Below are positions 1-59,602 of a stretch of 59,602 nt of DNA, one piece after another. This stretch comes from Candidatus Moraniibacteriota bacterium (GTDB lineage Bacteria > Patescibacteriota > Minisyncoccia > Moranbacterales > UBA1568). The stretch covers positions 1 to 59,602 of the forward strand of contig JAAXXZ010000005.1 in NCBI GenBank assembly GCA_013334245.1. The letters are read 5' to 3'. Position 1 is the first letter of the stretch. The number at the start of each line of letters is the position of its first letter. The notes below the pieces were generated by a model. The model did no database searches and had not been told where the DNA came from. It saw only the letters and a list, made by a program, of their open reading frames with translations. Position numbers and translations under genes: made by a program.

Positions 1-116
1 GGTCTGTCGCACGTTTGAGAAAAGCGATTCTGGAATATCTCCCGTATTACAACGGGGAACGGATCCATATGGGAATCGGGTACCAAACACCCGAAGAAGT
101 GATGCAAAGGTATTGA
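1..116 (+). mobile_element. 3' end of a DDE (integrase-core, IS3/IS481-like) transposase, truncated by the window edge
   Basis: Frame from nt 3 reads SVARLRKAILEYLPYYNGERIHMGIGYQTPEEVMQRY*, matching the YN-x2-R-x-H-x2-(L/I)-x3-TP C-terminus of rve-type transposases. The exact family cannot be resolved from 37 aa. Confidence 0.65.
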
Positions 117-139
117 CTAGGAAACGCTGGGCCGAATAT

Positions 140-167
140 TTGACTTCGATGAGAAATATGGTAGACT
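140..167 (+). promoter_or_regulatory. sigma70-like promoter for the 215..976 gene
   Basis: TTGACT (140-145), 16-nt spacer, TAGACT (162-167) preceded by TGn (extended -10). Confidence 0.45.
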
Positions 168-214
168 TTTGGGCTGAACATTAACAGTTTACATAACCAT
201 AAATCCTATCAATC

Positions 215-976
215 ATGGGAGACGCAGACGGGCAGGGACAGATGGATCTGTTCGGCTTACCGGTTTCGGCTCCCAAGAATCGGAGGGGAGCGAAAAAGAA
301 AGGCAAAGAACATACGGATTCACGGGTGGTTGAAAAGGTCTCCGGGTTATCGGGGATCGATGTACCATTCGACGGACTAAGAAAATTATTCAAAGACCGG
401 TTATTGCTTCTGAGTGAAGTGAACGGTCAGGTTGTGCCGTACAACCGGGCGCAGTCGCTGTACCTTTTTTTGATGAGTAATCGTCTCGAGGGAGTCATTT
501 CCGCAAAGAAAATGAACTTTGAGGAACTAATCATTATTCCTGGCTCACCGAGGTATTGGAGCTCTGAACAGTTGTTCGGAATATTCAAACCGTATTTCGG
601 AATGAATCCACGGGAGCCGAAGAATTGGTGCTCTGGCGGAAAGGGTTATATGGAAAAGTTCCTTATGCATTCGGGCGGAGGCGCTGGTTTCGGTTGGTAT
701 ATCGTTCAGATGGTGTCGTCACCGTTTCCTGATGATATCGAACTGGTACCGGATCTCGCGACGACGCTGTGGCTGCTTGGTATTTTCAGAGCAGTTCGGA
801 AAAGGAATTTCGTTGCGGAAAAATGTTCGATAATGACTTCTTCGTTGGCGCGGAACGGGGAACGGATGATGGTTCATGTGACGCCGGAAGGAAATTTCGA
901 ACCTTCCAATCTGGAACGGGACGGATATCCGGTCATCACGCTTTCATCAGTGAACGTCGTTCACATTCTTCGTTGA
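215..976 (+). CDS. Hypothetical protein, paralogue of 2182..2820
   Basis: 253-aa ORF with an upstream promoter. Shares WY..., E.VPDLAT.LW and TS....G.RM.V motifs with 2182..2820. Confidence 0.7.
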   Translation: MGDADGQGQMDLFGLPVSAPKNRRGAKKKGKEHTDSRVVEKVSGLSGIDVPFDGLRKLFKDRLLLLSEVNGQVVPYNRAQSLYLFLMSNRLEGVISAKKMNFEELIIIPGSPRYWSSEQLFGIFKPYFGMNPREPKNWCSGGKGYMEKFLMHSGGGAGFGWYIVQMVSSPFPDDIELVPDLATTLWLLGIFRAVRKRNFVAEKCSIMTSSLARNGERMMVHVTPEGNFEPSNLERDGYPVITLSSVNVVHILR

Positions 977-1051
977 TGAAAAAACTCCCGGCATTCTACA
1001 GTGTAGAGTGTCGGGATTGTCGGTTTCTGCCTGTATTTCCCTCTGATGGAT

Positions 1052-1079
1052 TTGCGGAAAGTCCCGCCTGTGGTATAGT
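1052..1079 (+). promoter_or_regulatory. Probable promoter of the 2182..2820 gene, now separated from it by IS30
   Basis: TTGCGG (1052-1057), 16 nt, TGn-TATAGT (1074-1079), about 20 nt before the IS30 left end. Confidence 0.35.
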
Positions 1080-1101
1080 CGTGACAACCGTGTCGCCCTA
1101 A

Positions 1102-2144
1102 ATTCACCCCCGAATTAGGACACCCGGTCAAAATAGTGGTTACCCTCATCCCCATACTACATCATTTGCAAGAGCCACTTCATACGCGCTCCGATAGCCG
1201 AGGATCTTCCTCGGTTTTTTGTTGACCAATCGAGCTGCCTCATCCATCTCCTTTTCACTCACCGACGCGAAGTCGGTTCCCTTGGGGAAGTACCTCCGAA
1301 GCATCTTGTTCACGTTCTCCACCCTTCCCTTCTGCCAGGAAGCATACGGATCGCAGAAGAAGGTCGGCATACCGAAGAGGGAGTGTTTCCCGTTCTCGAT
1401 CCCATTGTCGAGGGTGAGGCTTTTCATATGCAATGTTTTGCTCATGTCCCGTACCTTCAGAAGATTCTCCGACGGCGACATCGACGTGAGTTTCCTGACC
1501 GATACGAACCTGCTTTTCCGTTCCAACAAGACGCTCATTCCTCCCGATCCGCCACGACTCGATACCACGGTGTCTCCTTCGAAGTGACCGTACCTTGACC
1601 GGTTGTCCGCTCCGTGAGACCGCTCAGTGATGCTGATCCGGTCGGGAATCATGACTCGGTCCGTCTTGTTCTTCTTCCTTGGCTTCTTGCGATATCTCGC
1701 CTGATACAGGTGACGGCAGTGTATCTGTCCCCGGGCACTGTACAGCCACTCGTATATGGCCGTCTTGGACGCGTAGAAGGGCTCGCGATCCTCTTTCATC
1801 CTTCCCGATATCTCATCGGGGTTCCAATGCTTTTCCAATCCGGCGATGATGTACTCCCGAAGAGCTGTATCATGGTCGATTTTCTTCCACTGGAACTTCG
1901 CGTCTTTCTTCCTCGTCCTCGCTTTCCGGTCCGCTTTCAGGGGATCGTATGCCCCGTTCACGCTGTTTTCCTTCACCTCATACGAGATTGTGTTCGGACT
2001 TCGTCCCAAGGCTCGGGCTATGGCCCGATGGGAATACTTCCTTTCCAGGAGGATCCTGATCTCGAGTCGTTCGGCACGGCTCAGCTTTTGTTTGTTTTCC
2101 ATGCGGAAAGTATAGACCAAGAGTGTCCTAATCCAGAACGGAAT
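1102..2144 (-). mobile_element. IS30-family insertion sequence
   Basis: Transposase flanked by imperfect 22-bp inverted repeats: ATTCACCCCCGAATTAGGACAC (1102-1123) and GTGTCCTAATCCAGAACGGAAT (2123-2144), 16/22 match. Exact ends and TSD are not resolved. Confidence 0.85.
1146..2120 (-). CDS. IS30-family transposase
   Basis: N-terminal HTH (SHRAIARALGRSPNTISYE), W(N/S)PDEISGR, GHFEGDTV, TLDNGIE, FFCDPYASWQKGRVENVNKMLRRYFPKG and NKKPRKILGY are all IS30 motifs. Real start may be ATG at 2102. Confidence 0.95.
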   Translation of the reverse strand: MVYTFRMENKQKLSRAERLEIRILLERKYSHRAIARALGRSPNTISYEVKENSVNGAYDPLKADRKARTRKKDAKFQWKKIDHDTALREYIIAGLEKHWNPDEISGRMKEDREPFYASKTAIYEWLYSARGQIHCRHLYQARYRKKPRKKNKTDRVMIPDRISITERSHGADNRSRYGHFEGDTVVSSRGGSGGMSVLLERKSRFVSVRKLTSMSPSENLLKVRDMSKTLHMKSLTLDNGIENGKHSLFGMPTFFCDPYASWQKGRVENVNKMLRRYFPKGTDFASVSEKEMDEAARLVNKKPRKILGYRSAYEVALANDVVWG

Positions 2145-2181
2145 GAATGGTGTCCTTTTATAACCTTACCTCAGGATTATC

Positions 2182-2820
2182 ATGAATACCCATTCAATAT
2201 TCTCTGATCTTCAGCGAGAACAAGGGGTACTTTTTATAGATCCCGAATCTCCTTTTTTCAATTACGGAGTGGATGGAATCAATCGTCTCGTCCATACGCT
2301 CCCAAATCTCAAAGTGGCCTTGGCGCGCCGATCTGGGGAGGCCGTCGTCATAGTGCCGGCACCCGAGGTCCCGATCGGTGTCTCGGAAATCTATCGGATG
2401 CTTCCGGGGTTCTTTTCCAGTGCTCCTGAAGATTGGAGCAGTAAGGAACAAAAAATCAGTTCGGTAGATCCATATCTCGCGCGGGATCGGACCGCTCCAG
2501 CCGCATGGTATCTGCTTCGCGTCCCTCAAGAGACTTACTGGAGGGCTGAGGCGGAACAAAAGCTGTTCGCTCATCCCGAATTCGAGACAGTGCCGGATCT
2601 CGCGACATTTCTCTGGGTTTCGGTCGCATTCGCATCCTGTAGAAAGTGGCAGCCCCTTATGCAGGACGGACGGGCGCTCAGGACGTCGACAACGTCTTCC
2701 GACGGAGGGAGGATGATCGTTCTCGCGTCGGGGAAGAGGTTGGTCGTTTCTGACTGTCTCGGACCGGAGGGCGACATAGGTATGCCGTTTCTGCAGTGCA
2801 TCGCTTTACCCTCGGCATGA
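2182..2820 (+). CDS. Hypothetical protein, paralogue of 215..976
   Basis: 212-aa ORF with WYLLRVP...ETVPDLATFLW...RTSTTSSDGGRMIV. Confidence 0.7.
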   Translation: MNTHSIFSDLQREQGVLFIDPESPFFNYGVDGINRLVHTLPNLKVALARRSGEAVVIVPAPEVPIGVSEIYRMLPGFFSSAPEDWSSKEQKISSVDPYLARDRTAPAAWYLLRVPQETYWRAEAEQKLFAHPEFETVPDLATFLWVSVAFASCRKWQPLMQDGRALRTSTTSSDGGRMIVLASGKRLVVSDCLGPEGDIGMPFLQCIALPSA

Positions 2821-2893
2821 AGTATCATGTGCCGGGGGATTTTTTTGCGAAAAACGGGACGTAAGCTCCGTTTTTCCAAAAGAACCCTCTGCT

Positions 2894-3160
2894 GGGGTGA
2901 CTACAGGGAAACAACCCTGACGAGTGTTACCACAAACCGCAGTTCGTGGGACGTGCGGTTGTGAGCAACGAGGAGGACCCTCCACTGGGGTGACTACAGG
3001 GAAACAACCCTGATTCATATCTTTTGAAAAGCGCCCGTGGGGGTGACTACAGGGAAACAACCCTGACGAGTGTTACCGCAAACCGCAGTCCGTGGGACGT
3101 GCGGTCGTGAGCAACGAGGAGAACCCTCTGCTGGGGTGACTACAGGGAATCGAACCCTGA
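2894..3160 (-). repeat. Tandem array of tRNA-His 3'-end copies
   Basis: GGGGTGACTACAGGGAAACAACCCTGA at 2894, 2987 and 3040 (spacings 93, 53, 93 nt to the tRNA copy at 3133). The two 66-nt spacers are near-identical. Confidence 0.9.
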
Positions 3161-3206
3161 TTCATGGTACCACAAACCATTGTCCTACCATTGAACGATA
3201 GTCACC
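3132..3206 (-). tRNA. tRNA-His(GTG)
   Basis: Cloverleaf G(-1)GTGACTA...ATGGT-TTGTGGT-ACCAT...CAGGG-TTCGATT-CCCTG-TAGTCAC-C-CCA. Confidence 0.95.
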
Positions 3207-3229
3207 CCGCCAGAGACTTCATTTTTTTG

Positions 3230-3301
3230 TGCCCTCGGAGGGAATCGAACCCCCATCAAGGGCTTAGAAGACCCCTGCTCTATCCATTGAGCTACAAGGG
3301 C
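3230..3301 (-). tRNA. tRNA-Arg(TCT)
   Basis: GCCCTTG...GGGGT-CTTCTAA-GCCCT...TTCGATT...CGAGGGC-A; no encoded CCA. Confidence 0.95.
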
Positions 3302-3332
3302 GGATGTATCCGTCCGATCATTGTCTGTTTGA

Positions 3333-3556
3333 TTGTGGGTCGTGCAGGATTCTCCTTCACCTCTCGTCGTACCTTCGTACGACTCGGGTTAGGCACCGCC
3401 TCACGATTTTGTCTGCTGACAAAATGTGCTCCGGCGTTCGAACCCTGGTACGAGTGAAATCGTTCACTCATACCGACGTTATCCGAACGTGAATCCGCAA
3501 TTCAAGATCCTGACCGTTCGCCTGGCGTTCAGGTCTTTGTGGGTCGTGCAGGATTC
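3333..3556 (-). repeat. 20-bp direct repeat of the tRNA-Lys 3' end bracketing a 204-bp structured unit
   Basis: TTGTGGGTCGTGCAGGATTC at 3333-3352 and 3537-3556. Confidence 0.9.
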
Positions 3557-3612
3557 GAACCTGCGACCGTTTGCTTAAGAGGCAACTGCTCTACCAACTG
3601 AGCTAACGACCC
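3540..3612 (-). tRNA. tRNA-Lys(CTT)
   Basis: GGGTCGT-TAGCTCAGTTGGTAGAGC...CTCTTAA...GCAGG-TTCGAAT-CCTGC-ACGACCC-A. Confidence 0.95.
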
Positions 3613-3717
3613 ATGACTATGTAATTGTGACCGTGCTTTCGAGTCTCTTTTTCCAAAATAAACCGAAATCGCGTCCCGACCGCGATAGCGGTACTCTATC
3701 AAAAAATGATTTCCCCG

Positions 3718-4995
3718 TCAATTCCCGGACGCGACCGGTTTCGGGGCCGTTACCACTGCCTTGGAGGCGACGAACGCATCCCATTGTTTTTTCGACCAGT
3801 CGGCGGGTTTTACGGTCAGATCCTGCGGATGAGGGAAGAGCGAAGGGGATTTGTAGCTGCTCGGGAACTTGTCGTCGAACAGGACGGCTCCCGATGAGTC
3901 GGTCACTTTCTGCGAGAAAGTCGTTTTCATGCTGCCGTCCGGATTGGATTCGAGGATATGCGGACCGTCGATTTCCACCTGACGGCCGTCCTTCGTTCCG
4001 TAAAATCTGAACGTGAGCGACGTTCCCTCGACGGAAGAGAGAATGAGGATGTGTCCCGGGGTATTGTTGATAAAGCGGAAATCGGGATTTGGAATGTAGA
4101 CGGTGGCGTCCATACCGTACGGCTTGTAGTACGAGACGGGATAGGCGTGATTCCGGCGTGCCGTTATCTTCATTCCGGCGTTTACGGCCGTCCGGAACAT
4201 CGTCGAGGAGACCTGACAGATGCCGCCCCCGAATTCCGGTTCGGTCTTATTGTTCTTGATGACAAGTTCCGGAAGGTATCCGTGCTCACCATCGACATCG
4301 CCGAGCTGTTTGACGAACGAGAATTCGGCTCCCGGTGCGATAAGGACTCCCTGAAACTGTTCGAGTGCGCGGTTGATGTTGAAGATTCGGTTTTTCGGCG
4401 AGCCGCGAAAGTTCGTCGTGCCTTCGGCGACAAGTTCCCGTACGCCGAGTTCCGAAGGGTCGGTCGAGCCGATCGTGGGTGGGGCAACTTTCACCGGCAG
4501 CGAGACCGTATCTTTCCCGGCTTCGATTGCTGTCCGTATGGAAGCTACGGCTGCCGATTCGTCGATGGTAAGGCCGTCTTTTCCGGCGTCGAGTATCGTA
4601 ATCGTCTTGTCCGTCGTTTCTCCGAACGTCGGGTTTTTCGGTTCGCGGTTTACTTTTCCGGAGAGCGTCGAGACGTATCGCGAGATGGCGACGGAATCGG
4701 TCTTTCGGGAGGACGTTGTGAACGTCGTCTCGCGGCTTCTTCGGGAAAACGACCAGAGGCACAGTATCTTATCGGTACAGGCGTGGACATTTTCGATTTC
4801 CGATCGAAAGGCGGAGCGGGGAACGAGCGTCGTTTCCACCGTCATGAAAGACGAAACGGTCGATGCGGGAACGGACTCATGAAAACCGTCGGCCTCGATG
4901 GTCAGCGCCTGAGAAGTCGATCCATGCAAAGCTAAAAAAGCGGAAAACAACATTCCGAATAGGATAGCGGATTGTTCCCGTTTCGCTGGAATCAT
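3718..4995 (-). CDS. VanW-family protein with N-terminal membrane anchor
   Basis: NRIFNI...EFSF...GGGICQVSSTMFRTAVNAGMKITARRNHAYPVSYY...GMDATVY...DFRFIN is the VanW domain signature. Confidence 0.9.
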   Translation of the reverse strand: MIPAKREQSAILFGMLFSAFLALHGSTSQALTIEADGFHESVPASTVSSFMTVETTLVPRSAFRSEIENVHACTDKILCLWSFSRRSRETTFTTSSRKTDSVAISRYVSTLSGKVNREPKNPTFGETTDKTITILDAGKDGLTIDESAAVASIRTAIEAGKDTVSLPVKVAPPTIGSTDPSELGVRELVAEGTTNFRGSPKNRIFNINRALEQFQGVLIAPGAEFSFVKQLGDVDGEHGYLPELVIKNNKTEPEFGGGICQVSSTMFRTAVNAGMKITARRNHAYPVSYYKPYGMDATVYIPNPDFRFINNTPGHILILSSVEGTSLTFRFYGTKDGRQVEIDGPHILESNPDGSMKTTFSQKVTDSSGAVLFDDKFPSSYKSPSLFPHPQDLTVKPADWSKKQWDAFVASKAVVTAPKPVASGN

Positions 4996-5098
4996 GCTCG
5001 CTCCTTTTTCCTGATTGTATAGGTTTTTCCCGAAAGGGGGAAGTGACCGATAAAGCCGGCCAAGCGTGTGCCCAGCCGGCTCTGCCGTTTCGTGTCGG

Positions 5099-5659
5099 TT
5101 AGAAGCCCCGAACGAGAATCTTCTTCACCTTGGTCGTGTCGGCTTTCGGGAGTCTGATCGTGAGTATGCCGTTTTTCAGCGATGCGTCGGCCTTTTCCGG
5201 AATGACATCTACCGGCAGCAGTACGGAACGCGAAAACCCACCCCAATAGCACTCCTGGTAATAGTAATTTCCCTGTTCGACGACTTCCTCGTTCTTTCGC
5301 TCGCCCTTGACGGTGACCATGTCGTTGTTGATCGTCACGTCGAGATCTTCCGGTTTCACGCCGGCAATCGTCGACTTAATGACGATCTCGTTCTCCGTCT
5401 GGTAGACGTCGATGGTGAGCTGTCCTTCGATATCATTGTTTTCCGGCATAGTCTGCGGGGCCGCCTGCGGCTGATAAGATGGTGAACTCCAGGACGGCTG
5501 GGTGACGGGCATCGCCGGCTCGTCGTTCGTATGGAGCGAGAACTGGGTCGTTTCCTCCTCTTCGTAGATCGGAAGCGAGGCGCCGGCCGTTTCGTTCTCA
5601 TCCATCCGCTGGGCTCCCGTTAAGCGCTCAAAAAAAGACTTTTTTTCCTTGGTGACCAT
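5099..5659 (-). CDS. Hsp20/alpha-crystallin small heat-shock protein
   Basis: DVYQTENEIVIKSTIAGVKPEDLDV...VKGER...ECYWGGFSRSVLLP...ASLKNGILTIRLPK. Start placed at MVTKEKK (ORF track starts 5716). Confidence 0.92.
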   Translation of the reverse strand: MVTKEKKSFFERLTGAQRMDENETAGASLPIYEEEETTQFSLHTNDEPAMPVTQPSWSSPSYQPQAAPQTMPENNDIEGQLTIDVYQTENEIVIKSTIAGVKPEDLDVTINNDMVTVKGERKNEEVVEQGNYYYQECYWGGFSRSVLLPVDVIPEKADASLKNGILTIRLPKADTTKVKKILVRGF

Positions 5660-5702
5660 AGCTTCTCTGTTTAACATTTTCAATGGAAGTATAGATGATT
5701 TC

Positions 5703-6179
5703 TCAGACAAGCGCAAGAACGACGTCGTAGAGGAGATGGATGGTTATGCCGATAACGAGCGCCATTTTCGCCCGATTCTTTCCGCTCGGGATCGCGAATC
5801 CGTAGAGGAGAGAAGTCAGGACGTGTATCGAAAGCATGCCGACCATCGGAGGGAAGGGGATGAGCCCGGTGCCGGATGTCAGGGACGCGAGTGCGATTTC
5901 GGTCGCCGCGAACCCGAGCCCGAAAAGTGCGGAGGACGCCCACGGGCTTCCGATCCGGTTCTGCCAAGCCTGTCGGCTGAGCACGATGAGTTTCAGGGAT
6001 TCCTCGATGACGGCGACGAAGACGAATGTCACGAAACCGATCGCGGACAGTCCGGATGAGAGTCCGAGGTGCCAAGGGTCCATTCCTGCTCCGGAAGGTA
6101 CCAGGAATGAAAATACGGCGAGTTCGGCGACGACTGCGAAGAGAGCGGAGAAGCATCCGGAAAATAGGAAAAGGATCAT
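5703..6179 (-). CDS. PrsW-family intramembrane metalloprotease-like protein
   Basis: Multi-TM protein with EEsxK (IEESLK), GLGFAATE and two His motifs (IHVLT, IHLLYD). Confidence 0.7.
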   Translation of the reverse strand: MILFLFSGCFSALFAVVAELAVFSFLVPSGAGMDPWHLGLSSGLSAIGFVTFVFVAVIEESLKLIVLSRQAWQNRIGSPWASSALFGLGFAATEIALASLTSGTGLIPFPPMVGMLSIHVLTSLLYGFAIPSGKNRAKMALVIGITIHLLYDVVLALV

Positions 6180-6194
6180 TTTTTTCTGTCGTTT

Positions 6195-8870
6195 TTATGA
6201 GGAAATCGAGGAAAGATGCCCGCGGAGTTCTTCGGCTTTGGCATTCGTCTCGTCGAGGATGTTCCTGGTCTGCGCGACGACCGCTTCCGGTGCGCGTTCT
6301 GCGAAGGACGGGTTTCCGAGTTTGGCTTCCAGGGACTTCGCGTATGTCTCGGCTTCAGTGAGTTCCTTCGTGAGGCGGGTGCGTTCCGCGTCGATGTCGA
6401 TGATGTCTTCGAGGGAAATGCTGGCGGAAAGTCGATCGGAAATGATGAGTTCGGCCGATGAACCGTCGAATGATGTTACGATCTCGATTCTTGCGAGGCG
6501 TTCGACGGCCGGATAACTTTCCGAAAGGTCGATGCCCTTGGAAACGAGAGAACCCGTCAGGCGCCTTATCGGGTCGATACGATAGGTTGCCCGGAGATTT
6601 CGAATCTTCGTAACGAGCAATCGGAGTTCGTTGAAGGCGGTTTCCGTGTCGATATCTATATCTTCGGAAATGTCCGGCCAATGAGTGACCATAAGCAGTC
6701 TGTCGTTCCCATGGGTCTCATTGATCGCCTCAGTCACGAATGGGAGGAAGGGGTGCCAGAGTCGGAGAAGGGTGGCGAGGACGTGTCGGAGCACGTCGTC
6801 ATTTTTTTCGACCTTGTGAATTTCGACATACCAGTCTGCGAAATCGTCAACCGTGAAGGAACGGATCGTCTCGATCGCGAGTGAGAAACGACTCTCGGAG
6901 AGATGCTCGGCGGTCTCATTGACGATATGTGAGAGTCGTCCGAGGATGTATCGGTCGGAAAGCGACTTCGGGACAGGGGTTTCGACGGAGGCCATGCTCA
7001 TCGTCGCGACGTAGCGGGAGATATTCCACAGTTTGTTTACGAAATTCCTGGACGTTTCCATCTTCTCCGTCGAGAAGCGGGAGTCGTTTCCGGGAGTGAC
7101 GTCGGAGAGGAGCGCGAGGCGGAGCGCGTCAGTGCCGTATTCCTTCCCGATGTCGATCGGATCGATTCCATTGCCGAGCGACTTGGAGAATTTCCGACCA
7201 TCCTTGTCGCGGAGGATGCCATGAATGTAGACGGTCTTGAAGGGGATCGTATCGAGTGCGTATGTGGTCATGAGGATCATCCGGGCCATCCAGAAAAACA
7301 CGATCTCGTATCCCATCTGCATGAACGTGACGGGATGGAACGTCTTTAAATCGTTCGTTTCCGCATCGGGCCATCCGAGCGTGGAGAATGTCCAGAGTCC
7401 CGAAGAGAACCAAGTATCGAGCGTATCCGGATCCTGTTCCCAACCTTCTCCCTCCGGCGCCTCCACCCCGCAATACATTTCGATTTCTCCCTCCTCATCT
7501 GTTGTCAGTTGTCTGTTGTCAGTTGTCGGTTTTTTATACCAGACGGGGATGCGATGTCCCCACCAGATCTGTCGGGAGATGCACCAGTCGCGGAGGTTGT
7601 CGATCCAGCGGAGGTAGACCTTTTCGAACCGTTCCGGTTGGATCGAGACGCGCCTGTTCCCGTCGCCGCCCAGGCCCGAGGTCACGGCTTCACGCATGAG
7701 GTCCTTGAGTGATTTGTCGCGCCCGGGAATCTCCCGGTTGACCGCGACGAACCACTGTTCCATCGGAAGCACTTCGACGACATCGCCAAAACGGTCGGAC
7801 GTACCGACATTCTGGATGATATCCTCTTCTTTTTCCAATAGGCCGTTTTCACGGAGATACGTGACGAACTTTTCGCGTGCCGAAAGGACGTCGAGTCCCC
7901 GGTATTCCTTTCCGGCATCGAGAGTCATCTTCCCGTCGGCTCCGATGACCTGTACGAGGTTGATTTCGGGGTGCCGTTCGCGGATATCGAAGTCGGTCTG
8001 ACTGTGTGCCGGGGTGACGCCGACTGCGCCCGTTCCGAACGAGGGATCCACTTCCTCGTCCCCGATGACTCGTATGGAAAGCGGTTTCGCCGCTCCGATT
8101 TCGATTTCGAAGATTCTGCCGATGAGGTCCCGGTATCGCGGGTCTTCGGGATGGACGGCAACCGCCGTGTCGCCGAGTTTCGTTTCCGGTCGGGTCGTGG
8201 CGACGGGAATCGGGAAGTCTTTTGAATAACGGAACGTATAGAGTGTGGCAGGCCGTTCGATATGCTCGAGCTCGTCGTCGGAGCAGGTGGACTGTCCCTT
8301 TACCGACCAGTTGACGACCCGATATCCCTTGTAGATAAGGCCGTCGTCGTACATCTTCTTGAACATCGTGTTTACCGCAAGGACACGCGCGTCATCGAAC
8401 GTGTATGCGAATCGCGACCAGTCGCAACTCGATCCCATGGCCCGAACCTGTCTCGTGATGGTGTCTTTGGACTCGTCCGCGAACGTCCGTATCTTTTCAA
8501 GGAGTCGCTCCCGACCGAGTTCCTGACGTGGATTCGTCATGCCCGAAGCGACGAGATTTTTTTCGACGCGCGACTGTGTCGCGACGGCGGCATGATCTGC
8601 GCCGGGAAGAAAAAGGGTCCGCTCACCGCGCATGCGATGATAGCGGGCTACGACGTCCATGATGGAATTTTCCATCGCGTGGCCGAGATGAAGCACCCCG
8701 GTCACGTTCGGTGGCGGCATGAGGATTGAAAACGTCTCGGCGTCCGCTTTCGTAATCCCTTTTTCGATGCAGGTATCGGGGTTGAAAAAACCGCTCTCTT
8801 CCCACTTCCGGTAGAGCCTGTCTTCCCATTCTTTCGGATCGTACGCTTTCGGTATGTCAGTCGGTTCCAT
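6195..8870 (-). CDS. valS: Valine--tRNA ligase
   Basis: PPPNVTGVLHLGHA (HIGH), DWCISRQIWWGHRIP, DTLDTWFSS, KFSKS (KMSKS), C-terminal coiled coil. Real start MEPTDIPKAY at 8870; the 117-aa ORF extension overlaps the upstream gene. Confidence 0.98.
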   Translation of the reverse strand: MEPTDIPKAYDPKEWEDRLYRKWEESGFFNPDTCIEKGITKADAETFSILMPPPNVTGVLHLGHAMENSIMDVVARYHRMRGERTLFLPGADHAAVATQSRVEKNLVASGMTNPRQELGRERLLEKIRTFADESKDTITRQVRAMGSSCDWSRFAYTFDDARVLAVNTMFKKMYDDGLIYKGYRVVNWSVKGQSTCSDDELEHIERPATLYTFRYSKDFPIPVATTRPETKLGDTAVAVHPEDPRYRDLIGRIFEIEIGAAKPLSIRVIGDEEVDPSFGTGAVGVTPAHSQTDFDIRERHPEINLVQVIGADGKMTLDAGKEYRGLDVLSAREKFVTYLRENGLLEKEEDIIQNVGTSDRFGDVVEVLPMEQWFVAVNREIPGRDKSLKDLMREAVTSGLGGDGNRRVSIQPERFEKVYLRWIDNLRDWCISRQIWWGHRIPVWYKKPTTDNRQLTTDEEGEIEMYCGVEAPEGEGWEQDPDTLDTWFSSGLWTFSTLGWPDAETNDLKTFHPVTFMQMGYEIVFFWMARMILMTTYALDTIPFKTVYIHGILRDKDGRKFSKSLGNGIDPIDIGKEYGTDALRLALLSDVTPGNDSRFSTEKMETSRNFVNKLWNISRYVATMSMASVETPVPKSLSDRYILGRLSHIVNETAEHLSESRFSLAIETIRSFTVDDFADWYVEIHKVEKNDDVLRHVLATLLRLWHPFLPFVTEAINETHGNDRLLMVTHWPDISEDIDIDTETAFNELRLLVTKIRNLRATYRIDPIRRLTGSLVSKGIDLSESYPAVERLARIEIVTSFDGSSAELIISDRLSASISLEDIIDIDAERTRLTKELTEAETYAKSLEAKLGNPSFAERAPEAVVAQTRNILDETNAKAEELRGHLSSISS

Positions 8871-8889
8871 AATCCCCAGTCTACGGCCT

Positions 8890-9645
8890 TCAGGGCTTTT
8901 TTTCAAGGGAACCGCCCTTTCTGAGTCTGCTGAAATCGAAGAGAGGGGAGAAGATATCGTTTTCCGGGTCGACAAGGAACTTGGCGCGGTCTTCGTCGGT
9001 CGGTGCGTTTTTATTGAAATTGATGGTCGGCAAGTCGGTGATGACCGCGATGGGAGTGCATTCGCTTCCTTCGCCCATGACGAGGACGGCCGCTGCCGCG
9101 AGCGCGTCGGCGATGTTCGCCTGCTCCATCCGGAGCGGACGGTCGAACAGGTCAGGTGTTCCGCGATAATCCCTGAGGGCGTCGAATCCGTGATACGCGA
9201 TCGAGATGCCCGATGCGCCACGTCGTAACGGGGTCGAATGACTGTCGGTCACGATGACGCCGGCATCGCGCACCCCGAACCGTTCGATGAGATACCGGTG
9301 GATGGAAACCGCCGTCACCCACGAATCTTTCGGAAGCAGGACGTAATGCCCGGCGGCATTCGACTCGTCGATTCCGGCGGCTCCGATGAACGCATGGTGC
9401 GTAATCGCACCGGAAAACCGGGCGTGTCGGTGTTCTATCGGAAGGTAGTAGTTAGCCTCTCTCGTTATCAATTCCTCTCGGTCTTCCGTGAGCGCGGCGG
9501 TTCTTCCCTCGCAGAGCGAAATGATTTTCGAGGATATGGCGAGAATCGAACGGTCGGGGAAACCGGAAAGATGGCGATCCAACAGTGCCGGAATCGAGGT
9601 CGATTCCGGAGTGACGATGTCGGTCTTTACGGGCGTGACGATCAT
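8890..9645 (-). CDS. CofE-like gamma-glutamyl ligase (F420-0:glutamate ligase / putative folate gamma-glutamate ligase family)
   Basis: SKIISLCEGR, GIDESN, GVIVTDS...PLRRG, DLFDRPL, NIADALAAAAVLVMGEG.E.TPIAVI. Confidence 0.85.
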   Translation of the reverse strand: MIVTPVKTDIVTPESTSIPALLDRHLSGFPDRSILAISSKIISLCEGRTAALTEDREELITREANYYLPIEHRHARFSGAITHHAFIGAAGIDESNAAGHYVLLPKDSWVTAVSIHRYLIERFGVRDAGVIVTDSHSTPLRRGASGISIAYHGFDALRDYRGTPDLFDRPLRMEQANIADALAAAAVLVMGEGSECTPIAVITDLPTINFNKNAPTDEDRAKFLVDPENDIFSPLFDFSRLRKGGSLEKKP

Positions 9646-9792
9646 AGTGTGTTGCGTAACGTATGTCGATTCCGGAAAATCCCCCTCGTTCCCCCTTTTC
9701 CAAATGGGGAAACCTTGGAATAACTTCTCGTTTTGTGGGGAACTTTCTCCCTTTCGTAAAGGGAGTACCCAAAGGGGGAGGGATTTGTCATT

Positions 9793-11121
9793 TTAGGAAA
9801 GCGGAAGATTCGCATCGGGCTCCAGTCCGATCGCGTTTTGTTTCAGATCTTCCCGATCTTCCTTTGAAAGCCGCGTGAAACGGAGGAGGGCGGCCGTGCC
9901 GATCATAGCCGCGTTATCGAGAGAATATTTGAATTCGGGAACGGTGAAAGCGGTGGATGGGAATTCCGTAATCATGGTCGCGAGGGACTCGCGGAGCGCG
10001 ATGTTCGCCGAGACGCCGCCGGCGATGACGAGCGTTGCCGGCGCATATTCTTCGATTGCCCGCCTGGTCTTTGTGGTGAGTACGTCGACAACGGCCTCCT
10101 GGAAGGCATGGCAGATGCCGTTGACGAACGTTTCGTCCCTATTTTCCTCGGCGGTTTTGCGGATCTCATAGAGGACGGCGGTCTTGAGTCCCGAGAATGA
10201 GAAATCGTAATTTCCCGAATCGATCATCGGTCTCGGAAATGTGTGACCCGTTTCGTTATCGGAATTTCGACTTTCGACTTGTGACTCTCGACTTGTGACT
10301 ATCGTGGCACGGGCCGCGACTTCCGGTCCGCCGGGGTAGGGCAGGCCGAGCATCTTTGCTACCTTGTCGAACGCCTCGCCCGCGGCATCATCCTTGGTCC
10401 GGCCGAGTATCTCGTATTCGAAATGACCCCTCATCAGTACGAGTTCGGTGTGTCCGCCGGAGACGACCAAGGCCAGAAGAGGGAAACAAGAATTTCCAAT
10501 TTCCAATTTCCAATTTCCAATGTCGGATTTCACCGTTTTCTCCCTTTCGGAAAGGGAGTACTGAGTCTTCTGGGGCCCGCCTGCAACGCTTTGCGTAGCA
10601 ATGCGGGCAGGGAGGGATTTGTTTCCGTCGGTCGTTTCTGGTTCTTGACTTTCGACCCCGTACAGTCGCGAAGATGCGACCACGGGGCAATCTTTCAACT
10701 TTTTACTTTTGACTTTCGACTCATCTGCGCGAACGAAGTTCGCGTAGATATGCCCCTCGATATGATGAACCCCAAGCAGGGGTTTTTGCCAGACAAGCGC
10801 GAGTGCCTTTGCAGCGGACACGCCCGCGAGGAGTGCGGGGATGAGCCCGGGTCCCTGGGTTACCGCGATAGCGTCGATATCGTCTCGTGAGACGCTGGCT
10901 GCCCGTATCGCCTCGTTGATCACGGGGACGAGGTTTTTCACGTGTTCGCGGGCGGCGAGCGCCGGAACGACTCCTCCGTATTGCCGGTGCAGCTCGATCT
11001 GCGAGGAGACGACCGACGACAGAACGGTTGGAACGCCGTCCTTAAGGGCGACGACCGCTGCCGCGGTATCGTCGCACGAGGTCTCAATCGCGAGGATGAT
11101 AGGAGATCGCTCGGTGTTCAT
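9793..11121 (-). CDS. tsaD: tRNA t6A threonylcarbamoyltransferase with in-frame insertions
   Basis: ILAIETSCDDT, HHIEGH, LVVSGGHT, DDAAGEAFDKVA, FSFSGLKTA, GGVSAN, DNAAMI. At 442 aa it is longer than a typical ~340-aa TsaD. Confidence 0.97.
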   Translation of the reverse strand: MNTERSPIILAIETSCDDTAAAVVALKDGVPTVLSSVVSSQIELHRQYGGVVPALAAREHVKNLVPVINEAIRAASVSRDDIDAIAVTQGPGLIPALLAGVSAAKALALVWQKPLLGVHHIEGHIYANFVRADESKVKSKKLKDCPVVASSRLYGVESQEPETTDGNKSLPARIATQSVAGGPQKTQYSLSEREKTVKSDIGNWKLEIGNSCFPLLALVVSGGHTELVLMRGHFEYEILGRTKDDAAGEAFDKVAKMLGLPYPGGPEVAARATIVTSRESQVESRNSDNETGHTFPRPMIDSGNYDFSFSGLKTAVLYEIRKTAEENRDETFVNGICHAFQEAVVDVLTTKTRRAIEEYAPATLVIAGGVSANIALRESLATMITEFPSTAFTVPEFKYSLDNAAMIGTAALLRFTRLSKEDREDLKQNAIGLEPDANLPLS

Positions 11122-11145
11122 ATCGTGAGATTTTTCTGAAACGGA

Positions 11146-11715
11146 CTACGACCGAATCAGTCCGTTTGTTTTCAGGTAGTCGATCAACTCTTCGAATATC
11201 CGGGTGAAATCATCCGAAAACATGAGGTATTTTTCCTTGGATTGCCTGATGTTCTCTTCCGATAAATTCCAGCGTTCCCAAGAACGGGTATTATGCAGGG
11301 AATGGATGATCGGATCAAGCTTGTCTATCGCGTGGGCGAATCGGGCTTCCGGCGACTCCCGCTTTTCATACTCGTCATGAAGATCGGCATATTTCCCCGC
11401 TATCGCTCGTGGTATATTTTTTCTGAGCATTTCGAACCCTTCGGCCTCCCGCTGCTTCTTTGTTCGTTGCCCTTCCTGGTCATAAATGAATGTATCGCCC
11501 GATTCCACTTCTACGAGGTCGTGATAGAGCAGGAGATCCATGATTCTGGTCCTGTTTAATTCAGGATTCAGCGTGGTGAGAAAATAATCGGCCAGTATCA
11601 TACAACTCCAGCTATGTTCCGCCGAGCTTTCTTTCCGGTCCAAAACATCGATGGCTCGATCCACCTGCTTCAGTCTGTACATGACCAATATTTTCTCGAT
11701 GTCATCCATATACAT
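11146..11715 (-). CDS. HD-domain hydrolase (YfbR/HDDC2-like)
   Basis: ESSAEHSW, LYHDLVEVESGD, EARFAHAIDKLDP. Confidence 0.85.
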   Translation of the reverse strand: MYMDDIEKILVMYRLKQVDRAIDVLDRKESSAEHSWSCMILADYFLTTLNPELNRTRIMDLLLYHDLVEVESGDTFIYDQEGQRTKKQREAEGFEMLRKNIPRAIAGKYADLHDEYEKRESPEARFAHAIDKLDPIIHSLHNTRSWERWNLSEENIRQSKEKYLMFSDDFTRIFEELIDYLKTNGLIRS

Positions 11716-11865
11716 GCGAATGGAGTCGTTACTGTCCTACTCTAAGGGGTATGTGGTGAAATGGCAAACGAAAGACAATCAGAGTCTTGATTTATTCGAA
11801 CATTTCCGATACAGTGTCGGGAGTGGCTGAACGTCACATTTTTTGGTAGTATTTCGTTTTAGAAA

Positions 11866-11937
11866 GGCCCGTTCGTCTAGTGGTTAGGACATCAGGTTTT
11901 CATCCTGGTAACAGGGGTTCGATTCCCCTACGGGCTA
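11866..11937 (+). tRNA. tRNA-Glu(TTC)
   Basis: GGCCCGT-TCGTCTAGTGGTTAGGAC-ATCAGG-TTTTCAT-CCTGG...AGGGG-TTCGATT-CCCCT-ACGGGCT-A. Confidence 0.95.
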
Positions 11938-12155
11938 CGTGGAAACGGAGGCTCCCCATCGAGGGGAGTTTTCGTTTTCCCGTATCGGGGGAATCGAACG
12001 GGCAGAAGCGAGTCTTCGAGCGTAGACGAATGCGAGCGGGCGTAGCATTCGTCTCTGCCCCGGGCTACGAGGCGCCGGCAGGAGCTGAGGACGAAATTCC
12101 CCTACGGGCTACGTGGAAACGGAGGCTCCCCATCGAGGGGAGTTTTTGTTTTCCC
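11922..12155 (+). repeat. ~60-bp direct repeat (tRNA-Glu 3' end plus terminator), period 174 bp
   Basis: ATTCCCCTACGGGCTACGTGGAAACGGAGGCTCCCCATCGAGGGGAGTTTT is identical at 11922 and 12096. Confidence 0.92.
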
Positions 12156-12295
12156 ACAGAGGGGAATCGAATAGTGCAAATTTGGCGCGGACAGAGGCAG
12201 GTCGGGCTGGATAAAGCGAGACGACTACCGGGAAAGGCGGCAATGGATGATACAATGGTAGTGTGGAATAAACCGGTGGATAGCATCGAATTCTT

Positions 12296-13069
12296 ATGAA
12301 AATCACAATTTTGGGAACTGGATCGTTTTATGCGGATAAAGATCGTTCCGGTGCCGCGTATCTGCTGGAGGCTGGCGGAAAGAAATTTCTGATTGATTGT
12401 GGGCCGGGAACGCTGATGAGACTTTCCCAGATCGGGGTCGCGCCGGAAGACATCGATTACGTCTTTCTCTCACATTTCCATGCCGACCATACGAGCGACT
12501 TGTTCGCGTTCCAGATGAGATTCAGGCTCAACGATTTTTTCGGTACAAAAAGGAACGAAAAAATGCCGGTAATATTCGGACCGAATGGGATCAAGCGTTT
12601 TACGAGGAGGCTATCTCATGTGTATCAGCTGTATGCGTTCGAAAACTGGTCGGAGATACGGTACGAGACCATCGGAAGGAAAACGAAACTTGGCAATGTG
12701 GTCGTTTCGGCATATAGGACGAAGCACGTCGCTTTCGGCGTACCTGCCAAGGCGTTCTCGCTGAGATTCGAATGCGAGGGAAAAATATTCGTCTTTTCCG
12801 GGGACAGCGTGAAGGATACCGGGGTCGAAAAAGCGTCCAGAAAGGCGGACTTGTTCATCTGCGACGCTTCCTATGTGAAGGGTAAGGCGAGCGTGGCTCA
12901 TATGGACACGTGGGAGATCGGGGAAATTGCGCAGGCGAACACGGTAAAAAAGGTCGTGTTGACCCATTTCTATCCGAATACGGCAGGATCCGATCTGGTA
13001 AGCGAAGTGAAAGAGAAGTTCACGGGGGAGGTGATCAGAGGGGAAGACCTCATGGAGTTAGACGTGTAA
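12296..13069 (+). CDS. Metallo-beta-lactamase-fold hydrolase (RNase Z/BN-like)
   Basis: ILGTG, LIDCGPG, SHFHADHTSD (HxHxDH), FSGD, AHMDT, LTHFYP. Confidence 0.88.
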   Translation: MKITILGTGSFYADKDRSGAAYLLEAGGKKFLIDCGPGTLMRLSQIGVAPEDIDYVFLSHFHADHTSDLFAFQMRFRLNDFFGTKRNEKMPVIFGPNGIKRFTRRLSHVYQLYAFENWSEIRYETIGRKTKLGNVVVSAYRTKHVAFGVPAKAFSLRFECEGKIFVFSGDSVKDTGVEKASRKADLFICDASYVKGKASVAHMDTWEIGEIAQANTVKKVVLTHFYPNTAGSDLVSEVKEKFTGEVIRGEDLMELDV

Positions 13070-13123
13070 CCTATACGCGCTTGATCTTCTCCGATAGTAG
13101 CATGTTGTTGGAAGGGGAAGCGT

Positions 13124-14413
13124 TTAACCCGCTTCCTTTTCCGTTTCCAGCGAATTCGTTTCCGCAATCCGGGCGTAGAGGCGGGCGCTCGGACGAATGG
13201 TCCGTTTCTGCGTCGCGTAGTCGACGTGAACGAGGCCGAACCGTGGCCAGAAACCCTTATCGAGTTCGAAGTTGTCGAGGAGCGACCAATGGATGTATCC
13301 GCGCACGTCGGCGCCTTCCTGTATCGCACGATGAACGGAAGTGAGCGTCTCGATGAGGAAACGACCGCGCAGTCGGTCGGTTGTGTCCGCGAGGCCGTTT
13401 TCGGTGATGTAGATCGGGAGGCCGTATTGCCTCGCGGCGAGAAGGGCGTCATAGATGGACTCAGGATCGTACTCCCAGGAAATATCGGTGTGGAGGATCG
13501 CGGACTGGTCCCGCGTATCCTTGCCGATGATTTTCTTCTGGTAGTAGTTGAATCCGATGAAATCCTGATATCCCTCGAGCGCATGGACAAGCGAGGTGTT
13601 CCACCACCAGTCGGCGAATCGACGGGCTGCGAGATTCCAGGGCGTCTTTTGCAGGACGACAAAGTGCATGAACTGCTTGGTGATGCCGATCTTTGAATGC
13701 GGCGCGGCCGCTTTCATTTTCGGATAGGCCAACTTGTGGGCTCTCCGGACGTTTTCCAACGCATGAAAGTGCCCGAAGATACTTCTCTTTTCAGGCGGCC
13801 AGAATCCGAGGAGATAGGAGAGGCTTGTATAGATGTCCGGCTCGTTGATGGTGACGTAGAACGTCACGCTCTCTCCGAATTCCCGGGCCATACGTTCGGC
13901 ATATCGCGCGAACCATTCCGGGAATTTCTCCGATGCCGCGCCGCCTTTCTCGGCGACCCAGACGGGGAGCCAGAAATGCCAGATGGTGACGAAGGGTTCG
14001 ATGCCGCGCCTTCGAAGTGATACGACCATGGCCTTGTAATGGTCGATCGCTTCCTGGTCGAAGACTCCTTCTTCCGGCTCGACCCGCGACCATTCGATCG
14101 AGAATCGGTACGTGTTCAGATGGAGTTCCTGAAGGATATCGAAGTCCTCTTCGTATCGATTGAAGTGGTCCGCAGCCGCGCCGGAGAAGTAGTTGTTCGG
14201 ATCGGATGCTTCCTTGGAGAATGCCGGATTGCGTTCCTTTTTGCCGTATCCTCGCCAGGAATCGTGCCAACTTTCCTCGCGTGATTCCTTGGCGCGTTTC
14301 TCGGCGCTTGTCTTCTCCCACTCGGTCCATTCGTTATGCATGTTGCCTTCGACCTGATAGCTCGAGGTCGCGGCGCCCCAGAGGAATCCTTTCGGGAATT
14401 CAAGTTTACCCAT
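13124..14413 (-). CDS. Glycoside hydrolase family 1 (beta-glucosidase-like)
   Basis: FLWGAATSSYQVEG, YRFSIEWSRVEP, TINEP (acid/base), ITENG (nucleophile), WSLLDNFE. Confidence 0.95.
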   Translation of the reverse strand: MGKLEFPKGFLWGAATSSYQVEGNMHNEWTEWEKTSAEKRAKESREESWHDSWRGYGKKERNPAFSKEASDPNNYFSGAAADHFNRYEEDFDILQELHLNTYRFSIEWSRVEPEEGVFDQEAIDHYKAMVVSLRRRGIEPFVTIWHFWLPVWVAEKGGAASEKFPEWFARYAERMAREFGESVTFYVTINEPDIYTSLSYLLGFWPPEKRSIFGHFHALENVRRAHKLAYPKMKAAAPHSKIGITKQFMHFVVLQKTPWNLAARRFADWWWNTSLVHALEGYQDFIGFNYYQKKIIGKDTRDQSAILHTDISWEYDPESIYDALLAARQYGLPIYITENGLADTTDRLRGRFLIETLTSVHRAIQEGADVRGYIHWSLLDNFELDKGFWPRFGLVHVDYATQKRTIRPSARLYARIAETNSLETEKEAG

Positions 14414-14431
14414 ATGTATAATGTGGGATGT

Positions 14432-15181
14432 TTATCGTGAAATATTGAGGAAACGAAGGACGCGGTTTTTATAGAGTCGCACTGTCGATCCCAATATCCA
14501 ATCGTTCCGGTTGGCGGCGACTCCTCCGTAATGCATCACGCTGATGCTGGGGGCGTACGTTATAGTATTGCCGTTCATCCGCACGCGGTCACAAAGGTCA
14601 AGTTCTTCCGCGTAAAGAAAGAACTCCTCATCGAAACCGCTTACTGTTTCGAAAGAAATCTTGTCGATCAGAAACACCGCTCCTGATACCCAGGGTACCT
14701 GTCGATTCTTTGTTTCAACGACGGTTTCACGGATGCCGATAACCGACTTCCAGTAATACAGAATTCCACGCCATCCGCCGTGATCCCAGGCCTGCGTGAC
14801 GCCTTCTGTGGTAATGAGCCTCGGGCCGACAACCTGTGAGCCGGTTTCCTTGATAGCCCGTAGGAGCCGGCCGATTGTACCCGGTTCGATGAACTTCAGG
14901 TCCGGGTTGAGGATGAGAAGGTATTTCGCATCGCCTCGTTTTGCAAGCGCGTTGTGGCCTGCGCCGAATCCGAGGTTCTTGTCGCCCTGGATGATTTCGG
15001 TATTCTTGAGCCACGGAAACCTCTCTGGAATGTCAGAAAGGTCGTCGCCGGACGCGTTATCGAGGATGGCGAAGGAGTACGAAAAATCTGCCTGTTCCAA
15101 TTCTTCCCGAATCGATACGATGCAGTCGATCAGGTATTGCTTGGTCCTGTAATTGACGATTTGGATACGGAGGTCGAGCAT
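14432..15181 (-). CDS. Glycosyltransferase family 2
   Basis: IVNY, LDNASGD, NLGFGAGHN, LILNPD, WVSGAVFL, GFDEEFFLYAEELDLC. Start placed at MLDLRIQ. Confidence 0.92.
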   Translation of the reverse strand: MLDLRIQIVNYRTKQYLIDCIVSIREELEQADFSYSFAILDNASGDDLSDIPERFPWLKNTEIIQGDKNLGFGAGHNALAKRGDAKYLLILNPDLKFIEPGTIGRLLRAIKETGSQVVGPRLITTEGVTQAWDHGGWRGILYYWKSVIGIRETVVETKNRQVPWVSGAVFLIDKISFETVSGFDEEFFLYAEELDLCDRVRMNGNTITYAPSISVMHYGGVAANRNDWILGSTVRLYKNRVLRFLNISR

Positions 15182-15263
15182 AAATGTGTTTCTTCTGATA
15201 TTCTCCCACCCCTCACCCTGCATAGCCAGGGAGCTCCCCTTTGGCAGGGGAGCAGGATACATT

Positions 15264-23872: not shown

Positions 23873-24640
23873 TCATCTCGCCACGACGATTCCGAAGACA
23901 TGTCTCGCACCGGATTTTTTCAATACTTTCGCGCATTCCTCGAGTGTGGCGCCGGTCGTGGCGACGTCATCGATGAGCCAAATCGTTTTCCCTTTCAGTT
24001 CCTTTCGAAATGGTTGGCTGTCGGACGGGAGCGAAAAGGCTCCTTTCAGGTTCGCCTTTCGCTCCTTGGCTCCGTGACTTCTGGCCTGCGGGAGCGTGAA
24101 GCGAAGCCGGACCAGCAGGTCGGAGCGGACCGGTATCGGCATATCGGGCATGAATGCGGCGGTGAACGATTCGGCAAGCAAGGCGGATTGGTTGAACCCG
24201 CGGTAGCGGAGACGCCACGGATGAAGCGGGACGGGAACGATCATATCGGCGATCGGCAGCTCGGTCTTGGCGGTCGCTTTTGCGAGGAACGCTCCGAGCG
24301 GGAACGCGAGCTCCGGAACATATTCGTATTTGAGCACATGGACGGCTTCGGCGACCGCGGTCGCTTCACGGAAGACGGATGCGGAGAAAACGCCGTCGAG
24401 CGAGTGCTTCGGTACGCACGAAAAGCAGGTCCGGCCGTCGGGCGTGAGTACGGACTCACAGAAGGGGCAGGAATGTTCTCGTTTCCATGGCGAACCGTAG
24501 AGGCACGCATCGCACAGATAGGTGCCCCTTTTACCGCAGCCGATACAGGATCGGGGAAACAGGAGGTCCGCGAAAAATTCCCGCAAAGGGGAAAACATCG
24601 CGATTCTGTTGCGAGATGTCCGTATCATCCCGGTTCGCAT
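23873..24640 (-). CDS. comF: ComF-family competence protein (zinc ribbon plus PRTase domain)
   Basis: LFPRSCIGC...CDAC...CPFC...CFSC, PVPLHPWRLRYRGFNQS, LIDDVATTGATL. Confidence 0.93.
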   Translation of the reverse strand: MRTGMIRTSRNRIAMFSPLREFFADLLFPRSCIGCGKRGTYLCDACLYGSPWKREHSCPFCESVLTPDGRTCFSCVPKHSLDGVFSASVFREATAVAEAVHVLKYEYVPELAFPLGAFLAKATAKTELPIADMIVPVPLHPWRLRYRGFNQSALLAESFTAAFMPDMPIPVRSDLLVRLRFTLPQARSHGAKERKANLKGAFSLPSDSQPFRKELKGKTIWLIDDVATTGATLEECAKVLKKSGARHVFGIVVAR

Positions 24641-24682
24641 TTCGTTAGTGTGCCGATTTCGAACCCGTTCTCCACCGCGGTA

Positions 24683-27220
24683 TTACTTTTTGATCGGTGT
24701 TTTTTTCGGTTCGGTGCAGATGATCGTTTCGCCCGAAAGGGAAAGGATGAGTTTGCGTTTCGTGCCGGAGCCGGACAGAAGTTTCGATGCGACCGGGCGC
24801 TCGACGAGCTCCTCGATGTTTTTCCGGACGAGTCGGGCTCCTTGTTCCGGAACGAGGCTTTTTTCGGCGAGTGTGGCGATGACCGGCGCAGCGATGGAAA
24901 GGGAGACGCCTTTCCTGGCGAGTCGTTTTTTGAGTGCGCCGAGTTCAAGCCGCACTATTTTCGCGATCGCGTCCTTGCCGAGCGCGTCGAAGACGACGGT
25001 GCGGCCGATTCGGGCGAGCAGTTCGGGCCGGAACGTCTTCTTGAGCTCCTCGAGTGCGGCATTCTTTGCCGATTCGGAACGCGACGTCGAATGACGGGCA
25101 TCGCCCTTTTCGAAACCGATATGATCGTTCTTGAAGAAAGAACCGGTGCCGACATTGGACGTGATCACGATGAGCGCGTCGCGGAAGCTTACGGACCGAC
25201 CTTCGGCGTCGGTGAGCGTGCCTTCGTCGAGGATCTGAAGCAGTATGCCGGCGACGTCGGGATGCGCTTTCTCGATCTCGTCGAACAGTACGACGGCATG
25301 AGGCATGCGGCGTATCCGTTCCGTGAGCTTGCCGCCTTCCCCGTAGCCGATATAGCCGGCGGGCGCCCCGATCATCTGCGCGACACTGTGCCGTTCCATG
25401 AACTCGCTCATGTCCAGTCGGATGAGGCGGTCCCGACCGCCGAAAAACTCCTCGGCGACGGTTCTGGCCACCAGGGTCTTTCCGACGCCGGTCGGCCCCA
25501 GGAAAAGGAGCGAGCTGAGCGGTCGGCTCGGGTCGCGTACTTCCGAGAGTGAACGGATGAGAGAGGATTCGACGGCGCTGATGGCGTCTTCTTGTAGGGC
25601 GATGCGGTTTCGCAACGTCTTGCCGAGCCGCTCCAGGCGATGTTCCGGGCGATCCCGTTCTAGCGTCGCGAAGGGAATGCCGGTCATGGCCGATACGGTT
25701 TCGAGCAGGTCCCGTTCCGTGAGGGCTATCCGTTCGGATCCGGATCGCTCTTTCGCCTCGCGTGCGGACAGTTTCGCTATCTCTCTGCTGATACGCAGTT
25801 CTTCCTGGAGCATCTCCGCGGCCTCGTCGAAGCGTCCTTCGGACATGAGCAGTTCCTTTTCCCCGAGGATATTTTTTCTCGAGCTTTCGAGCGCCGCGGC
25901 CGCGCGCCCCGCGGGCGTGACGCTCCGGCGGTTCTTGGAAAGCGACGAGGCTTCGTCGAGTATGTCGATCGCCTTGTCGGGGAGGAAACGGTCGTGCAGG
26001 TGGCGGACCGAAAGATCGACCGAAAGGTCGAGGAGTCCTGCCGCGATCGAGATTCCATGAAACGATTCGTATGCGGGGCGGATTCCCCGGAGGAGTTTCT
26101 TCGTTTCTTCGGGTGAGGGCTCGTTGACGGCTACCGGCTGGAAGCGCCGACCGAGCGCGGGGTCCTTTTCGATATGCTTGCGATATTCCGCGTTCGTGGT
26201 GGCGCCGATGACGCGAATCTCGCCGCGCGCAAGTGCCGGTTTGAGGATGTTTGCGGCATCGAGCCCGCCCTGGGCATTTCCGGCGCCGACGATGGTGTGC
26301 AGTTCATCGATGAAGAGAATGATATCGGGACGTTCCTTCGCTTCGCGGACGATTTCCTTGAGTCGTGCCTCGAATTCACCTCGAAAACTGGTTCCGGCCA
26401 CGACGAGCGCAAGGTCGAGTGCGAGGAAACGCTTGCCCGAAAGCGATGCCGATGCCTCGCCCTCCGAGATCTGTTTCGCGATAGCCGAGACGATCGCGGT
26501 CTTGCCGACGCCCGGTTCCCCGAGAAGGACCGGGTTGTTCTTCTGGCGCCGGCCGAGGATGCTAGTGACCCTTGCGATTTCCGCCTCGCGGCCGAAAAAA
26601 ATGTCTCCGCGTTCCGTCGCCTCGCGGCCGAGGTCGGTCGTATACTGCGAGAGCGCCGGTGGCAGACCGTCCGTTCCCGACGTCCGTTTCGCGAGCGTCA
26701 GCTCCGGAAGGTCGAGCAGTTTGCCGAAGTCCGGAACGTGTTCCAGTCCGAGGTGCGATTCGAGCTCCGAAAGTGATTGCTCATGGTCGATGCCTGCCTT
26801 GGCCAGGACGTCAAGGATTTCTCGGTCGGGTTTTGTCAGGATGGCGTGTATGACATGTTCCGTTCCTACATACGGCGAACCGAACCGGTTCGCGGAAAGG
26901 AACGCCCTTGTGAGCACGTCCTTGGTTTCGGTCGAGAACGGTATCGATTTCGATGCGCGTCCAATCCGTTTCGCGGGTTTTTTCGGCGTGATCTTTTCCG
27001 GTCCGGATACGTTTCCGGCGACGGGTCGCAGCGCATCGCGCTTCAGCCCGGCATTGACGAGAAACAGGCTGCCGAGACTCCCGTCCTCGGAAAGGATGGC
27101 TGTCAGGAGGTGGATCGGACGGACAGAAGCGTCCGCGGACGCCTTCGCGACGACGGAGGCTTCGCTCAGGGTTTTTCGTGCGCGCAGGGAAAATTTTTCC
27201 GGCAGATGTCCGATGTTCAT
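24683..27220 (-). CDS. clpC: ATP-dependent Clp protease ATP-binding subunit (ClpC-like)
   Basis: Two Clp-N repeats, GEPGVGKT, FIDELH, GATT, GPTGVGKT, DMSEFME, FDEIEKAH. Start placed at MNIGHLP. Confidence 0.92.
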   Translation of the reverse strand: MNIGHLPEKFSLRARKTLSEASVVAKASADASVRPIHLLTAILSEDGSLGSLFLVNAGLKRDALRPVAGNVSGPEKITPKKPAKRIGRASKSIPFSTETKDVLTRAFLSANRFGSPYVGTEHVIHAILTKPDREILDVLAKAGIDHEQSLSELESHLGLEHVPDFGKLLDLPELTLAKRTSGTDGLPPALSQYTTDLGREATERGDIFFGREAEIARVTSILGRRQKNNPVLLGEPGVGKTAIVSAIAKQISEGEASASLSGKRFLALDLALVVAGTSFRGEFEARLKEIVREAKERPDIILFIDELHTIVGAGNAQGGLDAANILKPALARGEIRVIGATTNAEYRKHIEKDPALGRRFQPVAVNEPSPEETKKLLRGIRPAYESFHGISIAAGLLDLSVDLSVRHLHDRFLPDKAIDILDEASSLSKNRRSVTPAGRAAAALESSRKNILGEKELLMSEGRFDEAAEMLQEELRISREIAKLSAREAKERSGSERIALTERDLLETVSAMTGIPFATLERDRPEHRLERLGKTLRNRIALQEDAISAVESSLIRSLSEVRDPSRPLSSLLFLGPTGVGKTLVARTVAEEFFGGRDRLIRLDMSEFMERHSVAQMIGAPAGYIGYGEGGKLTERIRRMPHAVVLFDEIEKAHPDVAGILLQILDEGTLTDAEGRSVSFRDALIVITSNVGTGSFFKNDHIGFEKGDARHSTSRSESAKNAALEELKKTFRPELLARIGRTVVFDALGKDAIAKIVRLELGALKKRLARKGVSLSIAAPVIATLAEKSLVPEQGARLVRKNIEELVERPVASKLLSGSGTKRKLILSLSGETIICTEPKKTPIKK

Positions 27221-27407
27221 ACTTTCAATGATATCACGGGAGAAGGATATCCGGTGGTGGGACAATTGTATGGACATGGACGTGCCGTGTCAATGATTCC
27301 CGTTCGCCGGTCAACATTTTCCTTCCGTTCGAATCGTGGTATACTTCCGACTGACAAGGGGAGTACATCCGTATTTCGTCTCCTCTTTCCGTAAACACAA
27401 AGAACGT

Positions 27408-28484
27408 ATGGGAATGTTTTCCAAGGAACGGTTTCTCGGTGTCGATTTCGGAACGGAATCGATCAAGGCCGTGGAGCTTGAGCTTCGCGGCGGACGCCCG
27501 TTTCTCACGAATTACGGCGAGGCGACACTGTTTCCACCCCATGATCCGCAAAAACCGGCGGTGCGGTCTTTCCGTGAGGATATGGCCGTCAGATTTCGCG
27601 TGCTGTTGGAGAAGATGAAGCCGGAAACGAGAGAAGTCTGCATTTCCATGCCGTCCTTTCTGGGTCTCATATCGCTCATCGACTTTCCGAAAATGACGGA
27701 TGCCGAACTCGAGGAGGCGGTACGGTTCGAGGCGAGAAAGTACATCCCGAGTCCGCTCGAGGACGTCTCGCTGTCATGGGAACTGCTCGAGAAGAAGGGC
27801 GCGGACGAAGCGGCATCCGAAGACGGAAAACAACAGAAATCGGAGATACTTCTCGTCGCGGCGCTCAATAAGGACGTCTGGCAGTACGAAGGATACGTGA
27901 ACGCGGTCGGATACAAGATGAAGCTGCTTGAATTGGAAACGTTTTCCATCGTCCGCGCGGTCGTCGGGAACGATCCCGGAACGTTTCTCGTCATCGATAT
28001 TGGCGCGCGCGCCGCGAACCTGATACTCGTCGAGGGAGGGTACGTGAAGAAGAGTCGGAGCATCGACGCCGGTGGTCGCGATATCACGCGTTCCCTCGCG
28101 GAGAGCCTGAACATATCTCCCGATCGTGCCGACGCCCTCAAGAAGAGCGGCAAGGATTTTCTGAACGCGAAGGACATAGCGGTAATTTTTCCCGCGGTGG
28201 AAACGATCGTCAGCGAGGCATCCCGCATGGTCGATTCCTGGAAAGTGAAGCGACCGGATGGGAATATCGACGGGGTCATTCTCTCCGGTGGAACGGGGCG
28301 TCTTGCCGGTCTCACTTCGTATCTCTCGAAAAAGCTCGGCGTTCCCGCGACCTTGTCGGATCCGTGGCGTGCCATTTCCTATCCGCCCGCCCTTCAGACG
28401 AAGATAGAATCCATCGGTGCGTCCTTTTCTGCGGCGATCGGACTCGCATTGTACGGAGCCGCGGAGTCCGAGAAGAAGAAATGA
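27408..28484 (+). CDS. pilM: Type IV pilus assembly protein PilM
   Basis: LGVDFGTESIKAVEL, actin-like fold, VIDIGA, VILSGGTG. Confidence 0.92.
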   Translation: MGMFSKERFLGVDFGTESIKAVELELRGGRPFLTNYGEATLFPPHDPQKPAVRSFREDMAVRFRVLLEKMKPETREVCISMPSFLGLISLIDFPKMTDAELEEAVRFEARKYIPSPLEDVSLSWELLEKKGADEAASEDGKQQKSEILLVAALNKDVWQYEGYVNAVGYKMKLLELETFSIVRAVVGNDPGTFLVIDIGARAANLILVEGGYVKKSRSIDAGGRDITRSLAESLNISPDRADALKKSGKDFLNAKDIAVIFPAVETIVSEASRMVDSWKVKRPDGNIDGVILSGGTGRLAGLTSYLSKKLGVPATLSDPWRAISYPPALQTKIESIGASFSAAIGLALYGAAESEKKK

Positions 28485-28513
28485 AAACGATACCGCATTT
28501 TACGGAATGACCG

Positions 28514-29089
28514 ATGCGGGATATAATTCGGAAGAACGATAAACCCAAAAACGGAAATCATATGCCGGGAATGAACTTGGCACAGTCGACCCAACAGGGA
28601 AAGATAGGAAGCGGAAGACATATCGGCAAGGGATTGATTTTTCTTCTTTCCGTCGTTTCGGCGGTGGTTGTGATCTGGGTCGGTTTTTCCTTTTATGAAC
28701 GATTCCTTTCCGGAAGCATTGCCGATGCCGAGAACAGGATCGTCGAAGAACGGCAGAACATGTCCATGGAGAAGGTCGATAAGGTGACCGATTTCCAATT
28801 CAGGCTTGAAAGGATAGCAGCAGAAAAAGAGGGCTTCCTCGGTCCTGCCGAAATGCTCGCCTCTGTCGAAACCCTGATTCTCCCGAGCGTGAAACTTTCC
28901 GATTTCGCCTACGAAGAATCGGAACGGACGGTCCATATGAAAGGTGAGGCGGATTCCTTCAGGACCGTCGTCCAACAGATGGTACTGCTGAAGAAAATGC
29001 CAAAATTGGAGACATTGACCGTTCCGACGCTTGGAAGGAACAAGGACGGGCGAATCGATTTCACGTTCTCGATCATCTTCGGACAATAG
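28514..29089 (+). CDS. pilN: PilN-like pilus alignment protein
   Basis: Single TM helix plus ferredoxin-like C-terminus, located between pilM and pilO-like genes. Start uncertain. Confidence 0.65.
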   Translation: MRDIIRKNDKPKNGNHMPGMNLAQSTQQGKIGSGRHIGKGLIFLLSVVSAVVVIWVGFSFYERFLSGSIADAENRIVEERQNMSMEKVDKVTDFQFRLERIAAEKEGFLGPAEMLASVETLILPSVKLSDFAYEESERTVHMKGEADSFRTVVQQMVLLKKMPKLETLTVPTLGRNKDGRIDFTFSIIFGQ

Positions 29090-29105
29090 GAATAAAAACA
29101 AACGT

Positions 29106-29873
29106 ATGTCGATCAAGAGACTTTCCTTCCCGATATTCATCATCATCGTCATATTCCTCGGCGTCTTCCTCGTGAAGCCGGCGGTCGTTTCGGTCATGGA
29201 AAAAAGACAGGTGAAGGCAGAAAAGGAGGCCGAACTTTCGGCGGTGGAAGCGACGAAACAGAATCTGGAAGTACTGGCGAGTTCCCGGGAGTCGTTGCTC
29301 GGTACCGATGAGGGTAGAATGGTATACGCCTATCTTCCCGTTTCACTCGACCAGGATCGCATCGTCGACGTTTTCAACTACTATGCCATGCAATCCGGCG
29401 CTGTGGTCAACAATATCACCTTCGAGTCGAAGGATACGAAAAAATCGCCGTATTTTCCTGCGGACACGCAGGAGGAAATGGATCCGCTGAGCGCCCCGAA
29501 GTCGCCCGTGCCGAGCACATTCACCTTGTCGGCGAACATCCAGGGATCGTACGAAAGCATCAAGGCATTCCTGAAGGAGGTATCGCGACCCGCCCGTTCG
29601 TACAAGCTGGTGTCGTTCGCGATCGTCAAGAAGGATTCCGGTACCGATCAGAGCGGTCAGCCGATGCCTGATTCCGGCATCCTTTCAGGGAGCTTTGCCG
29701 CGGAGTTCTACTATCTTCCCGAGAAGCAATATCCGCGAGGATACCTTCTTCCGGTATTCAGCGCCGGGCAGTTCGATATGACCGGTATCAGGGATCTCAT
29801 GGCGAAAGAAAAGACGGTTCCCGCGTTGTCCGATCCGGGAAACGCCGGACGAGGAAATCCATTCGTACTGTAG
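29106..29873 (+). CDS. pilO: PilO-like pilus alignment protein
   Basis: N-terminal TM, coiled coil, ANIQGSYESIKAFL. Confidence 0.7.
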   Translation: MSIKRLSFPIFIIIVIFLGVFLVKPAVVSVMEKRQVKAEKEAELSAVEATKQNLEVLASSRESLLGTDEGRMVYAYLPVSLDQDRIVDVFNYYAMQSGAVVNNITFESKDTKKSPYFPADTQEEMDPLSAPKSPVPSTFTLSANIQGSYESIKAFLKEVSRPARSYKLVSFAIVKKDSGTDQSGQPMPDSGILSGSFAAEFYYLPEKQYPRGYLLPVFSAGQFDMTGIRDLMAKEKTVPALSDPGNAGRGNPFVL

Positions 29874-29890
29874 TAAGCGCACATACCGGT

Positions 29891-31621
29891 ATGAGTGATG
29901 TCACCCTCGAGCAGGAGAAGGTTTCCGATTCGGCGGATGACGTGGTTGTCGCTGGCGCAGGCACGTCAGAGGGCGCCGACGAGATCGCTTTGGAAAAGCG
30001 GGCCGAGACTCTCGGAATGCCGTTTATCGGCGAGGCACCGAAAAAAATCGAACGTTCGGTCATCGGATACATTCCCGAGGATGCGGCGTCGAAATATCGG
30101 ATGGCCGTGTACGAGAAGAGCGGAGAGACGCTTCGGGTCGCGATGACCGATCCGGAGGATTTTGAGGCGCTCAATATCCTTCGCTTCCTGGCCGAAAAGG
30201 AACAGAAGAGCATCGAGATAGCATTGGCTCCGCGGGTCGTCATCGACGAGATGCTAAAGAATTATACCGGTACGGACCGCGCCCTGAAGGAGGCGATACT
30301 TTCGCTCAAGAGCGACGACGTTTCGACCGGGGTCTCGCTCATGACCGACCTGGAGTCGGAGATCGAAACGACACGGCAGGACAAAGAGGTGCTTCAGGAC
30401 GCGCCGATCGCGCGGCTCGTGGAATCGATCGTGAAGCATGCCATCGAGGCTCGCGCGAGCGATATCCATATCGAGCCGGCCGAGGAGAACTATCGCGTCC
30501 GATTCCGAGTGGACGGATTGTTGCATTCGTCGCTCGTATTCCCTCCGCAGATCGGTCGGGCGGTAATCGCGCGCATCAAGATCCTTTCGAACCTGAAGAT
30601 CGATGAGAAGCGGAAACCGCAGGACGGCCGGTTTCGGGCCGAGCACGAGGGGGAGACCGTCGACCTGCGTATTTCGACGCTTCCGGTGGTGAACGGGGAG
30701 AAGGTTGTCATGCGTATTCTCGACAAGAAAGACAATATCGTCGATTTCAAACAGATGGGGCTGTGGGGTCGTACCGGGGAAGTGATGCGTAAGAAAATCG
30801 CCGATCCGTACGGTATCATACTCTTGACCGGCCCTACCGGCTCCGGAAAGTCGACGACGCTGTATTCGTTCCTGCAGATCCTGAATCAGGATGAGCGGAA
30901 CATAATCACGCTTGAGGATCCGGTCGAGTACTCCATTCAGGGAATCAACCAGAGCCAGGTGAAGCCCGAGATCGGATACACCTTTGCGAACGGGCTTCGT
31001 TCGATTTTGCGTCAGGACCCGAACGTGATCATGGTAGGGGAGATCCGGGACAGTGAAACGGCCGAACTTGCGATTCACTCCGCCCTGACGGGGCACCTCG
31101 TGCTGTCGACGCTCCACACGAACAACGCGATCGGATCGATACCCCGATTCGTCGACATGGGGGTCGAACCGTTCCTTATCGCTTCGGCCGTGCAGGTGGT
31201 GGCAGCGCAGCGGCTCGTCCGGCGGATCTGCCCGGATTGCCGGGAAGAGATCGATGTCACTCCGCTCCTTCGGAAGAAGCTCGAGAAAATCGCCGACGAA
31301 GTCGACCCGGACGAGCTGAAGATGTACGGGTACGATTCATCCAAAGGGGTCCACCTTTACCATGGGAAAGGATGCGAGGTGTGTGGGAATACCGGTTACA
31401 AGGGGCGTATCGCCATCTATGAGGCGCTCGAACTTACCGAGGAGGTCAAACGGATAGTCATCGACGACCGCGCGAACGAGTCAAAGCTTCAGGAGGAGGC
31501 GAAGCGGCAGAAGATGCTCACGATGCGGCAGGACGGGCTTCTGAAAGTCTTTTGTGGGGTGACGACGCTCGCGGAAGTGGAGCGGGTGACGGACGGCGAT
31601 GTCCTGGTGGATGAGGAATAA
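29891..31621 (+). CDS. pilB: Type IV pilus assembly ATPase (PilB/GspE)
   Basis: ASDIHIEP, GPTGSGKSTTLY, TLEDPVE, LRQDPNVIMVGEIRD, CPDC...CEVC, GRIAIYE. Confidence 0.96.
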   Translation: MSDVTLEQEKVSDSADDVVVAGAGTSEGADEIALEKRAETLGMPFIGEAPKKIERSVIGYIPEDAASKYRMAVYEKSGETLRVAMTDPEDFEALNILRFLAEKEQKSIEIALAPRVVIDEMLKNYTGTDRALKEAILSLKSDDVSTGVSLMTDLESEIETTRQDKEVLQDAPIARLVESIVKHAIEARASDIHIEPAEENYRVRFRVDGLLHSSLVFPPQIGRAVIARIKILSNLKIDEKRKPQDGRFRAEHEGETVDLRISTLPVVNGEKVVMRILDKKDNIVDFKQMGLWGRTGEVMRKKIADPYGIILLTGPTGSGKSTTLYSFLQILNQDERNIITLEDPVEYSIQGINQSQVKPEIGYTFANGLRSILRQDPNVIMVGEIRDSETAELAIHSALTGHLVLSTLHTNNAIGSIPRFVDMGVEPFLIASAVQVVAAQRLVRRICPDCREEIDVTPLLRKKLEKIADEVDPDELKMYGYDSSKGVHLYHGKGCEVCGNTGYKGRIAIYEALELTEEVKRIVIDDRANESKLQEEAKRQKMLTMRQDGLLKVFCGVTTLAEVERVTDGDVLVDEE

Positions 31622-31627
31622 TCTTTC

Positions 31628-32098
31628 ATGATGCGACCTATGGGAATCTCGAAATTCGCCGGGAAAAAGATACTGCTCATGGAAGACGATTTTTTTGTGA
31701 GGGACATCTATCAGAAGAAACTCAGGGAATGCGGATTCGTGGTGGAAACGGCCGGTGACGGCGTCGAGGGCATGGAGCGGTTGAAGCGGTCCACACCCGA
31801 TCTTATCCTACTCGATATCTTCATGCCGTACATGGACGGTCGCGACGTGATGCGGGAAATCAAGGGCGATCCGGAACGGAAAAACATTCCCGTCATCCTG
31901 CTGACGAACTTCTCGGCACACGAGGGCGTTCGCGACGGATTCGATCTCGGCGCCGAGGAATACCTTATCAAATCGCACTTCACGCCGTCCGAGGTCCTGG
32001 GGAAGGTGGAATCCATATTGGAAAAGGGCGCGAAAGGTGATACCCTGAAGGAAACGGAACTATCTAAGGAGATCGCTTCCGATTCGGTCGGAGCGTAG
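31628..32098 (+). CDS. Single-domain response regulator (receiver)
   Basis: MEDD, DLILLDIFMPYMDG, LLTN, YLIKS. Confidence 0.92.
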   Translation: MMRPMGISKFAGKKILLMEDDFFVRDIYQKKLRECGFVVETAGDGVEGMERLKRSTPDLILLDIFMPYMDGRDVMREIKGDPERKNIPVILLTNFSAHEGVRDGFDLGAEEYLIKSHFTPSEVLGKVESILEKGAKGDTLKETELSKEIASDSVGA

Positions 32099-32123
32099 CG
32101 GTAAGCAAACATCAACACGAATT

Positions 32124-33221
32124 ATGTCAGACGGATCAGAAATACTGCATGCCGAGCAGCGGGTCAAGAACCTCCTTCTGCTCGTTGGGCAGCAAGGGGC
32201 CTCGGACCTCCACTTGGTGGTGGGACGGTATCCGACCCTCCGTATCAACGGGAAGCTGCATCCGATCACGCAGGAAAAGATTTTGACGCCGGCTGATACG
32301 AAGGCGCTGTCGGATATCCTGCTCACCGAAGAGGGGAAGGAAGAGCTTCTCTCTTCCGGACAGGCGGATTTCTCGTACAATTTCGAGAACCGGATGCGGT
32401 TCCGAACGAACGTCTTTTTTCAGAAGGGATTCGTGAGCGTGACGATGCGGTTCGTCATGGACCACGTGCGGAACCTGGAGGAACTCAATATTCCGACATC
32501 GCTGTACAATTTCGCGAACTATTCGCAGGGGCTGGTGCTCGTGACGGGACCGGTCGGTCACGGAAAGTCTACGACGCTCGCCGCGATCATAGAGTATATC
32601 AATCACAATCAGGAGAAGCACATCGTGACCATCGAGGACCCGATTGAATTCGTCTACACGCAGGACCGATGCATCATCAACCAGCGTGAAGTCGGACGAG
32701 ACGCGAAAACGTTCCCGCTTGCGCTCCGCGCGGTATTCCGGGAGGATGCCAACGTAGTCCTATTGGCGGAACTTCGCGACCTTGAGACAATCGCCACCGC
32801 AATGACCGCGGCCGAGACCGGACATCTTATCTTCGCGACGGTCCATACGAACGACGCGGCCCAGACCATCGACCGTATCATCGACGTCTTCCCGGCACAC
32901 CAGCAGAACCAGATCCGTTCGCAGCTTGCGAGCGTGCTGCTCGGCGTTGTTTCGCAGCGGCTCATTCCGCGGATGGACGGGGCCGGACGCATCCCGGCCA
33001 TCGAAATCATGCTCAAGAACCATGCGGTCGAGAACCTCATCCGTGAAAACAAAACGCACCAGCTCGACAGCGTCATAGAGACGAGTCTTAAGGAAGGCAT
33101 GGTGTCGCTCGATCGGTCGCTTGCCGACCTGGTCCGTCGGGGTCTCATCTCCGTGAATGACGCACTCCTGTATTCGAAGAACCGGCAGTATCTCGAGATG
33201 CTCATCGCGAAGTCCGAGTAA
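32124..33221 (+). CDS. pilT: Type IV pilus retraction ATPase
   Basis: ASDLHL, GPVGHGKSTTLA, TIEDPIE, AAETGHLIFATVHT, AIEIM. Confidence 0.93.
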   Translation: MSDGSEILHAEQRVKNLLLLVGQQGASDLHLVVGRYPTLRINGKLHPITQEKILTPADTKALSDILLTEEGKEELLSSGQADFSYNFENRMRFRTNVFFQKGFVSVTMRFVMDHVRNLEELNIPTSLYNFANYSQGLVLVTGPVGHGKSTTLAAIIEYINHNQEKHIVTIEDPIEFVYTQDRCIINQREVGRDAKTFPLALRAVFREDANVVLLAELRDLETIATAMTAAETGHLIFATVHTNDAAQTIDRIIDVFPAHQQNQIRSQLASVLLGVVSQRLIPRMDGAGRIPAIEIMLKNHAVENLIRENKTHQLDSVIETSLKEGMVSLDRSLADLVRRGLISVNDALLYSKNRQYLEMLIAKSE

Positions 33222-33253
33222 GCGCACGACATAAGAAACGAACGGGAAAACGT

Positions 33254-34465
33254 ATGAAGTTCGCATTCAAGGCGAAAAACGTCGAAGGCGTGGTCAGGGA
33301 AGGGGTCGTCGAGGCGGATACCCGCGATGCCGCCAGTCTTCTGCTTCAAAGGAACGGCCTTCTGCCGGTATCCATCCGAGAGGAAGGCGGAAAATCCGCT
33401 GTCATGAAGGATCTCGCGCGTATCTGGGAAGGTGTGAGTCGCAAGGAGCTTGTGGCGTTTTTCCGTCAGTTAGGGGTACTCATCGAGGCGAAGGTTCCGG
33501 TCACCGCGTCACTTCTGGCTATCGCTGAGGAGACTGACAATTCGTACTTTCGTATCATTCTCAAAGAGACCAAGGACGATGTTGACGACGGTATGTCGCT
33601 TTCGGACGCCATGGCGAAACATGCGGACGTCTTTTCTCCTCTCATGGTGAATCTTATCCACGCCGGAGAGGTTTCCGGAGGACTCCAGCATTCCGTCACG
33701 TTCGTGGCTGACACGCTTGAGAAGGATTACTATCTCGTTTCGAAGATCAAGGGAGCTCTTTATTATCCCGCTTTCGTTCTCAGTGTTTCCGTCATAATCG
33801 GTTTTCTGGTCGTAGCGTTCATCATCCCGAAAATTACGGTCGTACTGAAGGACTTCGATGCGACTTTGCCGTGGTATACACAAGCAATCGTCGCGACGAG
33901 CGACTTTCTGTCGATGTACTGGTGGACGGTCGTTCTTGTCGTGGGAGCGGTGGTCGGATCGTTCATATACTATATCCGGACCCCGGACGGTCGGCGCGCC
34001 TGGGACGAGCAGATCTTCTCGATTCCGATCGTCGGCAAGATCGCGCAGTATGTCTTTATCGCGAGACTTTCAGAAAACCTCGGCGTGCTGCTCAACGGCG
34101 GTATTCCGATCATCCGGTCGCTGTCCATCGTGAGCAATATCGTCGGAAATCAGACCTTTCAGCATATCATTCTCGAAGCGGCCGAAGAGGTCCGCAAGGG
34201 CGGGAACATGAGTACGGCGTTCTTTCGGGCCAAGGAGATTCCGCACCTGGTCTCGCAGATGGTGAAGATCGGGGAAGAGAGCGGAACCATCTCCAATATC
34301 CTTCGGAACATCGCGGCATTCTACTCCCAGGAGGTGGACGGAATGACCCGAAACCTGACAACTCTTTTGGAGCCGCTCCTTATCGTCATTCTCGGTATCG
34401 GCGTCGCGATTCTGGTTGTCGGAATCCTGCTCCCGATATATAATGTGGTCGGAAACTTCACGTGA
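33254..34465 (+). CDS. pilC: Type IV pilus platform protein (PilC/GspF)
   Basis: FFRQLGVLIEAKVP, GEVSGGL, YYPAFV, GEESGT, EPLLIV. Confidence 0.95.
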   Translation: MKFAFKAKNVEGVVREGVVEADTRDAASLLLQRNGLLPVSIREEGGKSAVMKDLARIWEGVSRKELVAFFRQLGVLIEAKVPVTASLLAIAEETDNSYFRIILKETKDDVDDGMSLSDAMAKHADVFSPLMVNLIHAGEVSGGLQHSVTFVADTLEKDYYLVSKIKGALYYPAFVLSVSVIIGFLVVAFIIPKITVVLKDFDATLPWYTQAIVATSDFLSMYWWTVVLVVGAVVGSFIYYIRTPDGRRAWDEQIFSIPIVGKIAQYVFIARLSENLGVLLNGGIPIIRSLSIVSNIVGNQTFQHIILEAAEEVRKGGNMSTAFFRAKEIPHLVSQMVKIGEESGTISNILRNIAAFYSQEVDGMTRNLTTLLEPLLIVILGIGVAILVVGILLPIYNVVGNFT

Positions 34466-34528
34466 TTTTTCCGGGAGTCTCGGATAAATAACAAACACTA
34501 TGAAAACAAAGAAAGGGGGTGACAATAC

Positions 34529-34894
34529 ATGAAGAAAATGAAACAGGGCTTCACCCTTATCGAACTTCTTATCGTCATCGCGATCATCGGTATCCTCGCC
34601 TCGATCGTCCTCGTGAGCCTCTCGAGTGCTCGTGAGAAGGCGAAAGTCGCTTCATTCAAGGCGGCGGCGCATTCGATTCAGTCCGCTGCCATCATGGCGT
34701 GCGACTCGGCAGCGCTGAATAACAGCTCGATTCCGGTCAACAATGCCTCGTACATCGGTACGCTGACCTACGGGACCAACAGTTGCGGTTCCAACGGAAA
34801 CGGGACGTTCTCGATAACGGCGCCTTCGACTGGCCTTACGACCGCCTGCAATGCGACGGTGACTGATACGGGAGTAACGTTTAACGGTTGCTAG
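34529..34894 (+). CDS. pilA: Type IV major pilin, copy 1
   Basis: Class III signal G|FTLIELLIVIAIIGILAS; strong RBS; C-terminal Cys residues. Confidence 0.92.
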   Translation: MKKMKQGFTLIELLIVIAIIGILASIVLVSLSSAREKAKVASFKAAAHSIQSAAIMACDSAALNNSSIPVNNASYIGTLTYGTNSCGSNGNGTFSITAPSTGLTTACNATVTDTGVTFNGC

Positions 34895-34981
34895 GGGGAA
34901 GATTCCGCGTCGGATAACGAAAGACGGCACAGCAGCATGCGGATGCCGTTTTTCGTTGCCTTTCTTTTCTGATAGAATCAG

Positions 34982-35938
34982 ATGGTGCCGTATTGTCCTA
35001 TGCATTCCCATATGCCGGAAGAGTGGAAAATCGCGGTGCTCATACCGTGCCTGGATGAAGAGCGTACCATCGGGAACGTGGTACGCGATTTCAAGGATGT
35101 ATTGCCTTCCGCCGACATCTACGTCTATGATAACGCATCGACTGATTTCACCACCGCCGTGGCGCTTCAGGCAGGCGCGATCGTGCGGATGGAATCCCGA
35201 CGGGGAAAAGGGAACGTCGTTCGGTCGATGTTCCGGGACATCGATGCGGACATTTACGTGATGGTGGACGGAGACGATACGTATTCCGCTGCCGATGCGG
35301 AAAAACTCGTGTCGGCCGTAGAAGGGGGGGCTGACATGGCCGTCGGTGATCGGAATATCGTGGGCCAATACGGGCGTCAGGGTCCGCGGCGTTTTCATCT
35401 GACTGGAAATCTTCTCGTTCGGACGCTCGTGCACGGGCTGTTCAAGTCCGAAATACACGACATCATGAGCGGGTATCGTGCGTTTTCCAGGAGGTTCGTG
35501 AAGAACTACCCAGTCTTGTTCGGGGGCTTCCAGCTGGAGACGGATATGACCGTTTTCGCGTCTCATCGTTTCCTTTCGGTCCGGGAGATTCCGGTACGGT
35601 ATCGGGAGCGGAAAGAAGGGGGGAGTCCTTCCAAACTCAGGACGTATGCCGACGGTTTCGCGGTGATTCTCGCCATCGTCAATCTGTATAGGTACTATCG
35701 TCCGTTCGCTTTTTTCTCGTTTCTAGCGGTCGTATTCGCGTTATCAGGCCTCGCGTCCGGAACTCCCGTCCTGATCGAATACATAGAAACGCGCTATATC
35801 CTTCGGGTGCCGCTCGCGATTCTCGCCTCGAGTCTGGTGGCCATCGGTGCGAACCTGTTCGTAAGCGGAATCCTGTCCGATACGGTCCATCGCAGCCAGC
35901 GAGAGGCGTTTGAGACGGACATCCGGCGGAAATCATGA
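34982..35938 (+). CDS. GT2 glycosyltransferase, polyprenyl-phosphate sugar synthase-like (DPM1/GtrB-like)
   Basis: IPCLDEE, DNASTD, GKG, MVDGDDTY, SGYRAFSR, two C-terminal TM helices. Confidence 0.9.
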   Translation: MVPYCPMHSHMPEEWKIAVLIPCLDEERTIGNVVRDFKDVLPSADIYVYDNASTDFTTAVALQAGAIVRMESRRGKGNVVRSMFRDIDADIYVMVDGDDTYSAADAEKLVSAVEGGADMAVGDRNIVGQYGRQGPRRFHLTGNLLVRTLVHGLFKSEIHDIMSGYRAFSRRFVKNYPVLFGGFQLETDMTVFASHRFLSVREIPVRYRERKEGGSPSKLRTYADGFAVILAIVNLYRYYRPFAFFSFLAVVFALSGLASGTPVLIEYIETRYILRVPLAILASSLVAIGANLFVSGILSDTVHRSQREAFETDIRRKS

Positions 35939-35954
35939 ACCTTTCCGAACGACT

Positions 35955-36545
35955 ATGACGAATCCGAGAACGGTTCCGTTTTCATCAGGTGATTCCGGAT
36001 TATTGGACCGGTTGCTGTGTCAGCTCCGTTTCAGAAGGGTTGCCGGAATGATTCGCGACCGGTCGAACGTTCTCGATGTGGGGTGCGGATATCGGGGCGA
36101 ACTGCTTCGGACCCTGAGCCCGAGGATCGCTTCCGGTCGCGGAATAGACGTATCCGTGGACGACTCTGTGTCGGCGGGCAATGTCGAACTTGTCGGGGGT
36201 GACCTTTCCGAAGGGTTGCCGTTCCCGGACGCGACGTTCGATGTCGTGGTTTCTCTGGCGAATATCGAACATCTCGAGGATTCGGAGTCGGTCGTCCGGG
36301 AGATTTACCGCGTGCTCAAGCCCGGAGGGACACTTCTTCTGACGACGCCGACAAAAAAAGCGAAACCGGTTCTCGAGTTCCTTGCTTATACGCTCCACGT
36401 CATTAGCGAGCGTGAGATTCGAGATCATAAGCGATATTTTTCCGGTGATGAGCTTGGTCGAATATGTCGTGACTGCGGTTTTTCCGAATGGTCGTATCGG
36501 ACATTCCAATGTGGAATGAACGGGTTTCTGGTCTCCAAAAAATAA
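35955..36545 (+). CDS. Class I SAM-dependent methyltransferase
   Basis: VLDVGCG, GIDVS, FDVVVSLANIEHL, RVLKPGG. Confidence 0.92.
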   Translation: MTNPRTVPFSSGDSGLLDRLLCQLRFRRVAGMIRDRSNVLDVGCGYRGELLRTLSPRIASGRGIDVSVDDSVSAGNVELVGGDLSEGLPFPDATFDVVVSLANIEHLEDSESVVREIYRVLKPGGTLLLTTPTKKAKPVLEFLAYTLHVISEREIRDHKRYFSGDELGRICRDCGFSEWSYRTFQCGMNGFLVSKK

Positions 36546-36557
36546 GGACTTCCCATT

Positions 36558-38276
36558 ATGGACGTGATGAACCGTTTTTGGGTGAAGACGTGCGCGAATG
36601 CCGTTCGCCGAGTCGGCACGATCGCAAGAGGCGTCGCAGACATTCGCGGGGTGCGAACGCTGTGTGTCTTCCTCTTCTTTGCGGCGTTCTTCTCGCTGAC
36701 CTATCTGACGGTCGACCGCGTCGTCAGTCTCGATGATCCTCTGTTCCATATCCGCTTCGCGGAAACGGTGCGCGAACGGGGCCTCTCCACGTTTCGCGAT
36801 TTCGACGGGCTTCCATTTTCCGAGATAGGGAAGTCCTATCTCATATATTACAATTTCCTGTTTTACGCGGCCCTCATCCCATTCACGTTCTTTCATCCGC
36901 TTATCATGGGAATAAAGGTGTACGGGGTCCTGTCGGCGGCCGCAACGCTTACCGTGTCGTACCTCTTTCTCCGGACATTTTCCGTTCCGAAGCCGTTCTT
37001 CTGGGTGCTCGGGCTGGCGAGCGCGATCTCACCCTTCGATCTCGTGAGATTCATCATGGCTCGGCCGTTCTCATTGGCGCCGGCGTTGCTTATGCTTATC
37101 ATCCTTGCGGGGTATCGGAAGCGGTATGCCCTCCTCGCGAGCCTTTCCGTCGCGTATTTTCTCTGGCATACCGCGACATTCTTCTTTCCGATATTCTGCA
37201 TCGTCATCCTTTCCGCCTTCGGTGGACTCTATGGCCGGAAAGTCGATCTGAAGCTGCTCCTGAGCACGATCTTCGGGACGGCTCTCGGTTTCGTGATCGT
37301 TTCCCTGATTGCACCGGGTTTTCCGACCTACATGAGGGAAATAATCTTCGGGGTATTCGCCGACACGATCGTGGGGAAAAAGGTTGCGATCGCGGAGGGA
37401 GGGGAGCTGTACCCGGTAAAGATATTCGATTATCTTTCCATGAACATGGTTCTTTTCGGGGGGTTTCTGATCGGAATATCGTTGGAGATTTCCAGGTATG
37501 TCGGTATGCGACGCGAACGTTCTTTGACCGTTCAACCCGATAGACAGGTCGTCGAGGGCGCGCTCTTCGCGATCTCGCTTTCGTTCTTCCTTTTTTCGCT
37601 CATCAGCCGGCGGAATCTCGATTTCTTCGTCATCGCGGTGATGGCGTATATCCCGATGGGTCTCGTTCATTTCTCCGAGGGGATACGCGCGTTGGGACCG
37701 ATTTCGAAGAGGGCGCTGGTTGCCGGTGTTGCGATATTCGTCGTCTATCTCGTGTCGGCGACCGGACTTACGATAAATGACCGCATTGCCTCCATGCAGC
37801 CGTATGATTTTCTTGAACGACCGTCGGAATGGCTCAAAAATAATGTGAAGTCCGGCGAAATCGTTTTCAATACGACCTGGAACTGGTTCCCGTCGCTCTA
37901 CCTGTATAATCCCGGAAATCGGTATATTGCGGGCATAGAGCCGCGGTTCCTCTATAACTACGATCCTGAAAAATACTGGGAGTGGTGGCATATCAGCGGA
38001 GGAGGATACGTATGCCGTTCGGAACGGTGTGATCAGATGGAGTTGAGGCAGCAGGCGGTCGTCGCGTCCGACGACGAGGAGGTGAAGAAGACATGGGCGA
38101 AAGAAAACGAGAACGAGGTGGCGGACGCGATCCGCAATGACTTCTCGTCCTCGTATATCGTGACATCGGACGATTTTTCCGCGCTCTCGATCATCCTCGG
38201 GAAGGGGGCCCGATTCGAGGAAGTTTACCGGGATCCGATAAACCGGAAAATGAGGATTTATCGTATACGTGATTGA
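36558..38276 (+). CDS. Polytopic membrane protein, GT-C fold glycosyltransferase (STT3/AglB-like)
   Basis: About 11-13 hydrophobic helices; DDPLFHIR after TM1; soluble C-terminal domain with IVFNTTWNWFP. Confidence 0.65.
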   Translation: MDVMNRFWVKTCANAVRRVGTIARGVADIRGVRTLCVFLFFAAFFSLTYLTVDRVVSLDDPLFHIRFAETVRERGLSTFRDFDGLPFSEIGKSYLIYYNFLFYAALIPFTFFHPLIMGIKVYGVLSAAATLTVSYLFLRTFSVPKPFFWVLGLASAISPFDLVRFIMARPFSLAPALLMLIILAGYRKRYALLASLSVAYFLWHTATFFFPIFCIVILSAFGGLYGRKVDLKLLLSTIFGTALGFVIVSLIAPGFPTYMREIIFGVFADTIVGKKVAIAEGGELYPVKIFDYLSMNMVLFGGFLIGISLEISRYVGMRRERSLTVQPDRQVVEGALFAISLSFFLFSLISRRNLDFFVIAVMAYIPMGLVHFSEGIRALGPISKRALVAGVAIFVVYLVSATGLTINDRIASMQPYDFLERPSEWLKNNVKSGEIVFNTTWNWFPSLYLYNPGNRYIAGIEPRFLYNYDPEKYWEWWHISGGGYVCRSERCDQMELRQQAVVASDDEEVKKTWAKENENEVADAIRNDFSSSYIVTSDDFSALSIILGKGARFEEVYRDPINRKMRIYRIRD

Positions 38277-38402
38277 TGTTTCCGCACGCGATGATGCCTC
38301 CCGTTTTTCGTGGTAAGCTGTGGATACATCGGAGTGAACAGTAAAGCAATCGGCCTGTTTTTGTCGCTTGTTCGAAGCGATCGGATAACGGGGATACCGG
38401 GT

Positions 38403-38879
38403 ATGAATCTTCTCGAACCAACCATCGGCGGGCGGATCGTCCGCATGGCGGTCGTCGTGCTTGCGTTCTTCTTTACGGGCGTAGCCTGCGCGAACCCTCT
38501 GCCGGCAAGTGAAAGCGGTATCAAGATATGGGTCGCTCATGCGGAATCGGACGGACACGGTACCAGCGATGCGCTATCGCCGTCGGGTTGTGTTGAAGGA
38601 GACGGACTTACTATCGGTGCCGGGACGGGACGGAACGTTTCAGGCGTCCCTTTGTATGAGATCCTGAACCACGGGAAGGAAGGATTCGGATGCCCGTCCG
38701 TCAAACAGAGGAAGGAGGACGGGATCATACGGATGATTCGGAATCAGTCGTCGATGTCCCGTTCGGGACTGAGCGGATTCCTCGTGTTATTGGTCACGCC
38801 CGGCCCTGACGACATATTCGGTGCCGGCTGTCCCGATCCGATCGATCGGGCATCGGGGTGTTGCCAGGTGAGGGATTGA
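38403..38879 (+). CDS. Hypothetical Cys-rich, possibly exported protein
   Basis: ORF with a hydrophobic N-terminal segment; no recognised motif; start uncertain. Confidence 0.35.
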   Translation: MNLLEPTIGGRIVRMAVVVLAFFFTGVACANPLPASESGIKIWVAHAESDGHGTSDALSPSGCVEGDGLTIGAGTGRNVSGVPLYEILNHGKEGFGCPSVKQRKEDGIIRMIRNQSSMSRSGLSGFLVLLVTPGPDDIFGAGCPDPIDRASGCCQVRD

Positions 38880-38891
38880 CCGATTTCGGTT

Positions 38892-38919
38892 TTGACGGTC
38901 GTTCCATATATGATAAAAT
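38892..38919 (+). promoter_or_regulatory. Promoter for pilin copy 2
   Basis: TTGACG-16 nt-TAAAAT with TGn extension. Confidence 0.5.
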
Positions 38920-38953
38920 TCCTTTGGGTCCGAAGAGTCTTTCTAAAAAAAAT

Positions 38954-39322
38954 ATGAAGCATGCAAAACTCGGTTTCACACTGATCGAACTTCTTATCGT
39001 CATCGCGATTATCGGTATCCTCGCCTCGATCGTTCTTGTGAGCCTTTCAAGCGCCCGTGAGAAGGCGAAAGCGGCTTCTTTCAAGGCGTCGACGCATTCG
39101 CTCCAGTCCGCGGCCATCATGGCGTGTGATTCGGGGGCGTTGAACTCGACAACTCTTCCGATCGGAAATGCCTCGTATGTCGGTAACCTTACCTTCGGTA
39201 GCGGAACGAACTGCGGAACTACGGGTACCGGGGCCTTCAATGTCACCGCCACGTCGAGCGGATTGACGACGACATGCACCGCGACCATAAGTCCGACGGG
39301 TGTCGTTTATAACGGATGCTAG
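38954..39322 (+). CDS. pilA: Type IV major pilin, copy 2
   Basis: MKHAKLG|FTLIELLIVIAIIGILAS; collinear paralogue of 34529..34894. Confidence 0.92.
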   Translation: MKHAKLGFTLIELLIVIAIIGILASIVLVSLSSAREKAKAASFKASTHSLQSAAIMACDSGALNSTTLPIGNASYVGNLTFGSGTNCGTTGTGAFNVTATSSGLTTTCTATISPTGVVYNGC

Positions 39323-39425
39323 TCTGCCGTTTCCGATTATCTCGGTCGAGTTCCGTAACGGTCGTTTCAGCAGGTCGGCGTAAGGTTGTCGGCAATTTGG
39401 CGGGTCATCCTTAGCTGGAACGTTC

Positions 39426-40220
39426 ATGATCCTTTTTCTTATCGTTGTCGGTCTTCTCGTCGGGAGTTTCCTGAATGTCGTACTCACGCGCCTGGACACC
39501 GAAGAGTCGTTCGTATCGGGGCGTTCGCGCTGCGATTCCTGTCGGGAAATAATCCGTTGGTATGACAATGTTCCCGTGTTGTCGTACATAATTCTTCGCG
39601 GGAGATGTCGGTCTTGTGGTAAGGCGATTTCGCCGCAGCATCTGTTCATGGAACTCTCGACTGCGGCGCTGTTCGCTGTAGCCGGGGCGGTCATTCCGGT
39701 CGAGGATACGCCCGCATCCGTTTTCGGGTTGGTGTCGGTGCTCGGGCTTATCGGGGTCCTTTCGGTGGTATTCGTCCATGACCTGATGCACATGGAGATT
39801 CCGGTTTCCGTGCTGGTGTTCGGAATCGTTTGGACGGTCGTCTCGTTGTTTCTCGTCTGGGTATCCACCGGTCCATCGGAACCGTTTCTCGCGTCCCGAT
39901 TATGGGAGGGGGTCGTCGGCGGTGCGATCGCGTTCCTCTCGTTCTATTCGTTGGTCTATTTTTCCGACGAGACGTGGATGGGGATGGGGGATGCGTGGTT
40001 GGCGCTCATACTTGGTCTGGCACTGGGATGGCGATTGCTGCTCCCGGCACTGACCCTTGCGTTCGGTTCCGGGGCAATCGTCGGAATCGTGCTTATCGTT
40101 CTCGGTCGGAAGGGATTGCAGAGCCGCATTCCGTTCGGTCCGTTTCTATCCGGGAGCGTGATTGTTATGCTTATTTTTGGTACAATGATGGGGGAGGCAT
40201 TCGGATATTTCATGATATAG
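39426..40220 (+). CDS. pilD: Prepilin peptidase
   Basis: GSFLNVV, RSRCDSC, GRCRSC, VHDLMHMEIP, MGMGDAW, IPFGPFL. Confidence 0.95.
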   Translation: MILFLIVVGLLVGSFLNVVLTRLDTEESFVSGRSRCDSCREIIRWYDNVPVLSYIILRGRCRSCGKAISPQHLFMELSTAALFAVAGAVIPVEDTPASVFGLVSVLGLIGVLSVVFVHDLMHMEIPVSVLVFGIVWTVVSLFLVWVSTGPSEPFLASRLWEGVVGGAIAFLSFYSLVYFSDETWMGMGDAWLALILGLALGWRLLLPALTLAFGSGAIVGIVLIVLGRKGLQSRIPFGPFLSGSVIVMLIFGTMMGEAFGYFMI

Positions 40221-40226
40221 GAAAAT

Positions 40227-40799
40227 ATGCGACGCGGACGGAATACATACCACGCGAAACGGAAGGGATTCACCCTGGTCGAAGTGATCATCACGACGGC
40301 GATTATCGGCATCGTTTCGGCGATCTCGATCGTTTCCATGAGCGGCCTGAAGGTCAAACGCGAGGTGCAAGGGAATGCGCGCGTAGTGGCTGCGGCGATT
40401 CGTGAGGCGCAGAATAACGCGATAACGGGAAAGAACATCCGCGGAGCCACATGTACGATGAACTCCAGTCCGGCGGAATGTGCGCCCTGCGGCTTCGAAA
40501 TCAGTGCGTCGGGAAACTCGTATATCATGACACAGTCGAATGCCGACCTGTCCGGGGGCGGGGCCTGTTCCGCATACGGGGGCGGGAAGAGTGTCTCGCT
40601 GACGAACGGAGTGACGATTTCCGCTTCGAAAGTCCGGTTCGTCGTACCGCGCGCCGAACCGAAGACATCGATGGACGCCGATCTCGATTCAGGTTCCATC
40701 GATTTCGTTCTGAGCAAGGGTGCGGTGTCGCTTCATGTCTGCGTGTATCCGCTCGGAAGGGTAGAGGAACGGCCGATCGGGAACACGAATTGTAATTAG
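40227..40799 (+). CDS. Minor pilin (FimT/GspH-like)
   Basis: G|FTLVEVIITTAIIGIVS. Confidence 0.85.
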   Translation: MRRGRNTYHAKRKGFTLVEVIITTAIIGIVSAISIVSMSGLKVKREVQGNARVVAAAIREAQNNAITGKNIRGATCTMNSSPAECAPCGFEISASGNSYIMTQSNADLSGGGACSAYGGGKSVSLTNGVTISASKVRFVVPRAEPKTSMDADLDSGSIDFVLSKGAVSLHVCVYPLGRVEERPIGNTNCN

Positions 40800-40819
40800 G
40801 GGGCGAACGAGTCCGATAT

Positions 40820-41401
40820 ATGAACGGTAAGAGAAAAAAATTGAACGGCTTTTCCCTTGGTGAGGTTCTTCTCTCTGTTTCAGTGCTGACCGTGGGCGTC
40901 TTGCCGGTGATGGCGGCGATGACCAAGGGTTTCCAGTCGTCGCTCGCGAGCAGGGATGTCATCGTTGCGTCCGGACTCGCGCAGGAAGGCGCGGAACTGG
41001 TGAAGAACGTGAAGGATAACAATGTTCTTGCCGGCAGTGCGTCCCTTTCGGCGTGGCTTCCCTCGTCGGGATCGACATGGAACGATTGCCGGATCGACGC
41101 GGGAGATCAGGTGCTTTCTCCGGGAAACAGGATTTCCTGTGGATTGAGTGCGTCGGCTTTCAAGCTGTCCAAGCAGTCGTCAAATTTTCTTGGGCACGGC
41201 GGTGCGGGGGTGGCCACGAAATTCAGCCGGAAGATCCTTCTTGATTACGGTGGATCCGGGAATGAACGAGTAACCTGCATCAGCGCGGTGTATTGGGGGC
41301 AGAGTTATACCCCGTCGAGCATCGCTGACGCGCGTGCGAATTGCAAGGTAAGCAAGAAATGCGTGTATGCGGAATCGGTGCTGACGCCGTGGGGATCATA
41401 G
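40820..41401 (+). CDS. Minor pilin (PilV-like)
   Basis: G|FSLGEVLLSVSVL...ASGLAQEGAELV. Confidence 0.8.
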   Translation: MNGKRKKLNGFSLGEVLLSVSVLTVGVLPVMAAMTKGFQSSLASRDVIVASGLAQEGAELVKNVKDNNVLAGSASLSAWLPSSGSTWNDCRIDAGDQVLSPGNRISCGLSASAFKLSKQSSNFLGHGGAGVATKFSRKILLDYGGSGNERVTCISAVYWGQSYTPSSIADARANCKVSKKCVYAESVLTPWGS

Positions 41402-41406
41402 TTATT

Positions 41407-42027
41407 ATGGATGGGAGTATGAAGGGAAATCGGAAACAATTCAGTAAAAAGGCCGCGGGATTCACCCTCATCGAACTGATCGTTTCGATCGGCGTGTTCG
41501 CGATCATGTCCGTCTCGTTGTCGGCTGCCTTCACGTCCGGATTCTCCACATTCGGGAACTCGCGCGAGATCCAGCACGATGTCGAGGCCGCGCAGTATTC
41601 GATGAACATGCTTGCGAAATATCTCCGTACGAGCTCGGTACTCGAGGTCGCCGCGGCCAAGGACGATATCCGGTTCTATGATTATTCGGCGAAGCGTTGT
41701 TTCGAATACCGTTTCAATTCGGGTGGGACATTTCAAGCTAGGTGGAAAAATATCGCTTCCATGACCGATGTGACGACGGACTGTTCCGCTTCGACGCTTG
41801 GTTCGTGCGGTGATCCGTCATGTGTTTGGAAAAACCTTACTCCCACCTCGGGCTCATATGTTACCGGTCAGTTCTATGCGACGACTTCTACGAACGGGGC
41901 GACCAAATCGGTGGGTCGAGTCACGGTAACGATGTCCATCAAGAAGAACTCTACTGCTAAACTCAAGTCCGACATACAGACGACGGTTTCGCTCCGCGAC
42001 TACGACTATGTCGCGAAGACTCCCTGA
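41407..42027 (+). CDS. Minor pilin (PilW-like)
   Basis: G|FTLIELIVSIGVFAIM...QTTVSLR. Confidence 0.85.
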   Translation: MDGSMKGNRKQFSKKAAGFTLIELIVSIGVFAIMSVSLSAAFTSGFSTFGNSREIQHDVEAAQYSMNMLAKYLRTSSVLEVAAAKDDIRFYDYSAKRCFEYRFNSGGTFQARWKNIASMTDVTTDCSASTLGSCGDPSCVWKNLTPTSGSYVTGQFYATTSTNGATKSVGRVTVTMSIKKNSTAKLKSDIQTTVSLRDYDYVAKTP

Positions 42028-42140
42028 TTCCCGGTCGGTCTCCGGTCCGACATGACGGTCGGAAGCGGTGTCTTCGACCGCCCATCCGGGCGGTCTTTAT
42101 GTTTTTCGACCGTTCAGCTATGATATCCGGGAGGGCTTAA

Positions 42141-44240
<2,100 letters not shown>

Positions 44241-44274
44241 CGAAGCGGTCGGTGACACGGATATCCATATCATC

Positions 44275-44562
44275 ATGCTGACAAGCGAAGAAGTCCGACA
44301 TATCGCGTTGCTCGCCCGGATCGGTCTTACCGATTCCGAGGTGGAGAAATACCGGAATGAACTTTCCGGTGTTCTTGATTTTTTTCATGAACTCGGTGAG
44401 CTGGATCTTTCCGGGGAATCGGTCGGTGACGGCATCCCCGTGAAGGAAAACGATACGCGCGAGGATCGCGTGTCGGAATTCGGCGGCATCGGGCGGGAGG
44501 ATATCCTGAACTGCGTTCCCGTGAAAAAGGACGGATTCATAAAGGTCCGATCCGTGTTTTGA
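44275..44562 (+). CDS. gatC: Asp/Glu-tRNA amidotransferase subunit C
   Basis: EEVRHIALLARI...REDRV...GFIKVRSVF. Confidence 0.93.
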   Translation: MLTSEEVRHIALLARIGLTDSEVEKYRNELSGVLDFFHELGELDLSGESVGDGIPVKENDTREDRVSEFGGIGREDILNCVPVKKDGFIKVRSVF

Positions 44563-44652
44563 GAACCGTACGATTTTTTTACCTCTTCCGATTTCGAAGA
44601 CTAATTACTGGGCAATCTTTTCACTTTTCACTTGCGACTTTTCACTTTCGTT

Positions 44653-46113
44653 ATGATCCGAGAACTGCACGAGAAACTGAAAGACGGTACGGTAACCGCG
44701 ATCGGCTTGGCGGAGTCGTATCTTTCCCGCATCGCCGAGCGGGACGGCGAGATCGGCGCGTTCCTTTCCGTTCTTGCGGAGGATGCGAGGAAGTCCGCCC
44801 GCTTCGTCGACGAGAAAATCGCCCGAGGAGAGAAAATCGGTCTGTTGGAAGGCATTCCCGGCGCGGTGAAGGATAACATGTGCAAGGTCGGGACGCGGAC
44901 GACCGCGGGATCCAAGATTCTTGACGGTTACGTCGCTCCATACGACGCCACGGTCATCGAACGGCTCTCCGGCGCGGGAGCGGTGATTCTCGGAAAGACG
45001 AACATGGACGAGTTCGCGATGGGATCGTCCACGGAATCGAGCGCGTACCGTCAGACGAAGAATCCGGTGGATCCGGAGCGGGTTCCCGGAGGTTCGTCGG
45101 GCGGTTCGGCTGCGGCGGTCGCGGACGGGATGGCCGTATTCGCGCTTGGAAGCGATACGGGAGGGTCCATCCGTCAGCCGGCATCCTTTTGCGGTGTCGT
45201 CGGTCTCAAGCCTACCTATGGTCGCGTATCGCGGTACGGGCTGATCGCCATGGCATCCTCGCTCGATCAGATCGGTCCGTTCACGAAAACCGTGGAAGAC
45301 GCCGCCATAGTCTTCTCGGAGATATGCGGCTACGATCCGATGGATGTGACCACGGCCGAAAGCGATGGAAAGCGTTTCGAAGATTTTCTCTCCGGCGATA
45401 TCCGCGGTCTTCGTATCGGCATTCCGAAGGAATATCTTTCGGGCGGTCTAGACGAGCGGGTCCGCAAAGCGTTCGACACGTCCGTGGAACGGTTCCGTTC
45501 GCTCGGTGCGGAAATACAAGAGATATCGCTCCCTCATGCGAAGTATGCGTTGCCGGTCTATTACATCATCATGCCGTCGGAAGTGAGTTCGAACTTGGCC
45601 CGTCTCGACGGTATCCGCTACGGCATGTCCGTGGACGACAAGACCGAGCGGTTCTCCGGATCGGACACGCTGCTTGAGACCTATCTCGATACGCGCGGCT
45701 ACGGATTCGGCGACGAAGTGAAGCGCCGGATCATGTTGGGGACGTACGCGCTTTCCGCCGGGTATTATGACGCGTATTATAAGAAGGCACAGGATGTCCG
45801 GAAGCTGATCCGAAAGGATTTCGCGAACGTGTTTCAGGAGGTGGACCTTGTTTTTTCCCCGACCGCGCCGGAGCCGGCGTTCCGATTCGGGGCGAAGCAG
45901 GACGATCCGATCGGCATGTACCTTTCTGACATCTATACGGTGACGGCGAACCTTGCGGGAATTCCGGCCATATCGTTCCCTATGGGGACTGTGGAAGAGG
46001 AAGGGAAAAATCTTCCGGTCGGCGGGCAGCTTATGGGGGCATGGTTCGACGAGGAAACGATGCTTCGCGCCGCGGACGCGTTCGAGAAGGTAGGCACGGT
46101 TGAACAGAAATAA
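44653..46113 (+). CDS. gatA: Asp/Glu-tRNA amidotransferase subunit A
   Basis: KDN, GKTNMDEFAMGSS, GGSSGGS, GSDTGGSIRQPA, KRRIMLGT. Confidence 0.98.
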   Translation: MIRELHEKLKDGTVTAIGLAESYLSRIAERDGEIGAFLSVLAEDARKSARFVDEKIARGEKIGLLEGIPGAVKDNMCKVGTRTTAGSKILDGYVAPYDATVIERLSGAGAVILGKTNMDEFAMGSSTESSAYRQTKNPVDPERVPGGSSGGSAAAVADGMAVFALGSDTGGSIRQPASFCGVVGLKPTYGRVSRYGLIAMASSLDQIGPFTKTVEDAAIVFSEICGYDPMDVTTAESDGKRFEDFLSGDIRGLRIGIPKEYLSGGLDERVRKAFDTSVERFRSLGAEIQEISLPHAKYALPVYYIIMPSEVSSNLARLDGIRYGMSVDDKTERFSGSDTLLETYLDTRGYGFGDEVKRRIMLGTYALSAGYYDAYYKKAQDVRKLIRKDFANVFQEVDLVFSPTAPEPAFRFGAKQDDPIGMYLSDIYTVTANLAGIPAISFPMGTVEEEGKNLPVGGQLMGAWFDEETMLRAADAFEKVGTVEQK

Positions 46114-46124
46114 CGGAAACCGAA

Positions 46125-46652
46125 ATGTCTTTCGACATGACGTCACTTATCGGGATACTGGTGATCTTCTGGCATGGCGTTCAGAAGTCCTCGTTGTTTT
46201 TCCTCGTGTCCCTGTTCCTCAAACTGTATACTTTCGTGGTGTTCGTCGACCTCGTCCTGTTGCTTCTCGTTCACGATATCCGGTCGAACATACAGAAACA
46301 GGTGTTCGGAGGGCGTCGACCGCTCATCCAGCCGGCGAAGTTTCAGAAACGTTGGGAGGCCATCAAGGCCAGGACGAAAAGCGGGAACCCCTCCTATTAC
46401 AAGGCTGCCATTCTCGAGGCAGACGCGCTTGCCGACGAGATGCTTGGGGAAATCGGCTACGAAGGGGGAGATATCGGGGAGCGTCTTTCACTCATCATGC
46501 CCGGTCAGCTGCTTTCCGCGGAACGGCTGCAGGAGGCGCACAAGGTCCGGAACCGCATCATCCGCGACCCGGATTTCACGTTGCCGAAAGAGGAGGCGGA
46601 AGAGCTTTTGGCTTTCTACGAGGGATTTTTCGGAGAGTTGGAGTTGCTTTAG
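46125..46652 (+). CDS. Hypothetical membrane-anchored protein (HEPN-like C-terminus)
   Basis: N-terminal TM helices; AILEADAL...GERL...AHKVRNRIIRD. Confidence 0.7.
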   Translation: MSFDMTSLIGILVIFWHGVQKSSLFFLVSLFLKLYTFVVFVDLVLLLLVHDIRSNIQKQVFGGRRPLIQPAKFQKRWEAIKARTKSGNPSYYKAAILEADALADEMLGEIGYEGGDIGERLSLIMPGQLLSAERLQEAHKVRNRIIRDPDFTLPKEEAEELLAFYEGFFGELELL

Positions 46653-46728
46653 GGAATTCCGACGAGAAAGGGAACCCGACGACCGTATCTGGTTGCAGGC
46701 ATTTGATGATCACCTGATTCCAGCCGGG

Positions 46729-46757
46729 TTGACAGGAAGGTCCCGGCTTGGTATGCT
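46729..46757 (+). promoter_or_regulatory. Promoter of the secE-nusG-rplK-rplA operon
   Basis: TTGACA-17 nt-TATGCT. Confidence 0.6.
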
Positions 46758-46804
46758 TGTCCCATACGAAAAGCCTGTGACGGGCTTTTTTTGAAACAGG
46801 AAAT

Positions 46805-46987
46805 ATGCAGAAAATCATCGAATTTCTGAAGGAGGCGAAGGCGGAGCTGCTTCGGGTCGTCTGGCCGACGAAAGAGAGGATGATCCGGGATACGGCCATC
46901 GTGCTCGGCATCTCGCTTCTGACGGCGGTCTTTCTCGGGTTGCTCGACTTCCTGTTCGAGACGCTCGCGAAGAAGTTTCTTTTCTAG
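46805..46987 (+). CDS. secE: Preprotein translocase subunit SecE
   Basis: FLKEAKAELLRVVWPT plus one TM helix; upstream of nusG. Confidence 0.95.
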   Translation: MQKIIEFLKEAKAELLRVVWPTKERMIRDTAIVLGISLLTAVFLGLLDFLFETLAKKFLF

Positions 46988-47017
46988 CCGATAAACGTTT
47001 CTTTTTTCCCCAATCCT

Positions 47018-47563
47018 ATGGCGAAGCAGACACAACATCACGGTCGGGCCTGGTACGTGCTTCACACGTATTCCGGATACGAGGACAATGTCGCCCGAAA
47101 CCTCCGTCAGCGTATCGAGTCCATGGATATGCAGGACTACATCTTCGATATCCTGGTTCCGAAGGAGAAGAAGATCAAGATCAAGGCCGGCAAGCGCGTG
47201 ACCGTCGAGGAGCGCATCTATCCCGGATACGTGCTCGTGGACATGATGGTGACGGACGCGTCGTGGTATGTGGTCCGAAACACCCCGAACGTCACCGGGT
47301 TTATCGGTCTCGGCACGACGCCGACCCCGATCGATCCCAAGGAAATCGAGGCGCTCCGAAAGCGGATGGGCGTTTCCGAACCGAAGTACAAGGTGGATGT
47401 GCGCAAGGGCGACGTAGTGAAGGTGACGGACGGTCCGTTCAAGAATTTCGACGGGAAGGTGGAGGAAGTGGACGAGGAGAAGGGAAAGCTCAAGGTGTTC
47501 GTGTCCCTGTTCGGACGCGAGACGCCGGTGGAGCTGGACTTCCTGCAGGTGAAGAAGGCATAA
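47018..47563 (+). CDS. nusG: Transcription factor NusG
   Basis: WYVLHTYSGYE, YPGYVLV, VRNTPNVTGF, KOW domain, FGRETPVELDF. Confidence 0.98.
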   Translation: MAKQTQHHGRAWYVLHTYSGYEDNVARNLRQRIESMDMQDYIFDILVPKEKKIKIKAGKRVTVEERIYPGYVLVDMMVTDASWYVVRNTPNVTGFIGLGTTPTPIDPKEIEALRKRMGVSEPKYKVDVRKGDVVKVTDGPFKNFDGKVEEVDEEKGKLKVFVSLFGRETPVELDFLQVKKA

Positions 47564-47662
47564 GTTTTCAGTGGGTAACCAATAATCAGGAACCGATACT
47601 CATATCCAACTCTCTTCTCGGTATCGAAGATTGGATTTTGATGATTGGTGATTCATACGACT

Positions 47663-48088
47663 ATGGCAAAGGCGATCAAGACGGTCATCAAGTTGCAGAT
47701 TCCGGGCGGAAAGGCGAATCCGGCTCCTCCGGTCGGCCCGGCGCTCGGTCAGCACGGTCTGAATATCCAGGGATTCTGCATGCAGTTCAACGAGGCGACC
47801 AAGGATCGTCCCGGAGACGTCATCCCGGCGGAAATCACCGTGTACGAGGATCGCACGTTCGATTTCGTACTGAAGACCTCGCCGGCAGCGGAACTGCTGA
47901 AGAAGGCGGCCAAGGTGGAGAAAGGTGCCGCGAATCCGAAGAAAGACAAGGTGGGCATCGTCTCGATGGCACAGGTGCGCGAGATCGCGGAGAAGAAGAT
48001 GGAGGACCTGAACGCGAACGATGTGGATGCCGCGGCGAAGATCGTCGCCGGTACCGCCCGATCGATGGGCATCAAGGTGGAAGGCTAA
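47663..48088 (+). CDS. rplK: 50S ribosomal protein L11
   Basis: [15 protein letters not shown]...GTARSMG. Confidence 0.98.
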
Positions 48089-48090
48089 AG

Positions 48091-48190
48091 AAGCTGTTAA
48101 GCTGCAAAGCTTCAGAAGCTGCGAGAGCTTTTCGGACGAGGTTTCTCAGGAAGCTTCAGAAGCTATCGAAGTTCACGAAGCTATCGTAGC
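48091..48190 (+). repeat. Degenerate 8-9-bp tandem AAGCT-core array between rplK and rplA
   Basis: AAGCTGTT AAGCTGCA AAGCTTCAG AAGCTGCG ... AAGCTTCAG AAGCTATCG AAGTTCACG AAGCTATCG. Confidence 0.7.
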
Positions 48191-48263
48191 CATCTCAAGT
48201 AATTAATTTTGTGGGAGATGCGGGTCGAAAGATCCGATCGTTATCACCACGAACGACAAGAAT

Positions 48264-48962
48264 ATGAAGCACGGGAAGAAATATCGCCAGGCAGCCGGGA
48301 AGATCGTCAGAAAGGAAGAATATTCGCTCGAGGATGCGATCGCGTTCCTGAAGGAGAACTCGGTGGCGAAGTTCGACGAGTCGATCGAGGTTCACATGCA
48401 CCTGTCCGTGAATCCGAAGAAGTCCGACGAGTCGGTCCGCGCGACGGTCGTCTTGCCGCACGGCACCGGTCGGGTCAAGAAGGTCGCCGTCGTGACGAGC
48501 GCCGCCGACAAGGCGAAGGAAGCGAAGGATGCCGGAGCGGTCGTCGTCGGCGGGGAAGAGGTCATCGCTTCCATCAAGGAAGGGAAACTCATGCCGGGTT
48601 CGGCGTTCGACATCATGCTGGCGACGCCCGAGATGATGCCGAAACTCGCGACCATCGCGAAGATCCTCGGCCCGAAGGGACTCATGCCTTCGCCGAAGAA
48701 CGAGACGGTCACGGCCAAGATCGCCGAGGCGGTCGAGATGCTTTCCAAGGGAAAGAAGGCCAGCTTCAAGAACGACGATTCCGGAAACGTCCATCAGGTC
48801 ATCGGGAAACTTTCCTTCTCGGCCGAAGAACTTTCCGCGAACTTCGCGACGTTCAGCGATGCCGTCCGCAAAGCGAAGCCGGAAACCCTCAAGGGGAAGT
48901 TCGTGCTTTCCGTCACGGTGTGCTCCACGATGGGCCCGGGCGTGTCCGTGAAGGCCGCGTAA
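48264..48962 (+). CDS. rplA: 50S ribosomal protein L1
   Basis: KFDESIE, LPHGTG, LGPKGLMPSPK, STMGPG. Confidence 0.98.
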   Translation: MKHGKKYRQAAGKIVRKEEYSLEDAIAFLKENSVAKFDESIEVHMHLSVNPKKSDESVRATVVLPHGTGRVKKVAVVTSAADKAKEAKDAGAVVVGGEEVIASIKEGKLMPGSAFDIMLATPEMMPKLATIAKILGPKGLMPSPKNETVTAKIAEAVEMLSKGKKASFKNDDSGNVHQVIGKLSFSAEELSANFATFSDAVRKAKPETLKGKFVLSVTVCSTMGPGVSVKAA

Positions 48963-48979
48963 AAACGCTCTACAGAAGG

Positions 48980-49009
48980 AAAACGGACCCTTTCCAGGGT
49001 CCGTTTTTT
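48980..49009 (+). terminator. Intrinsic terminator after rplA
   Basis: AAACGGACCC-TTTCCA-GGGTCCGTTT followed by a T run. Confidence 0.8.
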
Positions 49010-49173
49010 GATATATACTGGTCAGGCTAGAGGCAGAGTTCCTGGTCCGAAGTCGAAAGTCCGCAGAAGGTTCATTTAGGTCCATCGCGTATCGACTGAC
49101 TTTCAACTTTCAGACTTTCGCTGTAGACTGCGTTCTTTGGACTTTTCACTTTTCACTTGTAACCGTTACGAAT

Positions 49174-49752
49174 ATGATCCTCTCCGACCGCGACATCATC
49201 AGGGAACAGAAGAAGGGCGGTATCGTCATCAAGCCGTTCAAGCGCGAGCATGTCCAGCCGGCAAGCGTGGACCTGCACCTCGATCGGCATTTTCTCGTGT
49301 TCGACACGACGCACAACTTCGTGATCGATCCGAAGGCGCCGGCGGAAGGACTTATGAAACCGGTGGAAATCACCAAGAACGAGCCCTTCATCCTTCATCC
49401 CGGCGAGTTCGCGCTCGGACTCATCGCCGAGGAGACCGGCGTGTCCGACAGCTTCGTCGGCCGCCTCGAAGGAAAGAGTTCGCTCGGTCGCCTGGGACTC
49501 ATCATCCACACGACCGCGGGGTATCTCGACCCGGGCAACTCGCTTCACCTCACGCTCGAGCTCTTCAACGCGGGCCGGCTCCCGATCAAGCTCCACTATG
49601 GCATGTCGATCGGTCAGATCGCCTTTGAGCCGCTCTCGTCGCCCTGCGAGCGCCCGTACGGCTCCAAGGGACTCAATAGCAAGTACTACGGCGACAAGAA
49701 GCCGATGGCCTCGAAAATGTATCTCAATTTCAAGAAAAAGGGAGGCAAATAG
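49174..49752 (+). CDS. dcd: dCTP deaminase
   Basis: ILSDRDI, QPASVDLHL, EGKSSLGRLGL, TAGYLDPG, TLEL, IGQI, SKY. Confidence 0.95.
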   Translation: MILSDRDIIREQKKGGIVIKPFKREHVQPASVDLHLDRHFLVFDTTHNFVIDPKAPAEGLMKPVEITKNEPFILHPGEFALGLIAEETGVSDSFVGRLEGKSSLGRLGLIIHTTAGYLDPGNSLHLTLELFNAGRLPIKLHYGMSIGQIAFEPLSSPCERPYGSKGLNSKYYGDKKPMASKMYLNFKKKGGK

Positions 49753-49788
49753 CCTTTCTTTTTGGTTAGAATGATGTATTAAACTAAT

Positions 49789-50514
49789 ATGAGGGAATAT
49801 AAGTCGCTTAATTTTGTATATATTCAGTTGATCGTATTAGTGTCAGTGGGGATTTCTTTTGTCGTTTTCTATTTTACTAAGTTCTCTCTATATATTGAGT
49901 TGCCATTCGGACTCGTTGTAGCAACTATTTTAGTCGTCGTTTTCTGGGAGAGTAGAGATAAAATTCTGGAAACGATACTATCTGAAGGATTGAAAGATCG
50001 GTATGGGACACTGATTATAAAATGGAAGTCACGTGGAATCGATAGTTTTTTAGGTGACGACGTAATCCAACTACTTCATGATTCGGAAAAATTGATCGAT
50101 ACATATGAATCAGCATTGTTAAACGATAGAATAGGGATGAATACTTATAGCGATTATTCCTTTCTATTATTGCCTGCAGCGAAAGCACTAGAAGGGACGA
50201 TGAAAAAGGCTCTGATTAAAATGGGATATATAAAAGATATTGAGTTAAAAGAAAACCCATCAATTAATGTGGGAGGTATTTTTAATCCTGTTGGTAATAC
50301 GAATATTTCAAATAATCTAAAAGACAAAAATCGCGACAAATCGGTGCCACATGAAATATATGCTACTTATCAGCAGTGCAGGAATCATATTCTTCACTAT
50401 GACTTGTTTAGTGATTCGAAAGTTCGTACAGTTGCAGCAAGTCGTGTGATGTTGAGTCGTATCGAAATGTGCATTGAAAACATGTACTATAAATTCAATT
50501 TGAAAAAAAAGTAG
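49789..50514 (+). CDS. Membrane-anchored HEPN protein, RnlA (RNase LS)-like C-terminal domain; AT-rich
   Basis: Two N-terminal TM helices; DYSFLLLPAAKALEG and Rx4H motif RNHILH. Confidence 0.65.
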   Translation: MREYKSLNFVYIQLIVLVSVGISFVVFYFTKFSLYIELPFGLVVATILVVVFWESRDKILETILSEGLKDRYGTLIIKWKSRGIDSFLGDDVIQLLHDSEKLIDTYESALLNDRIGMNTYSDYSFLLLPAAKALEGTMKKALIKMGYIKDIELKENPSINVGGIFNPVGNTNISNNLKDKNRDKSVPHEIYATYQQCRNHILHYDLFSDSKVRTVAASRVMLSRIEMCIENMYYKFNLKKK

Positions 50515-50619
50515 GAAGAATATCATTATATTGAAGTTCTGCTTTGCTTCTCGTATTGAAAAGTGGTCCTCTGACCGGATGTCGAGTTTTCAGAGAAAGT
50601 AAGATATTTCCATCCGCTA

Positions 50620-51237
50620 TTGATAATGAAGAAACCTATGAGTGAAATCAAAGCAGTCCTGTTGGATGCCGACGGTCTGATGTTTAAGAAACAGCGGTAT
50701 TTCAGCGAAATCCTGTACGAGAAGTACGGTGTTCCGGCCGAGTCGATCATTCCGTTCTTTAAGACGCGGTTCAGGGATTGTCAGAAGGCGACTGCCGATC
50801 TGAAAGAAGAGCTGGTGCCGTTTCTGAAACAGTGGAAGTGGGAGGGTGATATCGAGAGCTTTCTTGCATATTGGTTTTCCTTCTGTGTCGTCGATGAAGA
50901 CGTTTTGAATGCCGTCCGGGAATTGCGGGCCAAGGGGCTGAAATGCTATCTGGTGACCGATCAGGAAAAATACAGGGCCGAATATATCAAGAAGAATCTC
51001 GGACTGGAGCGCGAGCTCGACGGGTTCTTCTTTTCGTTCGAGTTGGGCCTCTCGAAGTCAGACTCGCGATTTTTTGGAGTTATCCTGGAGAAACTGGGCC
51101 TTTCTCCTGAAGAGGTCATCCTTTTCGACGATGAGGAAGAAAATATCGAAATTGCAAAAAGTCTCGGGATCACATCGGTTCTCGTGGAAGACGGAGAGAA
51201 TTTTAGGGATGTCGTGAAGCAGAATGTGCTGGCATAA
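50620..51237 (+). CDS. HAD-superfamily hydrolase
   Basis: VLLDADG (DxD), LVTDQ, GLSKSD, LFDDEEENI. Confidence 0.88.
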   Translation: MIMKKPMSEIKAVLLDADGLMFKKQRYFSEILYEKYGVPAESIIPFFKTRFRDCQKATADLKEELVPFLKQWKWEGDIESFLAYWFSFCVVDEDVLNAVRELRAKGLKCYLVTDQEKYRAEYIKKNLGLERELDGFFFSFELGLSKSDSRFFGVILEKLGLSPEEVILFDDEEENIEIAKSLGITSVLVEDGENFRDVVKQNVLA

Positions 51238-51429
51238 AAACTGAGGAAAAGTGCTTTCATTTTGTTTTCGCTGAAATTGGAAAGTTATAGAAATATTAGC
51301 TTAATTAACTGCATAAATTAACAAAAATAAAAGTAGAGGGAGTTTTGTAAGAAAATTACATGTATGCATTTCTCCAATTTTCGTTTTGTATAAAAGAGTT
51401 GATGATTACAATGGGCTAACTAAACTAGT

Positions 51430-52347
51430 ATGATTGAGACTTCCACTAATACTGAAAATTCAGACTTTTTACAGTCATTCTCACATGTCATCAAGGGTCG
51501 TTTTTTGGATGAAGCTAAGAAAACAAAGCTAGATTTATTTGTTCTCAATATAAGTGCGAATGAATTTGATTATGAGACATTTAAGACAAGGCTAGTAGAT
51601 CTTGTTGTTGATTTTGCATTATCTAGAAAAGTTAAAAATAAATATAAAGACAAGCCCGTAACATTGGCGAACCGTGCGAAAGATAAATTTAAGAAAGGAA
51701 TAAATAGGGGAGAGTTAGGAGAGTTTCTTTTGTTTTGTTTTCTAGAGAATCATCTAAAAGCTCCAAAAATACTTACTAAACTCGAACTAAAAACGTCAAC
51801 AAGCACGTACGTTCATGGATCCGATGGTGTGCATTTCTTAAAACTAGATAATGGTAACTTTCAGCTGATTTTTGGAGAATCAAAAACAAAATTAAGACTC
51901 ACAGATGCCTTGAGCGATGCATTTCAGTCGATCCATGAGTTCAAAACTTGTAGAAATACAAATGGAAATACAAAAAGCGGACTTCCATATGAAAAATGTC
52001 TTATTAATGATGAGATCGAAAAGGAGGCATTTTCAAAAGAAGAAATGGACTTTATAGAACGCCTTATTTATCCGAGAGCGGATAGTGAATTCGAGGTTGA
52101 CGATGCATTTGGAATATTTGTTGGATATGATATTCAAATTTCAGAAGATGAAAAAAAGTTGCCAAATTTTGATTTCAGAAGATTGATTGAAGAAAAAATA
52201 ATAAAAGAGGTTGAGAATAAGATTCCACATATCAGCAAAAAAATAAATGAGTATGATTTAACAGGACACCACTTCTATATCTATATTATGCCGTTCACTC
52301 AGCTAAAAATAAATAGAAAAGACATAACAGGACATATTACTGCCTAA
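51430..52347 (+). CDS. hamA: Hachiman antiphage protein HamA (DUF1837)
   Basis: GELGEFLLF, KLELKT, HGSDGVH, FGESK; directly upstream of a Ski2-like helicase; very AT-rich. Confidence 0.88.
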   Translation: MIETSTNTENSDFLQSFSHVIKGRFLDEAKKTKLDLFVLNISANEFDYETFKTRLVDLVVDFALSRKVKNKYKDKPVTLANRAKDKFKKGINRGELGEFLLFCFLENHLKAPKILTKLELKTSTSTYVHGSDGVHFLKLDNGNFQLIFGESKTKLRLTDALSDAFQSIHEFKTCRNTNGNTKSGLPYEKCLINDEIEKEAFSKEEMDFIERLIYPRADSEFEVDDAFGIFVGYDIQISEDEKKLPNFDFRRLIEEKIIKEVENKIPHISKKINEYDLTGHHFYIYIMPFTQLKINRKDITGHITA

Positions 52348-52350
52348 TAT

Positions 52351-54894
52351 ATGTTTGAAAAACTTGCAAAAAAAGCCTTAAAAGACGAATACTTTTTAAA
52401 GATATTTCAGAAAGCGGAACTAAATAATGCTAATCAATTCTTTCACAATTTAGACAGTGTTCAGGAATTATCAGAGAAAGAATTTGTTGATCTGATGCGA
52501 TTCGCAGATATCTTTTCGCATTCAAAAAAGTCGGAAGCAAAAAATCTTGCATATAAAATTATTTGCCTTTTAATGCGCGATAAGCGTGATGATGAGACTT
52601 TTAAAATCGTTGCAGCTGCAGTTCTTGTAAAATTAGGAAACTTTCCGGCATTGAGATTATTATCTGAGCAATATAGCTTTGTGGAAAGACTGCCATTTGA
52701 AAGAGAAATTGAAAAAAACATAAAAGAGGAAATGCAAAAGGTACCCCATACTAATAAGGTCTTTACTGACTCACAATATGAAATATTTGAGGCATTAAAA
52801 AACAATAATCACTTTAGTTTTTCTGGCCCTACTTCGCTTGGGAAATCATTTATTATTGAATCGTTTATTCATTATCTTGCTTCGGAGCAAGGATCGGAAG
52901 AGAATATGATTGTTTTGGTTCCGACAAGAGCGTTGATAAACCAAGTGTCATTGAAGCTCAAGAATGATTTAAAAGACATTAAGAATTATAGGGTTCTTAC
53001 TCATCCAATAGTTCCAGAACTATTTAGGAAGGGACGAGACAAATTTATTTTTGTATTCACTCCGGAGAGATTGATTTCATTTTTGTCCGATAATAATAAT
53101 CCAAGAATAGGATATTTATTTATTGACGAGGCACAAAAAATTACTTCAAGAAAAGACAATAGAAGTCCTTTGTACTATCATGCAATCTTGCAGGCAGAAA
53201 GAAAGTCAATAAAACTATATTTTTCGTCTCCGAATATTCCAAATCCTGAGATATTTCTTCAAATGTTCGAAAAAAGTACGGATGAAACAATAACAATTAA
53301 AGATTCTCCGGTTGCTCAAAATAGATATTTCATTGACTTAGTTGAAGGGAAGGCCGTTTTCTTTTCAGAAAATCGGAAAAGAATAGAGATCCACACCGAC
53401 TTAAACGGGAGAGACTTCTTTTCATGTCTAAATATGCTCGGAAGCAATGAACAAAACATAATATATTGCAATACAATTGATGATACGATTAAATATGCGC
53501 TTGATTATTCTAGCGCGATAGATGCTGTAGTAAACCCAAAAATCAATGATCTGATAAAATTGATTGAAGAATATTTACACAGAGAATATTACTTAATTGA
53601 TTGTTTGAAAAAGGGCGTAGCTTTTCATTTTGGTAAATTACCACAAAGGATAAGAGTTCGGGTGGAGGAACTGTTTAGAGAAGGAATAATAACAAATATA
53701 TTTTGTACCTCTACATTATTAGAGGGCGTAAATTTACCCGCTAAAAATATATTTATTCTTAGTAATGCTATAGGGCTTTCAAAATTTACAGACATAGATT
53801 TTTGGAATTTAGCAGGAAGGGCTGGAAGACTAACAAAAGAACTTTCAGGAAATATTGTATGTGTAAGGGCAGAGAATAAAAAAAACCGCTGGAATAACCC
53901 CGAAAGAAATTTATCTATTGTAGAAGAACAAACTATTAAGCCAGTCAAACCCCTTGTTATTGGAGGACAAGGAAATTTTTTTAAAAATCTTGAGAATTCG
54001 CTAAAACAAGAAAATTTTAGTAATGAAAACGCATCGCAAAAAGAGAAAGATATTTGGAACTACTACGCCAATATCGCACTAATTCATGAGATCAGAAAAG
54101 ATGAATCTGTTCTAAAGGCAAATTTTATTGAAAAGAATGGCAATGCGCGAGAACTATTAAGACGGGAAAAAGAAAAGAATAAAGTACCCGATAAGATCTT
54201 GTCGGCATCTTCTACAATAAAAGCGACATATCAGAATCAAATTTTTGAAAAAGTGACAAGGGAAGACATTTTGCCAAATGTTGTTGATTATGAGGTAGCA
54301 AAAAATCAACTTGAAAAGATTTACGAATATTATTCCTGGGATATAGAAGAAAACGGTGGGAAAAATCCATTGGTAAATAAGGGAAGTATAAACATTCTGA
54401 AATATTATGCGATGCTGATGAACTCGTGGATAAATTCTGATCCTATTAGCAAGATTATTTTAACTACGTTAAAATATTATCAACAAAACGGAGTAGACAT
54501 AGCCGTAGGGAAAAACAAAATTGTTTTTGATGGCGGAGATAAAAGACATATCAATTTCGTTATTAACAAATTAATGGGAGATATAGAGAATATTTTAAGA
54601 TTTAAATTAGAAAAATATTTTAATAATTATTATCTTATATTAACGGAAAAACTTGGGGAATTTAATGCAGGAGCAAACTGGGCAGAGTTTTTAGAATATG
54701 GTACGACGGACAGGAAAGTGATTGAACTTCAAAACATAGGATTTTCTCGACATTTTTCAAAGTATATACTAGAAAGACACGGTGACTGCCTTTCTTTCGA
54801 AAATGAAATATTGGATAGAATAGACTATTCAAAGCTAGAAAGAGAACTGGATAAAAAGAGTGACGAGTATCAAGAGTATAAAGAGCTATGTTAA
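52351..54894 (+). CDS. hamB: Hachiman DEAD/DEAH helicase HamB
   Basis: GPTSLGKS, DEAQ, TSTLLEGVNLPA, NLAGRAGR; 3 nt after hamA. Confidence 0.88.
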   Translation: MFEKLAKKALKDEYFLKIFQKAELNNANQFFHNLDSVQELSEKEFVDLMRFADIFSHSKKSEAKNLAYKIICLLMRDKRDDETFKIVAAAVLVKLGNFPALRLLSEQYSFVERLPFEREIEKNIKEEMQKVPHTNKVFTDSQYEIFEALKNNNHFSFSGPTSLGKSFIIESFIHYLASEQGSEENMIVLVPTRALINQVSLKLKNDLKDIKNYRVLTHPIVPELFRKGRDKFIFVFTPERLISFLSDNNNPRIGYLFIDEAQKITSRKDNRSPLYYHAILQAERKSIKLYFSSPNIPNPEIFLQMFEKSTDETITIKDSPVAQNRYFIDLVEGKAVFFSENRKRIEIHTDLNGRDFFSCLNMLGSNEQNIIYCNTIDDTIKYALDYSSAIDAVVNPKINDLIKLIEEYLHREYYLIDCLKKGVAFHFGKLPQRIRVRVEELFREGIITNIFCTSTLLEGVNLPAKNIFILSNAIGLSKFTDIDFWNLAGRAGRLTKELSGNIVCVRAENKKNRWNNPERNLSIVEEQTIKPVKPLVIGGQGNFFKNLENSLKQENFSNENASQKEKDIWNYYANIALIHEIRKDESVLKANFIEKNGNARELLRREKEKNKVPDKILSASSTIKATYQNQIFEKVTREDILPNVVDYEVAKNQLEKIYEYYSWDIEENGGKNPLVNKGSINILKYYAMLMNSWINSDPISKIILTTLKYYQQNGVDIAVGKNKIVFDGGDKRHINFVINKLMGDIENILRFKLEKYFNNYYLILTEKLGEFNAGANWAEFLEYGTTDRKVIELQNIGFSRHFSKYILERHGDCLSFENEILDRIDYSKLERELDKKSDEYQEYKELC

Positions 54895-54941
54895 TTGATT
54901 GTCATGTTCATAATTGAATCGGAAAAGGGGTCAGGTACGGG

Positions 54942-55391
54942 GTGATAAGTGATTATATGAACCTGATCAGCGCGACGGAAGACAATATCCCCGTACTGAC
55001 CGCGATCGAGGAGACCGCGAAGGATCTTATCGTTTACAACTGGGGCTTCACCGACGAGGAGATGCGGCAGTGGATCCGTGACGAGACCGTCTATCTCATA
55101 GAGGAAGACGGAACGATCGTCGGGGATATCTCCTACCGGGTGAAGGACGCCGACCATGCTTACGTGAGCGGACTTATCATCGCGCCCGAGTTTCAACGGA
55201 GGGGACTGGCACGAAAGGCGATGGGGATGCTCCTTGAGGAATTACGGGAATTCGATCGCGTGAGCCTCGACGTTCATCCGGACAATCACGCCGTGAAACT
55301 CTACGAGTCGCTCGGCTTCGTCGCCACGGAGCGCAAGGAAAATTTCTATGGCGATGGGGAACCTCGGATGATTATGGTCAAAGTCGGATGA
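54942..55391 (+). CDS. GNAT-family N-acetyltransferase
   Basis: IAPEFQRRGLAR, N.HAVKLYESLGF. Confidence 0.9.
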   Translation: MISDYMNLISATEDNIPVLTAIEETAKDLIVYNWGFTDEEMRQWIRDETVYLIEEDGTIVGDISYRVKDADHAYVSGLIIAPEFQRRGLARKAMGMLLEELREFDRVSLDVHPDNHAVKLYESLGFVATERKENFYGDGEPRMIMVKVG

Positions 55392-55398
55392 ATGCGAT

Positions 55399-55752
55399 AT
55401 GATTCAAGATAATTTTCATATGCCTATGAGTCCATTTTCTCCCGAATCATCCGAAGGCCTGTCGAAGTCGAATTATTATGAGGAGCGGAAGGCGAAGGAA
55501 TACGAAGCACTCCGGGCCATGTCGGAGGTATTGGGATTGACGATAGTAAGGGAAGACAAACTGAACGGGACCCATGCGATCGTGGTCGATAACGGCGACG
55601 GCGAGGAAGTATATATCGGCTTTCCTGATGGAATGCGTAGCGCCGACGGGACCATGACGCGAAAGCCGGCAGCGACGGGGAAGATTTATACGCCACGGAT
55701 ACGGATGTCCCCGTACGGTCACGGAATCTGGCGATTCGGTATCGACATCTGA
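55399..55752 (+). CDS. Hypothetical protein
   Basis: 117-aa ORF 7 nt after the GNAT gene; no recognised motif. Confidence 0.55.
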   Translation: MIQDNFHMPMSPFSPESSEGLSKSNYYEERKAKEYEALRAMSEVLGLTIVREDKLNGTHAIVVDNGDGEEVYIGFPDGMRSADGTMTRKPAATGKIYTPRIRMSPYGHGIWRFGIDI

Positions 55753-55812
55753 AGCTGGTGGCGCGGCACGATAGGAGCCTTCCGGCAGGTTGGAAACAGG
55801 ATTTTCCGATTT

Positions 55813-55943
55813 CGCCTGAAATCCGAAAAATCAGAAAACGAGGCTTATCCGAGACTCTTTTTTTCAGTGAAATCGAAAAGGAGTGGTTTGAAACGAAAAA
55901 GCCTCCCCGTAGTCATCTCGCGATGATCCGAGCGGAGAGGCTT
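55813..55943. repeat. ~130-bp dispersed intergenic element, copy A
   Basis: Aligns with 58225-58353, sharing GAAAAGGAGTGGTTTGAAACGAAAAAGCCTCCCCGT, and partly with 57241-57316. Confidence 0.85.
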
Positions 55944-55977
55944 GAGAAGAGGATTATCGGGTATGCTTTTCGATGTG

Positions 55978-56235
55978 TCAGCACCACCCGAAATAAATGG
56001 CCTACAGGACCCATTTGTCGTAGTCGGCCGAGAGGCAACTGATCTGTGCTCATATGCGGCTGTACCGCAGGAAGGCTAGGTTGAGATCGAACCATCTGAA
56101 ATGCCGAATGACCGGAAGTTGGAGAAACCAGTGAGCCTTTTCAGGAAGTACCCATTCTTCCTTTTCCTGGTCTTTTTTCCAGAGCTCATCCAACTCCTTC
56201 GTGGAGAGTTTCTTCTCCTTTTCCTCTCCCCCCAT
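55978..56235 (-). pseudogene. Small orphan gene with two probable in-frame nonsense codons
   Basis: GGGAG RBS and an upstream TATAAT. The frame continues past TGA (56050-52) and TAG (56002-04) to TGA (55978-80), just before the terminator hairpin. Confidence 0.45.
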
Positions 56236-56547
56236 CGCGATCTCCCGGTTATTGCGTTTGTGAAATATTTAAGTTGCGATAATAGATGATGTATCATTAT
56301 AGCGCTAGCAGACGTTTAGCTAATGTTCTGGACGGAGGAATCAGGAAGATATCGGGCAACCAGAGACGCGGCTACGTTTTCCGAGACAGTCGGCCGTTTC
56401 CCATGTCATGTCTATAAGGGAAGTAGGGATGTTCGCGGACCGGGATCGGACCTGTGTCGCAACTGCACGGGTCTTTTCCGTCGATAATTCCGGATCCAAA
56501 AAAACGATACAATAAGGACCCCCGCGTTTCAACAGGGGTCCGAGTCG

Positions 56548-59602: not shown

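Follow-up and report, generated by a model that had tools for sequence, protein, structure and literature searches.

Units linked to tRNA genes in the window

The window, that is, the whole stretch of DNA analysed in this study, comprised 59,602 nt of Candidatus Moraniibacteriota bacterium (assembly GCA_013334245.1, contig JAAXXZ010000005.1, positions 1-59,602). It was an ordinary Moranbacteria chromosome region containing ValRS, TsaD, RecG, ClpB, type IV pilus genes, LigA, and GatA. A first-pass annotation had described two structured inserts, one behind tRNA-Lys(CTT) and the other behind tRNA-Arg(GCG). Both copies were present at the coordinates summarized in Table 1, on the minus strand, which here is the tRNA-sense strand. 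When the Lys and Arg(GCG) cores were aligned, the shared blocks were exactly as described, and the hairpins indeed differed in sequence while remaining paired. The Lys core measured 85 nt (3436..3352) and the Arg(GCG) core 76 nt (19656..19581). Zero-mismatch occurrences of the 14-mers GTGAGGCGGTGCCT and GAGAGGTGAAGGAG in the window were limited to these two core sites.

The element is not an insert into a pre-existing duplicated T-arm. The unit was larger and additionally contained an upstream hairpin (HP0), a strand antisense to the tRNA that forms one side of the helix P0, and a 3' copy of the tRNA end; the whole element measured about 130-200 nt. Downstream of the Lys unit, tRNA-Arg(TCT) and then tRNA-His were located. 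In the Arg unit, HP0 was preceded by GCGCGAGG, for which imperfect pairing with the acceptor 3' strand is possible. The distal copy of this unit carried an internal insert, and comparable inserts were observed at the loci L015, L022, and L046. A third unit, with the same layout and another core, was found after tRNA-Glu.

Table 1 Features of the tRNA-linked units in the window. A slash separates the two nucleotides flanking the repeat boundary.
Feature	Position	Strand	Basis or remarks
tRNA-Lys(CTT)	3539..3612	-	ARAGORN, Rfam tRNA, and sequence; G57/A58 at 3556/3555, discriminator A73 at 3540
Proximal repeat AATCCTGCACGACCCACAA of tRNA-Lys	3555-3537	-	Sequence
Lys-unit spacer, 63 nt	3476..3538	-	Contains hairpin GACCTGAACG...CGGTCAGG
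Lys-unit HP0 hairpin TGAGTGAA-CGAT-TTCACTCG	3451..3470	-	
Lys-unit P0 5' strand CAGGGTT	3441..3447	-	Pairs (one G-U) with tRNA nt 58-64 of the distal copy
Lys-unit junction CGAA	3440-3437	-	Directly 3' of CAGGGTT
Lys core (the reported feature), 85 nt, CGCCGGAGC...GAGAGGTGAAGGAG	3352..3436	-	3' end GGAG
Lys core P1	CGCC 3436-3433 with GGCG 3400-3397	-	
Lys core HP1	3428-3403	-	
Lys core P2	CCUAACCC 3393-3386 with G.GGU..AGG 3363-3354	-	
Lys core HP2	3383-3366	-	
Distal direct copy AATCCTGCACGACCCACAA	3333..3351	-	tRNA-Lys nt 58-73 + CAA; P0 3' strand and acceptor 3' strand
tRNA-Arg(GCG)	19729..19802	-	ARAGORN, Rfam tRNA; A58 at 19745, A73 at 19730
Terminator-like hairpin, first of two	19704..19724	-	Between tRNA-Arg(GCG) and the unit
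Arg-unit HP0 GCAGACGAA-CGAT-TTCGCTTGC	19670..19691	-	
Arg-unit P0 5' strand CAGCAAT + junction CGGA	19657..19667	-	
Arg(GCG) core, 76 nt (sister copy)	19581..19656	-	
Arg distal copy of the tRNA 3' end	19519..19580	-	T-stem and acceptor strand separated by an insert: ATTCCTGCC 19580-19572; 41-nt hairpin insert 19571-19531; GCCGAGCGCACA 19530-19519
Second terminator + GGTGTGTGAGAAG	19477..19514	-	Second-unit remnant; spacer matches the proximal unit of L012
Glu unit, variant 4 core, same layout	11939..12111	+	After tRNA-Glu; order: terminator, CCCGTA-TCG-GGGGGAAT-CGAA, core of about 97 nt, copy of ATTCCCCTACGGGCTA
Second partial unit after tRNA-Glu	12112-12260	+	

The Lys unit lies between co-oriented tRNA genes, and only one promoter-like site was detected in 3100-3750, upstream of tRNA-Lys. 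The scan used a consensus of the E. coli type, to which CPR promoters may not conform; accepting this site, the Lys unit must be transcribed if tRNA-Arg(TCT) and tRNA-His are expressed. The Arg unit lies between two terminators. Many units are located behind a good intrinsic terminator, and their RNA levels may therefore be low. In unrelated loci, the genes adjoining the units had housekeeping roles and included Ddl, alanine racemase, ThyX, and uridine kinase. The first-pass annotation had suggested looking for a co-occurring integrase or HUH enzyme; Pfam analysis of 29 ORFs in the window and 10 ORFs at other loci found no integrase, transposase, TnpB, HUH enzyme, or reverse transcriptase.

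Partial tRNA duplicates of the att type were also seen elsewhere in the same genome, namely a tRNA-Ser duplicate starting from the anticodon loop and T-arm copies of tRNA-His. The region beyond the Arg unit differed between genomes.

Relatives and core variants

Relatives were sought by pattern scans of genomes (one per species) and metagenome contigs, and subsequently with the covariance model R1, which was built from 15 copies. Together, these searches gave 24 distinct copies of this core (v1) at 18 Moranbacteria/Parcubacteria loci. Named records among them were Candidatus Moranbacteria and Vogelbacteria. The v1 copies were located 15-110 nt 3' of a tRNA gene on the same strand, with the sole exception of L029. 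The host tRNAs were Lys(CTT), Lys(TTT), Arg(GCG), Arg(CCG), Arg(TCT), Arg(TCG), Pro(TGG), Cys(GCA), and Tyr(GTA). Directly 3' of ...GGAG, each cognate tRNA reappeared from nt 58 to nt 73 and beyond; this copied end, consisting of nt 58-73 plus 1-3 nt, was identical over 16-20 nt or more in most copies and had diverged in L027, L033, and L047. The proposed association with tRNA 3' ends and a boundary in the T-loop accordingly held for nine tRNA species, with the boundary at G57/A58.

L029 had no intact tRNA; its unit adjoined small ORFs of mobile appearance, among them a HicAB-like pair.

Weaker matches of the model, together with a search for repeated tRNA ends, revealed units of the same layout with other cores. 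One core variant ended in GTGACCG/A and was found after Gly(GCC), Arg(TCG), Ala, and Trp, and another ended in ..GCCG/A and was found after Leu(TAG) and Leu(TAA). The variants diverged greatly in the 3' arm, and all of them stopped at the identical G/A boundary. The terminal core nucleotide was G in variants 1-3, and the middle pair of P1 occurred in all four Watson-Crick forms across the core variants.

Several candidates were discarded as chance matches: L014 and L017 from the genome scan, 11 of the 24 loci from the metagenome scan (in GC-rich coding DNA), all 11 viral-contig loci from the first, loose two-block pattern, and two viral-contig loci from a stricter scan. BLAST of the unit against phage and plasmid collections gave no match.

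Rfam models applied to the whole window at the gathering threshold, and to 3200-3700 and 11930-12300 at E <= 10, returned tRNAs and chance matches only, in agreement with the earlier proposal of an unnamed element. In the literature on CPR bacteria, we found no description of such an element.

Fold and covariation

RNAalifold and pair counting agreed on five helices: HP0, P0, P1, a short helix at the base of HP1, and P2 together with HP2. P0 is formed by the 7-8 nt before the junction and the copied nt 58-65, and P1 by CGCC and GGCG. The core is a three-way junction bearing two hairpin arms, with P0 as the closing helix. Both arms contained purine-rich internal loops which, as read off the alignment, resemble tandem G-A pairs; these loops and the three-way junction were invariant. 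HP0 was found in all v1 copies and all eight of its pairs covaried, while seven of the eight P0 pairs had changed on both sides.

In the alignment of 24 sequences, 94.6% of the cells were paired, compared with 78.1 +/- 0.8% in shuffles, and double-sided changes were observed in 26 of the 34 pairs. None of 500 shuffles matched the observed values on any measure, and pairing dropped to 34-47% when the 3' partners were slid out of register. Covariation, which had been only suggestive with two copies, thus strongly supports the fold. G-U pairs exceeded A-C pairs (46 versus 12), and the fold was therefore assigned to the tRNA-sense strand; the Lys unit folded with z-scores of -6.5 (sense strand) and -5.7 (opposite strand). 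A fold of single-stranded DNA would yield equal covariation and the corresponding G-T bias.

Match to the cognate tRNA

The first-pass annotation had interpreted the core as an insert in the T-loop of a duplicated T-arm. The 3' copy indeed starts in the T-loop. The segment 5' of the core, however, was not a copy of nt 49-57 but a stretch of 7-10 nt antisense to positions 58-65 of the cognate tRNA, namely GAGGGACT-CGAA for Tyr, CAGGAAT for Arg(GCG) (with a CGGA junction) and Arg(CCG), and TTGGAGT for Lys(TTT). The likeness to a T-arm is limited to the tRNA-Lys unit because TTCGAA is palindromic. The P0 pair count discriminated only weakly between cognate and non-cognate tRNAs (6.0 versus 5.1 of 8), since T-arms are alike and the units with a GAGAA junction are shifted by one position. 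Depending on the unit, the junction was CGAA or GAGAA. CGAA may itself be antisense to T-loop nt 54-57; one case agreed with this idea (CGGA with TCCG in Arg(GCG)), and the GAGAA units contradicted it.

A further segment of 6-10 nt resembling the 5' acceptor strand was observed 5' of HP0 in L030, L033, and the Arg(TCG), Arg(GCG), and Glu units, and pairs with the copied acceptor 3' strand. The duplex was calculated at -14 to -20 kcal/mol for L030, L033, L044, and L047, compared with -6.1 +/- 3.6 for non-cognate combinations. Furthermore, L022 and L044 differed by a compensatory change in this pairing in their Arg(TCG) copies. The Lys unit of the window and the units of L019 and L035 were devoid of the acceptor-like strand.

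As modelled, the single-strand fold mimics the acceptor/T-stem stack of its own tRNA; in this predicted structure the core takes the place of the T-loop, and HP0 lies where the D and anticodon arms would emerge. The stack of the acceptor-like stem and P0 would comprise 15-18 bp versus 12 bp in tRNA, and recognition by RNase Z, RNase P, and the CCA-adding enzyme is therefore not assured.

We also considered that the copies arose from mature tRNA through reverse transcription halting at m1A58. This origin was rejected because the copies bear genomic trailer bases (CAA, C, A) and not CCA; the host tRNA genes do not encode CCA, which accounts for its absence from the copies.

Insertion polymorphism and turnover

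Contigs of the Lys locus were obtained through homologues of VanW, and the gene order TsaD-ValRS-HSP20-VanW-tRNAs was conserved among them. The VanW homologues also assigned the window to Moranbacteria. In L044, L045, and L046 the site was empty, and tRNA-Arg(TCT) was located 16-19 nt 3' of tRNA-Lys. In the window, L016, L022, L038, and L047 the site was filled. Compared with empty sites, filled sites were longer by about 200 bases and showed a direct repeat of 19-20 bp starting at G57/A58, and the flank beyond the second repeat matched the flank of the empty sites. The element is an insertion/deletion polymorphism.

The Lys-locus copies of the window and L047 were compared. VanW of the L047 host was about 76% identical to that of the window, and compensatory substitutions were found in HP0, HP1, HP2, and the spacer hairpin (GACCTGAACG...CGGTCAGG). 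The fold was therefore kept during vertical descent.

Tandem units were observed in L012, L044, and L046 and after tRNA-Glu of the window; in the arrays of L012, L044, and L046, the proximal units were intact and the distal units decayed. The two spacer types occurred in reversed order in the window and L012, and copies sometimes failed to group by locus.

Comparison with E. coli tRNA-linked repeats

tRNA-linked repeats (TLRs) have been described in E. coli (Egan and Landy 1978; Rudd 1999; summarized in Stenum et al. 2021, PMC8144298). According to that summary, there are 22 sequences at ten loci, with one to five per locus, and the family includes the tyrT repeats, or RtT RNA (Rfam RF00391), and rrA/rrB/rrF. 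RrA/B/F are transcribed with, and processed from, the operon precursor, and most TLRs other than these are described as being without known function (PMC8144298). The first-pass annotation had called the element unnamed; TLRs, however, share its layout, and the class is not without precedent.

In both systems, the unit is located directly 3' of a stable-RNA gene, which is a tRNA gene or, for TLRs, also a 5S gene, on the same strand, and its 3' terminus repeats the 3' end of the upstream gene (18-19 identical nt in TLRs and a comparable 16-20 nt in the Moranbacteria units). Both also occur at several loci per genome, with units at Lys, Arg(GCG), and Glu in the window. Reading of the E. coli tyrT locus showed that each unit ends in AATCCTTCCCCCACCACCA, with the repeat starting at A58. 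The upstream GGGGAAGGAT pairs with ATCCTTCCCC, the GAGAA junction comes next, and several hairpins lie inside. The closing pairing of the tyrT TLR is GGGGAAGGAU with AUCCUUCCCC, and the closing helix of the RtT consensus (GgGaaGG.U with A.CCuuCcC) is this same helix; RtT and the units described here thus have in common that a 5' segment pairs with the copied tRNA 3' end to close the unit. Moreover, the terminator-unit-terminator arrangement of the Arg unit is the one reported for E. coli rrnB/RrB (PMC8144298), as our reading of rrnB also indicated.

Several differences were also found. The RtT core is a long-range helix around two hairpins, whereas the Moranbacteria core is a two-arm three-way junction. 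Unlike TLRs, the Moranbacteria copies are without CCA, the hosts belong to a CPR phylum, and insertion polymorphism and covariation are documented. RF00391 (gathering threshold, 45 bits) gave no match in 3200-3700 at E <= 10 or in the whole window at the gathering threshold, while the E. coli units scored 133-137 bits. Conversely, the v1 covariance model scored 9.3 bits on tyrT, and local alignments of the cores with E. coli TLRs were no better than those of shuffles. An apparent similarity between the core and TLRs (CCCGRR...GGGYGARG and GACGAA ends) was likewise not significant against shuffles, and a claim of homology was dropped. Since there is no significant sequence similarity, the TLR analogy is one of architecture only. 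Layout, boundary, and closing helix are shared, the units of the window appear to have the defining features of the TLR class, and the element is best described as a new RNA family with TLR architecture in a CPR phylum.

Interpretation

Taken together, these findings lead us to favour, with moderate confidence, the reading that the unit is a TLR-type spacer RNA that is made together with the tRNA precursor, is cut at both ends by tRNA processing, acts through its junction core, and has spread at G57/A58. Both functional options of the first-pass annotation, a non-autonomous insertion module and an RNA co-transcribed with the tRNA, are retained as candidates. The modules of the unit are, in order, a spacer (often with a terminator hairpin), sometimes an acceptor-5'-like segment, HP0, the antisense stretch of 7-10 nt, CGAA or GAGAA, the three-way junction core with its two arms and GA-rich internal loops, and the copy of nt 58-73 plus 1-3 nt. 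The unit would be transcribed within the tRNA precursor; the cut that frees the tRNA 3' end would set the 5' end of the unit RNA, and its 3' end would be generated by these enzymes at the terminal helix, which is tRNA-like. The released RNA of about 130-150 nt may then bind a protein or act via the junction core. New tRNAs would be reached by duplicative insertion or recombination at the T-loop, and recombination between the repeats would amplify or remove units. It counts against this reading that each new tRNA requires three tRNA-specific patches to match.

Processed RNAs of related kinds provide partial parallels. 3'ETS-leuZ is an sRNA from a tRNA operon spacer (Lalaouna et al. 2015, as cited in PMC8144298). 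Like it, the Moranbacteria RNAs are proposed to be released from a tRNA precursor by processing cuts; 3'ETS-leuZ, however, neither copies a tRNA 3' end nor forms a tRNA-mimicking helix, and it does not belong to a dispersed repeat family. The units also resemble the tRNA minihelix, mascRNA, and the tRNA-like domain of tmRNA in having an acceptor-like stem stacked on a T-stem-like helix and in ends that are probably set by tRNA-processing enzymes. They differ in that an 85-nt junction domain replaces the T-loop, the stack exceeds 12 bp, and the sequence is tied to the neighbouring tRNA.

Although TLRs of E. coli date back to 1978, most of them are still without a function or an origin. An independent covarying family with the same grammar (antisense strand, junction core, and copied tRNA nt 58-73) in a very distant, genome-reduced phylum suggests that the layout is selected or is the product of a general mechanism. 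The main interest of the finding is that the TLR puzzle is generalized and becomes testable, the handles being a covarying family, clean filled and empty sites, and several core variants with one boundary. The finding also adds a family to the non-coding RNAs of CPR bacteria, which have been little explored.

Among the alternatives, a non-autonomous mobile DNA element is the most serious, although we regard it as rather unlikely. A folded single strand, DNA or RNA, would carry its own target-recognition segment; the antisense stretch would pair with nt 58-65 (possibly 54-65) of the tRNA gene or rebuild a duplex target copy, and an enzyme supplied in trans (an HUH/Y1 transposase, a Xer-like recombinase, or a reverse transcriptase) would exchange strands at G57/A58. 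The tRNA gene would then survive because the element brings a replacement 3' end. The clean filled/empty polymorphism with its direct repeat, the occurrence of one conserved core at many tRNA targets, the tandem arrays with intact proximal and decayed distal units, and the G/A boundary common to all core variants are consistent with this proposal. So are the Arg(GCG) junction CGGA, which matches the unusual T-loop TCCG, the clustering that does not always follow the locus and suggests turnover between loci, and the unit size of 150-200 nt, which resembles that of small non-autonomous elements. However, no transposase, integrase, reverse transcriptase, or TnpB was found in the window or beside any unit, and 17 of the 18 independent v1 loci were mini-units directly behind a tRNA, with no autonomous version found. 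The left ends were not conserved, the GAGAA junction variants do not follow the T-loop, and none of the units was found in viral contigs, phages, or plasmids. Above all, the same-locus fold was kept by compensatory change over long host divergence, which is unexpected for dead transposon copies. As regards the bridge/seek RNA of IS110, no DEDD recombinase gene adjoined any unit, and each unit had one target-complementary segment pairing in cis, versus two guide loops in the bridge RNA.

A related possibility, which we consider doubtful, is that the antisense segment is a true guide, by which the module base-pairs with the intact T-loop/T-stem of the tRNA gene or the tRNA and directs its own insertion or a 3'-end swap at G57/A58. 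If so, the swap would represent a natural trans-splicing or repair ribozyme, the insertion would represent a mobile element carrying a guide and a spare tRNA end, and the E. coli TLRs would be relics of the same mechanism.

The first-pass annotation had also pointed to HDV-like ribozymes, and tRNA-flanking ribozymes have a precedent in theta ribozymes. In this case, the unit would be a small ribozyme in which a guide helix (P0 and the junction) positions the G57/A58 phosphate, either self-cleaving to release a tRNA-like 3' piece or trans-splicing the copy of nt 58-73 onto a damaged tRNA. In favour of this reading, the antisense segment adjoins the conserved junction and extends across the boundary in the manner of an internal guide sequence. 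Moreover, neither the purine-rich loops nor the three-way junction vary, and variants 1-3 all have G as the final core nucleotide. However, cmscan with the Rfam families of self-cleaving ribozymes (HDV-like, hammerhead, twister, pistol, hatchet, and others) gave no match even at E <= 10, no recognizable catalytic motif was seen, and the 3' arm differs greatly among the core variants while the boundary is unchanged. Like the theta ribozymes of phage tRNA 3' ends, the unit is a structured RNA immediately 3' of a tRNA on the same strand; unlike them, it has no nested double pseudoknot, is chromosomal, and carries the tRNA-end copy at its 3' side. We regard a ribozyme as improbable.

A decayed att scar is, in our view, similarly improbable. 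In such a scar, T-loop integration of tyrosine-integrase elements would have left the repeat as attL/attR identity block and the core as the remnant of an attP arm. tRNA 3' ends are classical integration sites, and the units share with tRNA-targeting integrative elements the direct repeat of the 3' part of the tRNA, the T-loop boundary, the intact tRNA, and the variable loci. The tRNA-Ser and tRNA-His duplicates of this genome, the variable region beyond the Arg unit, and the L029 unit with its neighbouring ORFs would also suit a scar. On the other hand, the repeats are just 150-200 bp apart in nearly all loci, and no integrase domain was found nearby. The strand-specific fold with covarying hairpins and a three-way junction between the repeats is unexpected in double-stranded arm sites, and compensatory substitutions would not maintain scars. 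For annotators, tRNA 3' duplicates in such genomes are not simply prophage att sites.

Finally, a stand-alone guide of the TnpB/Cas12 omega-RNA type, with the core as scaffold, 16 nt of tRNA as 3' guide, and TTCGA as target-adjacent motif, is hardly credible: the order of scaffold and a flank of about 16 nt fits, and an adjacent motif would be conveniently supplied by the T-loop, but neither OrfB/TnpB nor RuvC proteins were found in the window or beside any unit, the covarying P0 helix takes up the first 7-10 nt of the supposed guide, and, unlike an IS200/IS605 flank, the upstream tRNA gene is intact.

Two minor observations were made in addition. The window also encodes a Hachiman-like pair, and a MITE of about 215 nt was nested within HP0 of one unit in L044 and L046.

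Copies of tRNA 3' ends in the window

Five of the seven tRNAs in the window are followed downstream by copies of their own 3' ends. The tRNA-linked unit after tRNA-Glu reads CCCGTA-TCG-GGGGGAAT-CGAA ... GACGAA|ATTCCCCTACGGGCTA; its layout is the same as that of the other units and its core is unrelated to their three-way-junction domain. The second, partial unit that follows it is missing the 3' copy.

The three tandem tRNA-His-type copies carry no core; each of them is preceded by a spacer of approximately 45–95 nt, and their TTGTTT loop type was also found after tRNA-Arg(TCT) in a related contig, L038. The tRNA-Ser(TGA) duplicate lies directly 3' of its gene, with the kind of boundary seen at classical att sites; a third partial copy of this tRNA is degenerate. 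In another contig, L013, short pseudo-tRNA 3' halves are placed after tRNA-Pro(GGG) and tRNA-Pro(CGG), and these halves belong to none of the intact tRNAs.

Coordinates of tRNA-end copies, inserts and neighboring genes in the window and in contigs of relatives (L numbers)
Feature	Location	Strand
Unit after tRNA-Glu and second partial unit	window 11939-12260	+
Three tandem copies, tRNA-His T-arm-like hairpin and acceptor 3' strand (CAGGGTTGTTTCCCTGTAGTCACCCC)	window 2894-3065	-
tRNA-Ser(TGA) partial duplicate, anticodon loop to 3' end	window 20746-20796	+
tRNA-Ser(TGA) third partial copy	window ~20822-20845	
Pseudo-tRNA 3' halves (GGGTGAAGG...CCGAGTTCGATTCTCGGCATCCCGA)	L013 5400-5460 and 6000-6075	-
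Hairpin insert in tRNA-end copy	window 19531-19571	-
Hairpin insert in tRNA-end copy	L015 172-205	
Hairpin insert in tRNA-end copy	L022 ~2760-2790	
Hairpin insert in tRNA-end copy	L046 ~8160-8190	
Miniature inverted-repeat element	L046 ~7700-7915	
Miniature inverted-repeat element	L044 ~7200-7420	
319-aa ORF, Arg(GCG) unit to tRNA-Arg(CCG)	L012 1512-2471	-
324-aa ORF, N-terminal HTH_38 domain only	window 1146-2120	-
HamA-domain protein, then DEAD/ResIII helicase	window 51430-54894	+

Insertions and variable surroundings of the units

The tRNA-end copies that lie most distally contain a hairpin insert of 26–41 nt, often with TAAA at the insert end. The insert site is exactly 65|66, where the 3' strand of the T-stem meets that of the acceptor stem, and this position is a second recurrent insertion point. 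Furthermore, the 3' strand of HP0, the 5' hairpin of the unit, hosts in one unit a nested inverted-repeat element of ~215 nt with the ends CAGAGCCCG... and ...CGGGCTCTAG.

The interval from the Arg(GCG) unit to tRNA-Arg(CCG) is a variable cargo spot adjoining the units. The 319-aa ORF located there had no Pfam match, small membrane-like ORFs occupy the interval in L015, and the window counterpart (19343-19476) contains nothing. The only core copy without an intact tRNA upstream was found in L029 (1-3080). Small same-strand ORFs, among them a HicA/HicB-like pair, then follow; accordingly, the surroundings of this copy may be mobile or prophage-like.

The HTH_38 ORF lies ~1 kb past the cluster of tRNA-Lys(CTT), tRNA-Arg(TCT) and tRNA-His. 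The HTH_38 fold is common in IS30-type transposases; no catalytic domain was detected in this ORF. Elsewhere in the window, the HamA-domain protein and the helicase look like a Hachiman-type defence pair.

Follow-up and report, generated by a model that had tools for sequence, protein, structure and literature searches.

Archaeal AglB N-glycosylates type IV pilins and archaellins, and it can use the monophosphate-linked donors made by AglJ-type GT2 enzymes. The Haloferax Agl pathway includes AglJ and AglB together with AglP, a SAM methyltransferase that acts on the lipid-linked sugar. More commonly, a DPM1-type single-sugar monophosphate is the donor for O- and C-mannosyltransferases, not for bacterial PglB. 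One such enzyme, DPY19, modifies the Trp of W-x-x-W/C; it combines 13 helices with extended EL1 and EL5 loops and a luminal domain at its C-terminus, and a disulphide anchors EL5 to the dome. DPY19 takes its single sugar from Dol-P-Man, is metal-independent and has no metal-binding acidic cluster (PMC10154233). In the GtrA/GtrB/GT-C and CsbB/GtcA/YfhO systems, a GT2 makes a polyprenyl-phosphate monosaccharide that a GT-C enzyme transfers outside the cell (PMC11127046, PMC5836110); these systems decorate O-antigen, teichoic acids or other glycans, with a small flippase of the GtrA type as a further component. The closest analogue of the locus described here, in both its genetic setting and its logic, is TfpW of Pseudomonas aeruginosa, a GT-C enzyme encoded beside the major pilin gene, which takes its sugar from a polyprenyl monophosphate and attaches it to pilin on the outer side of the membrane (bioRxiv 10.1101/2020.04.19.049825). 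TfpW is Emb/Aft-like, draws on decaprenyl-phospho-D-arabinofuranose made by DprE1/DprE2, forms an O-linkage and polymerises its sugar.

The window, that is, the whole stretch of DNA that was analysed, comprises 59,602 nucleotides from a Candidatus Moraniibacteriota bacterium (GCA_013334245.1, JAAXXZ010000005.1:1-59602), an ultra-small bacterium of the Patescibacteria. Its type IV pilus gene cluster contains a cassette of three genes for which a literature search found no earlier description. The cassette is probably an undescribed pilin glycosylation system, because its largest product has an STT3-like predicted fold and the pilins beside such cassettes carry about twice the usual density of asparagine motifs. 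The first-pass annotation had placed it between two major-pilin paralogues, and gene calls confirm this arrangement, with the order PilC, pilin 1, GT2, SAM methyltransferase, 572-aa polytopic protein, pilin 2, PilD:

27336..34465, + strand: upstream context of PilM, PilN-like, an unassigned ORF, PilB, a response regulator, PilT and PilC (gene calls, synteny tables)
34416..34444, + strand: promoter-like site upstream of pilin 1, TTGTCG-17-TATAAT (10/12 consensus matches)
34529..34894, + strand: major pilin paralogue 1, 121 aa, proposed acceptor, with N_methyl motif/GFxxxE, four Cys and no Trp
34982..35938, + strand: predicted GT2 polyprenyl-phosphate hexose synthase of the DPM1/AglJ/GtrB type (PF00535, 4e-14)
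35955..36545, + strand: class I SAM-dependent methyltransferase, cytoplasmic, no transmembrane segment (Methyltransf_23/11/25)
36558..38276, + strand: GT-C membrane glycosyltransferase, 572 aa, from a family without annotation, STT3/DPY19-like in its predicted fold, the proposed pilin glycosyltransferase
38403..38879, + strand: ORF of 158 aa, weakly conserved, N-terminus signal-like, located after the GT-C and before pilin 2 (counterpart in relative L137)
38892..38919, + strand: promoter-like site upstream of pilin 2, TTGACG-16-TAAAAT with a TG extension (10/12, consensus match only)
38954..39322, + strand: major pilin paralogue 2, 122 aa, four sequons, no Trp
39426..42027, + strand: downstream context of prepilin peptidase PilD and three minor pilins/pseudopilins (gene calls)

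As with TfpW, the GT-C gene adjoins a major pilin gene. The cassette is set apart from TfpW by its DPMS/AglJ-like donor enzyme, by a fold nearest STT3 and by the fact that pilin Asn, not Ser/Thr, tracks the enzyme, a distinction that is made on these features. The arabinofuranose donor pathway of TfpW (DprE1/DprE2, phosphoribosyltransferase) is not in the cassette, which has the GT2 and the methyltransferase instead. The pairing of GT2 and GT-C is common to the cassette and the GtrA/GtrB/GT-C systems, but the cassette has no flippase gene (no small multi-pass ORF lies within 34529-39322), adds a methyltransferase and sits in a context that suggests a protein acceptor. Its three enzyme classes match those of the Haloferax Agl pathway.

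The 158-aa ORF, absent from the first-pass annotation, lies within the 677-bp stretch at 38277-38953. It had no match in a Pfam search, and a 154-aa gene at the matching place in L137 has SVKQRKEDGxI and the C-terminus in common with it. The true start of pilin 2 is the ATG at 38954. The promoter-like site before pilin 1 is weak, because the region as a whole holds no more such sites than shuffled sequence (5 found, 3.4 expected).

Homology places the GT2 among polyprenyl-phosphate hexose synthases of the DPM1/AglJ type, in line with the DPM1/GtrB-type comparison made at first reading. Its closest solved relative is the dolichol-phosphate mannose synthase of Pyrococcus furiosus (5mlz, 1.4e-10), and its best NCBIfam model is AglJ (TIGR04182), at 217 bits against a cut-off of 325. 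Two C-terminal hydrophobic segments are seen by hydropathy at about residues 240-266 and 272-299, and an alternative start is possible at the ATG at 35012, the start position in a relative. The GT2s of relatives belong to other DPM1-like subfamilies and are only 20-25% identical to it. Among 54 loci, 11 have the GT2 as an N-terminal fusion to the GT-C and another 29 have the two genes side by side, 40 in all. The methyltransferase ORF is open from a TTG at 35910, so that its start is 35910 or 35955, and its PDB matches are only generic small-molecule and sugar O-methyltransferases. In some relatives (for example, L006) it is fused to the GT2. The gene was found in at least 15 of 54 loci, a figure that is an undercount, and on this basis we regard it as an accessory.

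The 572-aa protein belongs to a GT-C family of 3061 representatives, and its candidate functional sites are as follows:

36732..36764, + strand: first external loop motif DDPLFHIRFAE, residues 59-69, with the candidate catalytic Asp (D60 and H64 invariant)
37386..37415, + strand: AIAEGGELYP, in the flexible loop that joins helices 9 and 10 (E283 invariant, E280 conserved at 90% or more)
37611..37613, + strand: invariant Arg352, candidate phosphate-binding Arg, from its spacing after the loop Glu
37791..38273, + strand: C-terminal extracytoplasmic alpha/beta domain, residues 412-572 (pLDDT 93.5)

Neither this protein nor any of 39 family members matched Pfam or NCBIfam, and the family profile found nothing among PDB sequences. 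Comparison by hhalign with a yeast-type STT3 alignment gave a probability of 11% for the whole protein and 7% for its C-terminal part, a weak test because the STT3 alignment was low in diversity. The protein cannot be shown to belong to the STT3 sequence family, and the relationship is at the level of the fold only. The earlier description of the protein as an STT3/AglB-like GT-C stands for the fold. In the AlphaFold model (pLDDT 88.7, pTM 0.87-0.88), about 13 helices span the membrane, the first and fifth external loops are long, and the C-terminus forms an alpha/beta domain. In a Foldseek search of the PDB, the top six matches were STT3 chains (E 4e-9 to 2e-8, TM 0.59-0.63; 8pn9_A at 4.4e-9, 6s7o_A with a TM of 0.63), followed by DPY19 (TM 0.56-0.59; 7zlg_A at 5.4e-8 with a TM of 0.56) and PglB (3e-6). 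When the C-terminal domain was searched alone, only eight STT3 chains rose above noise (E 8e-3 to 7e-2, probability 0.60-0.99).

STT3, AglB and PglB (GT66, PF02516) are the closest solved structures, whether the whole protein or its C-terminal domain is compared, and the likeness extends to the predicted topology, in which the N-terminus is internal and a globular domain external, and to the placing of conserved residues. D60, H64, R164, R169, E283 and R352 are invariant across the family. The DDxxFHIRFAE motif, a D-P-x-F-x-x-R-type motif in which D59 is at least 90% conserved, stands directly after helix 1, and hhalign, at low probability, sets it on FDPWFNYRATK of yeast Stt3, with D60 on D47. 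The invariant E283, in an E-x-x-P context, lies in the helix 9-10 loop at the EL5 position, where the model has its lowest confidence (pLDDT 59-75); E280/E283 are candidate counterparts, by analogy, of the SVSE/TIXE Glu. Downstream is the invariant R352, whose role we take to be that of PglB R375 and Stt3 R404. Past the last membrane helix, a helix-strand-Trp-motif arrangement is kept: the C-terminal domain has EWLKNN, with W425 invariant, TWNWF at residues 440-444 (37875-37889; W441 at least 90% conserved, F444 invariant) and, as a conserved pair, the cysteines C486/C491. Both motifs named in the first-pass annotation, DDPLFHIR and TTWNWFP, are where it put them, and the Asp after helix 1 is as in STT3; WWDYG, however, is only partly kept. 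The family pattern at this site is x-W-[NGSD]-[WYNM]-F, with Asp in few members only, and hhalign aligns T-W-N with W-W-D at low probability.

Other differences from STT3, AglB and PglB are that the protein is much smaller than STT3 or PglB and that it has no conserved second acidic metal-binding motif (DxD/DxE/DxH): no acidic residue between 100 and 270 is invariant or nearly so. In this interval K120, R164 and R169 are invariant, W203 and H204 are conserved at 90% or more, and hhalign places R169-P-F opposite D166-N-E168 of Stt3. The donor synthase of the cassette also suggests a single hexose on a monophosphate carrier in place of an oligosaccharide on a diphosphate.

The proposed acceptors are the two major pilins, and major pilins co-located with the cassette are enriched in N-x-S/T, the acceptor motif of STT3, AglB and PglB. 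The sequons are exactly as first listed, with five in pilin 1 (N64 NNS, N65 NSS, N72 NAS, N91 NGT and N108 NAT) and four in pilin 2 (N64 NST, N72 NAS, N78 NLT and N96 NVT), of which N64 and N72 are at homologous positions. The first-pass annotation cautioned that many of these could arise by chance, and for the window alone it was right: on shuffling of the globular domains, 2.6 sequons were expected in pilin 1 (p 0.07) and 2.0 in pilin 2 (p 0.09), with a combined p of about 0.04 for both by Fisher's method. In L137, the pilin 1 counterpart is 95% identical and keeps every sequon, and in the pilin 2 counterpart (76% identical) sequon positions turn over while their number stays high (from 4 to 5).

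The sequon signal is strong only when loci are compared, and there the proposed tracking of sequon density with the GT-C was borne out. Between major pilins from cassette loci (n=77) and cassette-free loci (n=98), N-x-S/T density fell from 2.77 to 1.17 per 100 aa (p 1e-10) and Asn from 10.4% to 5.5% (p 3e-15); minor pilins did not differ between the two kinds of loci. Only in cassette major pilins did N-x-S/T exceed shuffles (193 observed, 161 expected, z 3.0). No enrichment over shuffles was seen for Asn with S/T at +1 or at +3, for the motif in reverse or in the remaining three pilin groups, nor for the bacterial extended sequon D/E-x-N-x-S/T, a further departure from STT3, AglB and PglB systems. 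When loci were paired with their nearest neighbours by PilC, all 30 contrasts showed more Asn on the cassette side and 26 of them a higher sequon density, although these contrasts are not fully independent because the paired test reuses 15 cassette-free partners. The change in composition is wider than Asn, with Gln at 1.34x, Asp, Glu and Lys at 0.5-0.67x and Trp at 0.72x. Sequon positions are not conserved among close relatives, 9% of cassette pilins have no sequon, L008 and L028 have only one or two, and the L140 pilin contains 3.8% Asn.

These comparisons bear on the main rival reading, in which the same pilin glycosylation module is O-linked, with a PMT-like or TfpW-like GT-C that transfers hexose from polyprenyl phosphate to Ser/Thr of the pilin domain. 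A DPM1-type GT2 with a GT-C is the classic O-mannosylation donor-transferase pair, and the best solved relative of this GT2 is a DPMS; the bacterial pilin glycosylation systems found by literature search (PilO/TfpO, PglL, TfpW) are all O-linked; Ser+Thr make up about 24% of the pilin globular domains; neither a conserved second acidic motif nor a true WWDYG occurs in the family; and L140 has two tandem GT-C paralogues, a pattern that glycan extension by some members would explain. Yet Ser+Thr are equal in cassette and cassette-free major pilins (23.7% versus 22.8%, p 0.44; higher in 17 of 30 contrasts) while Asn doubles, and S/T enrichment is specific to the +2 position of Asn. The fold, moreover, is far nearer STT3 than PMT (Foldseek E 0.07 for Pmt4 and 0.37 for Pmt1/2), and neither the protein nor family members matched a PMT or MIR domain in Pfam. 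We therefore consider O-linkage possible but rather unlikely. The case for N-linkage is statistical, and the evidence on the acceptor is all correlative.

The genomic distribution speaks to a second alternative, that the GT-C is an ArnT-, GtrII/YfhO- or AftA-like enzyme with an envelope lipid or glycopolymer substrate and a mere passenger in the pilus operon. AftA, ALG12 and ArnT follow PglB among the Foldseek neighbours, and Emb proteins also occur there; a distant family member has a weak EpsG match; and multi-component GT2 and GT-C systems usually decorate glycans (PMC11127046, PMC5836110). A few homologues (L006, L048, L053, L054 and L142) lie outside pilus loci, some beside GH130, Wzy_C or other glycan genes. 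Against this, the synteny across Patescibacteria that had been suggested as a check is strong: 45 of 48 informative loci are in type IV pilus clusters, with the gene between PilC/pilin and PilD, and this placement persists down to 31% identity and in one distant profile hit. The cassette is absent from all 80 related pilus loci picked by PilC, and loci with and without it intermingle in terms of PilC identity, a patchy pattern of gain and loss that is yet always at one spot. Major-pilin composition co-varies with the cassette and that of minor pilins does not, so the envelope reading appears improbable. Least credible is that the protein C-mannosylates Trp in the manner of DPY19 or serves the pilin as a non-catalytic accessory, since, although DPY19 is the second-best structural neighbour and its metal independence and use of Dol-P-Man (PMC10154233) fit the missing acidic motif and the DPMS-like GT2, neither window pilin has any Trp and cassette pilins have less Trp, not more, and the invariant D60, E283 and R352 and the GT2 fusions argue for a working transferase.

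Under the N-linked reading, the GT2 would load a hexose from a nucleotide sugar onto polyprenyl monophosphate at the cytoplasmic face; its enzyme class is given by homology, and the identities of sugar and lipid we infer. The resulting polyprenyl-phosphate monosaccharide donor, suggested by the DPMS/AglJ-like GT2, would resemble that of DPY19. Where the methyltransferase is present, it may O-methylate the sugar while this is still cytoplasmic, as the GT2-methyltransferase fusions in relatives suggest. Once the lipid-linked sugar is flipped, the 572-aa STT3/DPY19-like GT-C, working on the outer side of the membrane, would attach the sugar to the globular domain of the neighbouring major pilins while these are still unassembled, most likely at the Asn of N-x-S/T. 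For this transfer, the acceptor side chain would be held between D60 of the first external loop and E283 of the flexible loop, with phosphate bound by R352 and the helix start at W441-N442 in place of WWD.

In the computational tests that it named, the interpretation of the first-pass annotation is supported, and the Asn and sequon statistics favour the N-linkage that it had held possible. We consider it quite likely that the cassette glycosylates pilins and, given that it does, N-linkage is the somewhat likelier chemistry. Taken as a whole, a pilin-dedicated module in the type IV pilus operon that takes a hexose (methylated in some cases) from polyprenyl phosphate and passes it on, probably to Asn, is the reading that we favour with moderate confidence. 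We speculate that such a modification may mask the pilus of these ultra-small bacteria from phage or host.

The type IV pilus cluster occupies 27.3-42.0 kb of the window as a single unit in which all genes are co-directional. Its 5' part encodes, in order, PilM, a PilN-like protein, an unassigned ORF, PilB, a response regulator, PilT and PilC; its 3' part encodes PilD and three minor pilins, followed by LigA. The cassette that the first-pass annotation had proposed to be a pilin glycosylation system lies between these parts, flanked by two pilins:

34529-34894, pilin 1, after PilC
34982-35938, GT2, after pilin 1
35910 or 35955 (start) to 36545, SAM methyltransferase
36558-38276, 572-aa polytopic protein
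677-bp stretch between the 572-aa protein and pilin 2
38954-39322, pilin 2

The features that had singled out this cassette were recovered, namely two C-terminal hydrophobic segments in the GT2, the motifs DDPLFHIRFAE (residues 59-69) and TWNWF (residues 440-444) in the membrane protein, and five N-x-S/T sequons in pilin 1 and four in pilin 2, those at N64 and N72 being homologous in position.

The interval separating the 572-aa protein from pilin 2 contains a 158-aa ORF (38403-38879) with a signal-like hydrophobic N-terminus and no match in Pfam. L137, a relative whose GT-C protein is 89% identical, has a 154-aa gene at the corresponding position, and the two products have in common only an SVKQRKEDGxI patch and the C-terminus; thus, this ORF evolves far faster than its neighbours. 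The best two sigma-70-like matches of the region (34416-34444 and 38892-38919, 10/12 each) lie 35-85 bp upstream of the pilin start codons, but over the whole region such matches are no more numerous than in shuffles. Judging from sequence, the two pilin paralogues may be transcribed from separate promoters, with read-through from pilin 1 into the cassette. The stand-alone response-regulator gene between pilB and pilT (31628-32098) and, immediately after the minor pilin genes, the gene for NAD-dependent DNA ligase (42171-44240) are both present in almost every one of the ~130 Patescibacteria pilus loci that we examined. Elsewhere in the window, a low-GC island (51430-54894, and also 49789-50514; 32-38% GC vs ~55% elsewhere) encodes HamA (PF08878, 3.8e-55) and then an 847-aa DEAD/ResIII helicase, a predicted Hachiman-type anti-phage pair that was probably acquired horizontally; directly upstream of the pair is a protein matching the DNA-binding domain of the RnlA toxin.

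The 572-aa protein, queried alone or as a 39-member profile, had no match in Pfam, NCBIfam or PDB sequences, and distant family members produced only one sub-threshold match to Pfam, to EpsG, in a single member. A word-indexed search returned 40 relatives only, all from Patescibacteria and either unnamed or "hypothetical," and a full profile search returned 3061 cluster representatives at E <= 0.001. The window's nearest relative is a bin of Candidatus Moranbacteria, in which the GT-C protein is 88% identical. An AlphaFold2 model built from the family alignment was confident (pLDDT 88.7, pTM 0.87-0.88) and has ~13 membrane helices by our own count of DSSP helices; the first external loop is long, the one joining helices 9 and 10 is modelled with low confidence, and the C-terminus forms a 160-residue alpha/beta domain. 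When this model was compared with the PDB using Foldseek, STT3 ranked at the top:

Foldseek matches of the modelled 572-aa protein in the PDB
Human and yeast STT3: E 4e-9 to 4e-7, TM 0.57-0.63
DPY19: E 5e-8, TM 0.56-0.59
PglB: E 3e-6, TM 0.51-0.52
AftA: E 4e-6, TM 0.50
ALG12: E 2e-5, TM 0.47
ALG9: E 4e-4, TM 0.48
ArnT: E 6e-4, TM 0.50
Pmt4: E 0.07, TM 0.41

The C-terminal domain, modelled separately (pLDDT 93.5), matched eight STT3 chains, with all other matches at noise level. Thus, as had been suspected from its motifs, the protein is predicted from these models to have a GT-C fold, with the catalytic subunits of oligosaccharyltransferases as its nearest solved relatives.

Across 39 family sequences, some only 24% identical, D60 and H64 in loop 1, K120, R164, R169, E283, R352, W425 and F444 are invariant, and conservation reaches 90% or more at D59, W203, H204, E280, W441 and both residues of the Cys pair C486/C491. 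By position, E283-x-x-P would pair with SVSE-H-Q-P and R352 with the phosphate-binding Arg. Alignment with hhalign to an STT3 profile was not significant (11% and 7% probability); because that profile, queried with a yeast Stt3 essentially identical to PDB 6c26_A, was made of yeast-type sequences (at least 69% identity among the matches listed), this is a weak test. The best alignments place DDPLFHIRFAE on FDPWFNFRATK, with D60 on Stt3 D47, and EWLKNN...IVFNTTWN on YYWLRMN...KVA-AWWD, which at such low probability is a consistent hint only. Two features do not fit a canonical oligosaccharyltransferase: no second acidic motif is conserved in the 39-sequence alignment, and in place of the WWD Asp most members have Asn, Gly or Ser. 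Since a model match, the second acidic motif and WWDYG were each looked for and none was found, we do not file the protein in the STT3 sequence family. The acidic motif is likewise absent from DPY19, which is metal-independent and uses Dol-P-Man as donor (PMC10154233).

On the donor side, the best solved relative of the GT2 is the Pyrococcus dolichol-phosphate mannose synthase (1.4e-10), and its best NCBIfam model is AglJ, under the cut-off. The GT2s of relatives belong to other DPM1-like subfamilies and are only 20-25% identical; nonetheless, a GT2 is almost always present, being fused to the N-terminus of the GT-C protein in 11 of 54 non-redundant loci and encoded within 5 kb of it in 29. 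The methyltransferase, a generic class I enzyme, was found in at least 15 of the 54 loci, an undercount, since the single-query search missed a copy in one locus (L004) that Pfam shows. In L006 and loci like it, the methyltransferase and the GT2 form a single fusion protein. These fusions tie GT2, methyltransferase and GT-C into one pathway, whose core is the GT2 and the GT-C protein, with methylation as an optional extra. The methyltransferase is unlikely to be a pilin N-methylase, given that PilD has its own A24_N domain and that methyltransferase-GT2 fusions occur in relatives. No flippase is encoded in the cassette.

The GT-C gene lies between PilC/pilin and PilD in 45 of 48 informative loci, including those of a homologue of 31% identity (L138) and of a distant profile match (L140). 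In L140 (7001-15698), the pilin is followed by two tandem GT-C paralogues of 565 and 587 aa and then by GT2, GT4, GT2, a TOD1_MUCI70 protein, a methyltransferase and a Wzx-like Polysacc_synt protein, an extended gene complement suggestive of an oligosaccharide, rather than a single sugar, in that lineage. Typical Patescibacteria pilus loci also occur in bins titled Bdellovibrionales, Saccharibacteria, Fimivivens and Bathyarchaeia (L010, L016, L028, L044 and others), which are probably mis-binned or mislabelled contigs. As controls, a PilC-alignment search yielded 80 related pilus loci, none of which (0/80) has the cassette. Loci with and without it are interleaved by PilC identity, which implies many gains or losses of the cassette.

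We scored the globular domains of major pilins (encoded between PilC and PilD) and minor pilins (downstream of PilD) in cassette loci (L001-L056) and cassette-free controls (L057-L136):

Composition of pilin globular domains (N-x-S/T per 100 aa; Asn; Ser+Thr; pilins with no sequon)
Major, cassette (n = 77): 2.77; 10.4%; 23.7%; 9%
Major, cassette-free (n = 98): 1.17; 5.5%; 22.8%; 38%
Minor, cassette (n = 71): 1.14; 6.6%; 19.9%
Minor, cassette-free (n = 79): 1.13; 6.5%; 19.2%

Consistent with the idea that pilin sequon density tracks the GT-C gene, major pilins differ between the two sets of loci in sequon density (p 1e-10) and Asn content (p 3e-15), but not significantly in Ser+Thr (p 0.44). 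For paired contrasts, we grouped cassette loci at 80% PilC identity and matched them to the nearest cassette-free locus, free partners being reused. Of the 30 pairs, Asn was higher with the cassette in all 30, sequon density in 26 and Ser+Thr in only 17. Relative to composition-preserving shuffles, N-x-S/T is enriched in cassette major pilins (193 vs 161 expected, z 3.0, p ~0.001) and not in the other three groups; D-x-S/T, however, likewise exceeds expectation in three of the four groups, so conserved structural motifs can inflate such counts. Neither N at +1 or +3, nor the reversed motif, nor the PglB-type extended sequon D/E-x-N-x-S/T is enriched. In the window alone the excess is marginal (5 vs 2.6 and 4 vs 2.0 expected, combined p ~0.04), as the first-pass annotation had cautioned. 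Pilin 1 of L137 keeps all sequons, with S/T swaps at +2, and its pilin 2, only 76% identical, has them relocated and increased from four to five; sequon positions are not fixed, and in some close relatives just one or two sequons are present. Cassette-linked major pilins are richer in Asn (1.86x) and Gln (1.34x) and poorer in Asp (0.67x), Glu (0.50x) and Lys (0.66x), a general shift from charged to amide residues that is broader than sequon creation alone would need.

Fold, synteny and pilin composition together make a pilin-dedicated glycosylation module, the reading originally put forward with reservations, the best-supported interpretation, with the acceptor evidence being correlative. In such a module, the GT2 would make a polyprenyl-phosphate hexose, which would optionally be methylated and then flipped, and the STT3/DPY19-like GT-C protein would transfer it onto the globular part of the pilin. 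O-linkage, as with TfpW or PMT, is the main rival, and the pilin glycosylation systems that turned up in our literature searches are O-linked. Against it, Asn and N-x-S/T track the GT-C gene while Ser+Thr does not, and the fold is much nearer STT3 than PMT, which favours Asn over Ser/Thr. A non-protein acceptor fits poorly with the synteny and composition data, and C-mannosylation is excluded for the window pilins because they have no Trp. We propose, with a little less than even confidence, that Patescibacteria have unrecognised, minimal, single-subunit STT3-like N-glycosyltransferases beyond the reach of sequence models, which, with a fused or adjacent DPM1/AglJ-type synthase, would move a single, sometimes methylated, hexose from polyprenyl monophosphate to N-x-S/T of type IV pilins. 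That the system forms a new bacterial N-glycosylation lineage has a substantial, if less than even, likelihood.

A small GT-C subclade, ~31-34% identical, sits outside pilus clusters (L006, L048, L053 and L054), paired divergently with a 509-528-aa protein; in L006, the GT2-methyltransferase fusion is confirmed and two GH130 genes lie near the GT-C gene. The substrate of this subclade may differ. Two distant homologues, L007 (6172-7336) and L142 (14375-15659), also fall outside the type IV pilus loci and have groups of T4SS-type pilin genes (PF18895) nearby, whose products have essentially no N-x-S/T and are unlikely N-acceptors; the proximity may reflect chance or a different acceptor.

A lipid-linked sugar used by a GT-C enzyme on an adjacent pilin is a known scheme, and the cassette is a variant of it. 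Pseudomonas TfpW, compared by description, is nearest in logic and gene context, STT3 in fold, DPY19 in donor type and missing metal site, and the archaeal AglJ/AglP/AglB pathway (AglP compared by description) in enzyme set. Our literature searches found no description of this GT-C family, nor of any GT-C in Patescibacteria pilus loci. Of the surface structures of Patescibacteria, type IV pili are the best conserved, and they are thought to mediate attachment to host cells. In a 2024 study of Saccharibacteria pili, pilin glycosylation in that group was described as unexplored (PMC11623550).

The approach indicates that fold comparison, synteny and acceptor composition can reveal glycosylation systems missed by sequence models, and it gives a testable function to an unannotated protein family of ~3,000 representative sequences. 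If the linkage is to Asn, the range of oligosaccharyltransferase-like enzymes would widen, and a very small enzyme (572 aa, or ~800 aa with its fused donor synthase) would be available for mechanistic work and glyco-engineering. The pilus would then be, as far as we know, the first N-glycosylated bacterial type IV pilus. The system would extend bacterial N-glycosylation by a new lineage beyond the groups that have PglB, and would be a bacterial counterpart of the AglB-dependent N-glycosylation of archaeal type IV filaments. Because the presence of a single gene predicts pilin composition, the pili of dozens of uncultured lineages may have a sugar coat, which, if real, would affect host recognition, phage adsorption and antigenicity.
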